A stretch of 64,000 nt of DNA from an uncultured Methanomassiliicoccales archaeon (GCA_963695345.1 OY968769.1:2080001-2144000); one strand, 5' to 3'. Shown: positions 1-64,000, counted from the first letter of the stretch. Notes: generated by a model not told the origin, from the letters alone. Numbers and translations are program-made.

Positions 1-162
1 TTGATGAAGCCCTCAAAGCTGAAGGACGCGACATTCATGGCCAAGAGGGCGGAGAACTCCTGTCTCAATGTCGAGAACATCGAAGCTCAGCTGGACATGT
101 CCATGATGCCTTTCCGGGCAGGCATCGAGGACATGAAGGCGACGGAATCATCACTGCAATAG
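1..162 (+). CDS. rmlD: dTDP-4-dehydrorhamnose reductase, C-terminal fragment (runs off window start)
   Basis: Frame 1 reads LMKPSKLKDATFMAKRAENSCLNVENIEAQLDMSMMPFRAGIEDM..*, matching the RmlD C-terminal A.RP..S.L...K pattern; rmlABC lie 5.7 kb downstream without rmlD. Confidence 0.6.
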   Translation: MMKPSKLKDATFMAKRAENSCLNVENIEAQLDMSMMPFRAGIEDMKATESSLQ

Positions 163-262
163 GTCAAATGCGCACGATGTTTCGTTCCTTCTGAGCCATT
201 TTTTGAGGAAGCTTAATATCCGGGCCTTCATCAATACTTCATCGTTTGCGGAGGAGACAATA

Positions 263-1390
263 TTGGAATCCAACGGTCAAAAGATAGGTGTTTTCGTTTG
301 CCGCTGCGGCGGGGACATTGACAATAACATAGATACTGAAACGATTGCCAGCTCGGTTCGGGCGGAGGGGGGCGTAGCTCATACCAGCGTCCATGATTTC
401 CTATGCTCCAAATCATCCAGGGAGATGATCACCAAAACGATCATGGACGAGCATCTGGACCGGGTCGTGGTCTCTGCCTGTTCTCCCCGTTTGTACCTTC
501 AGGACTTCCAGCAGGCGGCAGTTGACGGAGGACTGGACAAGTGCATGGTGGAGATGTCGAACATCCGTGAGCAGTGCTCATGGATCCACTGGGAGAACCG
601 GGAGCTTCAGACAGAGAAGGCCCTGGACATGACCCTCATGGCAGTGGCCAAACTGCGCAACCAATTCCCTTCAGAAAAGGGCAATGTCGCAATCGTGAAC
701 AAGGTGAGATGCACTGGATGCGGTGTGTGTGAGGCGGTCTGTAACGTCAACGCCATCAAGGTGACGGAAGATCCCGAGTCCGGTGGGAAACGAAAGGCAA
801 ATGTCAACCCGAAGGCTTGCGAAGGATGCGGAGCATGTGTGTCCGCCTGTCCGACCGCGGCCATGGACCAGACCTGTTTCTCCAATGCCCAGGTGGTGGC
901 GGAAATCGAGACCGCGCTGCGCAATTCAAGGGTGGAGAGCACTTTCCCGAACATCTTGGTCTTCTCTTGCCACCACTGTTCCTATGCCGCGGCCGACACC
1001 GCCGGGCTGAAAAGGCTAGGCAACGATGTCCACTTCCGGACCGTCCGCGTCATGTGCTCGGCGCGGGTCGATCCTGAATGGGTTCTGAAGGCTCTTTCAA
1101 GCGGGGCCGATGGAGTGCTCATCCTGGCCGGTTCCCCAGGTCGGTGCCATTACGAGGTAGGGAACCTGCGCACCCGCAAGCGGATGACCCTGCTTAAGAT
1201 CGTGCTGCAGCAGTTGGGCTTCGACGAGGACCGGTTCCTGATCGAGTTCGTTGACGAGGAGCAGCCGGAAAAGTACCGGACGACCATCGAGGAGTATGTC
1301 CAGAAGATTAGAGAACTGGGCCCCAACCCGATCGTTCCGAACAAGAAGCCGGACCCCAAACGGCTGGAGATACCGGGGCTGAATCTCTAA
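263..1390 (+). CDS. HdrA N-terminal Fe-S domain + 2x[4Fe-4S] ferredoxin + MvhD fusion, lacking the FAD domain
   Basis: IGVFVCRCG, FLCS, SACSP, NIREQCSW (HdrA N-term); CTGCGVCEAVC and CEGCGACVSACP; CHHCSYAAAD, RVMCSARVDP, CHY (MvhD). TTG at 263 follows SD GAGGAG. Confidence 0.85.
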   Translation: MESNGQKIGVFVCRCGGDIDNNIDTETIASSVRAEGGVAHTSVHDFLCSKSSREMITKTIMDEHLDRVVVSACSPRLYLQDFQQAAVDGGLDKCMVEMSNIREQCSWIHWENRELQTEKALDMTLMAVAKLRNQFPSEKGNVAIVNKVRCTGCGVCEAVCNVNAIKVTEDPESGGKRKANVNPKACEGCGACVSACPTAAMDQTCFSNAQVVAEIETALRNSRVESTFPNILVFSCHHCSYAAADTAGLKRLGNDVHFRTVRVMCSARVDPEWVLKALSSGADGVLILAGSPGRCHYEVGNLRTRKRMTLLKIVLQQLGFDEDRFLIEFVDEEQPEKYRTTIEEYVQKIRELGPNPIVPNKKPDPKRLEIPGLNL

Positions 1391-1427
1391 ACACCTTAAT
1401 CCCTTCTTTCAGCAGCCACCCTGATCC

Positions 1428-1463
1428 TGACCTGCCGTTGAGGGCGGGTCATCCTATATTTTT
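1428..1463 (+). terminator. Hairpin followed by T-tract downstream of the hdrA-mvhD fusion
   Basis: tgacctgcc-gttgag-ggcgggtca stem (one G-U pair), then tcctatattttt. Confidence 0.35.
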
Positions 1464-1724
1464 CCTCTAGGTTTGGGACAACGTTGTAGGGGGCACAAAG
1501 ACCGCCAATCCCGGGCAATGACAATCGAAGGAATCGGACCAGGTCAATATTGTGCTGTGCAATAAATGGTATCGGCCCAAGTCAATGGATGGTCTGTGGT
1601 CCGGAAAATGATATGAGTATGCGTCAAGATATTCCATTCTCTCGATTCCGTTGATGATCTGATGTTCGATTCATATTCAGATTAAAAAAAGGATGAAAAA
1701 AAGAAGGGTTTGTCCTGTCGCACC

Positions 1725-3245
1725 TCAGGCAGGCGTCGGTTCCGGATTCTTCTTCTTGTCCAGGAGGGACACTCCGATGGTGGTTGCGAATCCGACCGGT
1801 ATGCTGATGATACCGGGGTTGTTCAGGGAGAAGAACGCTCCCGACCCCATCACCGTGGGGCTGGCAGAGATCAGCACCAGCGACAGGCCCAATCCGACGA
1901 ATATGCCCATCACGATGCCCTTCTCCGTGGCCTTCTTCCAGTACAGGGTGCAGATCAGCGCCGGGATGTTCGCCGAAGCTGCTATGGCGAATGCCAAGCC
2001 CACCAGGAAGGCCACGTTCTGGCCTTTCATGATGATGCCCAGGCCGATCGCCACCAGCCCCACCGACACCGCGGTGATCTTGGATACCCTCAGCGCCGAC
2101 TTCTCCGACTTCTTCTTGCCCATGATCTCGGTGTATATGTCATGGGCTATCGCACCTGCCGCAGCCATGATCAGGCCTGAGACCGTTCCCAGGATGGTGG
2201 CAAACGCTATCGAAGATATCAGCGCGAAGAACACCTCCCCGCCGATGAAGTTCGCCAGCGTAGGCGCCGCCAGGTTTGAGTCCTTCACCAGGAATTCCCC
2301 TTGGCCGGCGAAGTAGTTCGCCCCCAGTCCCAGGAACAGGATCAGGATGTAGAACGCGCCCATGGCTATTATGGCCACCACCGTGGACTTCCTGGCATCT
2401 GACGGCTTCGGGACCGTATAGTACCGTATCAGGATATGCGGAAGTGCTGCCGTGCCCAGGATCAATGCCAGCGCTAACGACGCGTAGTCCAGCGGATCAT
2501 GGTACTTCAGACCAGGCGACATGAACGCGTCCCCGCTGTAGGCGTTAGGCGTTCCCGTCGACGGGTTCGCCGCCCCATTGGAGATGAAGTGGCCTATGAA
2601 CGTCACAGGGTCCATTCCAGCAACTGCCAGGACGCCTATCGTCAGGGCTATCACCGCTATGAGCAGGAGGATCGCCTTGATGAACTGGACCCAGGTGGTG
2701 GAGACCATTCCTGCGGTGGCGACGATCAGGATGACGATGCTACCAACGATCACGACTCCCCATTCATAGGAGAATCCCAGCAGGGGCTGGACGATCGTCC
2801 CTGCACCGACCATCTGCGGTATCAGATAGAACACGCTGACGATCAGCGTGCTTATTGACGCGGCGAGGCGGACGCGCTTGCTCTTGAACTTGTGGACCAG
2901 TGCGTCAGCGAAGGTATACTTTCCCATGACCCGGAGCGGCTCCGCTATGAGGAACAGTGCCACTATCCATCCGGCCAGGAACCCGATCCCGTACATGAAG
3001 CCGTCATATCCGCTGAACGCGATCATTCCCGCTATTCCCAGGAACGAAGCTGCGCTGAGGTAGTCTCCGGCGAACGCTATCCCGTTGACAAACCACTTGA
3101 CCCCGCCTCCGGCGACGTAATAGTGGCCTGCGGTACGGACCCTTCGGGAGAAGTACACCGATATCGCCAATGTTATGATGATGATCACGACGAACAGCCC
3201 AAACGCTAATGGCTTGAAACTAGTGGTATCAAGTGCCGATGCCAT
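1725..3245 (-). CDS. actP: Cation/acetate symporter ActP-like (sodium:solute symporter family)
   Basis: NGIAFAGDYLSAASFLGIAG, YLIPQMVGAG, GTAALPHILIRYYTVP, FAIAASANIPAL; ~13 TM segments. Confidence 0.9.
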   Translation of the reverse strand: MASALDTTSFKPLAFGLFVVIIIITLAISVYFSRRVRTAGHYYVAGGGVKWFVNGIAFAGDYLSAASFLGIAGMIAFSGYDGFMYGIGFLAGWIVALFLIAEPLRVMGKYTFADALVHKFKSKRVRLAASISTLIVSVFYLIPQMVGAGTIVQPLLGFSYEWGVVIVGSIVILIVATAGMVSTTWVQFIKAILLLIAVIALTIGVLAVAGMDPVTFIGHFISNGAANPSTGTPNAYSGDAFMSPGLKYHDPLDYASLALALILGTAALPHILIRYYTVPKPSDARKSTVVAIIAMGAFYILILFLGLGANYFAGQGEFLVKDSNLAAPTLANFIGGEVFFALISSIAFATILGTVSGLIMAAAGAIAHDIYTEIMGKKKSEKSALRVSKITAVSVGLVAIGLGIIMKGQNVAFLVGLAFAIAASANIPALICTLYWKKATEKGIVMGIFVGLGLSLVLISASPTVMGSGAFFSLNNPGIISIPVGFATTIGVSLLDKKKNPEPTPA

Positions 3246-3248
3246 CGC

Positions 3249-3974
3249 TCATCCCTCCGCTTCCTTCTTTCCGGCGTACCAATTGAACGTCACGGCCATC
3301 ACTATGGTCAGCAGGATGATGAACATCCCAAAGACGATCCCGACGTTCACACCGAGCGTACGTTCCCCCATTATGCTCCTTCCATAGGTGCCCAAGAGCG
3401 TGAACACCAGGTACAGGGCGCTGAAACCGAAGAAGAGCCACAGGCCGACCCTGAATTGCTTCGTGTGGGTTATGCTTTCCACTGTCTGGACCGAGGGCAT
3501 GGCTCTTCCATTGAGCTTCTTCACCATCTCCAATACCGATTTCACCTCTTCCTCCGTCGGCTTGATGATGACGACCGAGCACTTCGCGTGCTTCCCCACT
3601 GCCGCCGCCACATCTCCCAGGTACAATGCGCTCAGACCGGATGGGCTGGATGTCCCCATGACAATGGTGTTCACCTTGTACTCCTCTGCCGCCTTCAGTA
3701 TCTCGCCTGTGACCGCTCCCTCCCGTGTGATCATGACCACCGGGACCTTGAGCTTCGCCGCCTGGTCTTTGGCGAACGATACCCCATCGCAGAACTCGCA
3801 CCGTCTGAGGGCCTTGTCCTCGGAAATGCGCTCCAGCTCGATCGAAGGCATCTGTTCGATGACGTTCAGCACAACTAATGTGGAGTCGCTAGCTTTCGCC
3901 ATCTCCACTGCCTTCATGGTAGCGACCAGTGCGGGCAGGGAACTGTCTGTGGGTAGCAAGATATGGTTGGTCAC
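3249..3974 (-). CDS. Universal stress protein fused to DUF485 (YjcH-like) membrane domain
   Basis: N-term ILLPTDSS..IVMGTSSPSGLSALYLGDVAAAV..CSVVIIKP (USP); C-term two TM helices with GVNVGIVFG..FNWYA, directly upstream of actP as yjcH normally is. Confidence 0.8.
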   Translation of the reverse strand: MTNHILLPTDSSLPALVATMKAVEMAKASDSTLVVLNVIEQMPSIELERISEDKALRRCEFCDGVSFAKDQAAKLKVPVVMITREGAVTGEILKAAEEYKVNTIVMGTSSPSGLSALYLGDVAAAVGKHAKCSVVIIKPTEEEVKSVLEMVKKLNGRAMPSVQTVESITHTKQFRVGLWLFFGFSALYLVFTLLGTYGRSIMGERTLGVNVGIVFGMFIILLTIVMAVTFNWYAGKKEAEG

Positions 3975-4599
3975 TGCTGCATCCTCCTTCCGTTCGGTCC
4001 TTGACCGGTTCGGCCCTCAATCCAAACCACGGTAGCCTTGTCCACCGAAAATGTCGGCGGATATTGGATCCGTCTCGCCCTGTCAATCCTTCCGCCTGCG
4101 GGCGGGTGGTTGGCGTCGGTGAGATTACGCCTCTTTCTCCTTCGTTCCGGGCTGGGGAATGGGTCCCGCATGAACTGGAGCATTTCGAAAATCGGTACTT
4201 ATAGTTTGTTCATCTACACTACGATAATTGTCGATTATATATGAATAAATTACGGAATTCGTAACAATATTTTCATAATCACAGATATGACAACAAATAA
4301 CGTAGTTTAAAATCGTCAACCGTCGAAGTCATTTCCATTGGAAAGATTGATCTCAGTCATATTTAACTCTAGACATTTTTCAACCAGTCATTACTAACGA
4401 TTGAGATTACCGGATCGGTCGATACGTCGTCCGTCGTAGAACGCTTTTCGTTGAGAAACTGAGGTATCATTTGATTTTGGAACGGTGGAAAAACCTACCA
4501 GCTGTCTTCGGTACAAGATGGGAAGAATACAATCGCAATGAATATGGGCTGATGGCGGCGGTTTCCGCCATTCCGCCATCGAAATATGGTCCAGTTGCT

Positions 4600-4938
4600 C
4601 TAAGGTGTCTTGGGGTGGCGTCTGTTGAAGCGTTCGATGGCTTCCCGGACCGTTCCCTCCTCGTCAGCGACCAACTTGATGTTCTTGGAGGTGAGCTTCT
4701 TGATGCCATGAGGTCCTATGAATCCGGTAATGACCACGTCCGCGCCGAGCTTGATGAGGTTCTCGGCGGTCTGGATACCGTAACCCACATCGGTATCCTC
4801 CAGGATATTGTCATGGACCGTGAACTCCATGGTTTCGGGGTCCACGCAGACGAACAACGGGGAGTGCCCGAACTCTTCCTCGACCTCGGCTTCTAGGCTC
4901 CCTTCTGAGACCGTGACGCAAATTTTCATCAAGATCAC
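4600..4938 (-). CDS. NifB/NifX family Fe-Mo cluster-binding protein
   Basis: [36 protein letters not shown]. Confidence 0.85.
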
Positions 4939-5786
4939 TTCATCCGTCTTTGCTCGTTCTCCCTTGAGGCTTTGACAAGCTTGTCGACAATGTCCTCGAA
5001 GGCTATTGTGGCCATGGAATCCCTTTTCGCCAACACAATCGGCTTGCCGTCATCCCCGCTGTCCACGACGCTGGGATCGATCGGCACCCTGCCCAGGAAT
5101 GGAACGCCCATCTCGGATGCGGCCTGCTCCCCTCCTCCCTTTTTGAAAAGGTCGATCTCCTTGCCGCAGTGAGGACAGATCAGCCCGCTCATGTTCTCAA
5201 TGATGCCCAGTACCGGCAGTTTTAGCGCCTTTGCGAACGTCACGGATTTGCGCGAATCGAGCAAAGCGACATCCTGTGGCGTGGTGACAATGACCGCCCC
5301 GTCGGCCTCCGGGATCAATTGGGCGATCGTGAGCGGCTCATCTCCTGTTCCTGGGGGAAGGTCAACAATTAGGAAGTCGAGCTCTCCCCACTTCACATCC
5401 GCCACGAACTGTCTCAGCGCCCCCATCTTCATCGGCCCCCTCCAGACTATGGGCGTGTCCTTGCTGTCCAGGAGGAAAGCCGTCGACATGACCTTCAGGT
5501 GCGGTGGGACGTCGACCGGGTAGAGGCCATCCTGGTCCCCCTGGATCTGGGCATCCTCGATGTTCAGCATCTTCGGGATGTTCGGACCATGGATATCGGC
5601 GTCAAGGATCCCTACCTCATATCCCCGCATGGCCAAAGCCATCGCCAGGTTGATGGTGACGGTGGACTTGCCAACGCCCCCCTTTCCGCTCATGACGATC
5701 ATCACGTGCTTTATCTTGGCCAGGCTTTTCAGCACCTTTACGTCCTCTTCTTTCACGGTGCGCAGTTCGATGTTGTCGTTCTCCAT
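4935..5786 (-). CDS. mrp: Mrp/NBP35 (ApbC) Fe-S cluster carrier ATPase
   Basis: [40 protein letters not shown]. Confidence 0.95.
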
Positions 5787-5907
5787 GGTGATTCCTCTGA
5801 AACGAAATTTTCCCATTCTATTGGAATAGGCATAACTGTCCTCTTTGGTTATAAGCTGTTTATGAACGGATCGATTGATTCGTTCGAATCACCGATCTCA
5901 TGAACAC

Positions 5908-6927
5908 TCACTCTGTGTAAGAGTCGTTGTGCCTACCGTACGCCCCTGATTCGATGTCCTTGATCCAATCGATGTTGCTCATATACCAGGCCAGAGTTTC
6001 CTTGATCCCCTGTTCGAAATGATAGAAAGGAGTCCATCCCAGTTCTTTCCTGATCTTATTGGCGTCGACAGAGTATCGTAGGTCATGTCCCGGGCGGTCG
6101 CCGACGTAACGGATAAGGTCCTCGCTCTTTCCCATTTCCTTCAGTATCAATCGGACCACATCGATGTTCTTCCGTTCATTGTTACATCCGATATTGTAGA
6201 CATCTCCAGCTCTACCGCCGGAAACCACAAGATCGATCGCGCTGCAATGGTCCGCCGCGTGAAGCCAATCCCGCACGTTCTCCCCGTTGCCGTATATCGG
6301 AATCGGCTTATTCTGCCATGCCAGCATGATTGTTTTTGGAATTAGCTTTTCAGGGAATTGGTAGGGTCCGTAGTTATTCGAACAACGTGTGATGGTCGTC
6401 TTTATCCCATAGGTCCGGAAATAGGCCAGGACCAGAAGGTCAGCCCCTGCTTTGCTAGCGGAATAGGGGCTGGACGGACGAAGGAGGGAATCCTCCCGGA
6501 ATTTCAGGTCCGGTCTGTCAAGAGGGAGGTCTCCGTAGACCTCATCGGTCGAAACTTGATGGAAACGGTCGACCCCCAATTTCCGGCAGGAGTCCATCAG
6601 CACCTGGGTACCGATGATGTTCGTCTTTATGAACAGATCTGGATTGGTGATCGATCTGTCTACATGGGACTCGGCGGCGAAGTTCACGACGGCATCGAAA
6701 GCCCCTTCGCGAATGACCTTGTCCACCAGATCGGCATCGGTGATGCTCCCTTTGACAAATCTGAAGTTCTCAGTTCTAATGGTCTTCTCAAGATTCTTGA
6801 TATTTGCCGCATAGGTCAACGAATCAAGACACACGATCTCAACATCGGGATGGCTATTCTTCATGAAAAAAATGTAATTGGAACCAACGAATCCAGCTCC
6901 ACCGGTTACCAGGATTTTCATTTCCAT
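5908..6927 (-). CDS. rmlB: dTDP-glucose 4,6-dehydratase
   Basis: [43 protein letters not shown]. Confidence 0.96.
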   Translation of the reverse strand: MEMKILVTGGAGFVGSNYIFFMKNSHPDVEIVCLDSLTYAANIKNLEKTIRTENFRFVKGSITDADLVDKVIREGAFDAVVNFAAESHVDRSITNPDLFIKTNIIGTQVLMDSCRKLGVDRFHQVSTDEVYGDLPLDRPDLKFREDSLLRPSSPYSASKAGADLLVLAYFRTYGIKTTITRCSNNYGPYQFPEKLIPKTIMLAWQNKPIPIYGNGENVRDWLHAADHCSAIDLVVSGGRAGDVYNIGCNNERKNIDVVRLILKEMGKSEDLIRYVGDRPGHDLRYSVDANKIRKELGWTPFYHFEQGIKETLAWYMSNIDWIKDIESGAYGRHNDSYTE

Positions 6928-7136
6928 CCTCGCATGAATTTGCAGCTTTGTATTACATGCAAAATAGATCGAATCTATCTCAGGGCAATGGATAGCGACA
7001 GGCCATTGATTGATGCCCCATGTAATACCTGTGACAACCATTACACTAATAAAAAAGTTAGGCTAAATGACGAATTGAGTTCAACGTTGAACCGGACGGA
7101 TGTCGACACGCCTGAACCATCGCACAGTCCATCCTT

Positions 7137-7694
7137 TCAAACCGAATAAGGAAGATCGTTCTCCACTTCGTCCAGGAAAGGTGCCCTGGCATCCCTCTCG
7201 GATACGATGGGTTCTTCGAACCCCCAATCTATGTCGATCGTCGGATCGTCATATCTAATGGTCCTCTCATGCTCAATGGAGTACAGCCGGTCCACCTTGT
7301 ACTGGACCTCTGAATCGTCCTCAAGGGTGATGAACCCATGGGCATAACCGGAGGGAATGAACAATTGTCTTTTATTGTTCGAAGACAACTCGATTCCTAT
7401 CCATTTCCTGTAGTTGGGAGATCCTCTTCTAATGTCTACGCATATGTCCAGGATGGAACCTCTGGTGCATCGGACGAGCTTTGCCTGTTCCATCGGAGGG
7501 TTCTGGAAATGGAGACCCCTCACAACCCCCTTCTTTTTTGAATAGGAATGATTGTCCTGAACGAAAATCGTTCTGATACCGATATCCTCCATCTTGGTTC
7601 TCGAATAGCTTTCGTAGAACCAGCCCCGGGCATCCTCGTACACATCCGGTTCGATGATCAAGACCCCATCCAATCCAGTAGTGATACGGATCAA
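7137..7694 (-). CDS. rmlC: dTDP-4-dehydrorhamnose 3,5-epimerase
   Basis: DARGWFYE, QDNHSYS, RGLHFQ, QAKLVRC, GYAHGF. Confidence 0.95.
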   Translation of the reverse strand: MIRITTGLDGVLIIEPDVYEDARGWFYESYSRTKMEDIGIRTIFVQDNHSYSKKKGVVRGLHFQNPPMEQAKLVRCTRGSILDICVDIRRGSPNYRKWIGIELSSNNKRQLFIPSGYAHGFITLEDDSEVQYKVDRLYSIEHERTIRYDDPTIDIDWGFEEPIVSERDARAPFLDEVENDLPYSV

Positions 7695-7700
7695 TATCGC

Positions 7701-8588
7701 TCAGTCCTTTCCTTCCTTGATCTCGAGGACCTTGGAGATATATTTTCCATAATTGCTGTGAGCGTATTTGGCGAGGAAGTCCTCAAGGTCTTTGCGATCT
7801 ATCCAGCCATTATTGATCGATATCTCCTCGGGATAACCGACCATCATGTTCCGATCCTTTTCCAACGTCTGGACATATTTGCCCGCCTCGATCATGGCAT
7901 CGGGGGTGCCAGCATCCATCCACATGAATCCGTTGTCTAGCCGTATCGCTTCCAGACAGCCTTCCTTGAGAAACAGATTGTTCACATCCGTTATCTCAAG
8001 CTCGTTCCTGTGCGAAGGCCTGACAGTTTTGGCATACTCCACCACACGATTATCATAAAAATACAGGCCAGCCGCCGCATAGTTGGACTTCGGTACCTTC
8101 GGCTTTTCCTCTATCGAGATCACTGATCCATTTCCGTCATATTCTATCACTCCGAATCTCTGAGGATCATTTACCTTGAAACCGAATATTGAAGCCCTTT
8201 TCCTTCTCACGTTTCGTATCGCTTGACCTAATCGCTCCTTCATCTCGGACCCGATAAAAATGTTGTCTCCCAAGACCATGGCGACATCATCCGAACCAAT
8301 GAACTCGTCCCCGATGATGAATGCCTGTGCCAGCCCGTCCGGTGAAGGTTGAATGGCGTATTTCAGGCTCAAACCGAATCTCCCTCCGTCTCCAAGGAGA
8401 TTTTTGAAATTGCCGATGTCCTCCGGGGTGGAGATGATCAGAATATCCTTGATGTCCGCCATCATCAATGTGCAGAGCGGGTAGTAGACCATGGGTTTGT
8501 TGTATATTGGAAGAAGGTGCTTGTTGATGGCTGACGTCATGGGATAGAGTCTGGAACCGCTCCCGCCAGCTAGGATTATTCCTTTCAT
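7701..8588 (-). CDS. rmlA: Glucose-1-phosphate thymidylyltransferase
   Basis: MKGIILAGGSGSRLYP, QPSPDGLAQAF, LGDNIF, EEKP, ELEITD. Confidence 0.96.
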   Translation of the reverse strand: MKGIILAGGSGSRLYPMTSAINKHLLPIYNKPMVYYPLCTLMMADIKDILIISTPEDIGNFKNLLGDGGRFGLSLKYAIQPSPDGLAQAFIIGDEFIGSDDVAMVLGDNIFIGSEMKERLGQAIRNVRRKRASIFGFKVNDPQRFGVIEYDGNGSVISIEEKPKVPKSNYAAAGLYFYDNRVVEYAKTVRPSHRNELEITDVNNLFLKEGCLEAIRLDNGFMWMDAGTPDAMIEAGKYVQTLEKDRNMMVGYPEEISINNGWIDRKDLEDFLAKYAHSNYGKYISKVLEIKEGKD

Positions 8589-8816
8589 GTTGAATCTGGA
8601 TGTAATTTGGACTGGGGTTATTAATGACTTCGGTGTTCTCGGACCAATTCCTATGCCCAACAGAATCCAATTGATATTTGTTAAATTGGGAATACTCGAT
8701 AATTAGTTCCATGCCAAATGATCATGGGCCCCATTAGGGATATTGACTTCCAGCTTCATTGATAAAACGTTAATAGGCATGTGATGTATCCCTCACCACT
8801 TTAGGGGGAGTACCAG

Positions 8817-9890
8817 ATAAAAATTTTGGTCCTTAACTGGCGAGATCCCAAGAATCCGGACGCCGGAGGAGCTGAACAATTCACCCACCAGATTGAGAAA
8901 AGGTGGGTAAATTGGGGGCATGAGGTCACCCAATTCTCTGCTGCATTCAGTGACTGTCTTCCTGAAGAGGTAATCGACGGGGTCAGGATCGTAAGGGGTG
9001 GGAACCGGTTCACCGTCTATAAACAGGCAAAACGATTCTATGACCGTTCGGAGAAATTCGATGTGGTGGTCGATGAGATCAACACGATCCCGTTCAACAC
9101 TCCCTCTTTTGTAAACCGCGGGGAAAAGCGGTTTGCCCTCATACACCAACTGGCACGGGAGTTTTGGTACTATGAGACCCCATTCCCATTGAGCTATATC
9201 GGCAATCATTACCTGGAGGACCATTGGCTTCGGAAATATGTCGATATGGACGTCATCACAGTATCAAATTCAACCATGGAAGACCTCCAGGGCCTTGGTT
9301 TCAAAAAACTCCATCTGGTCCATGAAGGATACGACTTCGAACCGCTTTCAAAGGTCGGGGAGAAGGAAAAGATACCGACGATCATATTCGTCGGTCGATT
9401 CAAGAAGGTAAAGCTGCCGGATCATGCCCTGAAAGCTTTCCAGATAGCGAAATCAAGAATGCCTGACCTGCGTATGTGGATGGTGGGCATGGGCTACCTT
9501 CAGCCAAAATTGAAGAAGCTCGCCGTCAAGGACGTTACTTTTTTCGGGCGCCTGCCGCTGGAAAAGAAATCGGAGCTCGTCTCGAAGGCCCATGTCATCG
9601 TCGTACCGGCGGTAAGGGAAGGTTGGGGCCTGGTCGTTACCGAAGCCAATGCAATGGGCACGCCGGCGATAGGATATCGCGTTCCTGGCCTACGCGACTC
9701 CATAAAGGATGGAAAAACCGGATTGCTGTGCGATCCAAACCCTCATGCCATGGCGGACGCCATAGTATCTCTCCTGAGCCAGGAGGAGAAGAGGATGGAT
9801 CTGTCGAGGAACGCCCTCGAAGATGCAAAAGAATACAATTGGGACAGAACCGCCAGGGAATTCATCGATCTTTTTGAGGGGAAGACGTGA
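8817..9890 (+). CDS. GT4 family glycosyltransferase
   Basis: (I)KILVLNWRD..AGGAE, FVGRFKKVK, REGWGLVVTEANAMGTP; expected Met position is ATA at 8817 behind SD GGGGGAG. Confidence 0.9.
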   Translation: MKILVLNWRDPKNPDAGGAEQFTHQIEKRWVNWGHEVTQFSAAFSDCLPEEVIDGVRIVRGGNRFTVYKQAKRFYDRSEKFDVVVDEINTIPFNTPSFVNRGEKRFALIHQLAREFWYYETPFPLSYIGNHYLEDHWLRKYVDMDVITVSNSTMEDLQGLGFKKLHLVHEGYDFEPLSKVGEKEKIPTIIFVGRFKKVKLPDHALKAFQIAKSRMPDLRMWMVGMGYLQPKLKKLAVKDVTFFGRLPLEKKSELVSKAHVIVVPAVREGWGLVVTEANAMGTPAIGYRVPGLRDSIKDGKTGLLCDPNPHAMADAIVSLLSQEEKRMDLSRNALEDAKEYNWDRTAREFIDLFEGKT

Positions 9891-10140
9891 AGGAATGAAC
9901 TTTCATTGAGGTTTCATTGATGGTTGGGAATTAAATGAAAGGCAACAAGATTCATGCCGTCACAAACCTTACCATGGACCGACCAACCAGAAACCTCTTG
10001 AGCAGAGTGCCGAATTCAACCACATTAATCGGATTCCCACTGACGAAGAGGACGAAATATCGAGTAAGATTGAATATAGGACAAGGAAAGGATTCAATTT
10101 CTGTCACTAATCGTGAGACGACAAAGGTAGTTTCTTAGCC

Positions 10141-12579
10141 ATGAAAAATGAAAGGGCCCCCTCGCAGGACCAAGGCTGGTCAATGGTTAGGAATCGATTG
10201 GACCAGTGGAAATTGGTCAGATTCGTCAAGGGGAATTTCACCAGGTTGGAATTGATCGAAATCCTCCTGTTGATGATATTGGGGCTCGTGGTCTTCACCT
10301 GGTATTCATCGAACATCGTCATCGATGCCTTCGATTACAACATCTCATTCTCGCCGATTCAGACTCTGTTCCGCTCCATGCAACTATGGGATCCGCATGG
10401 GGGATTTGGATCCGCAATGCCCCGGGCGATCGCCGGGTTCCTGCCGAACAACCTCTATTACGCCACGATGCAGTTCATAGGTCTCTCGCTCCACACATCA
10501 CAGAGCCTACTTCTCTACGTGGTCCTTGCGGGTTCGGGGGTCTCGGTATTTCTTCTTTACCGAGCGCTCGGACTCGGTGACCGGTACCGGAACGGGGCGA
10601 TTTTCGCGGCCATCGCCTACATGTTCTCGCCCATTGCATCCACATTTCTTTGGAACCAGTTCGCATCCAATTACTATTCCTATTGTTTCATTCCTCTGAT
10701 CGCCGCGATGGTGGTCTTCGGGATCAGGACCAGAAGGGGGCCGTTCTTCATTTTTGGCCTGGTCTTGCTCTGGACCCTCCTCATATCCGCATCCTACATG
10801 AACCCGGTTAACGGGCTCATGGACTGGATCTTCATTTTGGGTCTTTTGGGAACGATGGCCCTCAGGGAATCGACCAGAAGGATACAGGTGATCAAGTTTG
10901 CCGCGATACTGTTGGTGTTGTGGTTCCTGGTCAATCTGTTCTGGATCATTCCGGTCATGAGCAACGTTAGCATCGAGGTGACCAGATCGGGCGTCAGCTC
11001 GGTGGGGGTAAGCAACAAGGACCTGCTGAATTCCAATTCCGTCCCGATCTACTGGGCAGCCTTACAGACCGGTTATTGGGCCCTCTACGATGATTATCTG
11101 GGCGATCCGTGGTATTCATGGTCCAGCCTGGCTTCGTCGGGTCTCTTTATCTTCTCCTGTCTGATCATTGCCCTGACCGCTCTTTATGCACTGACCATTC
11201 GACCAATGAATCACATCATCCTTCTCCTCGGCGGCGTCACCGCCCTTTGTTTGGTGATGATCAATGGATTCTATCCGCCGACTGGATATCTCATCGAGGG
11301 ATTGTTCGATGCTGTTCCCATACTCTATGCTTTTCGGAGCCTCTATCAGCATTTCGGGCCATTGCTGGCCCTATCCTACGCTTTGCTCTTTGGATATTCC
11401 ATGGCCCATATTGTCGGATCCATCACCTGGCCGAGATGGAAGGGCTTTTCGATCAAACGGATTACAATAAAGGCATGGGCTGTCATGACCTGGACGGTCT
11501 TCGTCCTGTTGGCCCTATCAGTGATCGCCATGCCGTATTACACAGGTCAGGTCATCTATGAAGGGGGCAAGGTCATTCCTTCAGCCCGGGTGGAGGTTCC
11601 TGACTACTATTACCAGACGAACGATTACCTGAACAACGCTTCCGGTGATTTCAGGGTCTTGAACCTCCCATACTGTCAATTGGGTTACGCTTCATACGAT
11701 TGGGAAAATGGCTACTGGGGAGGAGACCCGTTGTCCACCATATTCGACAAAGGCGTCATAGTGTCGGAACCAGGTTTATCCAATGAACTGCTTGTGAACA
11801 TGGCCAACCAGATTGCCAACAGTACGTTCCATCTCAATGTCGGTAAGATGCTCTCGATAATGAACGTGCGATATGTGATGCTTCACCAGGACGCGAATTG
11901 GGCATTCATCCAGGGACAGTCGCCTCCCTGGTGGGCGGCACCCCAGGCGAACTTCTCGATGTACGACACCGGCCTGAGGAACGCCGGGTTCGTGGAGGCC
12001 GCCACCTTCGGAGGGCTCGTTCTCTACGAGAACCCAGAATGGAAACCGGTGCATTTCCTCCAGGTCGATCAGATATTGGCCGTTGTGGGAGGCATTCCGG
12101 CCGTATGGAACCTGACCCAGGAGAGCTGGTATGATGTTTCCAAGATGGCATTCGTAGTGGTTCATTCCGTATCGGACATGGCTGATCTCAACTTCCATGT
12201 CGATGGCATCTACTATGGTCGCGTCCTTTTCAGAGAGGACAGCTGGAAACTTCAAAACGGAGTGGCTCTTAGCGATACGGTGGGAAGCCCCACGGCACAC
12301 GCTGTGTCAGTTGACCCGGGGCAGCGTCTCCTGGTATTCTCAGAAAGGTACGATCCAGAATGGAAGGCGACCACTGTCAATGGCACCCAAGAGCACATTG
12401 CCGTGAACATGTTCTTCAATGGCTACATCCTGGGCAATGGAACTACAGAAGTGACGATCGAATATCAACCGCAGAAGGGGCTGATCAACCTGATATCATT
12501 CTCAGCCCTATTCACGGTAGGAATGTTCAGTATCCTCACTTACCGGCATTTGCGCCAGAGGGCTGGGACTGTTCGATAG
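10141..12579 (+). CDS. Polytopic GT-C-like membrane protein (AftD/DUF3367- or YfhO-like) with extracellular domain
   Basis: ~12 TM segments, then VPDYY..FRVLNLP, LSIMNVRYVMLHQD, LVFSERYDPEWKA, HIAVNMFFNGY and a C-terminal TM. Confidence 0.65.
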   Translation: MKNERAPSQDQGWSMVRNRLDQWKLVRFVKGNFTRLELIEILLLMILGLVVFTWYSSNIVIDAFDYNISFSPIQTLFRSMQLWDPHGGFGSAMPRAIAGFLPNNLYYATMQFIGLSLHTSQSLLLYVVLAGSGVSVFLLYRALGLGDRYRNGAIFAAIAYMFSPIASTFLWNQFASNYYSYCFIPLIAAMVVFGIRTRRGPFFIFGLVLLWTLLISASYMNPVNGLMDWIFILGLLGTMALRESTRRIQVIKFAAILLVLWFLVNLFWIIPVMSNVSIEVTRSGVSSVGVSNKDLLNSNSVPIYWAALQTGYWALYDDYLGDPWYSWSSLASSGLFIFSCLIIALTALYALTIRPMNHIILLLGGVTALCLVMINGFYPPTGYLIEGLFDAVPILYAFRSLYQHFGPLLALSYALLFGYSMAHIVGSITWPRWKGFSIKRITIKAWAVMTWTVFVLLALSVIAMPYYTGQVIYEGGKVIPSARVEVPDYYYQTNDYLNNASGDFRVLNLPYCQLGYASYDWENGYWGGDPLSTIFDKGVIVSEPGLSNELLVNMANQIANSTFHLNVGKMLSIMNVRYVMLHQDANWAFIQGQSPPWWAAPQANFSMYDTGLRNAGFVEAATFGGLVLYENPEWKPVHFLQVDQILAVVGGIPAVWNLTQESWYDVSKMAFVVVHSVSDMADLNFHVDGIYYGRVLFREDSWKLQNGVALSDTVGSPTAHAVSVDPGQRLLVFSERYDPEWKATTVNGTQEHIAVNMFFNGYILGNGTTEVTIEYQPQKGLINLISFSALFTVGMFSILTYRHLRQRAGTVR

Positions 12580-13378
12580 ACGGCGATGCATCAACTCTTG
12601 AGCCTTCATAGTAATGGGTCAGTTTTATCCGGTAAAAAATGCCCATGGTGTCCTTCCATATCCGGCCGACGTCCTTCGGCTTGATCCTTCCGCCGTTCTC
12701 GCGGACAAAATTTATCGAGATCGGTGCTTCCGCGATGGTATAGCCGTCCTTCAAGGCATTCAAGAGGAGCTCAAGGTCGAACGCATATCTCTTTACGAAC
12801 ACCTTCGGAAACTCTCTGGTCAAAACCTCTCTCTTGAAGAGTTTCAGACCTGGTTGGGTGTCCGTCAAAGTGCATTGGAAAAGGCTGCGGATCAACAGAT
12901 TATAGCATCTGGACATGACCCTTCTCTTCATCGGATAATGGATGATCGATTCCTGGTGGCGCTTGGAGCCAATAACGATGTCGACCTTCTTCTCATCCAT
13001 GACGTCCAGGAAAACCTTCAGCTGTATGGGATGAAGCTCCAGGTCCGCATCGATGAATGTTATCAGGTCCCCGTGGGCATACTTCCAGCCCTCTTTCAGG
13101 GCGTTTCCCTTGCCGCCATTCTTGGTGTATGTGACAAGGATGACCTCTGGATGCTCCAGTTCGACCTTGTGCACTTCATCGGCCGTGTCATCGGTGCTTC
13201 CATCGTTGACCAATATCAGCTCGAAAGGATTCCCCAATGTGCTGAGGGTCTTTACGGCTTCAATTAAATTTTCTCTGATTTTCTTGCCCTCGTTGTATGC
13301 GGGCATAATAACAGAAATAAGAGTGGTAGGCTTGTTCCTAATTATTGTGGGTGAAGAATCACCGACAGTATCAATCAT
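12536..13378 (-). CDS. GT2 polyprenol-phosphate glycosyltransferase (DPM1/Alg5-like)
   Basis: SVIMPAYNE, VNDGSTD, NGGKGNA, FIDADL, TDTQPGLKLF, YAFDLELL. Confidence 0.85.
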   Translation of the reverse strand: MIDTVGDSSPTIIRNKPTTLISVIMPAYNEGKKIRENLIEAVKTLSTLGNPFELILVNDGSTDDTADEVHKVELEHPEVILVTYTKNGGKGNALKEGWKYAHGDLITFIDADLELHPIQLKVFLDVMDEKKVDIVIGSKRHQESIIHYPMKRRVMSRCYNLLIRSLFQCTLTDTQPGLKLFKREVLTREFPKVFVKRYAFDLELLLNALKDGYTIAEAPISINFVRENGGRIKPKDVGRIWKDTMGIFYRIKLTHYYEGSRVDASPSIEQSQPSGANAGK

Positions 13379-13768
13379 GGTAATTTCCTTTTACCTCCCA
13401 GGTCTGGATTGGTGTCAGATAAACCAACTCATTATATTATAATTACGAACCCTTTTTTGTTTATGGCTAAGAGCAGCTGGAATTTAACGCCCATAACGAG
13501 ACGAAAAACCGATTCATCGTTCCCTCGTTGTCATTTATTACCTACATCGGTGGTTTACTCGAGAGAAACTCCGACCAACTATTCCGAGCGGTCGCGGCGG
13601 GCCCAATTGTTGGGATCCGGACCGCCGGGTCCCGGGAGAAACGCCAGCATGGATAGCTTTGATTTTCTTCAACGATAATATTAATAGCATAAAACAATGA
13701 CACGGATAATTCATAAACTGACTGTAAGTCTATTTATTGAAAAGGCTATTCTCTTTGGATGGGGTGAA

Positions 13769-15786
<2,018 letters not shown>

Positions 15787-15835
15787 CCGGCCCAGGATAA
15801 CTATTAAATGGATGCAATATTTCTACCCTTGAGAA

Positions 15836-16732
15836 ATGATCACTTTCTTCACCATCCCGAAACCTTTTGAAGGGCACAACGGAGTGATCCAGCGGAATGC
15901 TTTGCGCTCCTGGAGAAAGTTGAACCCGAAATGCGAGATCTTCATCTTCGGCGACGAGGTGGGAATAGCTGAGGTGGCGGAAGAGGTCGGGGCGATCCAT
16001 ATCCCCGAGATCCGGAAAAATGAATTCGGCACACCCTACCTCGATGGGATATTCTCAAAGGTCCAGGAAATGGCCAAGAACGACATCCTCTGCTATTCCA
16101 ACGCCGACATCATATTTTTGAATGATTTCCCCGCCGGGGTCGGGAAGATCAATGACGACCGGTATCTACTGGTAGGTCAGCGATGGGACCTGGACCTGAC
16201 CACCGAGGTCGATTATTCCGGGAATTACCAGGACGAGCTCCGACAAAGAACCGCCCAGGGGGGCAAGCTCCACGATGTGGACGGGATGGATTATTTCGTA
16301 TTCCGAAAGGGCACCCTCAAGGCATTGCCGGCATTCCTGGTCGGAAGGGCCGGTTGGGACAACTGGATGATATACAATGCCAGGGTGGAAGGCATCAAGG
16401 TCATCGACGGCACAAGGGGATACCTGGTCATTCACCAGAACCACAATTATGGGCACGTCAAGAAGAGCGTCGGCAGGTGGCTGGGTCCGGAATCGGATTA
16501 CAACATGGCGTTGCTTGGAGGCGTGGAACACCGGTTCACTCTCTATGATGCGACCTATCGGTTCAATGGAGTAAAGGTCCTCCGCAACCTGAGCGCCATA
16601 TCATTATACCGCCGTTTGAAATCCCTGTCTATCCTGAAGCCTGAGGCGGGAAAGGTGCTCCACCCCATCGAAAGGGCGGTCGATCCCATCGAGAGACTGC
16701 TCCTCGATATCTGGCGGAAGAGAAGCATTTGA
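15836..16732 (+). CDS. Conserved GT-A-like hypothetical protein
   Basis: FTIPKPF..IQRNALRSW, YSNADII (DxD-like), GRAGWDNW, IHQNHNY; sits in the glycan locus. Confidence 0.6.
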   Translation: MITFFTIPKPFEGHNGVIQRNALRSWRKLNPKCEIFIFGDEVGIAEVAEEVGAIHIPEIRKNEFGTPYLDGIFSKVQEMAKNDILCYSNADIIFLNDFPAGVGKINDDRYLLVGQRWDLDLTTEVDYSGNYQDELRQRTAQGGKLHDVDGMDYFVFRKGTLKALPAFLVGRAGWDNWMIYNARVEGIKVIDGTRGYLVIHQNHNYGHVKKSVGRWLGPESDYNMALLGGVEHRFTLYDATYRFNGVKVLRNLSAISLYRRLKSLSILKPEAGKVLHPIERAVDPIERLLLDIWRKRSI

Positions 16733-16793
16733 AGAATCGACTTCCGCCTTGGGTCGGCGCGGTAACTATTGACCAAGACGATCGACCCGATTG

Positions 16794-17789
16794 TCAGGGA
16801 ATCTCGTAGCTGGGGGAGGTGCTGCCGGACAAACCGTCGATCAGACCTCTGAGGTAACCCGAGGCTATCCGCAGCCGGTCCATCATCTTCTTGTCCGAAT
16901 TGATCACAATTATTCGCAGATAGAACAACGTGAAGAACCATAGGAAAACGGTGGCGAAACCGGCGAATTGCACCTTTCCCGAGTACATCCTATGGAAAAT
17001 GATCCGATTCCGGGACATGTAATACGCTCTGAACGGCCCTCCCAGATGGAACAGCCGGTTCCGGCTGGTACCGGGTGATGGCGGCTCGATGTCATGCCAC
17101 ACCTTGGCGGCTGGGTTACATAGTATCTTGAAACCCGCTCTGTTGACCCGCCTGGCGATGTCCGATTCCTCATAGTTGATGGGAAAGTCACGGGCATCGA
17201 ACGGCCCGGCCAGGCCGATGGACTCCCGGGAGATCATGAAGCAGTTGGGGAAGTCATCGGACTCTGTTACCAGAGCGTGCTGGCCCGGGTCGGTCCCGCC
17301 CCTGCCGACGAACGTGGTCTGTGACGTGGTCATGTTCCTTTTTATTCCGGCGCACCAGACGGTGTCCGGCCTCTTCAGATAGAACATCAATGGCCCGACC
17401 AGGCCCACCTTTGGTCGGTCCGGGTCCTGGAATGTCCCAATCAGTTCAACGATACAATTCGGGTCCATCACGTTGTCATCGTCGATGAACAGGAGGAACT
17501 CGCCATGGGAATTGTCGATCCCGGTGTTCCTCGCCGCCGAGACCCATCGTTCGCGGTCATGACGAAATATATGGACATAGGGAAACAGCTCCCTGACAGC
17601 CTCCACCGTTCCGTCGGGAGAATGGTCGTCCACCACGATCACCTCAAGCCTTGATGCTGGATACACCTGTTTGGATAGGGAATCGAGGAGTCTGAGCAGT
17701 TCCTTCTTTCGGTTAAAAGTAGGTATGATGATCGAGACCAGCGGCACCTGTGAATATCCGGATGTTGCTGTGCCAGAAGGTTGGGTCAC
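16794..17789 (-). CDS. GT2 family glycosyltransferase
   Basis: SIIIPTFNR, VVDDHSPDGT, ARNTG, FIDDD, YEESD. Confidence 0.9.
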   Translation of the reverse strand: MTQPSGTATSGYSQVPLVSIIIPTFNRKKELLRLLDSLSKQVYPASRLEVIVVDDHSPDGTVEAVRELFPYVHIFRHDRERWVSAARNTGIDNSHGEFLLFIDDDNVMDPNCIVELIGTFQDPDRPKVGLVGPLMFYLKRPDTVWCAGIKRNMTTSQTTFVGRGGTDPGQHALVTESDDFPNCFMISRESIGLAGPFDARDFPINYEESDIARRVNRAGFKILCNPAAKVWHDIEPPSPGTSRNRLFHLGGPFRAYYMSRNRIIFHRMYSGKVQFAGFATVFLWFFTLFYLRIIVINSDKKMMDRLRIASGYLRGLIDGLSGSTSPSYEIP

Positions 17790-17810
17790 CTCGGAAACAA
17801 TGAATTTTGG

Positions 17811-17831
17811 ATATTAATATATTCCTTGATT
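17811..17831 (-). promoter_or_regulatory. Archaeal BRE-TATA promoter of the GT2 gene (probably leaderless)
   Basis: Minus strand reads aatcaaggaatatattaatat about 28 nt before GTG 17789; the same 13-mer occurs at 34612. Confidence 0.45.
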
Positions 17832-18051
17832 GCCTCCACGTGGTTCCGTCAGGCTTGAATGACATCATACCAGGAGCTGGCTATCTCAAATCGATTCCAG
17901 GCACAAACAGGAGTATTCGAACGTGATACGACCAACCATTTTCTTCGACCTCGGAAATCATTTGACACTTGCCAGCCTTCCGATCCGGTCGAGCCAGTTA
18001 TGGATTCTGGACAACTATTAATACCGACAATTGAATCGGCTTTGGAGAGAA

Positions 18052-19560
18052 TTGATTGGTAGAAAGTCCACGTTGGTATTCGCTACCACAATAATATCCT
18101 CAATCCTTGGGTTCATTGGGCTATTTTTCATCACCAGATATCTGGGGACGGAGATCTATGGTGACATCGCCTGGATTCTGGCGCTTATCGCCGCAGTAAA
18201 TGCGGTTTCCGATCTGGGGTTCTCGAGTGCGCACATCAAGAAGATATCCGAGGGAGGGAACATAGATGATTGTGTCAGCACCTTCGTCATGGTCAAGGTC
18301 ATCCTAACGAGCATAATGGTTGCGATCATCGTACTTTTAATGGCGTTCATGCTCGTTATCGGACATGCTGGCTATTCATCGGACTATCTAGAGATCGTTA
18401 CCCTGTTCGTTCTCTATCAGGTGCTGTGCGACCTTTCTTTGATAGCCACCATGACCTTCACGGCAAGGACGGAAGCGGTCAAATCCCAGCTGATAATTCT
18501 CATCGATCCGGTCATTAGGGTGCCGATCATCATCTTCATTTGCCTTTTCAAAGGCAGCGAGCTCGATATCGCGATATCCTATGCGATCGCCGGTATCGCG
18601 GTGTTCTCCACCGCCCTCTATCTGATGTGGTCGGGCGAGTATCGTTGGACCAAGCCCACACTATACCGGCCCTATCTCAAATTCGCCCTGCCCCTTGTCA
18701 TCAGCATGGTGATAACGACCGTGGCATACAGCATCGACAAGATCTTTATCGGAGCCTTTTGGTCGAACACGGATGTTGCCTATTATTCGTCGGGGTTCGC
18801 ACTGATACTCATAATCAGCGGATTGGGGCTGGCGATAAGCCAACTAACCTTCCCCACCTTCTCGAATTTCTTCTCCAAGGGCAGGATGGAGGATATTCGC
18901 CAGACCACGGTGCAGGCGGAAAGGTTCGTGGCGATCATTTCCTTTCCGATGGTGGCTTTCATGCTGATATTCCCAGGGAACGTGACCTCGCTCCTGTACG
19001 GGCATGAATGGATACTGGCCGGGGATTCATTGAGATGGCTGGCCTTGGCGACTCTGTTCAACATCTTCAACGCGGCGGCAACATCCCAGATCCTGGCAGT
19101 CAACCGCCCCGATGTCTCTTTCAGAATAACGGTCATATATTTCATCGCGTTCGTCGCCGGGCTGTTCCTGTTCGTACCGAACGACATATTCGGCATTCAT
19201 TTGCTGGGCCTTTCCTATGTGGGGGCGTCGCTGGCTTATCTGATCTCGATGTTGGTCGGCTTTTTCCTCACGAGGGTCGCCGTCAACAAGCTCACCGGGA
19301 CCCATATCGAGCGGAGAATGGGACTGTACGCGGTGATATTCGCGATAACCGTGGGGTTTCTCGGTCTCCTGAGCATGTGGTTCCCGGTGCAGGAATGGTA
19401 CGTTCTGATAGCCATGTTCGGCGTTTCCTATGCCGTTTTCTGGGGATGTCTGGTGGCCTTCCGGGAGATGAAAAAGGAGGATATCCGTTACATGCTCGAC
19501 CTTGTCAACTTGAGGAAGATGGGCGGATACGTCTCTGAAGAGCTGACCGGTAAGAAGTGA
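18052..19560 (+). CDS. Oligosaccharide flippase (Wzx/MOP family)
   Basis: ~14 TM segments, SDLGFSSAHIK, IDKIFIG, VAYYSSG, FPTFS; TTG at 18052 with SD GGAGAG and upstream TATA. Confidence 0.88.
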   Translation: MIGRKSTLVFATTIISSILGFIGLFFITRYLGTEIYGDIAWILALIAAVNAVSDLGFSSAHIKKISEGGNIDDCVSTFVMVKVILTSIMVAIIVLLMAFMLVIGHAGYSSDYLEIVTLFVLYQVLCDLSLIATMTFTARTEAVKSQLIILIDPVIRVPIIIFICLFKGSELDIAISYAIAGIAVFSTALYLMWSGEYRWTKPTLYRPYLKFALPLVISMVITTVAYSIDKIFIGAFWSNTDVAYYSSGFALILIISGLGLAISQLTFPTFSNFFSKGRMEDIRQTTVQAERFVAIISFPMVAFMLIFPGNVTSLLYGHEWILAGDSLRWLALATLFNIFNAAATSQILAVNRPDVSFRITVIYFIAFVAGLFLFVPNDIFGIHLLGLSYVGASLAYLISMLVGFFLTRVAVNKLTGTHIERRMGLYAVIFAITVGFLGLLSMWFPVQEWYVLIAMFGVSYAVFWGCLVAFREMKKEDIRYMLDLVNLRKMGGYVSEELTGKK

Positions 19561-19660
19561 ACGATGACCGATCCGGCGAGGCAGTCCCGCGATTGCCAGA
19601 GCTCACTGGTCATTGATCACAATATATCGTTCTTGACGCTTTGACAATTGGGATCCTTGA

Positions 19661-20671
19661 CTAGAGCAGATAACGCAGTCTATAGATCGGCAGAAGGAAG
19701 AACGACAACCAGAACTCCTTATATCCCACGTACGGGGCGAGCGATTCCCTGTAATTGATGAATTTATGGCCCTCGCCCACCTTGATGAACGAAAGTGCCA
19801 GTATGTACGGTGTATATTCCATGATTATGCTGGCCTTGGCCTTGTGTATCAGTTGCGGACTGATACCGAGACTTTCGAAGAGATCCAGCAGCTCCATTGC
19901 CCGGATTACATGGACCACCGGGAATTCCTTCTCCCAATCCCTTGCTCCATCACCCACCACCAACAACGGGTTGCCGATGTAGAAAACCTTCCTTTTCCTC
20001 ATCGTGCGGGCCAATATCACCGCGTGCGGGTAGGTTGTCTGGACATTGCTGAAGTCGGAGTCTGAGGTCATTACATTCTTGGACTCCTCGACCCACAGGC
20101 TCCTTCTGAATATCGCGGTTTGCAGCGCGCACATGCTCACCCCGGATATCTTGGGGTCGATGAGTTGATCGAAGGAATCCAGCAGCTGTTCCCTCTTGTT
20201 CTTGCCATCCTGCCTCAGGTCATCGGGGAACTGGGCACTGCTGACCGGTTCGGTGAACCGGTCCAGCTCATCGATGTTGATATGCATCAGATTGGTGAAG
20301 AAAAGGTCGACCTCAGGATTGGCTTTCATGATGCCCACCAATCTTGCGATGGCGCCTTTTCTGACAAAATCGTCATCCCCGATGAGCCAGCAATAGTCAC
20401 CGGTGGCCATCTGGTTGGAGCAATAGAGGAAATTGGGCCCGCCCCCTATGTTCTTTTCCTGACGATGGTAGCGGAAAGGACCGAACTGCTTTGCCCACTC
20501 CACGACCTGAGGGGTCTCATCCGTCGAACAGTTGTCGGAAACGATTATCTCCACATCGTCTTCATAACCTGCGATCTGGCTCAATATCGACAGAAGATTG
20601 ATCTTTAGAAGTTTGCACCGATTAAATGTGGGTACGCAGATGGAGAGCAGCGGTTTACCGTGACCACTCAT
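19661..20671 (-). CDS. GT2 glycosyltransferase, abequosyltransferase (RfbV/WbaV)-like
   Basis: LLSICVPTFNR, VSDNCSTDET, NIGGGPNF, WLIGDDD, YPHA. Confidence 0.8.
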   Translation of the reverse strand: MSGHGKPLLSICVPTFNRCKLLKINLLSILSQIAGYEDDVEIIVSDNCSTDETPQVVEWAKQFGPFRYHRQEKNIGGGPNFLYCSNQMATGDYCWLIGDDDFVRKGAIARLVGIMKANPEVDLFFTNLMHINIDELDRFTEPVSSAQFPDDLRQDGKNKREQLLDSFDQLIDPKISGVSMCALQTAIFRRSLWVEESKNVMTSDSDFSNVQTTYPHAVILARTMRKRKVFYIGNPLLVVGDGARDWEKEFPVVHVIRAMELLDLFESLGISPQLIHKAKASIIMEYTPYILALSFIKVGEGHKFINYRESLAPYVGYKEFWLSFFLLPIYRLRYLL

Positions 20672-20817
20672 TATTTTGCCTCAGTTCAAATCCCCTTATT
20701 GGCTCCCACATAATAATCATATCTCTGGCATAATACCATGCCGGACATCAGACCAGAGATCGCCTGCTTCGCCAGACGGTCCTGCCCTCATCCGGCCGGC
20801 CTTGCCTATGTCATTCC

Positions 20818-23800
20818 CTATGACCTCTTCCGCCAGTTCCAAACGATGTTGCCGACGATCAACAATAATGCGACACCCATCCCGGCATAGCTGAGCCAGT
20901 AACCGATCTGCATGTTGTTCTGTCCGGTGTAGTAGAGGTTGAGGGATATGTTGCCATTGCCCGTAACCACGTACCCGTTGATTATCCCATCATCGACGAA
21001 GTGTCCCTGCACGGTCCCATCGCTGGCTGTGAGGACCCATTTCTGATCGTAGCTTTCCCTGAATGCCACTATGGCCTGCCCGCTGACGTTGGTCATATCG
21101 ATCCGGTACTCCACCGAGCTGATCCGGATGAACGATATGTCGGAGTTCTTTGGGGAAAGCATGGTGGTCGTGAGGTCGACCTTGTCGCTGGCGAGGACTC
21201 TCACGTTGTCCAGCCAGCATTTCCAAGTTTCCGAGTCGTTGTTCTTCAGATCGAAGCTTATGTCCACCCGCCCATAGACTGCGCCAGCCGGCACTTCGAG
21301 GCTTGTCTGGTTCGATCTCCACAGATTCCATATGCTCCTTTGATCGATGGTCATGTTCGTCTGTGATATCAGATCGTTATTCTCATCCAGATAGCTGACC
21401 TGGACCAACGGTATGGTCAATCCGTAGGGCAGGGAATCGGCGGTTATGGTGTAGGTCTTGTTCTGATCGAAAGCGAATTCGTCGGAGATTATCTGATACG
21501 TTTCGACCCCGGCGATGGTCTTATTCTGCTGGAACAGAAGCGCATAGACTCCATCCATGTAGTTGTCCTGGTTCGTGTAATTGGAAATCGGGGACCTGAC
21601 GGGTACTGAACCATTGACACTGTAGTACACCTGCCACCCTCCGTACCCGTAGTCGAATGAGGGATTGCTCAGGACATTGATACCGAACTTGTACACCGTC
21701 TTCGTGGTCAGCAGACCCAGGGCATCCGTCCTGGCCGAGTCATAGCTTTCCGCGGACACGATGGATATCGCCGAAATGCCGTTGAAACCAGCAATATTCT
21801 TCAATGAAACGGTGACCGTTTCCCCATCGACGGCGACCATCGGTATCTTAGCCAGCAAGAACCCGTCATAACCGTCGTAGGTTTCAATGGTCTGGTCGAC
21901 GCCATTGGTGGTGACCTGGATCGTTCCCCCCTGTTCGTTTGCGAAATACCTCAAGATAAGATAGGAATTTCCGCTATGGTCAGGGGTGATCTCGAAGTTC
22001 ACCTGATCCGTAGAGCCAATGGTGTAGACCACGCCTCTATTGAAATCGAAGTCGAAGGAATACTGCGGCCAATTGACATAAGGGTGCCAGACGTTCTGGT
22101 GAGGGTCCCAATAACTGCCCTTGGACCACTGGGTGGTCGGATTGAAATTGACCACCTGGTCGTACGGGAAGATGGTGGTCATGTTGCTGCCCGCAGTGAC
22201 CATGGCCTCCATGTATGTCAGGCCCTCGATCATCTGGCTATCGGTCTTGTCAGAAATGATGATGGGGGCCGCGCTGATCGCCTTAAGGCTTACGTCCTGT
22301 CCAATGAAATCATATGAGAAGTCGTTTGAATATCCGGTGCTTTTCATGAACTGGTCCATCAGGCGGTATCCGCCATCGGCCAGGACCAGGTCCTGGTTGG
22401 TCGATATCCGGTAGTCGGCCTTCAGATTCTTGAAGATATACACCATTCCCTGATGGAATACTTCCAGGAAAACCGAGGAGTTCTCCATCTTCGAGATCAT
22501 CGGCTGGACCAGGCCTTGTAGCTCCTTTACGTCGTTATGGATCACCAGATATCCAATGTTCACAAAGCCACAGAAAGCGGCCAGGGACTCCACGTCCTGA
22601 TTGTGGAACAATGAGGAACTGTACTTAGTGTCCAGCGCAAAGTACCCGAAGTGGTTCCAATTGGTACCGAAAAGGATCGTTGGGACCGAGGATGAGAATG
22701 TCCAGATATCATTGGAGCCGACCGTTGAGCTCCAGACCGGTTTATATGACCCGTAGTCCGGCAGGTAGACCGCTCGATAGTCCTCTCCCACGGAATCCAG
22801 ATAGTTCCACGCATTCTGGAACTCGACCGGCACATCGGCCGGACCTGCGTTCGCGGCGGGATTGGTAAATAGCAATGGCCAGGAATACGCCGAGACCAGC
22901 AGGATGAAGACGACGAGGAAGGCGATCAACGAGACCCTTCTTTGCTTTCCGAAGAGTTTGAACCTGCGGCCCTTGACGAAGCGAATAATGGATACGAAGG
23001 TGAAGCCGCAAAGGACCGTCAGCGAGATCGCAATCAGTGCGTCCGAGACCCTCCATGTCCTGAACGCCAGGCCTATGGGTGTATTGAAGAACAGGTATTC
23101 GTGAATTCCCTTGAACGGACTGTCGACGTAAAAGAAAAGGATCGAAAATACCAACAGGATCGCATAGAACAGGACCTCGTTGTATCTTGAGTAACGATAT
23201 ACCGCAAAGAAAGCGGCAGCCGTGATCAATATCGTCGCCGGGACCAGATAGTTGAGGAATGAGAAGGGGTTGCTGGTGATCACATAGTAGGAACCCAGGT
23301 CCATGTGCGAGCTGGCGAGCAGCATATTGAACATGGTGGCGTGGCCCCATGGAACGCTCAGCCCGGTGGTGGACAGCGCCAGACCCTGGGATGATGTGGC
23401 CGTCAGCCTGAAGATGAGCCGATAGGCGATAAGGGAGACGAACAGGAACATCACGCCGAAAAAGGCCACCGTCGGGGTCACCAACTTCTTCTTCCAACTC
23501 CCCTTCCTGGTGGTGATGCAGAAGAACATGTAGAGGAATAGAATGATGGGGAATCCTGCCCAGATGAAATGCTCATCCACGTTGAACGCCATCAGTATGG
23601 CGCAGATCGGCAGATAGACCCATTTGTTGTCCAGGGCCGTCTTGGAGAACGCCCAGATGATCCAGGGAAGGCTGGTCAGGGACAATTGGATCCCCACCCA
23701 ATAGCTGTCGCCCAGGAAGTATGAAGGGTTAAGCCCATAGATCAGCGATCCAAGGAACGCCGCAGCGGTGATCGTGAGGGAATCATCCATTCGCTTGCTT

Positions 23801-24210
23801 AGATAATAACGGATCAGTATGAAAGCCCCGAGGAAGGCGAAGAACTGGAACGATAGTTTCTCCAGCGCGATGATGCCCACGGTCTGCAGGCCCAGGGCCT
23901 GACCGATTATCCAGAAAGAGGTGCGGAACGAAAGGGGGTCGAGACCGAAGGAACCTCCCGAATAGTAATCGTTCCAGGCATAGTTACCCAGGCTGCCTAA
24001 CGGGGGAATGTAGTTCTTTGCGATCACCGCTTGGTTCTCGGGTATCATGAACACCTTGAGATTTCCCGCGATTCCTGCCTCAAGATAGGTCAGATTGCAC
24101 GCGACGGTGATGATGATGAGTATCGCGACGACCAACCAGAAGCGTCTATCTAGACCTAAGAGGTCGAAACGCTTTCGTACACCGGTGATCGCGCTATTGA
24201 AAACTGCCAA
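20818..24210 (-). CDS. Large polytopic GT-C-like protein (1130 aa) with extracellular CBM-like domains
   Basis: ~12 TM segments, YRAVYLP, NIGYLVIHND, beta-rich region LSNPSFDYG..WLDNVRV, FRESYDQKW, HFVDDGIINGY, C-terminal TM; many N-x-S/T sequons. Confidence 0.65.
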   Translation of the reverse strand: MAVFNSAITGVRKRFDLLGLDRRFWLVVAILIIITVACNLTYLEAGIAGNLKVFMIPENQAVIAKNYIPPLGSLGNYAWNDYYSGGSFGLDPLSFRTSFWIIGQALGLQTVGIIALEKLSFQFFAFLGAFILIRYYLSKRMDDSLTITAAAFLGSLIYGLNPSYFLGDSYWVGIQLSLTSLPWIIWAFSKTALDNKWVYLPICAILMAFNVDEHFIWAGFPIILFLYMFFCITTRKGSWKKKLVTPTVAFFGVMFLFVSLIAYRLIFRLTATSSQGLALSTTGLSVPWGHATMFNMLLASSHMDLGSYYVITSNPFSFLNYLVPATILITAAAFFAVYRYSRYNEVLFYAILLVFSILFFYVDSPFKGIHEYLFFNTPIGLAFRTWRVSDALIAISLTVLCGFTFVSIIRFVKGRRFKLFGKQRRVSLIAFLVVFILLVSAYSWPLLFTNPAANAGPADVPVEFQNAWNYLDSVGEDYRAVYLPDYGSYKPVWSSTVGSNDIWTFSSSVPTILFGTNWNHFGYFALDTKYSSSLFHNQDVESLAAFCGFVNIGYLVIHNDVKELQGLVQPMISKMENSSVFLEVFHQGMVYIFKNLKADYRISTNQDLVLADGGYRLMDQFMKSTGYSNDFSYDFIGQDVSLKAISAAPIIISDKTDSQMIEGLTYMEAMVTAGSNMTTIFPYDQVVNFNPTTQWSKGSYWDPHQNVWHPYVNWPQYSFDFDFNRGVVYTIGSTDQVNFEITPDHSGNSYLILRYFANEQGGTIQVTTNGVDQTIETYDGYDGFLLAKIPMVAVDGETVTVSLKNIAGFNGISAISIVSAESYDSARTDALGLLTTKTVYKFGINVLSNPSFDYGYGGWQVYYSVNGSVPVRSPISNYTNQDNYMDGVYALLFQQNKTIAGVETYQIISDEFAFDQNKTYTITADSLPYGLTIPLVQVSYLDENNDLISQTNMTIDQRSIWNLWRSNQTSLEVPAGAVYGRVDISFDLKNNDSETWKCWLDNVRVLASDKVDLTTTMLSPKNSDISFIRISSVEYRIDMTNVSGQAIVAFRESYDQKWVLTASDGTVQGHFVDDGIINGYVVTGNGNISLNLYYTGQNNMQIGYWLSYAGMGVALLLIVGNIVWNWRKRS

Positions 24211-24364
24211 AACATCTCACCTGGTGGCCCATCATTCCCTGCCTTCTGGCATTAAGTTTGACATAGTTAAGGGTTTGCTCTTTTTGTCCGTCAATTGTGG
24301 CGGCGAGATATTTATCCATTCACCACCGTCAATTAACTTATTATGACGGATATCACAATAAATG

Positions 24365-24694
24365 TCACTTAGCGGTCCTGCTTCCGTTCTTTTGCTTTCT
24401 CAAGTTTCTGATCCGGTCAAGCCGCCCAAAAAACGGCTCCGCCTCTCCTTCCGGTCCTGTCTGACTGTTCGAGGATGGCCGGAATCTCTCAATTATGACG
24501 ATCAGGATCCCGGTCACAAAAGAGTAGAACGCAAGTATGGCCCAGGGATTCGGGTCCCAGAAATAGAACAGGGCGGAGGCCACAAGGAAGGCGATGGAGA
24601 CGATTATTGGGAATCGCGGGTCCACCTTCAGCAGGTATCTCATCGAGAACAGGGATATGACAAGAATGAGAACCGCGACATCCATGATGTTCAT
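24365..24694 (-). CDS. Small membrane protein (3 TM)
   Basis: Hydrophobic 109 aa ORF, DPRFPI..WAILAFY, co-oriented in the GT-C cluster. Confidence 0.6.
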   Translation of the reverse strand: MNIMDVAVLILVISLFSMRYLLKVDPRFPIIVSIAFLVASALFYFWDPNPWAILAFYSFVTGILIVIIERFRPSSNSQTGPEGEAEPFFGRLDRIRNLRKQKNGSRTAK

Positions 24695-24795
24695 TCAACG
24701 CCTCGCCTTTCTTTATGTGTCTCGTATTATTTGTTCTTTACAGGATTCGTCAACAAAACCAGAGGCAATAATGGATGGGCCTCTCCTGTTCACGT

Positions 24796-25794
24796 TCAAG
24801 CGATCAGTAGTCGGTTTCGATGTTGGTGATCGGCAGTCGAGAACGCATAGCAGCTCAGAAGGTTGGAGGGGGACATGGTGGCAACGAAACTGCCGGCGGC
24901 TAGATCCCCTGTCCCCTCTATCTGGGTCCAGTAGAGGGGTCCCGACGCCCACGGCAAACCGCTGGCAATCATGCTGACCACATCCTTGGCCACCGCATCT
25001 TCCATGGAGGTGGTGAAAGGCTGATCCATCGCATCGCTCAATAGGACGATGCTGCCGTTGCCCCTATGGATAACGGCGGCCGATGTGAGGCTCTCTCCCC
25101 TCGAATACAGATACCCGATCGCCTGGCCATAGTTCTCCACATCACTGACCCGCATTCCCTGTCTGGGTGAGACGAATTCGAAGCCAAAGGCGGTGGCCAC
25201 TAGACTGGCAGTGACGCCGCTCCCCCCTTCATAGTCCAAGGCCTCATACCCTATCTGGTAGGGCGCGGCCATGGAGGAATTGGCGGAAACGAACGGCAAG
25301 GCTTCCGATCCCAGGCCGAAGATCAATCCTCCTTTTTCTACCCACGACAACATATCGGCTTCCTGGTCCGACCAGTCCTGGGTCGAATTGACTATGATCA
25401 GGGCGGAAGGTCCGCCCTTCATAACATCCAAGGCCCCCTGGTGGTCGACCAGCCTGACCGTCACAGGTAAACCTGATATCTCAATCTCGGCCCGGATGTG
25501 GTCGTACAGGCCCAATATCCGGGCGTAGTCCTGAATTGAGTATTTATTTTTGTCAGAGAATATGTAAATGGGCAAGGGCTCATATCGATCCAACGGTACC
25601 AGGACGATTCTTACGGGATCGGAGTATCGAGAAGACGAAATAGAATAGTTGACCAGCACCGATTCATTGCTCCCGCCGTAACCTCGTTTGACGGTCAACG
25701 TGATCGCGCCTGGCTCATTCCAGGGCTGGATCACCGCCGATGTGATGAACAACGCGGATATCACAAGCGCCAGCAGAATCGCCCCTATCCTCAT
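24796..25794 (-). CDS. Secreted/membrane-anchored hypothetical protein
   Basis: N-terminal signal/TM; WVEKGGLIFGLG and GNGSIVLL resemble a class-I GATase-like/DUF4350-type fold; ATGA overlap with the upstream gene. Confidence 0.6.
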   Translation of the reverse strand: MRIGAILLALVISALFITSAVIQPWNEPGAITLTVKRGYGGSNESVLVNYSISSSRYSDPVRIVLVPLDRYEPLPIYIFSDKNKYSIQDYARILGLYDHIRAEIEISGLPVTVRLVDHQGALDVMKGGPSALIIVNSTQDWSDQEADMLSWVEKGGLIFGLGSEALPFVSANSSMAAPYQIGYEALDYEGGSGVTASLVATAFGFEFVSPRQGMRVSDVENYGQAIGYLYSRGESLTSAAVIHRGNGSIVLLSDAMDQPFTTSMEDAVAKDVVSMIASGLPWASGPLYWTQIEGTGDLAAGSFVATMSPSNLLSCYAFSTADHQHRNRLLIA

Positions 25795-27218
25795 TTTTCC
25801 TTCACCTCAGGATTCCTCGTCAGGTAAGATAGGGGATCATATTTTGCGGGAAGAAAAATGGAGTAAAGGAACAATGTTGCCGAAAAAATCACCGCGGATA
25901 GGATGAATATGTGCGATAACGGATCCGCCGAATTGTAGTACAACACGATATTGCTGTTAAGTGTCTCGATTTCCACCAGCCCAACGTAGCTGGCTAGAGG
26001 ATAGAACAATGCGTAGAATGATTGGAGCGATGATAGGAACAGCACGCCCAGCACCGAGAGGGCGGCGAATCTCCATTCCATTCTGGTCCCCTCAGGCGCG
26101 ACCAGGAGCATCAACGGAATGAGCCATATCAGATGCTGCGGGTTGCTCAATGGCTGAAGGATCAAAAGGGTGGCCACGAACAGTAAATTGCCTCTGATCA
26201 ACCTTTTATGAAGATCCGTTCCAGTTCTTCCTTTCACTGCCCACCAGGCCCAAAGCACTGATGCCCCCAGGATGGCGATGTAAATCAGGGTGGACAGGTG
26301 CAGGTCGGGAAAGGCCGAATCCGGGCTGATCTCCGGTATTAGGCCGTTCCATAAAGACCAAACGCTGATTCCCCCGAATTGCTGATAGTCGGTTCTTCTG
26401 AGGATTAACTCCGTGAATCTTCCCGATGCAATGAAGAACGGAAGCACAGTCACCAGCGCGATCGCCCCGCCGGCGAGCAACTCGACGACCTGTTTTCCTC
26501 CGTGCTTCGATATCCAAGGAATCGTCCTCTTCCGGTTCATCACTATGATGACCGTCAGGTAGAAGAAAATGAGGAAAACTGGGTAAACCTTGAGCAAGGT
26601 TCCCACCCCTAGAGCGAAACCCGCGAAAAGATACTTTTGTCTGATCGCGAAATAAAGCGCCGCCAGGGTCATCAAGGCTGGAAGCACGTCGAACTGGCCC
26701 ATCATCGAGCCGGTAAGGATGACCAAGGGGTTCAGGAACCATAGGACGAACGCACGTTTTGCCCAGGTCTCGCCATACAGGTCCCGGACTATGAGGAATA
26801 TGATCATTCCGGCCAGCAGGTCTCCTATGATCAAGGGAAATTTGATGGCCAGATTGAACTCGGGGCTGGTTACGTATGGGACCAACATGCCCGTGGCCTG
26901 GGCCGCACCGACCATCGTCGGCTGGAACATAACAAAACCAGACGGATCTTGGAAAAGTGAAAGGAGAAGAACGAACGGATACGTGATGACCATGAAAAGA
27001 GGGGGATATGAGTACATTACATGGCCATAGATACCCAGGCCTGAAAGGGAATCGGCCATCGCTGAATAGTACGGGTATACGTCGTAGGTCCAGGAAGTGA
27101 ATGGAGCCAAGGCGAAACGGATCGCCAAACCGACCAGGGCGATGACCGCGATCCCCCTGAAGGAAAGCATGAGGGACCTGGTCAAATGTACATACGATCT
27201 TATTGATCCATCAGCCAT
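25791..27218 (-). CDS. GT87/PIG-M-like GT-C membrane glycosyltransferase
   Basis: TSWTYDV, YSYPPL, IKFPLIIGDL, WFLNP, GQFDVLP, LKVYP, NPQHLIW. Confidence 0.8.
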   Translation of the reverse strand: MADGSIRSYVHLTRSLMLSFRGIAVIALVGLAIRFALAPFTSWTYDVYPYYSAMADSLSGLGIYGHVMYSYPPLFMVITYPFVLLLSLFQDPSGFVMFQPTMVGAAQATGMLVPYVTSPEFNLAIKFPLIIGDLLAGMIIFLIVRDLYGETWAKRAFVLWFLNPLVILTGSMMGQFDVLPALMTLAALYFAIRQKYLFAGFALGVGTLLKVYPVFLIFFYLTVIIVMNRKRTIPWISKHGGKQVVELLAGGAIALVTVLPFFIASGRFTELILRRTDYQQFGGISVWSLWNGLIPEISPDSAFPDLHLSTLIYIAILGASVLWAWWAVKGRTGTDLHKRLIRGNLLFVATLLILQPLSNPQHLIWLIPLMLLVAPEGTRMEWRFAALSVLGVLFLSSLQSFYALFYPLASYVGLVEIETLNSNIVLYYNSADPLSHIFILSAVIFSATLFLYSIFLPAKYDPLSYLTRNPEVKEK

Positions 27219-27412
27219 GGTTCCTCCACACCCACCTCATACTCCCAACAATCCAGTATCGTATGCTGTCTTTTCTTGTCAAAGGTATGTATTCTATTAA
27301 ACTTTGTCAATGAATCGACCCATCCACAGGCATGAGTAATCCCATTGTGCCAGAGTATGGATGGCAGGGACCTCGGCAACCTTCGGAGAAATAATACGCG
27401 AAATCCGGGCGT

Positions 27413-28375
27413 TCACGGACTTCCGCCGTCGCCCGACCGGACCTTTGAGGCATAGAACCTGTTGAATATCCATTTGTACACTCGGTTGGGGATCGCCAGC
27501 ATGGGCACGTCGACCAGCCAGAAGCTCGGGTAGGATCCGAAGGACCGTCTCATTAGACCGAACAGCTCGGAGTCCACCTTCAATCCGTTCACCTTGGCCC
27601 AGGAGATCTCTCGCACATAACGGCCTTTGATCACGAAATCACCGTTCCTCTTGATCTGGTGCGAATAGCCCAGGTCTTCCATGCCGGAAAAGAGCTGGAC
27701 AAGTTTGAGACCGACCTGTAAGGATGTGCCGCCCTTTCCCCATCTGGCTCCTTCGCCCTGCCTCAGCATTTCGTCGGCGATGACATAGCCCTTTCTTCCG
27801 TCCTTTGGAGCCAGCGACTGGATCGAGTAGGCGAAGTGGATCCACAGACAACCATCGAACCTCTTCATGTCCAGGTCCAGCCATACCTGGCGGTTCACTA
27901 TGTTGCTGGAGACCAGGCCGTTCTTGAACTGACCATGCCTGAAGAACTGGTTACCGTCCTGGCAGAATACATCATCTGAGAGTCCCAGATCGATCCAGTT
28001 CTTGAAATTGGCGAATATCAGGGCCAGGTCGGGGTGTTTGACCATCACGTCCATGATGTGGCCGACCGATCCTGGGAGCAGGTAGTCATCATCCGAGACA
28101 AACCACACGAACTTGCCCTTTGCGTTCCGCACGATGCAATCGACGTTCGCGTCGAAGCCAACATTGACATCGTTCCTGGCGTACCTGACCAATTCGGGAT
28201 AGCGGGATTGATAGTCTTTGGCAATATTGGCGGTCTCATCGACCGACGCATTGTCCATTATCAGGACCTCGACGGACTTTCCCTCCGCTTCTTTGATGAT
28301 GCTGTCCAGCACTTCGGAGAGGAACATCTGACCGTTATAGGTGGGTATGCCTATTGTCAATACAGGAACGTTCAT
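27413..28375 (-). CDS. GT2 glycosyltransferase, abequosyltransferase (RfbV/WbaV)-like
   Basis: LTIGIPTYN, DNASVDET, NVGFDAN, WFVSDDD, WIHF. Confidence 0.8.
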   Translation of the reverse strand: MNVPVLTIGIPTYNGQMFLSEVLDSIIKEAEGKSVEVLIMDNASVDETANIAKDYQSRYPELVRYARNDVNVGFDANVDCIVRNAKGKFVWFVSDDDYLLPGSVGHIMDVMVKHPDLALIFANFKNWIDLGLSDDVFCQDGNQFFRHGQFKNGLVSSNIVNRQVWLDLDMKRFDGCLWIHFAYSIQSLAPKDGRKGYVIADEMLRQGEGARWGKGGTSLQVGLKLVQLFSGMEDLGYSHQIKRNGDFVIKGRYVREISWAKVNGLKVDSELFGLMRRSFGSYPSFWLVDVPMLAIPNRVYKWIFNRFYASKVRSGDGGSP

Positions 28376-28605
28376 GTCAGATCTCAGCCTGGTGAACCAA
28401 AAACCGCTCGGGTCCTAACCGCTTTGTCCTAATTAAATCGTGCGTTCTTCAGCATGAGGATCAACGGTGCCTGCAATGGCAGCCGTCTCAATGGTACTCT
28501 TGGAAATGAACGGACCGAACGCATCGGGCGATATTCCACCGCCCGAATGATTAGATGCTGATACATTCCGGCCAGGCATTTCCGAGGTCGAGGTCGCCCT
28601 GTCTT

Positions 28606-29658
28606 TCAGCGGACCTGGTTCCATCTTATCGTTCTGCTTATCGCGGTGTCCAGGTTGACTGTGACCTTGAGATCCAGCGTTCTGATGGCGCGGTCAACAT
28701 TGGGAACGAATTTCGATGGCTGCTCCTCGGGACCTCTGGACAGTCCGCTGATTATCTTTGGTGGGGTCGGGAAATTGGAGGCGATCTTTTGGGCCAGGTC
28801 CTGGAGGGATATCGGGTCCGGACTGCCTACATTATAGCTCTGGCCGACCTCGCCCCTGACCAGGATATTCAGTAGCCACCAGGCCATATCCGATGGGTAC
28901 ATGTAGCTTCTAACGGTCCTTCCGTCCCCAAGGATCCTGATGGGGCCTCCGAGAAGTCCGTCCCTGATGAAATTGTTGATCGCCCATGGCCTGTCCAGTA
29001 ACTGATGCGGGCCGATGAAGGCGAACGGTCGGGCGGTGACGATCGGCAATCGATGCTGGTTCCGGTAGATGGAACATATGATCTCGCCCATTCTCTTCGA
29101 CTCTGCGTAGGCTGAGCTAAATGCCCCGCAGTCCAGTCCGCCCATCATGTTCTCGGAGATCCCTTTGGTCTCCCAGGGCTGCGCGCCATAGACCAATCCC
29201 GAGCTAAGATTCAGTATCTTCCTCACATCCGATGACCTGGAGGCGTATTCAAGCAGGGAATTGGTCCCCTCGACTATGGTCTGGACGGTCCTCAGCGGCT
29301 CCGATGCGTGAACCCTCCTGTCCGGGGTGGCCGCGGCGTGGATGATGTAGGAAAAGTCAGACGGGATGTCGGTAAGGTTCCTGATGTCCCTCTCGATCAG
29401 TTGCACGTCGTCCCGTTCTGCGATATGTGGAACATTTTTCCTGAAGCTGCCGGTATTGGTTGCCAGCAGCGCCAATCTGGTCTTGAAGCCATGTTGATCG
29501 TTGAGGTAGATCACCAGCTCTGACAGCCAGGTACCAACGAAACCGGTTCCTCCGGTTATCAGCAGGGACTCATTTCTTAGAAGGTCCAATTTCTTTGTGC
29601 CGGACGAGGTGACCGCTTCCAGGTCCTGAATGACGATCTTGTGCTGAGGGTTGTTCAT
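28606..29658 (-). CDS. NAD-dependent epimerase/dehydratase (extended SDR)
   Basis: ITGGTGFVG, SSGLVYG, YAESK, ARPFAFIGP, RSYMY. Confidence 0.85.
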   Translation of the reverse strand: MNNPQHKIVIQDLEAVTSSGTKKLDLLRNESLLITGGTGFVGTWLSELVIYLNDQHGFKTRLALLATNTGSFRKNVPHIAERDDVQLIERDIRNLTDIPSDFSYIIHAAATPDRRVHASEPLRTVQTIVEGTNSLLEYASRSSDVRKILNLSSGLVYGAQPWETKGISENMMGGLDCGAFSSAYAESKRMGEIICSIYRNQHRLPIVTARPFAFIGPHQLLDRPWAINNFIRDGLLGGPIRILGDGRTVRSYMYPSDMAWWLLNILVRGEVGQSYNVGSPDPISLQDLAQKIASNFPTPPKIISGLSRGPEEQPSKFVPNVDRAIRTLDLKVTVNLDTAISRTIRWNQVR

Positions 29659-30674
29659 TGGACTTTCCTTCCCTTCATGGACGAAAGCTGCGCCGCGACC
29701 TCTATGATGATATCTTCTTGGCCTCCGACCACCTGCCTTCGCCCCAATTCGAAGAAGACATCGCGCGGGTCCACGTCGTACTCCATGGAGATCCTCTCCA
29801 CCGGCTTCGAGAAACCCGAGAAGACGCCAGCCATTCCGCTGACGACGCTCAAGGACCTTATCCTCGGGATCTCCTTCATCAGTTCCTTCTCGGCCATATC
29901 GGCGGCGTCGAGCAGTCCGTAGAGGTCGATCCCGGTCGAATACCCCATTTTATCCAGGACCGCCACGAGGACCTCGACCTGGGCATTGCCAGCGCCGGCG
30001 CCGAATCCCCTTGCTGCCCCATCGATGATGGTGGCGCCCGCCTCCACCGCCGCCATGGCGTTAGCGATCCCCATCCCCAGATTGTTGTGGGCGTGGAATC
30101 CGACGGGAATATTTAATTTGCCTACCAGAAGGGAGATGCGCTCCGTTACCTGAGGAGGAAGGTATGCCCCGGCCGAATCATAGATCACCACTCCTTCAGC
30201 GCCATAGGATTCCATCTTCTGAGCCTCCACCAGTAGGACGTCCGGCGAGGCCATGTGGCTCATCATGAGGGCCCCGACGGCCTCTTTGCCCTTCGCGCGA
30301 ATAAAACTGATATGCCTCTGGGTAACGTCTGCCTCGGTGCAATGGGCGGCCACCCTGACAACGTCCACTCCCAGTTCCAAAGCCTTCCCCAGGTCCCTCC
30401 TGATCGTGGCGAAACCCGGCATGTCATGGATGGCCAGCTTTGCCGTCGTTAGGCACTTTTTGGCCTCGGTCAACATCTTCTCGTCATTGATGGCACTTAT
30501 ACCGACCTGTAATGAGGATGCTCCAAGGCCGTTCCCGTGTCCGACCTCGACGATGGGGACGCCGGCAGCGTTGGCGGCCTTAGCATAGGACGTGATCTGC
30601 TCTACCGACAATTGGTGGGCCACCGCGTGGTTCCCATCCCTCAAGGTCACGTCATGGACAGTAATTTTAGACAT
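29655..30674 (-). CDS. dmpG: 4-hydroxy-2-oxovalerate aldolase
   Basis: DVTLRDGNHA, EVGHGNGLGASS, HCTEAD, LMMSHM, GFHAHNNLG, VGGQED. Confidence 0.93.
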   Translation of the reverse strand: MSKITVHDVTLRDGNHAVAHQLSVEQITSYAKAANAAGVPIVEVGHGNGLGASSLQVGISAINDEKMLTEAKKCLTTAKLAIHDMPGFATIRRDLGKALELGVDVVRVAAHCTEADVTQRHISFIRAKGKEAVGALMMSHMASPDVLLVEAQKMESYGAEGVVIYDSAGAYLPPQVTERISLLVGKLNIPVGFHAHNNLGMGIANAMAAVEAGATIIDGAARGFGAGAGNAQVEVLVAVLDKMGYSTGIDLYGLLDAADMAEKELMKEIPRIRSLSVVSGMAGVFSGFSKPVERISMEYDVDPRDVFFELGRRQVVGGQEDIIIEVAAQLSSMKGRKVQ

Positions 30675-30699
30675 GGACCATCCTTAATAGGCCGCACCT

Positions 30700-31581
30700 T
30701 TATTTGTTCATTATGATTTGTTTGGCGAATCGTTCGGCCATTGATATTCCAGCGCAGTTGATAATATCCATGTTCCCGGCATATTTCGGAAGGTAGTCCC
30801 CCATACCCCTGACTCTGACCATCACGACCACCCGGTTCGCCTCGATCGTCGGAGCGACCAGCAGATTGTATCCCGGGACATATTTCTGGATCTTAGCGAC
30901 CATCGAATCGACCTCCTCCCTGAGACGTGCCATGTCTGGCCGCTTCACCTTGGCAAAGACCGTAGTCTGCATGTCGATCGAGGGGTTGGCCGGATTCAGG
31001 ATCAGGATGGCCTTTACGTTCTGGCAGCCGGAGAACTTCCTCAGTCCCCTCTCGGTGGTGTCCACATACTCGTCCAGGTTCTGTCTCGTTGCCGGACCGG
31101 CACTCCGGGAGGCGATGCTCGAGACGACCTCGATATACTCCACGTCTTCCTGCGTCCTTCCGATAACGTTAGCCAGCGGTATCGATGCCTGCCCCCCGCA
31201 GGTGATCATGTTGATATTGTCATAGTCCAGGCATTCGTCCAGATTGATCGCCGGAATGCACATCTCGCCGATCCCGGACGGGGTCATGTCAATGACCTTC
31301 TTGTTCAGCTTCTTAAGGATCGGCCAGTGTTTGCTGTGGTCCATCGCCGAGGTGGCATCGAAAACAACGTCGCAGCAATCGGGATTCCTTTCGATCGCGT
31401 CAATGCTCAGGTCAGACACCTTGACCCCCAGGCTGTTCGCCTTGTTCATTCCTGGCGTCCCCAGGTGGCGTCCGATGAACAGCGAACACTCGATGTAGGG
31501 GGATCGCATCGTTTTGACCAAGAGGTCCGTTCCGATGTTGCCGCTGCCTAGGATCGCTACCTTGACCTTTTTGGTGTTCAT
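30700..31581 (-). CDS. dmpF: Acetaldehyde dehydrogenase (acylating)
   Basis: GSGNIGTDL, FDATSA, NMITCGGQA, SRSAGPATR, GDYLPKYAGNMDI. Confidence 0.95.
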   Translation of the reverse strand: MNTKKVKVAILGSGNIGTDLLVKTMRSPYIECSLFIGRHLGTPGMNKANSLGVKVSDLSIDAIERNPDCCDVVFDATSAMDHSKHWPILKKLNKKVIDMTPSGIGEMCIPAINLDECLDYDNINMITCGGQASIPLANVIGRTQEDVEYIEVVSSIASRSAGPATRQNLDEYVDTTERGLRKFSGCQNVKAILILNPANPSIDMQTTVFAKVKRPDMARLREEVDSMVAKIQKYVPGYNLLVAPTIEANRVVVMVRVRGMGDYLPKYAGNMDIINCAGISMAERFAKQIIMNK

Positions 31582-31608
31582 TATGCAGCACCCACAGTGT
31601 CTCGAGGT

Positions 31609-33399
31609 TCACTTGCATCCTCTGCGGACGTTACAGGCCAGATATTCTTCCCTGGGAAGGAATGGGAACATGTCGTCGTAAGGCATGGACCTCATGGTTC
31701 CATCCTCCAGCTTCTTCGATGCGATCCTCGGGATCAGTATCTGGTTCGGCGGGTTCATGACCTCGATGATCATCGGTCCATCCTCGGTGAACATCGGCAT
31801 TATGGACGATTCAAGGTCATCAGTGGCCTCTATCCGCATATACTTCAATCCGTAGGCATCAGCCAGCTTAGACAGGTCGGGGAAGCTCACGCCATTGGAC
31901 TCGTCCGTCCCAATATGGCGGCCTCCCTGGAAGTTGTTCTGCGTCAATCGGATCAGGAGGTATCCGTTGTTATTCAGGACGATCAATTTGATGGGAAGCT
32001 TGTTGTGGACAATGGTCTGCAGTTCTTGGATGTTCATCTGCAGGGACCCGTCCCCGGAAATGCAATAGATATTCCTGTTGGGGAAAGCGGAGGCCATCCC
32101 GATCGACCCAGGCATGTAGCCCATCGTCGAAAGTCCACCGGTTATCAGATGTCTTTGACCGAACTTGACCTTGAACGCCTGGGCATAGGCGTGGAAGCAT
32201 GAACCGGTGTCGACCAGGAACAATGCGTCCTGCGGCGCCTTCTGCGACAGGACATGATAGAAGTGATAGGAATTGATCCCTTCCTTCTCATCCAGATACT
32301 CCGGCAGGTCCACTGGATAGTTCCGTTTCCATTCCTGGGTCTTCATCACCCATTCCTTGTGGGGGAAGGTGAAGCCCTCGAGGGCCTTGTTCAATTTGAT
32401 GAAGAATTCTTTTGCATCGGCCTTGATGGCCAGGTCTGGAACGACCGAGGGCTTTTTCAGCTCTTCCTCATCGATGTCCACCATGATCTTCTTCGCATCT
32501 TTCGCGAAATCCTGATAATCATAGCTGACCAGGCCAATGGCCAGTCGGCAGCCGACACTTATGAACAGGTCAGAATTCTGGATGGTGAAATTGCTCGGGC
32601 GATCCCCATAGGTCCCCGGCCGGCCAACGAAACAAGGGTCGTCGTGGTCAATCAGGTCCATCCCCAATCTGGAGGTCATTACCGGTATCCTCACGTTGTC
32701 GACAAAGGCGTGGAACTCGTCGATCGCCTCCGCCAATCTTACGCCCGCACCGACCAACAGACACGGCCTCTCGCTCATCCTGATGTCCTCGGCGACCATT
32801 CTTACCTGCTCATCGAGGCTTGGTCTGGAGTTTTGGACCGGGGAAGGGGGAGTGTATCCCTCGTAATCATCAGGATCGAAGCTGGCGCCCTGGATATCGA
32901 TCGGGCATTCGATCCAGACCGGCCCGACCCTGGCCTCCTTCGCTATGTGGATGCATTTTTCCACCTCATATCTGACCCGGGAGATGTCATCCAGCATGAC
33001 CGCGTATTTGGTAACGTTCTTGAATATCGGCAGTGTGTTGTAACCCTGGAGCGCGAATTGCCTGGGCCCCGTGACCTTGGCCTGTGAGACCTTGGATTGG
33101 CCGGAAACGATGATGCAGGGGGCGGAATCGACATAGGCGCCGACCACTCCGGTCAAGGTGTTCAAGGCCCCTGGCCCGGCGGTGACATAGGCCACTCCCA
33201 ATTTTCCCGTGGAGCGTCCATAGGCGTCCGCCGCCATGACCGCGGCCTGTTCATGATGGCAGCACACGTATCTCTGTTCTCCGTGTTGCAGTAGGGCATC
33301 CGTCAGATGCATGATCATGCCCCCGGTGATCAGGAAAACACAATCTCCTCCGGCATCAAACAGACGATGGGTGATATAGTCAGCAACACGGACTTTCAT
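31609..33399 (-). CDS. ThDP-dependent acetolactate-synthase-like carboligase (YerE-like)
   Basis: HHEQAAVMAADAY, TAGPG, GPVWIECPIDIQ, GDGSLQMNIQEL..LNNNGY ThDP motif; next to CDP-3,6-dideoxyhexose genes. Confidence 0.85.
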   Translation of the reverse strand: MKVRVADYITHRLFDAGGDCVFLITGGMIMHLTDALLQHGEQRYVCCHHEQAAVMAADAYGRSTGKLGVAYVTAGPGALNTLTGVVGAYVDSAPCIIVSGQSKVSQAKVTGPRQFALQGYNTLPIFKNVTKYAVMLDDISRVRYEVEKCIHIAKEARVGPVWIECPIDIQGASFDPDDYEGYTPPSPVQNSRPSLDEQVRMVAEDIRMSERPCLLVGAGVRLAEAIDEFHAFVDNVRIPVMTSRLGMDLIDHDDPCFVGRPGTYGDRPSNFTIQNSDLFISVGCRLAIGLVSYDYQDFAKDAKKIMVDIDEEELKKPSVVPDLAIKADAKEFFIKLNKALEGFTFPHKEWVMKTQEWKRNYPVDLPEYLDEKEGINSYHFYHVLSQKAPQDALFLVDTGSCFHAYAQAFKVKFGQRHLITGGLSTMGYMPGSIGMASAFPNRNIYCISGDGSLQMNIQELQTIVHNKLPIKLIVLNNNGYLLIRLTQNNFQGGRHIGTDESNGVSFPDLSKLADAYGLKYMRIEATDDLESSIMPMFTEDGPMIIEVMNPPNQILIPRIASKKLEDGTMRSMPYDDMFPFLPREEYLACNVRRGCK

Positions 33400-33522
33400 G
33401 ACATCACAACTTATTTTCTACGGTAATGATTGAGAACGGTTATATTATTCTAGCGGTGTTCATTCGGTATATCCAATTCAATCCTGGATGACTTCACAAA
33501 CACCAGTGTCCGGACGTCATTT

Positions 33523-34407
33523 TCAATGCTTGTCGACGAGAAGCAGGTTCCGGTCGATCTTGCCAAGATTGTTTCTGTAGTATCCGCACAGTGATCGTAT
33601 CGAATCCTCCAATCGGGTGAATTGGAATCCCTTCATTTCGTTCATTATCCTGGAATTGTCACCGCTGTATTCCAGCTGCAGGCCTTCCTGCTGGACCTCG
33701 ACCTCCACTTCCGCCCCGGTGACCTTGAGTATCATCTTTGCCAACGTAAGCAGGTCCACCGACCTTCCCGTGCAGGCGTTATAATGATGGTGTTCCATCG
33801 TGTTCTTGCATACGTGCTCGATCATCCGCACGAGATCATCGACCCAGATGTAGTCGAAGAAGACGTTTTTCCTTATGCTTATGGGAAGACCGAAAAGTGC
33901 CTTGCACATCGCGTTCGAAATGAACCTGATCTCCCAGTCCTCGTAAGGTCCGAAGCAGCCGAAGACCCTCAGGTCGATCACGTTGGATAATGGATCGATC
34001 GACTTGGCCATTGCATACTTTGAGAGGCCGTATTGGTCAACTGGAACGTGCCGACCGAAATACTGTTCCCTCATGAAAGGGAGATAATGTCGCTTGTCAT
34101 ACTCCGCCCCTGAACCGAGATAGATCATTTTTCCATATCTATCGTTCAATCTGGTCAGGTTGTAGAACATCAACAGGTTCTTCTCCAGCACCAGATGGGT
34201 ATCCTTCTTGGAGTTGGCGGTGGAATTCCAGGTGGCCGTGTGGATCACACTGTCGAAGTCATTGCGATCGACGTAATGCTCGACCGCCTCTTGATCCAAC
34301 AGGTCCAGTTCTTTGCTGGTCGGTGCGAATACTTCCATGTCCGATGGGAGCTTCTCCACGATGTTCCTTCCAATGAACCCTCGACCACCGGTGACGAAGA
34401 CCCTCAT
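33523..34407 (-). CDS. NAD(P)-dependent sugar-nucleotide reductase (extended SDR, YerF-like)
   Basis: VTGGRGFIG, LGSGAEY, YGLSK, LRVFGCFGP. Confidence 0.8.
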   Translation of the reverse strand: MRVFVTGGRGFIGRNIVEKLPSDMEVFAPTSKELDLLDQEAVEHYVDRNDFDSVIHTATWNSTANSKKDTHLVLEKNLLMFYNLTRLNDRYGKMIYLGSGAEYDKRHYLPFMREQYFGRHVPVDQYGLSKYAMAKSIDPLSNVIDLRVFGCFGPYEDWEIRFISNAMCKALFGLPISIRKNVFFDYIWVDDLVRMIEHVCKNTMEHHHYNACTGRSVDLLTLAKMILKVTGAEVEVEVQQEGLQLEYSGDNSRIMNEMKGFQFTRLEDSIRSLCGYYRNNLGKIDRNLLLVDKH

Positions 34408-34599
34408 GTCCGTCCCTCATGAACTTGTTGCATGGCTGTTGCGTACCTGAATCGCCAGGTCACTATTAATAGTCATGACAAATGATAATTCGAACTCCGA
34501 TGTTGACAGTGCGTTAATGAATGGATATTGAACCCGATCCGTTCGACATTATCACGCCGTTGGCATATCGATGATAGAAGGGTCATCAGATCCCCATCC

Positions 34600-34640
34600 A
34601 TATAAATAAATAATCAAGGAATATTATAATATTATTGAAA
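34600..34640. promoter_or_regulatory. AT-rich divergent promoter region with 14-bp perfect palindrome
   Basis: aatattataatatt at 34620-34633, between the divergent SDR-ThDP operon and rfbFGH. Confidence 0.45.
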
Positions 34641-34695
34641 ATAACGAGTAAATTCATATACTATCTAACAATAATGTGGAATCCAAGGGTACCAT

Positions 34696-35466
34696 ATGAA
34701 GGTAGTCATCCTGGCTGGAGGCCTTGGCACACGATTGAGCGAGGAGACGGTCGACCGCCCCAAACCGATGGTCGAAATCGGTGGAATGCCAATAATCTGG
34801 CACATTATGAAGCATTACTCGTTCTATGGTTTCAACGATTTTGTGATCTGCCTTGGGTACAAGGGCTACATGATCAAGGAGTATTTTGCCAATTATTTCA
34901 TCCACATGTCCGATGTCACCGTGGATCTGAAGAACAACAAGATCGAGGTCCACAGCGCCCATGCCGAACCCTGGAAAGTGACCATGGTCGACACGGGGAC
35001 GGAGACGATGACCGGTGGACGGTTGAAAAGGGTGCAGGATTACGTCGGCGAGGGCACATTCATGATGACCTACGGGGACGGGGTCAGCGACCTCAACCTC
35101 AAATCCTTGGTGAAGTTCCACAAGTCAAAGAAGGTCAAGGCCACCCTCACCGCGGTCAAACCGACCGGCAAGTGGGGCCAATTGGACATTGGTCAGAAGG
35201 ACATCGTGGAATCATTCGTGGAGAAACCGAAGGGAGACGGGAGCTACATCAACGGCGGCTTCTTCGTCCTCGAACCCGAGGTCTTCGACTATATCAAGAA
35301 CGACTCCACGATATGGGAGCGGGACCCCCTGGAAGGATTGGCCAAAGGACATAAACTGGCCGCTTACAAGTACGATGGTTTCTGGTATGCCATGGACACC
35401 CTCAGGGACAAGATGTATCTGGAGAATCAGTGGGCTTCCGGTCAGGCACCCTGGAAATCCTGGTGA
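34696..35466 (+). CDS. rfbF: Glucose-1-phosphate cytidylyltransferase
   Basis: MKVVILAGGLGTRLSEET..PKPMVEIG, TMTGGRLKR, TYGDG, MDTLRDK, APWKSW. Confidence 0.96.
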   Translation: MKVVILAGGLGTRLSEETVDRPKPMVEIGGMPIIWHIMKHYSFYGFNDFVICLGYKGYMIKEYFANYFIHMSDVTVDLKNNKIEVHSAHAEPWKVTMVDTGTETMTGGRLKRVQDYVGEGTFMMTYGDGVSDLNLKSLVKFHKSKKVKATLTAVKPTGKWGQLDIGQKDIVESFVEKPKGDGSYINGGFFVLEPEVFDYIKNDSTIWERDPLEGLAKGHKLAAYKYDGFWYAMDTLRDKMYLENQWASGQAPWKSW

Positions 35467-35472
35467 TGCCAA

Positions 35473-36573
35473 TTGACCCTTCATGACCTTTCATACTACC
35501 GAGGCAAGCGGGTCTACCTCACCGGCCATACCGGGTTCAAGGGCGGCTGGCTCGCATCCTGGTTGGACAAGCTCGGAGCGAAGGTCCACGGGTTCTCATT
35601 GGCCCCCGGGACCGATCCCAGTTTCTTCGATTCCACAGGCATACAGGACCGGATCGAGAACGAGATCGGGGACATCCGGGACCTTTCTGCCCTGAAACGG
35701 TCGATGGGCGAATTCCAGCCGGATATGGTGTTCCACCTTGCCGCCCAGCCTCTGGTCCGGCTTTCGTACGAGGAACCGGTCGAGACCTTCGAGACCAATG
35801 TCATGGGGACCGTCAACGTCCTGGAGGCATTGAGGGGCTGTTCCGGAACCAAGGCCTGCGTGATGATAACCAGCGACAAATGCTACCAGAACAATGAATG
35901 GGTGTATTCCTATCGGGAGAACGATCCGATGGGAGGTCACGACCCATACAGCGCCAGCAAAGGGGCGGCGGAGATCGTCATCGGCTCATACCGTTCATCA
36001 TACTTCTCAAAGGCGGCCAAGGAGGGTGCCGGATGCGGCGTGGCCAGCGCGAGGGCGGGCAACGTGATCGGGGGAGGGGATTGGGCCCTCGACCGGATCG
36101 TCCCCGACTGCATGAGGAACCTCAAGGCCTCCAAGCCCATCGTGGTCAGGAATCCGGCGGCGGTACGTCCCTGGCAACATGTCATGGAGCCTCTCTATGG
36201 ATATCTCTGCCTGGGGGCATCATTGGCAAAGCGTCCCTCCGATTTTGACTCGGCATGGAACTTCGGACCGGCCTCGGGCAACGTCAACGTAGGCTCCCTG
36301 GTGGAGATGATCGTCAAGGAATGGGGCTCCGGGAAATGGATAGATGCTTCCAATCCTTCGGACCGGCATGAGGCCCATTTCCTGCGCTTGGACAGCACGA
36401 AGGCCAGCAGCCTGCTCGGATGGCAGGGGATCCTGGATGTACCGGACGCCGTGGCCATGTCCGTGGAGTGGTACAAGGAGTTCTATTCCAACGGAGATAT
36501 GGCGGCCAAGACCAACGCCCAGATCTCCGAGTACATGGAGAGGGCAGAGCTACGTTCAAAGCGTATGGAGTGA
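35473..36573 (+). CDS. rfbG: CDP-glucose 4,6-dehydratase
   Basis: [53 protein letters not shown]. Confidence 0.96.
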
Positions 36574-36577
36574 GACC

Positions 36578-37930
36578 ATGGCAGATCATGATGACGTTCT
36601 GAGCAACCGTAAGCTGGACCGCGATCCCCGGGCGGCGGAGCTGCGCGATTCGATCCTGAAGCAAGTGGAAGAATACTTCTCCATTGCCCATGCCAAGGCG
36701 GAGTTCGTGCCCGGTAAGACGCCGGTGCCGGTCTCCGGGAAGGTCTTCGACGGAGACGACGGGCAATTCCTGGTGGCCTCCTCATTGGATTTCTGGTTGA
36801 CCACGGGCAGGTTCAACGACATGTTCGAGAGCCGGTTCAGGGACTTCATCCAGAGCGAGCACGCCCTCACCACCAACTCCGGTTCCTCCGCCAATCTGCT
36901 GGCGGTCACCGCGCTCACCTCGAACAAGCTTGGCGGCGAACGGTTGAGAAAGGGAGACGAGGTGATCACCGTGGCGGCGGGATTCCCCACCACGCTCAAC
37001 CCCATCATTCAGAACGGCCTCGTTCCGGTGTTCGTTGATGTGGGGCTGCCCACGTACAATGTCAACGCAGACCTCCTGGAGGATGCGGTATCGGAGAAGA
37101 CCAAGGCGATGATCTTCGCCCATACACTGGGAAACCCCTTCGATGTGGACAGGATCGTGGCGTTCGCCGAGGAGCACGATCTCTGGCTGGTCGAGGATTG
37201 CTGCGATGCCCTGGGTTCGAGATACGGCGGTCGACCGGTCGGGACGTTCGGTGACATCGGTACCTTCAGCTTCTATCCCGCCCACCACATAACCATGGGG
37301 GAAGGCGGTGCGGTGGCCACGAACGATGACGTTCTGGCAAAATCCTTGGAATCGTTCCGGGACTGGGGTCGTGATTGCCATTGCCCGCCCGGTCATGACA
37401 ATACCTGCCGGAACCGTTACGGGTTCAAGTTCGAGAACCTTCCCCAGGGTTACGATCACAAGTATGTCTACTCGGAGGTCGGATACAATCTGAAGATCTC
37501 CGACATGCAGGCGTCCGTCGGCCTGTCCCAGATGGACAAGCTGTCCGGGTTCATCGTCAGGAGGCAGGAGAACTACGCCAAACTGCGCGGGGCCCTCGCA
37601 GATCTGGAGGGATCGATAATATTGCCCGAGGCAACACCGAACAGCGAGCCGTCCTGGTTCGGTTTCCCCATATCGGTCAAGGGCGGGTTCGAGGAAAGGA
37701 ACCGGCTCATCGATTTCCTGGACCGGAAGAAGATCGGGACGAGGTTGCTCTTCGGAGGCAACCTGACCAAGCAGCCCTACTTCAAGGACATTCCACACCG
37801 CCAGATTGGCTCTCTCCCCAACACCGACAGGATAATGAACCAGACGCTTTGGCTGGGGGTCTATCCCGGGCTGACCCAGGAAATGATCGAGTACGTCAGT
37901 GCGTCAGTTCACGAGTTCTTCAAGCGGTGA
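36578..37930 (+). CDS. rfbH: CDP-4-keto-6-deoxyglucose 3-dehydrase E1 (PMP/[2Fe-2S])
   Basis: [31 protein letters not shown] (His replaces the aminotransferase Lys), [22 protein letters not shown]. Confidence 0.95.
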
Positions 37931-38060
37931 AGGACGGTCCAGGGATGCGAGGTCCGGATATCAGAGGAATGTGGGGGGGTCCAGTCCCATGCCATCGAAA
38001 TCCATACATTTTTGGACATGTGGGTATTTCCATTAAGCATAACATCGATTGAGGATTGAG

Positions 38061-39179
38061 ATGCGTATACTAGTGGTCACCAAATACTACCATCCGGTCA
38101 TTGGCGGAGTGGAGACCCTGGTCCGCACACTGGCCGAACGTCATGTCCTTGCCGGACACCAATGCACGGTGCTATGCATGGACCACTCGAGGGATTCCGA
38201 GGAGATACTGAACGGGGTCCGGGTGGTCCGCTTCCACCGGCAGGGTCTGGCCCGGACCGGGATCCATCTGGGAGTAAGGGATTGGCTGATATCGAACGCC
38301 AATCCGGACCAATTCGATATCGTCAACATTCATAACTTCCATTCGCCCCAGGCCCTGATGGCGGGTTTCTACTGTCGGCAGCATGACCTGCCGTTCGTTT
38401 TCACCACCCACTACCATGGACACGGCCAGAACAGGAAAAGGGACCTGCTCTTCCGAGTATATCGGATCTATGGAAGCAACATCTACCATTGGTCTGAAAA
38501 GAATATCTGCGTCTCGAACTTCGAAAAGGAACTGGTCCAGAACGATTTCCATCTACCAGAGGACAGCATCGTCATCGTGCCCAACGGAGGCCGGGACCTC
38601 ATGAAGGTGGACGTGCCCAAGGAAGATTCCATACTCTACGTCGGCAGGCTGGTGAAGTACAAGGGTGTGGACCATATCCTCTCGGCCATGGCCATTCTGA
38701 AGGGCCGGGGCAAGAACGTTCAGCTAAGGGTCGTGGGCACCGGACCGGAGAAGGAATCGCTGGTAAGAACGGCCCAGGAGCTCGGATTGGAGGGGCAGAT
38801 CGTCTGGATGGAAGGGATCAGCGAGGAGCAGCTGAACCTGGAGTATCATAAGGCCGGTGTCCTGGTGCTCTTGTCCGCCCTGGAAGCCTATGGTCTGGTC
38901 ATCGCGGAGGCGTTGAAGTCCGGGACACCCTGCATCGTGGCGAAAACGTCGGCACTCACCGAGTTCACTTCCGAACCGGGCTGCTTCGGGGTGGAGTTCC
39001 CACCGGACCCGGAGGAGGTGGCCACTCTGATCGAGAAGACCATAGAGGGGGACGTTAAGGTCGGGCCCCTGAGCGACAAGCTGATCACCTGGCAGCAGGT
39101 GTCGGAGCGTTACCTCGACATCTACCGGGAGGCCATGGAACGTTTCCGTGCCAGGGCCGATACCGTCAGGGGTCCTTGA
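38061..39179 (+). CDS. GT4 family glycosyltransferase
   Basis: YYHPVIGGVE, YVGRLVKYKG, EAYGLVIAEA. Confidence 0.9.
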   Translation: MRILVVTKYYHPVIGGVETLVRTLAERHVLAGHQCTVLCMDHSRDSEEILNGVRVVRFHRQGLARTGIHLGVRDWLISNANPDQFDIVNIHNFHSPQALMAGFYCRQHDLPFVFTTHYHGHGQNRKRDLLFRVYRIYGSNIYHWSEKNICVSNFEKELVQNDFHLPEDSIVIVPNGGRDLMKVDVPKEDSILYVGRLVKYKGVDHILSAMAILKGRGKNVQLRVVGTGPEKESLVRTAQELGLEGQIVWMEGISEEQLNLEYHKAGVLVLLSALEAYGLVIAEALKSGTPCIVAKTSALTEFTSEPGCFGVEFPPDPEEVATLIEKTIEGDVKVGPLSDKLITWQQVSERYLDIYREAMERFRARADTVRGP

Positions 39180-39206
39180 GTCGTTAGCTCTTTTTGGCGG
39201 TACCGA

Positions 39207-40001
39207 TTACGGCAGAGTGAACCCTAGCGATTCCGCCTCGTCGAACGCCTTCTGGGCCGAGTCCCTTCCTAGTGTCTTTATCACCAATTCCCTTTTTTCC
39301 AGGATATCCTTGACCAGGACCAGGTCCTTCTCCAGAAGCATCCGGGTATCCGATCTCCTCAGGTCGAGCATGGTGACGGGATACAAACGGTATCTTTCCA
39401 GAAGCTCTTCCAATCCTCCCTGTTCTGGCTGCTTCCATCCGATCAGCTTCATGCATATGCAATCGGCATACTTCACCACATCACTGGTGAAACGCGTATT
39501 GGTTACCAGGTAGGGGCATTTGAGGTCCTTCGATCCATCCACGTCCAGGAACCTGCCATAGGTATAAAGTGCGGTCTGGATGCTGCACTTCAGGGCCAGG
39601 GAGTTGTGGAACTTGCACTCCACCATGTACCGTTCCTGATCCTTCTCCATCATGACATCGACCTCATGCATGACGCATATGCCTTGGACCATCTCCCGGA
39701 CCTTTGCCTGGTAGCCCATCTCCTGGAACAGCCGGAAGATGAGGGTCTCGAAGTGGTGTCCTTCCGGCCCCAATGCCAAGATCGCCTTTTTCAACCCATA
39801 TCTGGCCGCCGTGCGGGCGTTGAGCATGATGCGGATCTGGCGATAGATCTCTTCGGTGGTGATGCCGTCGTATAGTCTGGGCAACAGGCGGTCTATGGTG
39901 TCATCGGCCTCATCCGACGATGCCCCCGCCCGCATGACCGCCGTCTTGGTCTTGGCACGGTCGAACTCCTCTGTCTCCCCGGATCGTTTGGTCACCTTCA
40001 T
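39207..40001 (-). CDS. ATP-cone + Mrr-like PD-(D/E)XK restriction endonuclease domain protein
   Basis: MKVTKRSGETEEFDRAK..YDGITTEEIY (ATP cone); LGPEGHHFE, HEVDV..VECKFHN, VTNTRF. Confidence 0.85.
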   Translation of the reverse strand: MKVTKRSGETEEFDRAKTKTAVMRAGASSDEADDTIDRLLPRLYDGITTEEIYRQIRIMLNARTAARYGLKKAILALGPEGHHFETLIFRLFQEMGYQAKVREMVQGICVMHEVDVMMEKDQERYMVECKFHNSLALKCSIQTALYTYGRFLDVDGSKDLKCPYLVTNTRFTSDVVKYADCICMKLIGWKQPEQGGLEELLERYRLYPVTMLDLRRSDTRMLLEKDLVLVKDILEKRELVIKTLGRDSAQKAFDEAESLGFTLP

Positions 40002-40192
40002 GCGCTCACCGACAGGATACGGAGAGATTGCCCGGAATAAATCAGTATTCCCAGTGAAGCGCGTCAGGATGGCCGCCATCGATGCCCGGTTTGCTCCGTT
40101 TCCCTTCGCCCACGGTCCTGGACCATCCGTGAAATCGTATGGAAACCCATCCTTGCCATCGATTAATAATATCCAATCCGGTATCCTGACCG

Positions 40193-41461
40193 TTGAATCG
40201 CCCACGGGTATCTGGCGAATTGGCCAAGCCGGCGTTGTTGATGGCAGTGGCCACTCTGATGGGTGGGGGATGCGACTATCTGTTCCAGTACTACATGAGC
40301 GGAACGATGACCCCGGCCAGTTTCTCAGAGCTTTCGGCCTTGTTGTCCATGTTCTACCTGGCGGTGGCGCCGGCCCAGGTCATGAGCACGTTCCTGGTCA
40401 AGCAGACCTCCCGGCTCAACGTCGAGGGACGGAAGCACGAGATCGCCTGGATGATCCGGAAAATGGTGCTCTATGAGGCGATCATAGGCGCCGCCATCGC
40501 CCTGGGGATGTACCTGCTGCTGCCCAGCATATCCAATTTCATCTATCTCTCCTCGACGTTCCCGGTCTTCCTGCTCATGGCCGGGGTGGTGATATCATTG
40601 ATATCGCCGGTCGGATATGGGACCAGCCAAGGGCTCGAACGGTTCCGTTACAATGCCCTCTATGGGATCACCGGGCCGGTCACCAAGCTCGGGATGGGCA
40701 TCATCCTGGTCGCCATAGGCTTCGGTATCATGGGGGCCCTCGGAGGGGTGTTGATCGGTCTGTCCCTGGCTTTGGCCGTTTCTCTGTACTCGATCCGGGA
40801 CATCTTCCGGGTCGAACCGGTCCGTATCCCCGGACCAGAGCTGGTGAGGATGCGGGCTTCGCTCGTGCACGTGATAATCGCCGTCACTTGCCTCACCATC
40901 ATGGTCAACGTGGATGTGATACTGGCAAGGCAGTATCTTGACGCCAACACCGCCGGTCTGTACGCGGTATGCTCCATGCTCGGCAAGATAATCCTCTTCC
41001 TGCCGTCGTCCATCAACATCGTGATCTATCCGAAGCTGTCGGCAGCCCATGCCAAGAGATCCGGCACCGTTGCCATGATGCGCCTTTCCGTCCTGATCGC
41101 CCTGGGGGTGACCGGCATCGTGGTCATCTCTTTCTTCCTCTTCCCTAACGAGATACTCCGGCTTCTTTACGGGGGGGACAAATACATCGGGGCGGCGGCG
41201 GGACTGGGCATACTGGGATTGGCCATGGCCCTCCTGGGCGTCGCCAACCTTTTCATGAACTATGGTCTGGCCGTCGAGTCGCGGGCGTACCTGGCCATAA
41301 TGGTGTTCTTCACCGCGTTACAGGTGGCGTTGATCGTCCTGTTCCATGATTCCCTGGTGACGATCGCCCTGGACATGCTGTTGGCCTTCGGGGGGACCAC
41401 TCTGGTGAGCTGGACCTACATGGAGTTGAGCAGCGACAAGACTGCCCATCCAGAAGCCTGA
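40193..41461 (+). CDS. Oligosaccharide flippase (Wzx family)
   Basis: ~12 TM segments, QGLERF, NVDVILAR, AGLYA..LGKI..YPK. Confidence 0.85.
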   Translation: MNRPRVSGELAKPALLMAVATLMGGGCDYLFQYYMSGTMTPASFSELSALLSMFYLAVAPAQVMSTFLVKQTSRLNVEGRKHEIAWMIRKMVLYEAIIGAAIALGMYLLLPSISNFIYLSSTFPVFLLMAGVVISLISPVGYGTSQGLERFRYNALYGITGPVTKLGMGIILVAIGFGIMGALGGVLIGLSLALAVSLYSIRDIFRVEPVRIPGPELVRMRASLVHVIIAVTCLTIMVNVDVILARQYLDANTAGLYAVCSMLGKIILFLPSSINIVIYPKLSAAHAKRSGTVAMMRLSVLIALGVTGIVVISFFLFPNEILRLLYGGDKYIGAAAGLGILGLAMALLGVANLFMNYGLAVESRAYLAIMVFFTALQVALIVLFHDSLVTIALDMLLAFGGTTLVSWTYMELSSDKTAHPEA

Positions 41462-41560
41462 TGCGAGACGCCCTTCTACCGATATCACATCACTGTTCTC
41501 GACAGCGATTCACCGATATTGATAATAGTCCGAGTTCAATTAACGGAACGTGATCCCAAA

Positions 41561-42358
41561 TTGTCTGGAGAACTCCTTTCGATCATCATCCCCTCGCTGA
41601 ATGAGGAAAGGCACATCGGCATGGCCCTGAGGTCCATCAAGGACCAGGACTACAAGCTCGTCGAGGTGATCCTGGTGGACTCGTTTTCCAAGGACCGGAC
41701 CAGGGAGATAGCCAGGGAGTACGGCGTCCAGATCGTGGACTATCCGGGAAGGGTCCTGGGGGCGAGGCTGGAGGGGCTAAAGAGGTCTACCGGTCAATGG
41801 GTGATGTTCATCGACGCTGACCAAGTGCTGCAGCCGAACGCGATCTCCCGCTGTGTGGAGCAGATACGGAGCCATGACATGGTGGTCCTCGGGGAACGTT
41901 CCTACCATCCATCCAACTGGGTCCAGCGTGGTCTGGACCGTCAAAGGCGGTTCTTGGAGAGCGAAGCGATGAAAGGAGGGGTGGGATACTACGTTTATCC
42001 TCGTCTCTTCAGACGGGAATTGCTGGAATTCGCCTACTCCCAGGTTCCCGAGTCGCTCCTTTCCAGCATGGGCAACTATGAGGACTCGCTTCTGTACTCG
42101 AAGATGCTGGCCAGATCAACCGACTCCATCATTGTCCCGGAGTCGGTCTGGCACAATGAGGAGGCGAATGCCCGAGAGCTCTACAGGCATCAGCGGAAGT
42201 TCGGAAAATACACCAGAGCCAGTCGATCGACCGTGAAGGTCGAGACCTTCCACCGCTCGAAGTCGAAGACCAGGGGAATGCTGGACGCGCTCCGCCACCA
42301 TTACTTCTGGGTCTCGGTAATTAAGGAACTGGGATTCCAGGTCGGCTACCGATTCTAG
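41561..42358 (+). CDS. GT2 family glycosyltransferase
   Basis: SIIIPSLNEE, VDSFSKDRT, FIDAD, YED. Confidence 0.88.
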   Translation: MSGELLSIIIPSLNEERHIGMALRSIKDQDYKLVEVILVDSFSKDRTREIAREYGVQIVDYPGRVLGARLEGLKRSTGQWVMFIDADQVLQPNAISRCVEQIRSHDMVVLGERSYHPSNWVQRGLDRQRRFLESEAMKGGVGYYVYPRLFRRELLEFAYSQVPESLLSSMGNYEDSLLYSKMLARSTDSIIVPESVWHNEEANARELYRHQRKFGKYTRASRSTVKVETFHRSKSKTRGMLDALRHHYFWVSVIKELGFQVGYRF

Positions 42359-42457
42359 ACCTGCAGTGGATCTGACGAAAAAAGGTTTAGGTCAACCCAT
42401 TTCTGAGGATTGAGTTGTGCATTTACTCCGTGGTACTGACATTCTTGACCGGATGGG

Positions 42458-42962
42458 TCATGATAGCCGCGTAGGCGCGGTTCGATGCATTCCTCTGCCA
42501 TCGTGAGGTCCAGCGGATTGAGCAACAAGAGAGAACGCGGTGTTGGTCGGCTCGGTGTTCAGCTCCCTCCTGAACGATTCACGCTGGTTGTTCTTCCAGG
42601 TGACGGTCATGAGGATGGAACCGTTCTTGAGCTCCAGGTTCAATGATTTCAGGATCGACGTGTATGTCGATGCCTTGCCCCGTACCGGACGTTCTCGATA
42701 CCCCCACCTTTGACATCAGGCCGAACGCCTCCAGCTGATAGACCAACTTGTAGCATGTGGCTATCGGCAGGTTAATCGACGGCGCCATCTCGCTGACGGT
42801 CAGGCTTCTTCTCGATGTCGTTCCCAAAATGAACAGCACGACCGGATCGATAATGAAATGGGCGACAGCCGTCTTGTCCTGCTTGCTCAGGCGACTGATT
42901 GCATCCAAGATCGCGCTGTCCATGTCTAACTCGTATGTATCCCCCACCAATCTTAACCCCAT
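42458..42962 (-). CDS. Winged-helix (ArsR-like) transcriptional regulator, one +1 frameshift near 42683
   Basis: LTVSEMAPSINLPIATCYKLVYQLEAFGL; removing one base gives SRTSGRGKASTYTSILKSLNLEL, joining ORFs 42579-43019 and 42458-42643. Confidence 0.7.
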
Positions 42963-43105
42963 ACCGTTATAAATGTGCGGAAAATAAAGCTTTTGAAAGA
43001 CTATCGGGAATCGACCCACTCCTTATACCCCGTTAAGTAACCAAGAAACTGCGAATTGTCGTAAGAATAGGATAATAAAAAGGAGAGAGCGGGCGCCCCG
43101 CCTCG

Positions 43106-44326
43106 TTACATCTTCCCTATGTCCGCCTGCTGCATCGTGGCATCGATCTCTGCCTTGAGCTGTTCCGGCAGGCCCATGATGCTGACGTCGAGGAATCCCC
43201 TCACGATCATGCCCACCGCCTCCTCCTCGGTAAGGCCGCGGGACATCAGGTACTCGACCTGGTCCTGGGCGATCTTGCCGACGGCCGCCTCGTGGGTCAT
43301 TTCCACGTCCGGGACGTATGCCTCCAGCTCTGGAATGGCGATCTGGACGCCCTTGTTCAGGATCAGTCCCTTGCATTCCAGGTGGGCCTTGATGCCGGAC
43401 GCCTTTCCAACGAGCTGACCCCTGGAGATGATCTTTCCGCCGGTGGAAACGGTCCTGGATACGATCTCGCAGCGGGTGTTGGGGGCGTTCATCAATGCTC
43501 GCCCGCCCAGGTCCATCTCGCTGCCCGGGTGACCGAGCGCGACGGTGCTGAACCGGGCCACCGCCCCGGCCCCGTCCATGCGGGTCGTGGGATAGGTCTG
43601 GATGGAACCTGGACCGGTCTGAGCGCGACATAGTTGGAGATGTAGGTCGAGTTCTCCTCCTGCAGGACGACCGTCCGCGGACGCACCCCCATGGTCTCTG
43701 ACCAGTTGTGTATCATGGTGAAGGTCAGCTTGGCCCCTTTCTTGATGTAGAACTCGGAGATGCCCAGGTGCAGCGCTCTCTCGACCCCGTTGCTGGTCGA
43801 GCATCCGGTGAGCACCTCCAGTTCCGCGCCCTCCTCGATTATGATGATATTGTGCACGGTCTGCGCAGCGTCCTTGCTCTTGACCATGAGGCAGGTCTGC
43901 ACCGGCAGCTGCACCTTGTGCCCCGCCAGCGCCCGGATGAAGTAGCCGTCAGCCTCCTCCAGATAGGTCCTGGCGGTGTACTTGTCCGCATCCACTGCCA
44001 CCGCCTTCCAGCTGTAATCCTTCACCCAGTCATGGTTCTTGAGCGCCTGCTGGACCGATGTGACCTCGACCCCGCTGCCCTGTATGGATTCGTGCACCAC
44101 GGTGTTGTCCATGAGCACGAACGAACCGGAACGGCCCTCTCCGCTCGGCATGACGCCGGCGTTCAGCAGGGACCTGCGGTCGGATTCGCTCAGGGATTCG
44201 AGGGATTCTGCCATAGGCATGTCCTTTCGGGCCTCCTTGAACTTGTCGAGTTCGATGTCCGATCCGAAGGTCGCCTTCTTTGTCCCTGGCCTCTTCCGCC
44301 TTCTTCCTTAGCGTTTCGGCGGACAT
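43106..44326 (-). CDS. sufB: SufB/SmsB Fe-S scaffold subunit (frameshifts near 44280, 43611, 43606)
   Basis: Three overlapping ORFs give MSAETLRKKAEEARDK/KATFGSDIELDKF..GCS..HLGISEF..HNW..IQTYP..AHLECKGL..PELEA..HEAAVGKI..YLMSRGL. Confidence 0.88.
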
Positions 44327-44329
44327 GCT

Positions 44330-45108
44330 TCAAGCCCCCCGTGCCATCTCGACGTTGGGTTTCTTCAGGTTCAGCTTGCATCGGATGCATTCATCGTATC
44401 CCATGCGCCTGATCTCCGCCAGCAGCTCCCTCGGGTTCCCGGAGCAGGCCACCGTACCCTTGCAGAGCACGTAACCCGCGGTCCGCCTCGACATAGTCCA
44501 GTATCGCTCCGGTGTGGGTGATGATGAGAGCTGCCCTTCCGCTCATGTCCCGCTTCCCGGCGCATCCCATCTTTCCATGCAGGAGCTCACTTCACCTTGG
44601 CCCCTACCTTCTGTATGGACACGATGTCCACTCCCGATTCCGGCTCGTCCAGGAGGAACAGGCAGGGATTCTGGGCCTCCAACTGGAGAAGTTCCGAGCG
44701 CTTGATCTCGCCTCCGGAGAATCCGACATTCACATCGCGGGCCAGGAACGGCTGCATGTCCAGGTCCATCGCCAGCTTTTCTGGGTCGGAGCGGCCGCGT
44801 CCGGTGACCTTGACCAGGTCCCTCAGCCGCACCCCTACCAGGTTGGGCGGGCGCTGCATCATCATGCCGACCCCTTTCTGCGCCCTTTCCGAGACCGTCA
44901 GCCCGGTTATGTCCTCCCCATTAAGCTTGATCGAGCCTTGGGTGACCTTGTAACCGCTGAATCCCATGATGGTCATCAGCAACGTTGATTTGCCCGAACC
45001 GTTCGGTCCGAACAAGACGTTCGTGTAACCGTCCATGACGCTAATGTTCAGGTCATGCAACACTTCTCTGCCGCCGACCTCGACGCTTAGGTTTTCTATT
45101 TCCAGCAT
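44330..45108 (-). CDS. sufC: SufC/SmsC ABC ATPase (frameshifts near 44591 and 44476)
   Basis: GPNGSGKST, GFSGGEIKRSE, LDEPESGVD; corrected frame continues LIITHTGAILDYV..CSGNP..YDECIRC..ARGA* just before the sufB ATG. Confidence 0.88.
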
Positions 45109-45203
45109 TTGGCTCGACCTGGTTATCTGACCGAGCGCAAGTTATTTACCGTTTACCATTTTAACTATTGTTAATCCGAACCTTCTGATAACCCTTATGA
45201 CGC

Positions 45204-46250
45204 ATGACCGCCGTACCGGGGTTCAGTGGTGAGATGGTCGAACAGTTTGATCTCCTGGTGATCGGCGGGGGCGTGGCGGGCATGAAGGCAGCCCTGGACT
45301 CGGCCCGGTCCGGGCTCAGGGTGGTCCTGGTGGAGAGGGAGAAAGAACTGGGCGGTCTATCCAGGACACTGACCCATACGGTGTTGCGCGGGCCATCGCC
45401 ATCGGAAAAGGTACGGAGCCTGATCGGCGAGGTTGGGAACGAGGGCAACATCAGGCTGATGCTGGGTCATCACATAGGGAGTATTGCCCGGGAAGGGGCC
45501 GCGGTCAAGGCCATCATCGCCGATGTCAATGGGCCTCTTCAGGAGATCGAGGCCAGGGCCGTCCTGATCGCCACTGGAATGGAGCCTATCGATGCCAAGG
45601 CGATCCCGGAATATGGGGCCGGCAGGCTCGACGGGGTCCTCACATCCCTGGGATTCGAGGAGCTACTCTCAAAATGGGAGGAGGAAGGAAGGTCCGGGGC
45701 GGCGAGCGTGTCCTTCGTCCAATGCGTCGGTTCCCGGGTGGAAAAGCGGGGCGTTACTTACTGTTCCAACTATTGCTGCATGAACGCGGTCAAGGGGGCG
45801 ATGAGGCTGAAGGTCCTCGACCCCCAGGTCCAGGTTCACGTCTTCTACATCGACATCAGGACCTGCGGCAGGGGGCAGGAGGCGGCCTATAAGGAAGCGC
45901 GACGCCTCGGCGTCCGCTTCATCCGGGGGCAGCCCGCGCTGGTGAGGGAGAAAAGCGGAAGACTGCTGGTCTGCGGGGAGAACACCTTACTGAACGAGCT
46001 CTACGAGATCCCGGCGGACGTGGTCGTACTGGATGTCGGCCTGCGGCTGTCCCAGGAGACGCTCCGATTGGCCGGGGACCTAGGTATGTGCCTGGACGAG
46101 GAGGGCCTGCTGTTCCTCGATGACTTTTCCGAAGGGACCGCGCCGGTCCTGACCGTCGGCTGCGCGGAAGCACCCAAGGACGTGGATTCGTGCCTGGACC
46201 AGGCCAGCGGCACTGCCAACAGGGTCGTTCGTTTCCTTGGCCAGCGCTGA
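45204..46250 (+). CDS. Stand-alone HdrA FAD (thioredoxin-reductase-like) domain
   Basis: VIGGGVAGMKAA, ERE..LGG, IATG, EYGAG, FVQCVGSR, YCSNYCCM, FYIDIRT, FIRG, GCAEAPKDV; no ferredoxin motifs and no HdrA N-terminal domain (alternative start 45234). Confidence 0.85.
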   Translation: MTAVPGFSGEMVEQFDLLVIGGGVAGMKAALDSARSGLRVVLVEREKELGGLSRTLTHTVLRGPSPSEKVRSLIGEVGNEGNIRLMLGHHIGSIAREGAAVKAIIADVNGPLQEIEARAVLIATGMEPIDAKAIPEYGAGRLDGVLTSLGFEELLSKWEEEGRSGAASVSFVQCVGSRVEKRGVTYCSNYCCMNAVKGAMRLKVLDPQVQVHVFYIDIRTCGRGQEAAYKEARRLGVRFIRGQPALVREKSGRLLVCGENTLLNELYEIPADVVVLDVGLRLSQETLRLAGDLGMCLDEEGLLFLDDFSEGTAPVLTVGCAEAPKDVDSCLDQASGTANRVVRFLGQR

Positions 46251-46256
46251 ATGCGC

Positions 46257-46754
46257 TCAGTATTCGGTCACCGGTCTCTTCGGCCGGACCTTATTGTCGC
46301 CCTCTGTCACGGAAACGGTCGGCGCCCGAGGGATTGTGGAGGCATCCTCTTCGACCACCGCGATCTGGTTGCCGTCCTGGTCTAGCAAAATGGCGATCAG
46401 ACCGCCGATCCGCCGCTTCTCCGGTTTGACCGCAAACCTCACTCCCCTGTCCGTGAGCTTTCGGTGAAGGTCATAGATGCTCTCGGTCGCCAGTATGATA
46501 CCGGTAGGTCCACCCGGCCTTCTTCCGTCCTTATCGGGGACATACAGCGATATCCGGCCCAGATTGCCCACCGGACCCATTTCGACCCAGTTCTCCGACC
46601 GGTTGTCCCGCTGCACCGTAAGGCCCAGCGTGCCCTCGTAGAACGACACCGCGCCTGCCAGGTCCCTGACCGGTATGGCGACGGTCGAAACACCGAGCAG
46701 AATGCCCCGGTTGTCATATTGGGTATCTCCCCCCATGGGGTCTCCGAGAGGCAT
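46257..46754 (-). CDS. VOC/glyoxalase family protein
   Basis: VAIPVRDL..AVSFYEGTLGL, WVEM, DQDGNQI. Confidence 0.8.
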   Translation of the reverse strand: MPLGDPMGGDTQYDNRGILLGVSTVAIPVRDLAGAVSFYEGTLGLTVQRDNRSENWVEMGPVGNLGRISLYVPDKDGRRPGGPTGIILATESIYDLHRKLTDRGVRFAVKPEKRRIGGLIAILLDQDGNQIAVVEEDASTIPRAPTVSVTEGDNKVRPKRPVTEY

Positions 46755-46896
46755 GAACGTCCATTCGGTTCGACCTTATTTAATGTTGCTGGCAAATCCT
46801 GCGGCAGCTCGAACCGCGGTCTTCGGCATGTGCATCCTATTTAACGAGGACGAACCTTTATGTTCGCCCGATTCCCATGGAATCCTAGGCTTTTGA

Positions 46897-47577
46897 ATGG
46901 GACTGAACAAAGAACACGTCCAAATGAGGAGATGGGACGATACCTACTACTCGACCTTGGATTACTTCGGCACGGGGGTAAGCCAGCTCGGAAGGCATGC
47001 CCTGATCATTTTTCAGAGCCATGAGGCCAGAAGGATCCTGCAGCTCGGCTGCGGGCCAGGCTATGACACGATCTACCTGGCCCAGAATGGTATGCAAGTG
47101 ACCGGGATGGATTATTCCGAGACAGCTCTTTGCAAGATAAGGGAGGATAGGATATCGAAGGGTTTGGAGGGTTCGATCGTGCTCAAGGTGGGTGATGCCA
47201 GAAACGGGCTTCCGTTCGATGACGAGGCGTTCGATGGCTGCTATTCCCACATGTTCTTCACCATGCAATTCCCGGAAAAGGAGCTGTTCTTCATCTTCTC
47301 CGAGGTCCTCAGAGTGCTGAAGCCCGGGGGACTTAACGTTTATTCCGTCCGAAATGTGAGCGATCCGCACTTCGGCATCGGAAGACACCTCGGGGAGGGC
47401 ATGTGGCAGAACCCGCTCGGGTTCGTGGTCCATTTCTTCGACGAGGATAAGGTAAGGCGACTGGCCAAAGGATATGATCTGCTCTGGATCAAGGAGTTCG
47501 ACGATCCTTCACCACCGTTTACCAAGAAGCTCTTCGAGGTGGCCCTGCAGAAACCCAAGAAAGCGGAAAATAAATGA
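46897..47577 (+). CDS. Class I SAM-dependent methyltransferase
   Basis: ILQLGCGPG, GMDYS, LPFDDEAFD, RVLKPGG. Confidence 0.88.
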   Translation: MGLNKEHVQMRRWDDTYYSTLDYFGTGVSQLGRHALIIFQSHEARRILQLGCGPGYDTIYLAQNGMQVTGMDYSETALCKIREDRISKGLEGSIVLKVGDARNGLPFDDEAFDGCYSHMFFTMQFPEKELFFIFSEVLRVLKPGGLNVYSVRNVSDPHFGIGRHLGEGMWQNPLGFVVHFFDEDKVRRLAKGYDLLWIKEFDDPSPPFTKKLFEVALQKPKKAENK

Positions 47578-47635
47578 ACGGGGGATGAAACCCCTCAACA
47601 ATCTTCAGTTCAATCATGATATGGGGCCTGCCCAA

Positions 47636-48931
47636 TCATTCTGTGTAGGTGTTCGAGCACCAGTAGGTGACCTTGTGGGATCGGATGGCGGTGTTCGGGT
47701 CGCTCACCATCTCGAAACTTGCCGGAGGCTCCACCGAGGCGGATCTGGTCTCAAGCAGGTACCTGCCTTTCACGGTCGAGTGGGTGGACAGGTCCCTGTC
47801 AATGGTCTCCAGGTCTAGTTGGGGTCTTGCGGCAGGACCGGAACGTTCGATGACCACGCCCAGGTCCTTGTTGGCGTAATGGTCTTCGATGGTCCGGATG
47901 TTCCAGTCGATGGATACCGGTGTGACCGATGGGTTGCGGTCCCGGATCAGCCATCCCTCACCGGACCGGGCGAGCTCTCCGCGACCGGGGATGCCCTCGA
48001 AATCGGATAGCATTTCGGTGATCTTCTTTGGCGACAGTCCCACCGCCGAAGCCACCCCCGCCGCCGCCGAAACCGCCGTGGTGTAGGAAGGGGCCAGATA
48101 TGTCGCCGGCATCGTGAACGGGAAATCTCCTTTCTTGACGTTGAGCCAGCACTTGGGCTTGTTGCCGAACTTCATCCCCTTTTCGAACGAGACGTTGATG
48201 TCCCCGAACTCCCCGAACTCGATGACCTGGGTCCCCTTCGGGATGAAGACCTTCCACATGTTGATCTCGGGATGTCTCAGCACCAGCGTTCCCTTGGTGG
48301 ATTTGACCATCTGGATGATCCCATCCACCGCCCTGCGGGTGCCGGCGGCGATGGGATAGTTGTCCCCCGATGCCGTGGTGACCACCCCGATATTCGCCAA
48401 TCCGGTCCCTCCCAGGTTGCATTCGAACACCCCCCTGGTCCATTCTCCTTCCATGAACGACAAACGCAATAACGTCGCCGGGGAGATCATGGCGTCACGT
48501 TCCAGCAATGTCACCGTCTCTCCGACCGAGAACAGGCCGCGAGACGTCAGCAACAGCACCTTCTCTCCCTTCTTCTTCAGGATATGGGAGATGGCATGGC
48601 AGGCAGAGGTCTTGGCCTTGGTACCGGTGACCTCTATGGTCGGGTAATTGAAATGGGCCAGCTCTCCGACCGCCCGGTGGAAGGTGATCTTCTGCTCATA
48701 CTTCGCCCGGCCAAGATAATGATCGGGACAATGGACCGGCACTACCGCCAGATCATATTTCTTCGAGGGGGTCGTTCTCACGACGGCCACGCCCTCGTTG
48801 CGCAAATGGTCGATCATATACTGTTCCGCGGTCCCATAGACGTCTACCGCGGTCACCTCCTCCCCCCGCGACCTATAGGTCAAGGCGAGGACGTCCCCTC
48901 CGTGGGTCAGATCGAGCACCAACACGTTCAT
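47636..48931 (-). CDS. cfbE: Coenzyme F430 synthetase (Mur ligase-like) or paralog
   Basis: VLDLTHGG, PVHCP, ITFHRAVG, EVTGTKAKTS, LLTSRG, LGGTG, YPIAAG, GIPGR. Confidence 0.8.
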   Translation of the reverse strand: MNVLVLDLTHGGDVLALTYRSRGEEVTAVDVYGTAEQYMIDHLRNEGVAVVRTTPSKKYDLAVVPVHCPDHYLGRAKYEQKITFHRAVGELAHFNYPTIEVTGTKAKTSACHAISHILKKKGEKVLLLTSRGLFSVGETVTLLERDAMISPATLLRLSFMEGEWTRGVFECNLGGTGLANIGVVTTASGDNYPIAAGTRRAVDGIIQMVKSTKGTLVLRHPEINMWKVFIPKGTQVIEFGEFGDINVSFEKGMKFGNKPKCWLNVKKGDFPFTMPATYLAPSYTTAVSAAAGVASAVGLSPKKITEMLSDFEGIPGRGELARSGEGWLIRDRNPSVTPVSIDWNIRTIEDHYANKDLGVVIERSGPAARPQLDLETIDRDLSTHSTVKGRYLLETRSASVEPPASFEMVSDPNTAIRSHKVTYWCSNTYTE

Positions 48932-49090
48932 CTATCGAGTCTCCAGGCGGTCGCGATGGTAGTGCATGATTATAAAAAGGTCGCCACAAGCGTTGTCGTA
49001 CCAGCTCTAGAGACTTTTCTCCTGCCAACATTCGTAGCCATCAGATCAAGGCGACAGTTCTGGCGATCATATGTCCTTCATCGTTCGCCA

Positions 49091-49768
49091 TCACCATAGT
49101 CCGTAGAAAGGGCCGAAGAGGAAGAAGGCCACAACTCCGATGGTGTTGCTCAATCCGTGGGCCAGGACCGCCCCCCAGAGGTTGTTGTACTTCAGTTTGA
49201 CCAGGCTGAAGAAGACCGCATCAAGCCCGGTGACCACGATCCCGATCAGACCCTGTTCCATATGGGCAATCCCAAACAAAATGGAGGTGATCCCTATCGC
49301 CATCAGGATGCCCGTCCTGTTGTTTCCCAACAGATCAAGGATCCGGACCTGCAGGAAACCCCGATAGACGATCTCCTCCCCGATGGCAGCCAGCGTCCAG
49401 CTTGCCAACAGAAGGAAAACCAGGTCTCCAAGATTGCCCTTGAGGTCTACGAAAGCGCTGAGATCCTGGGTGCTCCCGGTCAGATGGTTCATCAGCGGCA
49501 TGGTCAAGGCCTGGTGTAATAACGTCCAGGCCATGACCATTATGAAGATGACAGTGATCATCCTCAAGGGGCGCTCCAACTTCCTGAAGCCGAGCGAACC
49601 TAAACCCTGTTTGCGTGCGACCAGGGATATCGCGCATATTCCCAAGATGACGATGGTGGGGATGAACAGGTCCAGGACAATCACGGTCATGGCCAGAGCC
49701 AATTCGAGTAAGGTGATGACCTTCCAGAACACATCGCGGTCCATTATATCGTCAAGACCCAAAAACAT
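49091..49768 (-). CDS. CPBP (CAAX/Abi) family intramembrane metalloprotease
   Basis: GEEIVYRGF, FGIAH, AHGLSN; start uncertain. Confidence 0.85.
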   Translation of the reverse strand: MFLGLDDIMDRDVFWKVITLLELALAMTVIVLDLFIPTIVILGICAISLVARKQGLGSLGFRKLERPLRMITVIFIMVMAWTLLHQALTMPLMNHLTGSTQDLSAFVDLKGNLGDLVFLLLASWTLAAIGEEIVYRGFLQVRILDLLGNNRTGILMAIGITSILFGIAHMEQGLIGIVVTGLDAVFFSLVKLKYNNLWGAVLAHGLSNTIGVVAFFLFGPFYGLW

Positions 49769-49961
49769 GATTGATTCTTTATATTTTCCGAGATGGATGG
49801 GATATGGGGTGAATTCCGGATTATTCCGATGCTCGATCATTGGCATGGTCTGGCGATAACCATGGGTTAGAATTGACCAATTGTGACCTTCGACCAAATT
49901 CTATGTCCACCCTCGATGGCAAACGGTTTCGAGCACCCGGTCGATCATGGATGGTTCATTT

Positions 49962-51380
49962 TCAGGGCACGTTCTTGGAGAACACGTCAAATCCCAGGCT
50001 TCTGCCCAGTTCCTTGGCGGTGCGCGGCACATCGGCCAGCTGCCCTCCCCCTTCGTATTGGATCCAGTATGTGCGGGACAGTTCGTCCAGCGCCTCCAAG
50101 GGGGTCACGCCGGACATGGAGCCATCCGAGAGCATCGCCTCTATCCTGGTATAGGCCCGGATCGACAGGAACGCCGTGAACATATGGCCGTCGATGGTCT
50201 CCCGGTCCACCAGGAACTCCCGGTCTTGGCCCATGGTCTTGCGGTATTCCGCGAAAAGCCGGTCTATGGCATCCCTTCGGCGGTATAGGCGGTAGATGTC
50301 CTCTTCGGCCCCGTCCTTGTCCGAGGCCATCATGATGCATCCGGCGATATGGCTCCGGTCCACGACGCTCTGCTCGGCGAGCCGTTTCTCATCCAGCATG
50401 CGGTACAGGGTCATCTCCTCCTCCATTTTCAGCTGGGCGTCCTGGTAGAGGTAAAGCCACATGCCCTTGTGCTGCCTTTTGCCGCACTTGATGAGATGCT
50501 TGTCATGAAAGAAATGCCTTGCCAGGGGGATGTCCAGCTCGTAGAGGTCGCTGTCCCGGTTGACCGGCAGGACAAAGGAGGCATGCCGCTGCAATAGCAG
50601 AGAGACCAAATCCTCCGAGAAGGAGTCCCTTTCCAGAACCATGGTTATGCCCTCCCCACCGATATCGTTGAGGAGCTTGTGCATCGGACCAGGCTCCCCG
50701 ACCGGGTTGGACAGCGTCCGCACCATGGTGGGTGCGCCAGTGTCAGCTGAGAAAATCATTGCCAGGTTTATCTTCTGCAGCAGACCCGACTCCTCCGGGC
50801 TGCGGCCGATGAGGTCCGTCTGCTCGGAACGGGTGAAATTGGCCGACATGCCGTAGACCACCTCGTCACCGGCAACGCACATGCCGTTGAACACCTTCGC
50901 CTGGGCCTTCTTGTCCTGCCCGACCCGGCGGAGCATCTCGGCCAGTCGTTTCGGCGTCAGGTCAGGCTTGATCCCGGGAATGTTATACAGTTTATCCCAT
51001 GCGTTCTGCGCCCTGCGCAAGGGAACGTCGCCGAGCACCCTGACCATTGCCAGGGCATACAGCTCCTGCCAATCATCTGGGAATGCGGAACGGATCTGTT
51101 CCAGGATATCTGACATGGAGCGGTTGAGGAGGACAGCGTTTCCATACTGTTTCACCACCCTTTCGTTGGCGGGGACCAGCACGCTCTCCTTCTCCTGAAG
51201 CCCCTTCGTCTCGTCCAGGCGACCAATGTACTTGGACCTCTTCTTCCGCTTCTTCTCTTCCTTGTCCCAAACCGTGGTGGAGCGATAGACGTAGTACGAG
51301 GAACCGATCTTCTTGATCTCGAGCCCCTTGGTGCCCTGTTCCCTCTGCCCTTTCAACCAATTCGCCGCCCACTCGTCCAT
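49962..51380 (-). mobile_element. IS1634-like transposase-derived ORF, intact frame, degenerate DDE
   Basis: LEIKKIGSSYYVYRSTTVWDKEEKKRKKRSKYIGRL, QYGNA, INLAMIFS, LYLYQD, IYRLYRRRDAIDRLF, GHMFTAFLS; no terminal inverted repeats seen. Confidence 0.75.
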
Positions 51381-51551
51381 CGGTACAAGATAGGGTATAA
51401 ATGATATTAAACAATTACTCGATGGCGATGAATCCAGCATATTTATCATTGCGACAATGGAATCCCTAATTATTCCCTACTATTGGGGCAAATCATTTAT
51501 ATTTAGGGTGGTAATCGACGACCTCGAACGGAATCTTAGGGGATTCACAAA

Positions 51552-52493
51552 ATGGCAACCTCACGCAAATTGATGGCATTGACCGTGATCGCAGTCCTGC
51601 TGGTGGCCGGCCTCGGTGCGGTCGTCGTACTCTCATTGAACAATAACAATAACGGCTCAAAAGCGGTCGATCAGTCGACGACCATAAGCGTCATCGATGA
51701 CCGGGGTGTGAACGTGACCGTCACGAAATATCCCCAGCACATACTGTCGCTGGGAACCGCCTTCACTGAGTGCCTGTACGCCATCGGCGCCCAGGACCAG
51801 ATCGTCGGCGTGGACAGCACCAGCAAATACCCAGCGGAGGTTTCCAACAAGACCAACATCGGGAGCGCCTACACCATCAACCTGGAGAACGTGACCATGC
51901 TCCAGCCCGACCTCATCATTATGTGGAAGTCATACACCACATCGCTGAACGCATTGGTCAACCTGAACATGACCGTCATCGCTTTCGACCCGCAGTCGGT
52001 GGCCGACGTTGAGAAGATGATCAACCTGCTCGGGAACGTCACCGGCAAAACCGGCGGGGCGAATCTGGTCGTCACCGACATGCAGGACCGCATCGCCGAG
52101 GTGCAGCAGAAGCTGGCCAACGAGACCACCAGGCCCGATGTTTACATGGAGCTGCTCAGCTCCGGCGGCAAGTCTCCCGGTCCAGGCACCATGACCGATA
52201 ACGTGATCGGCATCGCCGGCGGGAACAACATCAACTCAAACACGACCGCCAGATATACCAAGCTCACCGCCGAGTATGTCATAGGCGAGGACCCGGAGTT
52301 CATCGTCCTGGAGATCCAGAACACCAAGACCAACGACCAGGTCAAGAACACCACCGGGTACGGAACGATAAGCGCCGTTGTGAACGACAAGATCATGCGG
52401 GTCGATGGAGCGTGGCTCACCGCGTCGCCCAGGATCGTCCTGGCGGTCGAGGCGTTCGCCTCCTGGTTCCATCCGGAGCTCTTTCCAGCTTAA
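51552..52493 (+). CDS. btuF: Cobalamin/Fe-siderophore ABC substrate-binding protein (BtuF-like)
   Basis: N-terminal TM anchor, DDRG..V..PQHILSL, TECLYAIG, VGVD, NLENV..PDLI, SPRIV. Confidence 0.8.
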   Translation: MATSRKLMALTVIAVLLVAGLGAVVVLSLNNNNNGSKAVDQSTTISVIDDRGVNVTVTKYPQHILSLGTAFTECLYAIGAQDQIVGVDSTSKYPAEVSNKTNIGSAYTINLENVTMLQPDLIIMWKSYTTSLNALVNLNMTVIAFDPQSVADVEKMINLLGNVTGKTGGANLVVTDMQDRIAEVQQKLANETTRPDVYMELLSSGGKSPGPGTMTDNVIGIAGGNNINSNTTARYTKLTAEYVIGEDPEFIVLEIQNTKTNDQVKNTTGYGTISAVVNDKIMRVDGAWLTASPRIVLAVEAFASWFHPELFPA

Positions 52494-52628
52494 TTGAATG
52501 CAGATGGGCGCGCGGCCGTTGCGCATCGTGGAGCTTCCCTTGCCTCCTTTGTTCCCACGATGCCTCCCGCCGTCCATTCCCCTTTTTCGCCACAGTTTAT
52601 GAATGAGTAAGCGTTTGCAGGATGCGCG

Positions 52629-53705
52629 ATGACGATGGATCAGAAGGGCATCGAGGAGATGCACACCCAGAAGCTGCACCGGTGGTGGCTAACCATGGTG
52701 TTCCTGACACTGGCTCTATTCGCGGTCGCCATCGTGGCCATCGGGATCGGTTCGACGAGCATATCGCCGGACCGGATCATCGCCGCCATCTTCTCAAATG
52801 ACCTGGTACGGGTGATGACCGGGCAGCACGCTTCCAATCCCATCAACGCTGTCGTGCTCGAGGTTCGGATGCCGCGGATCCTCATCGGGGCGTTGGTCGG
52901 TGCCTCGCTGGCCGTCGCCGGAACCGCCATGCAGGGCATATTCCGCAATCCCATGGCCTCGCCGTACATCCTCGGGCTGTCCTCCGGCGCTGCGTTCGGC
53001 GCGTCGTTGGCAATCGTTCTGGGCTTCTCTGTGGTCAGCGGCGCTTTCGCCGTCCCGGCGATGGCGTTCATCTTCTGCTTCGTAACGCTGTTCATCGTCT
53101 ACGGCATATCCGCCACCAAGATGGGAGTCCCGGTGACCACGCTCCTCCTCGCCGGGATCGCGGTCGGCTCGCTCTTCACCGCCCTGGTCTCCCTGATGAA
53201 GTACTTTTCCGGCGACAACCTAAGCTCCATCGTCTATTGGATGATGGGTGGCCTATGGGAAAGCAACTGGTCCCAGGTCTGGGTGACGATGCCCCTGGTG
53301 GTTCTTGGTTCCGCTGCCTTGCTGTTCTATAGCAAGGAGCTCAACCTCATGATGGTCGGAGAGGAGCACGCCACCAACCTGGGGGTGAACGTCAGGCGCT
53401 CCCGTTTGATGATACTCATCCTGTCCTCCTTGGTCACCGCTGCGGCGGTCTCGGTCAGCGGGGTCATCGGATTCGTTGGTCTCATCGTACCTCACACCCT
53501 GCGCATCATCCTGGGTCCGGACAATCGCATACTCATGCCCGCATCCATCGTGGGCGGGGCGGCGTTCATGATCGGTATGGACTCGATCGCCCGGACCATC
53601 CTGTCGCCGGCAGAACTACCGGTCGGCATCATCACCGCGCTATTGGGAGCGCCGTTCTTCCTCTGGCTGCTGCGGGCGCGCAAGCGTGACATTTGGGGGT
53701 GGTAG
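52629..53705 (+). CDS. btuC: FecCD/BtuC-family ABC permease
   Basis: RMPR, QGIFRNPMASPYILGLSSGA, GEEHATNLG, GVIGFVGLIVPH, ELPVG. Confidence 0.88.
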   Translation: MTMDQKGIEEMHTQKLHRWWLTMVFLTLALFAVAIVAIGIGSTSISPDRIIAAIFSNDLVRVMTGQHASNPINAVVLEVRMPRILIGALVGASLAVAGTAMQGIFRNPMASPYILGLSSGAAFGASLAIVLGFSVVSGAFAVPAMAFIFCFVTLFIVYGISATKMGVPVTTLLLAGIAVGSLFTALVSLMKYFSGDNLSSIVYWMMGGLWESNWSQVWVTMPLVVLGSAALLFYSKELNLMMVGEEHATNLGVNVRRSRLMILILSSLVTAAAVSVSGVIGFVGLIVPHTLRIILGPDNRILMPASIVGGAAFMIGMDSIARTILSPAELPVGIITALLGAPFFLWLLRARKRDIWGW

Positions 53706-53706
53706 G

Positions 53707-54512
53707 TTGGAACTGATGGTGGACGGGGTCACCTTCAACTATACCAGCGTTCCAGTGTTGGACGGGGTATCCTTCGATGCCAGGGGTGGAGAGGTCATCG
53801 GCATCATTGGCCACAACGGCTGCGGCAAGACCACGTTGCTCAAATGCATCAACCTGGCGCTCCACCCCGGGTCGGGCGTGGTCAGGATCGACGGCAAGGA
53901 CACCCTCAGGATGTCTCGGAAGGACATCGCAAAGGAGGTCGGAGTGGTCGCGCAGAACACGGTCATCACCTTCCCCTTCACCGTCCTGGACATGGTCCTG
54001 ATGGGCCGCTTCCCTTCCCTGGAACGGTTCGCCAACGAGTCCAAGGACGACCTGAGGATCGCCATGGAGGCCATGGACGCGACCAGCGTTACCTACCTTG
54101 CCTCGAGGCCCATCGACGAGATCAGCGGCGGAGAACGGCAGCGGGTCATAATCGCCCGGGCATTGGCTCAGCAACCTAGGGCATTGCTCCTCGACGAACC
54201 GACACTCCATCTGGACATCAATCATCAGTTCGAACTGATGGAGCTGATCAGATCCCTGGCGAAAGAAAAGGGACTTCTGGTCATCATCGTGTCCCACGAT
54301 CTGAACCTGGCCGCCCGCTACTGCGACAAGCTGATAGCGTTGGACGAAGGCAAGATCGCCGCCGCGGGGCGGTGGGCGAAGTGCTCACGCCGGAGAACCT
54401 GGCCAAGGTGTTCAATATCCGGGCCGACGTCCGTTTCGATCAACGGGTCAGTTCATACGAGATAACAATTTTGGGAACGATCCCAAGGGAAGAAGAACAC
54501 CGTCTGTCGTGA
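53707..54512 (+). CDS. btuD: BtuD/FepC-like ABC ATPase (one G missing in GGGG at 54366-54369)
   Basis: GHNGCGKTT, ISGGERQR, LLDEPT, SHDLNLA; shifted frame gives GAVGEVLTPENLAKVFNI..*. Confidence 0.85.
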
Positions 54513-54958
54513 GACGTTGGTAATTGGTCAGCCTAACATTGGAATTAAGGACCAGAGCTTAAAATCATCAATAGACGAATGAATGGTCATATTGAGGGAA
54601 GCAGGACAACCCGGATTTTGGAAAATGAAAAAAATTCCCTAACTCAACAATTAGCTTTTTAAAAAATTCTGTATCCGACCATGGCGAAAAGACCAGGCCA
54701 CATCACGGTCTAGAATCGTTTTCAGACGCGGATGGGAAGCGATCGATCTAGCGGTCCACGACCTGGGGCCAATCGACCTCGTTTCCACTTTAATGCGAAG
54801 GGAGAATCTAGCTCAAATATCCTTATTTGAGATGATTAGAAATTGGGTTGAAAAATGGAAAAACTGTGTCGAAGAACCCCATATTGGCAAGGCATCCTTC
54901 AACACATAAGGGATAGTTGAATCCGGGCTCGATCCTAACGGTTGATCCTCAGATCCGA

Positions 54959-55402
54959 TCAGTAGCTGCTACCCTGCATCTTCATGAGAAGCTCGAGTTC
55001 AGTTATGTGCTCCTGCTCTTCCATGAGGATGTGCCTGATATCATGCTCCAACAGAAAGTCGTAGTACTGGATCTTCTCCGTCCTTAGCTTTTCAATGATC
55101 ATCCGGTATGTATCCACGGCTTCTTTCTCGGCCTTCAGGTTCAGTTCCAGAATCTCCTTTAGGGTGGTGGCCGGGTACGTTGGGGCCATGCCCATGCTCG
55201 GCACCCCGCCGAGCGCACCGATCAAGGTTCTGAACTTCTCTTGATGCGCCTTCTCATCTTCTGCAATCTCTTTCAGCCTGGCGATAATTGGCTCCGCGTT
55301 CTCCCCCTCCACGACCTCGGCGTGACTGAGGTATTGAATGTGTGCGGCATGTTCTAGGTCCAGCGCATGATTCAGCATATCTAATATCTCTTGCTTGCTC
55401 AT
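54959..55402 (-). CDS. Ferritin-like (bacterioferritin-type) diiron protein
   Basis: LEHAAHIQY, EDEKAH, AEKEAVDTY, EEQEH. Confidence 0.85.
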   Translation of the reverse strand: MSKQEILDMLNHALDLEHAAHIQYLSHAEVVEGENAEPIIARLKEIAEDEKAHQEKFRTLIGALGGVPSMGMAPTYPATTLKEILELNLKAEKEAVDTYRMIIEKLRTEKIQYYDFLLEHDIRHILMEEQEHITELELLMKMQGSSY

Positions 55403-55657
55403 ACAGATCCCTTAGGTCATGAAATACAGTCACCGGCAACCGGTCTGACCGCTGTTTCGTAAATGCTTTGGAGCTCCAGATATTTATAAGCACAGATTGG
55501 GGTCTGAATTGTCACGTACTTACTCTAATAGTTTGATCGGCGATGGTGTCTGGCCAATGATATAACGATGGATATTCCCTAATATGGAACATCTCTTCAT
55601 TTGTTATTCTGTAATAGGGAATACAATTCTACCGATATTGCCAAAATCGTTAGAGGG

Positions 55658-56953
55658 TCACTCAATTCTGAACGGCTCACCTTTGGGCTCGCCCCTTGAT
55701 GCAGTTGGTTTGTTAGTTCGTCCCGGTTTTCCTTTACCACAGAACTCAACGTCGATCTTCAATCCCACCCGCTGTTCTACCTTCGCAAGATTGGATCCAA
55801 GTAAGGAGATCAGCGCGGAATCGGTAAACATGATGTAGTCTTTGCCGAGGCCGACATGGAGGAAAGCATTCTCCAACGCGTGAAATGGATGATGAACATC
55901 GATCTTGCCCTCGCGGACCATTCGTCGTGCTTTCGCTCCATAGGCTCCGGAGGATAGGTGAAGGTCCTGGACCCGGTCCGAAATGGCAAGGACCTGTTCT
56001 TGAAAGTCGGTGGCCCCGACATCGAGAATGAACATCGTTCCTCCCGAAGGGCTGGTAGTGGTCGAGATTATTCGGCCCGGGCCTACTGGGCGGGCTGTGA
56101 CCTCATCGGGTTCTTGATGATTGGGGAAACATTTCTGGCATACTTCGACCATATTTCGGGGAAGAGGCATCTCGGGACGCCTGGTGCGGAAATGCATCTG
56201 CTGGTTCAGCCTGACGGGGAAGGGAGGAACGATCCGCAATTTGTCCACGAGCTCATGTTCGGCAAATAGTTCCTCGGGCGACCCGGAGAACAACAGTTCC
56301 CCTTTGAACATGACCACCATCACATCCGCCCATTCGTAGGCGGTCTCGATGTCGTGGGTGGACAGGATCAGCGTCATTCCGCTGTGATTGAGCTCGTCCG
56401 ACAATTCCATAAGCTCATGCACCATTTCCGAATCCAGACCCGCGGTCGGCTCGTCCATGATCAGCACTTTGGGTTTCATTGCCAGAGCGCCGGCGAGTGA
56501 AACACGCTTTTTCTGACCGAAGGAGAGCTGTTGTGTCGGACGTCTCCTCAGATCCTCCAAGCCGACCAGGTGCAGCGCCTCATCGATCCGTCGCTCGACC
56601 TCCTCTTTACCCAGCATAAGGTTCATCGGGCCGAAGGCAACGTCCTCCTCGACGGTGGTGGAGAATATCTGGTCATCGGGATTCTGGAGCACCATAGCCA
56701 CCCGCGCGCGCAGATTGGCCAGGGACTTATGGTCGTAACCCAGGGGTTCGCCGTTGAAAAAGACCTTTCCGCTCTTCGGCCTCAGGATCCCGTTGAAATG
56801 GAGGAATAGCGTGGACTTGCCCGCGCCGTTCGGACCCAGAAAGACTATCTTCTTGCCTTTATCGATGTCGAAGGACACGTTCTTGAGGGCGAGGACCCCG
56901 TTCGGGTATGAGAAATTGAGCTTGTCTGTTTTCAATATCGATTGGTCTGTCAT
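55658..56953 (-). CDS. cbiO: Cobalt ECF ATPase with C-terminal extension
   Basis: GPNGAGKST, QNPDDQIF, LSFGQKKR, DEPTAGLD; ~150 aa extra C-terminal domain. Confidence 0.9.
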   Translation of the reverse strand: MTDQSILKTDKLNFSYPNGVLALKNVSFDIDKGKKIVFLGPNGAGKSTLFLHFNGILRPKSGKVFFNGEPLGYDHKSLANLRARVAMVLQNPDDQIFSTTVEEDVAFGPMNLMLGKEEVERRIDEALHLVGLEDLRRRPTQQLSFGQKKRVSLAGALAMKPKVLIMDEPTAGLDSEMVHELMELSDELNHSGMTLILSTHDIETAYEWADVMVVMFKGELLFSGSPEELFAEHELVDKLRIVPPFPVRLNQQMHFRTRRPEMPLPRNMVEVCQKCFPNHQEPDEVTARPVGPGRIISTTTSPSGGTMFILDVGATDFQEQVLAISDRVQDLHLSSGAYGAKARRMVREGKIDVHHPFHALENAFLHVGLGKDYIMFTDSALISLLGSNLAKVEQRVGLKIDVEFCGKGKPGRTNKPTASRGEPKGEPFRIE

Positions 56954-56957
56954 TGCC

Positions 56958-57755
56958 TCACATCCGGAAAAGCGATACTAGAGGGGCGGGATTCACCAGC
57001 ATTAGATTGATGACGTACAATAGCACGAAGGTCAGGAGGCTGGCGAAGACCCATCTCGCGGTCAACTTCGCCGGGGCGCGGTAGCTGTGGAACTCGCCCC
57101 TGAAGCTCCGGCAGCTGAGAGCTATTTGGGACCTTTCCGCAACTTCCAGAGAACGGGTGAATACTCCGACCATGATCTTGACGGTGGTGCGTAGTCTGTT
57201 CTTGAAACCGCTTAGGCCCAGGCGACACTCGGCCGCATTGTACATCGAATCCATCTGCTCCAGGAGCAGGAACGAATACCGATAGACCAGGACAATAAGC
57301 TCGACGATCTCCTTGGGGATCCTCAGCTGTCTGAGGGCGTTGGCCAAATACGGAATCGGTGTGGAGGTGGCGAAGAACATCATTACAGTCGCCCCGGCCA
57401 CAGCCCTTAGGAAGATCAGCAGTCCGAGATCCACTCCTTGCTTGGAGAAGTTAAGTTCAAGATCGCCCAGACCGATCGAGATGAGATGGTCTCCGGAGGT
57501 CACCAGGGAGATCACGATGGCCCCGATGAGGAATATCCCCAGGCCTTCCAGCAGGGCGATGGTGATGACCCGGGGAAGACGGAATCTGGTGGAGTAGAAC
57601 ATCAGGCAGAAGCCTACGATGAACACCAGAAACGGGATCACGATGGAGGAGGCCATCAGGGACGAGATCAGCAGGGTGAGCGCAATCACGAACTTACCCA
57701 GCGGTGACCAGTCCCGGAATGGGGAGGCATAGGCGACCTCATCCATCGCGAACAA
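56958..57755 (-). CDS. cbiQ: Cobalt ECF transmembrane T component
   Basis: STPI..LRQLRIP, YRYSFLL, CRLG, CRSF. Confidence 0.9.
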   Translation of the reverse strand: MFAMDEVAYASPFRDWSPLGKFVIALTLLISSLMASSIVIPFLVFIVGFCLMFYSTRFRLPRVITIALLEGLGIFLIGAIVISLVTSGDHLISIGLGDLELNFSKQGVDLGLLIFLRAVAGATVMMFFATSTPIPYLANALRQLRIPKEIVELIVLVYRYSFLLLEQMDSMYNAAECRLGLSGFKNRLRTTVKIMVGVFTRSLEVAERSQIALSCRSFRGEFHSYRAPAKLTARWVFASLLTFVLLYVINLMLVNPAPLVSLFRM

Positions 57756-57770
57756 TGGTCTCCTCCTCCT

Positions 57771-58709
57771 TCACCTTGTCCGATCGACCCGTTTGAAACG
57801 TCTCCAGACGTAATAGATGATGGCCAATCCTATCAGGCCTTGCACAGCGAAGAGGATAATCTCCTCAAGGAGGCTCAGGTCCAGAAAGCTCTGGAACCAG
57901 GGTATGTAGCTGGGGTCTATCTGGATTATTGTTTCTGAACCAGCGTCGTCCGATCCCTGCAGGCCTACGTAACGGACCAATACCATGGCGATCACAACCG
58001 AGGCCGCCATGAGGGCCGTGAGGGTATACCTCATCCTCTTGGTCATCCGCCTCCCTCCCGCCCTGACCTTCTCGGCGAGAAGGTCCGGTCTGGAGCTGGC
58101 CAGGAAGTCGAAGAACATGACAGTGAGGATACCCTCGACGATGGCCAAAGGCACCTGGGTGACCGCATACACGGTCATGAAGGTCTCCCACGAGGCCAGG
58201 AAACTTCCGTGACTGGGAAAGGCGAGGGCGAGCTGTGTGGCGGTGACGACGTAGGTGATCAGGTCTGCGAGGAACGCCGCCACGAAAACCGAGACCGACA
58301 TCCGAGCGCCGATCTTCTGCAGTCCCTTATACGCCAGATAAGCGACCAGCGGTCCCGCTATGCCCATGGAAAAGACATTGGCGCCGAGAGTGGTGATGCC
58401 CCCATGGGCCAGGAGCAAAGCCTGGAACATGAGCACTATGACCGTCAGTACGGAAGTGATGCCCACCCCATAGAGCACGGTGCCGATGGCCGTCCCAGTC
58501 GGATGCGAGGAGGAACCGGATACCGAAGGTAGTTTCAGGGAGGATATCACCAGGATGAACGCCCCAGATATGGCCACCATGAGCTTCTGTTCCGGGTTCT
58601 CCCTGAACATCCTAATGACCTTTCTCATCCCCCACACTAGGACTGGTATCGACAGTAGATACCAGAAAAGACACCATTCCCAAGGCAAGAACCCTTCCAT
58701 TATGTGCAT
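57771..58709 (-). CDS. cbiM: Cobalt ECF S component CbiM fused to CbiN
   Basis: MHIMEGFLP, GSSSHPTG, HGGITTLGAN; C-term GSDDAG..I..YIPWF..E.ILFAVQ (CbiN). Confidence 0.9.
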   Translation of the reverse strand: MHIMEGFLPWEWCLFWYLLSIPVLVWGMRKVIRMFRENPEQKLMVAISGAFILVISSLKLPSVSGSSSHPTGTAIGTVLYGVGITSVLTVIVLMFQALLLAHGGITTLGANVFSMGIAGPLVAYLAYKGLQKIGARMSVSVFVAAFLADLITYVVTATQLALAFPSHGSFLASWETFMTVYAVTQVPLAIVEGILTVMFFDFLASSRPDLLAEKVRAGGRRMTKRMRYTLTALMAASVVIAMVLVRYVGLQGSDDAGSETIIQIDPSYIPWFQSFLDLSLLEEIILFAVQGLIGLAIIYYVWRRFKRVDRTR

Positions 58710-58714
58710 GGTAG

Positions 58715-59149
58715 CTAGCTCCCGTTCGCGCCCTCATTCATAGTTACCGATATGTGCCTGGACTTCTCCCTTATTCGGTCAGCGAGAATATCAGCAAGCC
58801 GGGGGTCTTCTCCGATCGGCGCGCAACAGACCACCTCGACTTCTTTTCCGTCCACCGTTATTGTTCCCTTCCCGCATCCCTTGTCCAATCCCAGGGCACG
58901 AGGTATGTCCTCTGTGATGTGGATGCCGGACGCCAGGAAGCAAGGTTCCACATAGATCACATCCACCCCCTTGGAGACCAAGGCCTGGAGCCCTTCCATG
59001 ATGTCCGGTCTATTGATCTGCATGAAACCGGCCACCACCGGACCGAACTCCATCCTTTCATCGAGGATCCTGGCCATTTCTACCACCAGGTCCCGGTTGT
59101 GCTCTAGTTTGCTCCCATGTCCGACCACAAGTACCCCGCTTCTCACCAT
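58715..59149 (-). CDS. cbiX: Short sirohydrochlorin chelatase (CbiX-S / CfbA type)
   Basis: VVGHGSK, FLASGIHITEDIP, PIGEDPRLA. Confidence 0.85.
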   Translation of the reverse strand: MVRSGVLVVGHGSKLEHNRDLVVEMARILDERMEFGPVVAGFMQINRPDIMEGLQALVSKGVDVIYVEPCFLASGIHITEDIPRALGLDKGCGKGTITVDGKEVEVVCCAPIGEDPRLADILADRIREKSRHISVTMNEGANGS

Positions 59150-59208
59150 TCTCCCCCCTATTCACCGAAATGATCGTTGCCACGACGCTTGCCCTATCCT
59201 CATGCGAT

Positions 59209-59799
59209 TCATCTTTCCTCTAAGGTCACTATCAATGAGAACAGCTCCGACGCGATCGTTGGTGGCCTGAGATTGTTCCCAAATCCGATGGACTCGTTCT
59301 CGTATCCGAGGTTCTCGCACACGATTATCTTGCATGCCAGTCCTCGATTGCTAAGTTGCGACGCGAACTTCGTCATGTCGAAGGTCGGATCAGCCAGAAG
59401 GAAGACGACCCGGCCCCTTCCGACCTCCTCCACAACTTCCTTGGTGGCATCCTCCTTCGCTTTGCCATGTACGGAAACAACCACTCCCCTCTCCAAGGGT
59501 AGCTTGAGCCTGGCGAAGGCCAGCTGCATGGAGGATACCCCAGGGATTACCTCGTCGCCGTAGTGACCAAGGCCGGCCAGCATCGGGTCGCCCGTTGACA
59601 GGACGACGGAGTCCTTAGACAGCTGGTCAAGGTTACCGTAGTCCTTGATCACCTCTACCTTGCATTCCTGACCGATGTACGGTTTGGCCAGAACGATAGA
59701 CCTTTCCGATCCGTAGATATGGCTGGCCGTCTCGATCGCCCTGATCGCCTCATGGGTCAGCATACCTGGACCGCAACCGACGCCGACCACGATCATCAT
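59209..59799 (-). CDS. cbiE: Cobalt-precorrin-7 C5-methyltransferase
   Basis: VGVGCGPGMLT, STGDPMLAG, PGVSSMQLA, CENLGYENE. Confidence 0.88.
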   Translation of the reverse strand: MMIVVGVGCGPGMLTHEAIRAIETASHIYGSERSIVLAKPYIGQECKVEVIKDYGNLDQLSKDSVVLSTGDPMLAGLGHYGDEVIPGVSSMQLAFARLKLPLERGVVVSVHGKAKEDATKEVVEEVGRGRVVFLLADPTFDMTKFASQLSNRGLACKIIVCENLGYENESIGFGNNLRPPTIASELFSLIVTLEER

Positions 59800-60803
59800 C
59801 CGCTGTCCCCCAGGACTTTGCCTGTCCGGTCCACTAGGACCACGCGCAGGTCATGACGGATCGATTTTGAACGGGACAATGCATCCATCATCCGCTCGTT
59901 CCAGCGTTCATCCATCAGCATTTCGTCTATGGTCAGGCAACCCGTGCCTTCCAATATCCGCGGGTCGAGATACTTGAGGATCAGTCCAGGCATTCCGCAA
60001 AGGACCACATCGCCCCTGGCCTCCTTGATCGCTTGGCCCATGTTGACCCCGACCAGTACGGATTCCCTGTCCGGGAACAGAAGACGCGAATGCCGGAGGC
60101 CGACTCTCCCGGTCGTCAAAACCACCCGGTCGCCGCTCCTGATCCGCTCCATAACCGAAGCCCCGGCATGGTCGTCCCAAGGTTCTACAAGACCCGTGGA
60201 ACCTAGTATCGAGATGCCTCCGAAAATGCCCACCCTTTCGTTTAAGGTCCTCTTGGCCACCTCGGCGCCGCTACTGATCGTCAGGTCCAGCTCCACGCCT
60301 TCCAGTCCGATCTGGGCCATGGCCTCCCTCGCCGCCTGGTCGATGCTCAGGGAAGCATTCTTGCTGACCGCGGGGTCGCCTTCAGCCATGTCATTGAAAG
60401 GTCTTGTCAGGCGCCCCACCCCGGCGCCGTAGCTGATGTTGACGCCCGAGCCTCTAGCGGCAGCCACGCATACAAACTCGATCTCAGCGGTCACGTCCGT
60501 CGCATAGTCACCGGCGAACTTCCGACAGGTGCCCACACCCCGCACTCCTACGCTGGACACGTCCACCCGGAGACCGCATGAAAGATTGATCTCTACCACA
60601 CGGACCTCGTGCTTGAGCGAGAGAATGGCAGACTTGCATGCGGCCGAAGCGGTCGTTCCGGTGGTGAAACCCCGCCGCAACACTTTCCCGGACGAGGTAA
60701 GAACGGCCAATCCATCCGCTACCATCCTCAGCCCTTCGGAGTCGTCACATTTACCGACCCATGCCTCGGGATACTCGTACCCTGTGACTGGATCACTTGT
60801 CAT
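59796..60803 (-). CDS. cbiD: Cobalt-precorrin-5B C1-methyltransferase
   Basis: LRRGFTTGTTASAA, KFAGD..DVT, TLNERVGIFGGISILGSTG. Confidence 0.92.
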   Translation of the reverse strand: MTSDPVTGYEYPEAWVGKCDDSEGLRMVADGLAVLTSSGKVLRRGFTTGTTASAACKSAILSLKHEVRVVEINLSCGLRVDVSSVGVRGVGTCRKFAGDYATDVTAEIEFVCVAAARGSGVNISYGAGVGRLTRPFNDMAEGDPAVSKNASLSIDQAAREAMAQIGLEGVELDLTISSGAEVAKRTLNERVGIFGGISILGSTGLVEPWDDHAGASVMERIRSGDRVVLTTGRVGLRHSRLLFPDRESVLVGVNMGQAIKEARGDVVLCGMPGLILKYLDPRILEGTGCLTIDEMLMDERWNERMMDALSRSKSIRHDLRVVLVDRTGKVLGDSG

Positions 60804-61461
60804 GCTCTCTCTCGTTGAAGATGGTGATGATCTCGTTCAAGGCCGCCACCGCGACCGGAGTGCCTCCCCTGGTCCCTTCCACCGATATCGAGGGCACGGG
60901 CATCGTCCGTAGCAGTGCTTTTGATTCGGCCGCGTTGACAAACCCCACCGCCGAACCGATGACGAGGGCCGGTTTCACTCCCTGCTTGATCATATCGCAG
61001 AGAACGAGCAGGGATGACGGTGCATTGCCGATGACTATTATCGCCCCTTCTATCTCGTCCTTCAACGCGATTATTCCGGCAGATGTCCTGGTGATGCCCC
61101 TTTCCTTGGATATTTCCTGGCCGTGGTCGAGAAAGCACTTCACCGGCGAGAGGTGCCCTTTCTTCTGGATTCCCACCTGGACCATCTTTATGTCGACCAG
61201 GATGGGCGCCTTATTCTCCAGAGCCCTGAGCCCGGCCTCGATCGGCCGGTTTTCGAATCGTATCAGTTTGGCCATCTCGAAGTCGCCCACGGCGATGGAG
61301 CATCGCTGCCTTACTCGGTCCTCATCGTTGTCCGACCCTATGGCCGAACGGGCAAGGGCCCGGCTGCGCGAGGATATCGAATAACCCTCTTCCGTGTCCG
61401 CCCCCAGGTCAATATACGTATTTTCTGTCGTAGCCTCTCGGTGTGATGATCCCTCTGACAT
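60793..61461 (-). CDS. cbiC: Cobalt-precorrin-8 methylmutase
   Basis: DIKMV, TRTSAG, IGNAPSSL, GFVNAAESK, GTRGGTPVAVAALN. Confidence 0.92.
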   Translation of the reverse strand: MSEGSSHREATTENTYIDLGADTEEGYSISSRSRALARSAIGSDNDEDRVRQRCSIAVGDFEMAKLIRFENRPIEAGLRALENKAPILVDIKMVQVGIQKKGHLSPVKCFLDHGQEISKERGITRTSAGIIALKDEIEGAIIVIGNAPSSLLVLCDMIKQGVKPALVIGSAVGFVNAAESKALLRTMPVPSISVEGTRGGTPVAVAALNEIITIFNEREHDK

Positions 61462-62194
61462 TTTCCCCCTCCCTCCATACCCTACTTTCAGAATTCCCTA
61501 TGATGACCGTTGAGTGCATGTCGACAAAGGAATCGTCCTCTGACAACGCCCCCAGGTCGGTGACCTTCGTTATCTCCCCTTCCCGGTAGGCGTTCTTCAC
61601 GATACCGACCGGCGTGCTCTTCGGCAGTGTGGCAAGCGCTTTCTCGATGGTTTCCTTGAAATGCGCCTTACGGGTCTTGCTCTTCGGGTTGTAGAGCACC
61701 AACGGCACATTCATCTCCAGGGCCAGTCCGATCCGTTTCTCGATCAGGGGCCAGGGCGTGAGCAGATCGCTCAGGCTTATGACCATGAAATCGCTCGAAA
61801 GGGGCGAACCCAGCCTGGATGCGGCGGCCGTTGCTGCGGTCACCCCGGCGATCACTTCGTACGGGACCTCCGTACCGCTCTTCTCCATGACCTCCAGAAC
61901 GATGCTTGCCATACCGTAGACGCCCGCGTCCCCGCCGCTAACCATCGACACGGTATGCTCCCTCGCCAGGTCCACTGCCTTCTTCGCCCGGTCGACCTCC
62001 TTGCCCATGGAGCTCATGATGACCTTTTTGCCTTCCAGAGTGCCTTCCAGAAGATCGACGTACATGCGGTTTCCGATGACATACTCCGAATCCTTGATTG
62101 CCGCTTTTGCACGTTCGGTAAGCATGTCGACGCTTCCCGGTCCGGTCCCAACGATGTACAGCTTCCCCTCACTTTGCGATCGCGATTGTGACAT
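61409..62194 (-). CDS. cbiH: Cobalt-precorrin-3 C17-methyltransferase
   Basis: LYIVGTGPG, SGGDAGVYGMA, ISLSDLLTPW, YNPKSKTR, ITPRGY. Confidence 0.93.
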   Translation of the reverse strand: MSQSRSQSEGKLYIVGTGPGSVDMLTERAKAAIKDSEYVIGNRMYVDLLEGTLEGKKVIMSSMGKEVDRAKKAVDLAREHTVSMVSGGDAGVYGMASIVLEVMEKSGTEVPYEVIAGVTAATAAASRLGSPLSSDFMVISLSDLLTPWPLIEKRIGLALEMNVPLVLYNPKSKTRKAHFKETIEKALATLPKSTPVGIVKNAYREGEITKVTDLGALSEDDSFVDMHSTVIIGNSESRVWREGENVRGIITPRGYDRKYVY

Positions 62195-63039
62195 TGCCCT
62201 CTGCCCTCCTCTCCATTACCATTTCATGATGTTTCGCCAGCGCGAGGGCTGACGGTTCGGCCACGCCCACCAGTCCGATAATACCGGCCTTCGAGGGCGT
62301 TACCCCTTTGTTAGAATTGATGGTCACGTCATCCAGGAACACCAGGTTCCCTTCCAGTGCCTGCACAGCCTCGAGGAGGCCGCTCTCGTCCCTCTTCTTG
62401 ATCGTGGTGGCGTATGCCAGGACCTCATCCTTCGAAATGCCATTCTCCGCCAGAGTGCGGTTGATCAGATCCAGGATCTCGTCCTTCGGCGTTCCCCGGT
62501 TGCAGCCGAGACCGATGATATAGCTCCCTTTCCTGAACAGAACCGAGACCTTCGGTCCGGCGATCACGACCGCAGGCCCGGCGACGGTGTGGACAGGAAC
62601 ATCGCCCTCCAGGAATCCCTTGTTTACCGCGATCGTGGACGTCCTGTTTATCACGTCCAGCCCATTCTGTTCCATTATCGTCTCGACGGACGGTCTGCAG
62701 TTCGCTTCGGTCGCTGTTGTGATCACCGGTTCCGCACCAATGCCCAACCAATCTCTTGGCCAGTTCGTTCGCGCCATGATGTCCTCCGATCAAAGGTATG
62801 GCGTATCGGCAACCGGAGGGAACCACGACCACCGGCGGGTCGGTCCACTTGTCCTGAATCAAGTGAGCGATCTTGCGTACCACTATGCCCGTCGCCATGA
62901 CCGCGACTATGCCCTTGCCGTCCAGGAACGCCTCTTCGAACGTTCCGTCGCGATAGTCCACAAGCTCCGCTCCGAGGAACCTTGCGATCTTGGCCGCATC
63001 CTGGTCGCCGGCAAAGCCGATCACGCGAATATCGCTCAT
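62169..63039 (-). CDS. cbiG: Cobalt-precorrin-5A hydrolase (+1 frameshift near 62744)
   Basis: MATGIVVR..DKWTDPPVVV..GGHHGANELA / PVITTATE..GLGCNRG..KRDESGL..GVAEPSAL..VTIAIA. Confidence 0.9.
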
Positions 63040-63749
63040 GAATACAACACCGAGTTCTGGTATCGGGATTCCGGGTCGACGATCCCGCCGATCAATATGA
63101 GGGCGGTCTTCTCGATTCCCGCTTCCCTGGCCTTCTGGCAGATATCGCCGACCGTCCCCTTGACGACCTTCTGGTCAGGCCAAGAGGCATGGTAGACTAT
63201 GGCCGCTGGGGTGTTCCGGGGGCACATGACCTTCTCCATGATGTCCTCCATCTTGTCGGTCCCAAGGAATATGACCAGGGACTCGCCGCGGCTGGAGAGC
63301 TCGGCGATCTTGTCCGATTCCAAGGTGGCACCGGCAGGTCTCGTGACAATCAGCGTGTCGGAGACCCCCTTCAAGGTCAATTGGGTCTTGAGAGCGGCCG
63401 CCGCCGCGAACATCGACGAGACACCTGGCACTATCTCGACATCAATGCCTTTCGCCTTCAGGTCGACTATCTGTTCGACGATCGATCCGAAGATCGAAGG
63501 GTCGCCGCTGTGCAGCCTGACCACCCTCTTACCATTGGCCAAGCCTTTCACGATGGCCTCGGTGGTCTCGTCGAGGCTCATCCCCCAGCTGTCAAGCTTG
63601 AGCCCGGCCGGTGACCGGTCAACGATGACCGGGTTCACCAGGGAGCCGGCGTAGATCAGCACGTCGGCCCTCATTACCAGGTCCATTCCCTTCACCGTTA
63701 TCAGGTCAGGGTCCCCTGGACCGGCACCTACGAAATGCACCTTGTCCAT
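63036..63749 (-). CDS. cbiF: Cobalt-precorrin-4 C11-methyltransferase
   Basis: FVGAGPGDPDLITVKG, YAGSLV, RLHSGDPSIFG, ASWPDQ. Confidence 0.94.
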   Translation of the reverse strand: MDKVHFVGAGPGDPDLITVKGMDLVMRADVLIYAGSLVNPVIVDRSPAGLKLDSWGMSLDETTEAIVKGLANGKRVVRLHSGDPSIFGSIVEQIVDLKAKGIDVEIVPGVSSMFAAAAALKTQLTLKGVSDTLIVTRPAGATLESDKIAELSSRGESLVIFLGTDKMEDIMEKVMCPRNTPAAIVYHASWPDQKVVKGTVGDICQKAREAGIEKTALILIGGIVDPESRYQNSVLYS

Positions 63750-63751
63750 TC

Positions 63752-64000
63752 TTACCGCCTCGCGAACATTATTGAGAAGTAGTCGCTGTTCTCTGGCATG
63801 TCTGCCTCGCCGTAGATACGCTCGCCTGGCATGTAGATCCTCTCGGCCAGGAAGAATTGGTTATAGCCCCTGTTCCCGAAGCTCGTTGCACCTTTTCCCG
63901 AGGATGCCTGACCTTCAGCAGCACCATGCTCTCCGGATCGGGTCCGTCCGAGACGATGAAACCCCCGTTGATAGACAGCCCGGCCACTCGGGAGGCGAAC
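63752..64000 (-). CDS. cbiL: Cobalt-factor II C20-methyltransferase, C-terminal part (partial; +1 indels near 63888 and 63868)
   Basis: FAS..GLSI..VSDG..VLLKV..NELREQGY..LAERIYM..DYFSIMFARR*, directly upstream of cbiF. Confidence 0.7.
   Translation of the reverse strand, partial: VRLPSGRAVYQRGFHRLGRTRSGEHGAAEGQASSGKGATSFGNRGYNQFFLAERIYMPGERIYGEADMPENSDYFSIMFARR

Follow-up and report, generated by a model that had tools for sequence, protein, structure and literature searches.

A divergent gene cluster in an archaeal glycan locus

In the genome of an uncultured Methanomassiliicoccales archaeon (GCA_963695345.1), we analyzed a stretch of 64,000 nucleotides (OY968769.1:2080001-2144000), referred to here as the window. 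Nine genes were confirmed at positions 27413-37930, where a sequence-only reading had first placed them. The minus-strand set encodes an SDR, a YerE-like ThDP enzyme, DmpF-like and DmpG-like proteins, a second SDR, and a GT2-family glycosyltransferase, and is divergent from plus-strand rfbF-rfbG-rfbH. All of these genes are intact, and the closed contig of 2.56 Mb that carries them also carries mcrA, in agreement with a methanogen host. The proposed surface-glycan setting was likewise borne out: the cluster lies within a glycan locus of ~37 kb (~5.9-42.4 kb of the window), in which the neighbors encode glycosyltransferases, flippase-like proteins, a GT-C enzyme, and sugar-nucleotide enzymes. 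The five minus-strand genes from SDR to SDR had been described as a tightly packed operon followed by the GT2 gene. This holds for the inner four genes (gaps of -4 bases between the second SDR and DmpG, 25 between DmpG and DmpF, and 27 between DmpF and the ThDP gene) but not for the outer two, which are set off by 123 bases (ThDP to the first SDR) and 230 bases (second SDR to GT2). The two gene sets are separated by an AT-rich spacer of 288 bp (34408..34695); read directly, it contains several TATA-like runs, and it would presumably hold promoters for both operons.

Each plus-strand gene product scored over the cut-off of its family model: rfbF/ddhA (34696..35466; 256 aa), a glucose-1-phosphate cytidylyltransferase (TIGR02623, 422.7 bits versus a cut-off of 300); rfbG/ddhB (35473..36573; 366 aa, TTG start), a CDP-glucose 4,6-dehydratase (TIGR02622, 472.6 versus 278); and rfbH/ddhC (36578..37930; 450 aa), the PMP- and [2Fe-2S]-dependent CDP-6-deoxy-4-keto-glucose 3-dehydrase, or E1 (NF011936, 687.6 versus 423). 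As listed, the rfbH ORF (36344-37930) overlaps rfbG; its start is likely the ATG at 36578, four bases past the rfbG stop. The RfbH cysteines are spaced C209-X57-C267-X-C269-X7-C277, which we take to be the E1 Fe-S motif, and all four are invariant in 42/42 aligned homologues. The sequence-only reading had RfbFGH make CDP-4-keto-3,6-dideoxyhexose; the three alone are insufficient, as RfbH needs an electron donor. The window yielded no E3/DdhD-type reductase gene, and the single NAD_binding_1 protein in the genome is encoded ~1.4 Mb from the cluster. Ferredoxin-FNR fusions were detected in 0 of 56 loci by a rough regular-expression search that had no positive control.

On the minus strand, the ThDP gene (31609..33399) encodes a YerE/ErwE-like ThDP-dependent carboligase of 596 aa with all three TPP domains, residue E50, and the motif GDG449-451...NN. 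Its best PDB match is 8rph (JanthE, a YerE-like enzyme), aligned over the full length at 404 bits versus 233 for the best AHAS. Assignment as an AHAS was rejected: the best acetolactate-synthase model gave 358.6 bits versus a cut-off of 538, and the protein falls under every AHAS cut-off. The two genes behind it encode a DmpF/BphJ-type acylating acetaldehyde dehydrogenase (30700..31581; 293 aa; TIGR03215, 380.4 bits versus 282; AcetDehyd-dimer domain) and a DmpG/BphI-type class II pyruvate aldolase (29655..30674; 339 aa; TIGR03217, 392.9 versus 286; DmpG_comm domain). In the dehydrogenase, Cys128 lies in ITCGGQA, which aligned to the same stretch in solved DmpF-type enzymes. In the aldolase, the catalytic and metal residues are kept: R12, D13, H16, H194, and H196 correspond to DmpG R17, D18, H21, H200, and H202.

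The SDRs flank this core. SDR350 (28606..29658, minus strand; 350 aa; PF01370, 120 bits) is an extended SDR with GGTGFVG at residue 36 and YAESK at 184; among solved structures, its best matches are nucleotide-sugar SDRs, namely, 8vr2 and UDP-glucuronate decarboxylases (~100 bits). SDR294 (33523..34407, minus strand; 294 aa) is a small RmlD-like SDR (PF01370, 89 bits; RmlD_sub_bind, 52 bits) with GGRGFIG at 7 and YGLSK at 126. The outermost gene (27413..28375, minus strand) encodes the GT2 protein (320 aa; PF00535, 81 bits). The earlier "RfbV-like" label for this protein is unsupported, as every NCBIfam match fell far under its cut-off. By its position, it is a candidate transferase for a branched sugar.

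Conservation of the cassette and its aldolase signature

A motif-based scan, defined by two peptide motifs, identified 55 related loci. DmpF was present in 52, DmpG in 52, and both in 51; the order ThDP>DmpF>DmpG was collinear in 47 of the 55, across many bacterial phyla and five archaeal lineages. Because the same order recurs so often, the arrangement of the cluster is not due to chance. SDR350 lies immediately behind DmpG in 41 of the 47 collinear loci. RfbF, RfbG, and RfbH were all encoded within 10 kb in 45/55 loci, and RfbH was kept at at least 45% identity in 46/55. Six loci had no rfb gene within reach (one short contig, four Paenibacillus, and one Polyangiaceae). When one of the Paenibacillus loci was inspected, it nonetheless proved to be a glycan or collagen-like surface-protein locus, carrying an RmlA-like gene. 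A GT2 counterpart was present in 3/55 loci, conserved only in a locus from the same genus (L049, 75%) and weak or absent elsewhere. Pectobacterium was absent from the results of the motif-based scan, and ErwE does not have the two defining motifs, so it is probably a more distant branch than the relatives found (56-89%).

SDR294 has a different distribution. Among 261 genomes of the order, 7 had homologues (E value of at most 1e-30), every one of them in the family of the window. In five (G000, G216, G219, G217, and G241), the homologue lies within ~120 bases of a YerE-like gene; in G222, the ThDP gene beside the homologue is cut by the contig end, and in G229, the homologue contains 6 in-frame stops, and the ThDP matches listed include none from this genome. 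SDR294 is a lineage-native partner of YerE-like enzymes. Other YerE-like modules adjoin this same small SDR in the window's own genus and family, which suggests module swapping: sister archaeal genomes carry a different YerE-like enzyme (37-45% identity) without DmpFG, accompanied instead by other keto-acid-forming genes (NeuB-like in locus L068 and HMGL-like in L066). The ThDP-DmpF-DmpG-SDR350 block behaves as a transferable cassette, here set beside a native framework of rfbFGH and the small SDR.

The cassette aldolases share a signature, seen directly in the alignments. In the window aldolase, F285 occupies the Tyr291 position of DmpG and H83 the Leu88 position. The Tyr291 position is Phe in 53/53 cassette aldolases, and the Leu88 position is His in 39, Phe in 11, Leu in 2, and Tyr in 1. 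In contrast, DmpG-family control aldolases from an Actinomycetota sample carry Tyr291 in 30/30 and Leu88 in 30/30, as do the three solved structures shown at the equivalent positions. Among engineered variants of BphI, 4S control is lost in Y290F, and the double variants L87N/Y290F and L87W/Y290F are 4R specific (PMC3962088). The subfamily-specific change from Tyr to Phe fits the (R)-keto acid used by ErwE (PMC9306805), and the product of the cassette aldolase would probably be the 4R enantiomer.

A proposed route to an acyl-branched sugar

Given the gene content and order observed here, the locus likely encodes, in an archaeon, a pathway of the erwiniose type for an acyl-branched sugar. Each chemical step, the direction of the DmpF-like reaction, the stereochemistry, and the final acceptor are inferred from known enzymology and from homology to the Pectobacterium system. 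RfbF would convert glucose-1-phosphate to CDP-glucose, RfbG would convert this to CDP-4-keto-6-deoxyglucose, and RfbH, with an electron donor, would remove the 3-OH to give CDP-4-keto-3,6-dideoxyglucose. In parallel, the DmpF-like enzyme is predicted to run in reverse, by analogy, forming acetaldehyde from acetyl-CoA and NAD(P)H, and the DmpG-like aldolase would join acetaldehyde to pyruvate to yield 4-hydroxy-2-oxopentanoate. After decarboxylating this acid, the YerE-like ThDP enzyme, as predicted from its sequence, would attach the resulting 3-hydroxybutanoyl unit at C4 of the CDP-4-keto sugar. The new C1' ketone would then be reduced by an SDR. Only one reduction is needed, and either of the two SDRs is a candidate: SDR350 may be the cassette-borne ketoreductase for the branch, in an ErwF-like role, and SDR294 may be a second, YerF-like branch reductase or an epimerase. 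The product would be a CDP-linked 4-C-(1,3-dihydroxybutyl)-3,6-dideoxyhexose, the C10 skeleton of erwiniose, which a glycosyltransferase of the locus would put on a surface glycan.

This scheme, which the sequence-only reading offered with DmpFG running in the biosynthetic direction, is already published, so the use of DmpFG in that direction is not new. Steitz et al. (2022) put it forward, and showed part of it, for the rare sugar erwiniose in the plant pathogen Pectobacterium atrosepticum, where genes for the ThDP enzyme ErwE, the reductase ErwF, the BphI-like aldolase ErwI, and the BphJ-like acetaldehyde dehydrogenase ErwJ adjoin those for a CDP-3,6-dideoxy-4-keto sugar; ErwE took 4-hydroxy-2-oxopentanoate, as the (R) enantiomer, and did not take pyruvate (PMC9306805). 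The mechanism itself, from DmpFG through addition at C4 to SDR reduction, is supported by this match, and the YerE-like ThDP enzyme, the conservation of the cassette beside rfb genes, and the Phe signature of the aldolase agree with it. The pathway is thus a rediscovery: its chemistry is known, and the novelty is confined to the archaeal host and some details.

The same logic could give a different product, although we consider this unlikely: a C5 branch and C11 sugar from propionaldehyde (propionyl-CoA), another C1' configuration, or further epimerization or modification by the second SDR, so that the sugar would be a homologue or stereoisomer of erwiniose. The sequence does not fix the branch length, because BphI-type enzymes also take propionaldehyde (treated like acetaldehyde by BphI; PMC3962088) and ErwE converted the C6 acid, 4-hydroxy-2-oxohexanoate, better than the C5 acid (76% versus 49%; Table 1, PMC9306805). 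The presence of two SDRs where one reduction suffices, and a gene order unlike that implied for Pectobacterium, also favor another product. However, the position of BphI Leu89, which admits long aldehydes when shrunk to Ala, is bulky in 53/53 cassette aldolases (Ile 45, Met 4, Leu 4); this makes aldehydes well beyond C2-C3 less likely but does not distinguish C2 from C3.

There is a slim chance that the acceptor is CDP-4-keto-6-deoxyglucose: lacking E3, RfbH would work slowly or not at all, leaving the 3-OH on the branched 6-deoxy sugar. Neither the window nor the surroundings of the cassette in the loci inspected yielded an E3-like gene, and the Aliarcobacter genome G268 carries the cassette without any NAD_binding_1 match at all. 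An idle RfbH is nevertheless hard to reconcile with an intact gene, four invariant cysteines, and the retention of RfbH across the related loci, and ferredoxins or flavodoxins of an anaerobe could reduce E1.

We give very little weight to a ThDP enzyme that, like YerE, uses pyruvate and makes a yersiniose-type C2 branch, with DmpFG acting after branching or in unrelated acetaldehyde metabolism. YerE, the founding member of the family, does use pyruvate (PMC9306805), and JanthE, the closest solved relative, also accepts it (PMC12188165). Against this, DmpF and DmpG directly follow the ThDP gene in those 47 loci from many phyla, and the sister archaea that lack DmpFG have a different YerE-like enzyme with other keto-acid-forming genes. 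Aldolase action after branching was tested for ErwE by Steitz et al. and rejected, since pyruvate was not taken (PMC9306805). A catabolic setting for DmpFG is lacking as well: a single gene in the genome belongs to the DmpG family (five further matches cover it only in part, with 25-38% identity), and Pfam scans of 29 ORFs of the window (27 of them at 5.9-42.4 kb) matched no hydratase family and, as the sequence-only reading had stated, no ring-cleavage family. The same observations, with the anaerobic methanogen host, the conserved linkage to the ThDP gene, and Tyr291 and Leu88 positions unlike those of the controls, lead us to dismiss a catabolic role for DmpFG at the end of a meta-cleavage pathway or the like, with chance placement beside sugar genes, even though each of the two scores above the equivalog cut-off of its catabolic family.

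Comparison with known systems

The preferred, erwiniose-type reading has its closest counterpart in the erw cluster of P. atrosepticum SCRI1043, likened here by enzyme family. Both have the same four enzyme families beside genes for CDP-4-keto-3,6-dideoxyglucose, a surface-glycan setting, and a proposed course in which acetaldehyde made from acetyl-CoA is joined to pyruvate by an aldol reaction, the ThDP enzyme adds the decarboxylated product at C4, and a reduction follows. The window differs in its host, an archaeon assigned by kinship to the Methanomassiliicoccales; in its second small SDR; in the absence of a detected E3; and in its gene order, E-J-I-F versus the E-F-J-I suggested for Pectobacterium by consecutive accession numbers. 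The yersiniose pathway of Yersinia pseudotuberculosis (YerE/YerF) shares the YerE-like ThDP flavoenzyme fold followed by reduction, as well as the CDP-4-keto-3,6-dideoxyglucose acceptor from DdhA/B/C (RfbF/G/H) homologues. Unlike YerE, which makes a C2 branch from pyruvate, the window enzyme is tied to a DmpFG pair, from which a C5 hydroxy-keto acid would come. JanthE of Janthinobacterium sp. HH01 (8rph/8rpi/8rpj) has the ThDP motif CDG where the window enzyme has the canonical GDG; it is described as a YerE-like carboligase with ketone acceptors, donors that include 4-hydroxy-2-oxovalerate, and physiological substrates that are not known (PMC12188165).

The catabolic complexes DmpFG, BphIJ, and HsaFG (1nvm, 4jn6, 8ih7, and 4lrs) share the folds and domains of the cassette proteins, including the DmpG communication and dehydrogenase dimerization domains, together with the catalytic Arg, Asp, and His, the metal histidines, and the active-site Cys. 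In contrast, the cassette would run in the biosynthetic direction, has Phe for Tyr291 and mostly His for Leu88, and is found beside a ThDP enzyme and sugar genes, whereas the catabolic complexes adjoin hydratase or ring-cleavage genes. In the caryophyllose and gastriose clusters of mycobacteria (MMAR_2331/2332 and MygI/MyGE), a functionalized keto acid made by an aldolase is attached by a YerE-like enzyme (PMC9306805). These clusters use other aldolase families and longer polyhydroxylated branches than the window system, and their closer analogues are the sister-genome loci L068 and L066.

Gene order and sugar arm of the locus

The cluster at 27413-37930, in which the sequence-only reading had proposed a DmpFG-fed pathway to a C10 branched sugar of the erwiniose type, contains the claimed genes in the claimed order, with family scores above cut-offs for DmpF, DmpG, RfbF, RfbG, and RfbH. 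Five genes lie together on the minus strand: SDR294, a small RmlD-like SDR of 294 amino acids (33523-34407); the ThDP enzyme, 596 amino acids (31609-33399); a DmpF-type acylating acetaldehyde dehydrogenase (30700-31581; TIGR03215, 380.4 bits against a cut-off of 282); a DmpG-type 4-hydroxy-2-oxovalerate aldolase (29655-30674; TIGR03217, 392.9 bits against a cut-off of 286, with communication domain PF07836 at 90 bits); and SDR350, an extended SDR of 350 amino acids (28606-29658). The last four, here called the cassette, are tightly packed, with the ThDP enzyme, DmpF, and DmpG genes spaced 25 to 27 bases apart and a 4-base overlap between the DmpG and SDR350 genes. A GT2 glycosyltransferase gene, also on the minus strand (27413-28375), is separated from SDR350 by a 230-base gap; its previous label, "RfbV-like," is unsupported. 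An AT-rich spacer of 288 bases divides the minus-strand genes from rfbF, rfbG, and rfbH on the plus strand, all of which score above equivalog cut-offs (TIGR02623, 423 bits; TIGR02622, 473 bits; and NF011936, 688 bits, respectively). The listed rfbH ORF overlaps rfbG; the likely start is the ATG at 36578, four bases past the rfbG stop.

The surrounding glycan locus spans about 5.9 to 42.4 kb of the window. Besides several glycosyltransferases of families GT2 and GT4, it encodes an AftD-like GT-C enzyme and two proteins resembling flippases, and it has RmlA/RmlB-like genes. Repeats around the cluster were limited to short, low-identity pairs, taken as chance. The host is a methanogen of the order Methanomassiliicoccales, and the window comes from a genome in one contig of 2.56 Mb, which carries mcrA. 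Within the glycan locus, an ORF of 1,130 amino acids (20818-24210, minus strand) and an adjoining ORF of 332 amino acids (24796-25794) had no Pfam match at E ≤ 1e-5 and may encode surface or glycan-processing proteins of unknown family. Two multi-pass GT-C-like proteins, one of 475 amino acids with PIG-U/PMT_2 matches (25791-27218, minus strand) and one of 812 amino acids with an AftD-like match (10141-12579, plus strand), could be polymerase, ligase, or oligosaccharyl-transfer components of the locus. A protein with ATP-cone and Mrr-type restriction-endonuclease domains (39207-40205, minus strand) is encoded between glycosyltransferase and flippase-like genes.

RfbH (E1) has four cysteines spaced C-X57-C-X-C-X7-C, invariant in all 42 aligned homologues, which we take to be the [2Fe-2S] motif of E1. 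This enzyme requires electrons, classically supplied by the reductase E3 (DdhD/AscD/RfbI). Searches of the window and the cassette loci turned up no E3-like gene, and the one NAD_binding_1 protein in the genome is encoded about 1.4 Mb from the cluster. Ferredoxin-FNR fusions were detected at 0 of 56 loci by a rough regular expression run without a positive control. In five bacterial hosts, no placeable Pfam (NAD_binding_1) match fell inside the cassette block, one match being unplaceable; a 496-amino-acid frame with a NAD_binding_1 match may sit at the far edge of one cassette locus (L033). The genome of Aliarcobacter cryaerophilus (G268, containing locus L047) carries the full cassette together with rfbF, rfbG, and rfbH, yet has zero NAD_binding_1 (PF00175) matches, so E1 in such hosts must be reduced by something other than the classical E3. 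Of the full route to CDP-4-keto-3,6-dideoxyglucose, then, RfbF, RfbG, RfbH, and the E1 cysteine spacing are present and E3 was not found. The earlier statement that RfbFGH make the 3,6-dideoxy-4-keto sugar is thus incomplete, since another reductant must be assumed; in the proposed mechanism, RfbH would be reduced by an electron donor other than E3.

The ThDP enzyme and its linkage to DmpFG

In a PDB search, the best solved relative of the window ThDP enzyme was JanthE, a YerE-like carboligase from Janthinobacterium, matched over its full length at 404 bits, compared with 233 bits for the best acetolactate synthase (AHAS) structure and 232 bits for 5ahk, which we take to be PpYerE. The catalytic glutamate (E50) and the canonical GDG...NN motif are present. 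Homologues 64 to 89% identical occur in Methanomicrobiales, cyanobacteria, Geobacteraceae, and others, and the ThDP paralogues elsewhere in the same genome are separate and distant (25 to 35% identity). Behavior as an acetolactate synthase was among the outcomes that the sequence-only reading had named as counting against it. Every AHAS model scored below its equivalog cut-off (best, TIGR00118, 358.6 against 538.35), so that the enzyme is not called an acetolactate synthase large subunit. By these comparisons, the window protein is predicted to be a YerE-like carboligase.

To place the cassette in other genomes, a motif scan (E[CS]PIDIQG and YPVDLPEY) with one genome per species yielded 55 loci, against which the nine proteins of the window were run by tblastn. 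DmpF and DmpG were each present at 52 loci and both at 51. The order ThDP enzyme-DmpF-DmpG was collinear on one strand at 47 of the 55, with SDR350 directly following in 41 of those 47. This linkage is far beyond chance, and no other genomic evidence speaks as strongly for a supply of substrate from DmpFG to the ThDP enzyme. RfbF, RfbG, and RfbH were all encoded within the locus in 45 of 55 cases, the association with rfbH that the earlier reading had set against a pairing of dmpFG with catabolic genes. No rfb gene was detected at six loci, comprising one 6.7-kb contig, four from Paenibacillus, and one from Polyangiaceae. At one of these, from Paenibacillus sp. FSL K6-1217 (L040, 2669-21298), the ThDP-DmpF-DmpG trio occurs without rfb genes and without SDR350. 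Five collagen-like repeat proteins are encoded around it, as are an O-FucT-like protein and a GT2 that has hexapeptide repeats, and an RmlA-like gene is also nearby. The context is again one of surface glycans, with a different nucleotide carrier, and may point to a branched sugar on collagen-like glycoproteins of the spore or cell surface.

Distribution of the cassette and proposed exchange of keto-acid modules

Going by record titles, ten of the 55 loci are archaeal: five belong to Methanoregulaceae/Methanomicrobiales, two to Altiarchaeia, and one each to Methanomassiliicoccales, Methanocellaceae, and Methanoperedens. The remainder come from many bacterial phyla. Protein identities of the window cassette to those of Methanoregulaceae, Methanoperedens, Methanocellaceae, Altiarchaeia, and many bacterial phyla were 64 to 89%. 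Few archaea carry a ThDP gene of the window type, which was detected in 3 of 261 genomes of the order (including the window's own) and in 4 of 401 sampled genomes of the order containing Methanoregulaceae; more distant YerE-like genes (36 to 44% identity) were detected in another 16 and 3 genomes of these sets, respectively. Two loci have a ThDP gene that is divided between two frames, one in a genome of the same genus (L049, 10001-11789; G219/G261, at G219:C14:104249-106037) and one in Methanocellaceae (L054, 10001-11762), where DmpF is also split, with a TAG; either indels in the assemblies or decay of the genes would explain this.

A quick ThDP tree (LG+G4, 52 rows) was built leaving out the frameshifted L049 and L054 and the truncated L055 and L057. 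The window sequence grouped with five Methanoregulaceae rows (SH-aLRT, 100), and these fell with six bacterial rows (cyanobacteria, PVC phyla, and one metagenome-assembled genome) in a 12-row clade (SH-aLRT, 96), the internal order of which the tree does not resolve. The Altiarchaeia pair was placed with Omnitrophota and Elusimicrobiota (SH-aLRT, 98), the placement of Methanoperedens was not resolved, and archaeal rows occupied three places behind well-supported branches. Forcing archaeal monophyly cost 50 log-likelihood units, with an AU p value of 0.0506 for a group named after the tree had been seen; given this borderline value and post hoc grouping, separate cross-domain transfers are no more than suggested. 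Exchange between domains as such follows from identities of 56 to 70% across phyla combined with patchy occurrence. The cassette bears no compositional sign of recent transfer (GC content of 0.558 versus 0.560 for the genome).

The two SDRs differ in their genomic associations: SDR350 accompanies the cassette from locus to locus, and SDR294 is independent of it. Among 261 genomes of the order, 7 have a homologue of SDR294 at E ≤ 1e-30, and all 7 belong to the window's family; in five of them (G000, G216, G219, G217, and G241) no more than about 120 bases separate the gene from a YerE-like ThDP gene. In another genome (G222) the ThDP gene beside the SDR294 homologue is cut by the contig end, and in G229 the SDR294 copy is broken by six stops, with no ThDP match among those listed. 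Both SDRs retain intact Gly-rich and YxxxK motifs. Either is a candidate for the NAD(P)H-dependent reduction of the branch ketone (the ErwF step), which the earlier proposal gave simply to an SDR.

The ThDP gene beside SDR294 varies in type. G216 and G219 have the window type (87 to 89% identity). The gene in G217, of the same genus, and in G241, of a sister genus, belongs to a different type, 37 to 41% identical to that of the window and 72% identical between the two; DmpFG are absent from both, and rfbF, rfbG, and rfbH are 52 to 73% identical to those of the window. At three loci, L066 (G074:C1:530000-549900, 7225-14525), L068 (G241:C12:268000-287900, 7142-14838), and L071 (G217:C42, 2001-13696), rfbF, rfbG, and rfbH accompany a YerE-like enzyme different from that of the window (37 to 45% identity to it). 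In L068, a NeuB-family synthase gene separates rfbH from the ThDP gene, and the SDR294 homologue is followed by a gene for a HAD phosphatase; L066 encodes a 563-amino-acid HMGL-like protein and a HAD hydrolase near the ThDP gene. These two loci carry other putative keto-acid modules where the window has DmpFG, which suggests several different acyl-branched sugars within one archaeal order.

Identities within the window cluster follow two patterns. The window rfbF and rfbG are 72 to 73% and 56 to 60% identical, respectively, to those of members of its own family, compared with 47 to 50% and 27 to 29% at four Methanoregulaceae loci; values for the one remaining Methanoregulaceae locus (L012), 65% and 54%, fall in between. 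The closest relatives of the cassette outside the genus, at 74 to 78%, are those of Methanoregulaceae. Judging from these identities, we read the cluster as a putative framework-plus-cassette swap, in which a native framework of rfbFGH and a YerF-like SDR would have exchanged some other keto-acid module for the ThDP-DmpF-DmpG-SDR350 cassette.

The published erwiniose pathway and the catabolic aldolases

Starting from yerE and yerF, Steitz et al. (2022) arrived at four genes in Pectobacterium atrosepticum SCRI1043, encoding a ThDP enzyme (ErwE), a reductase (ErwF), a BphI-like pyruvate aldolase (ErwI), and a BphJ-like acetaldehyde dehydrogenase (ErwJ), which adjoin genes for CDP-4-keto-3,6-dideoxyglucose (PMC9306805; WP_011093010 to WP_011093013). 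They proposed that ErwJ turns acetyl coenzyme A into acetaldehyde, which ErwI joins to pyruvate, and that the resulting (R)-4-hydroxy-2-oxopentanoate is decarboxylated and added by ErwE to C4 of the keto sugar, reduction by ErwF giving erwiniose; with a cyclic ketone surrogate, ErwE accepted the hydroxy-keto acid and did not accept pyruvate (PMC9306805). The same sequence of steps had thus already been published, and the mechanism put forward in the sequence-only reading was right in kind but not new. No Pectobacterium locus was among the 55 loci from the motif scan with one genome per species.

The window aldolase provides a further line of evidence. In comparison with DmpG (1nvm) and two other solved catabolic enzymes, it keeps the catalytic arginine, aspartate, and histidine and the two metal histidines, and these residues (R12, D13, H16, H194, and H196) are invariant in all 53 cassette aldolases; the partner DmpF carries the active-site cysteine, Cys128. 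At the positions of DmpG Tyr291 and Leu88, the window enzyme has F285 and H83. Across the 53 cassette aldolases, the Tyr291 position is always Phe and the Leu88 position is His in 39, Phe in 11, Leu in 2, and Tyr in 1. The controls, chosen as the 30 DmpG-family aldolases that scored highest when 301 evenly sampled Actinomycetota genomes were searched, had Tyr and Leu at these positions in every case, and a DmpF gene was adjacent in 29 of the 30. We take DmpG Tyr291 and Leu88 to correspond to BphI Tyr290 and Leu87, a numbering offset of one that fits the count of H21 and Y291 in 1nvm. In BphI, Tyr290 and Leu87 flank substrate C4 and enforce 4S specificity, which is lost in Y290F, and the L87N/Y290F and L87W/Y290F variants use the 4R enantiomer only (PMC3962088). 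Because the Phe/His signature matches these engineered sites and ErwE used the (R) acid, the cassette aldolases appear to be what the engineered 4R enzymes would be in nature. A natural 4R aldolase, defined by Phe at Tyr291 and His or Phe at Leu88, would be nature's version of BphI L87N/Y290F. The signature fits a biosynthetic role and would separate the cassette aldolases from the catabolic family. Since it suits a 4R product, it also gives indirect support to the prediction that the window ThDP enzyme would take (R)-4-hydroxy-2-oxopentanoate and reject pyruvate. A bulky residue occupies the position matching BphI Leu89 (45 Ile, 4 Met, and 4 Leu), which would favor short aldehydes and does not separate acetaldehyde from propionaldehyde.

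Homology, conserved linkage, and the active-site signature all support the predicted DmpFG-fed ThDP mechanism. The wider proposal, of acyl-branched higher sugars in archaeal surface glycans with swapped keto-acid modules and a naturally 4R-selective DmpG-type aldolase, is one we hold tentatively, as possible and only a little short of evenly balanced. In a literature search, conducted partly by title and with the most relevant survey lying outside it, none of the papers listed connected archaea with these enzymes or sugars; judged by title, papers on DmpG-type aldolase, acetaldehyde dehydrogenase, and O-antigen concerned catabolism or general genomics alone. The pathway itself has been known since 2022 and its understanding is unchanged; what is new here is the breadth of the cassette, the aldolase Phe/His signature, and the alternative modules within one archaeal family. 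If the proposal is true, some methanogens carry on their surface a ten-carbon branched deoxysugar reported, in the literature searched, from bacterial O-antigen only, which would widen known archaeal glycan chemistry and show that cassettes move between the glycan loci of bacteria and archaea. The cassette also has two things to offer biocatalysis, a ThDP carboligase family predicted to take hydroxylated keto acids and a natural aldolase subfamily with a signature predicting stereochemistry opposite to that of the well-studied catabolic enzymes.

Like the erwiniose cluster, the window has a YerE-like ThDP enzyme gene with adjacent BphI/DmpG- and BphJ/DmpF-type genes, a likeness drawn at the level of enzyme family. 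With the catabolic DmpG, BphI, and HsaF systems, the window pair shares the catalytic Arg/Asp/His, the metal histidines, the communication domain, and a Cys-bearing partner dehydrogenase. However, where those enzymes carry the 4S-enforcing Tyr and Leu, the window aldolase has Phe and His instead.
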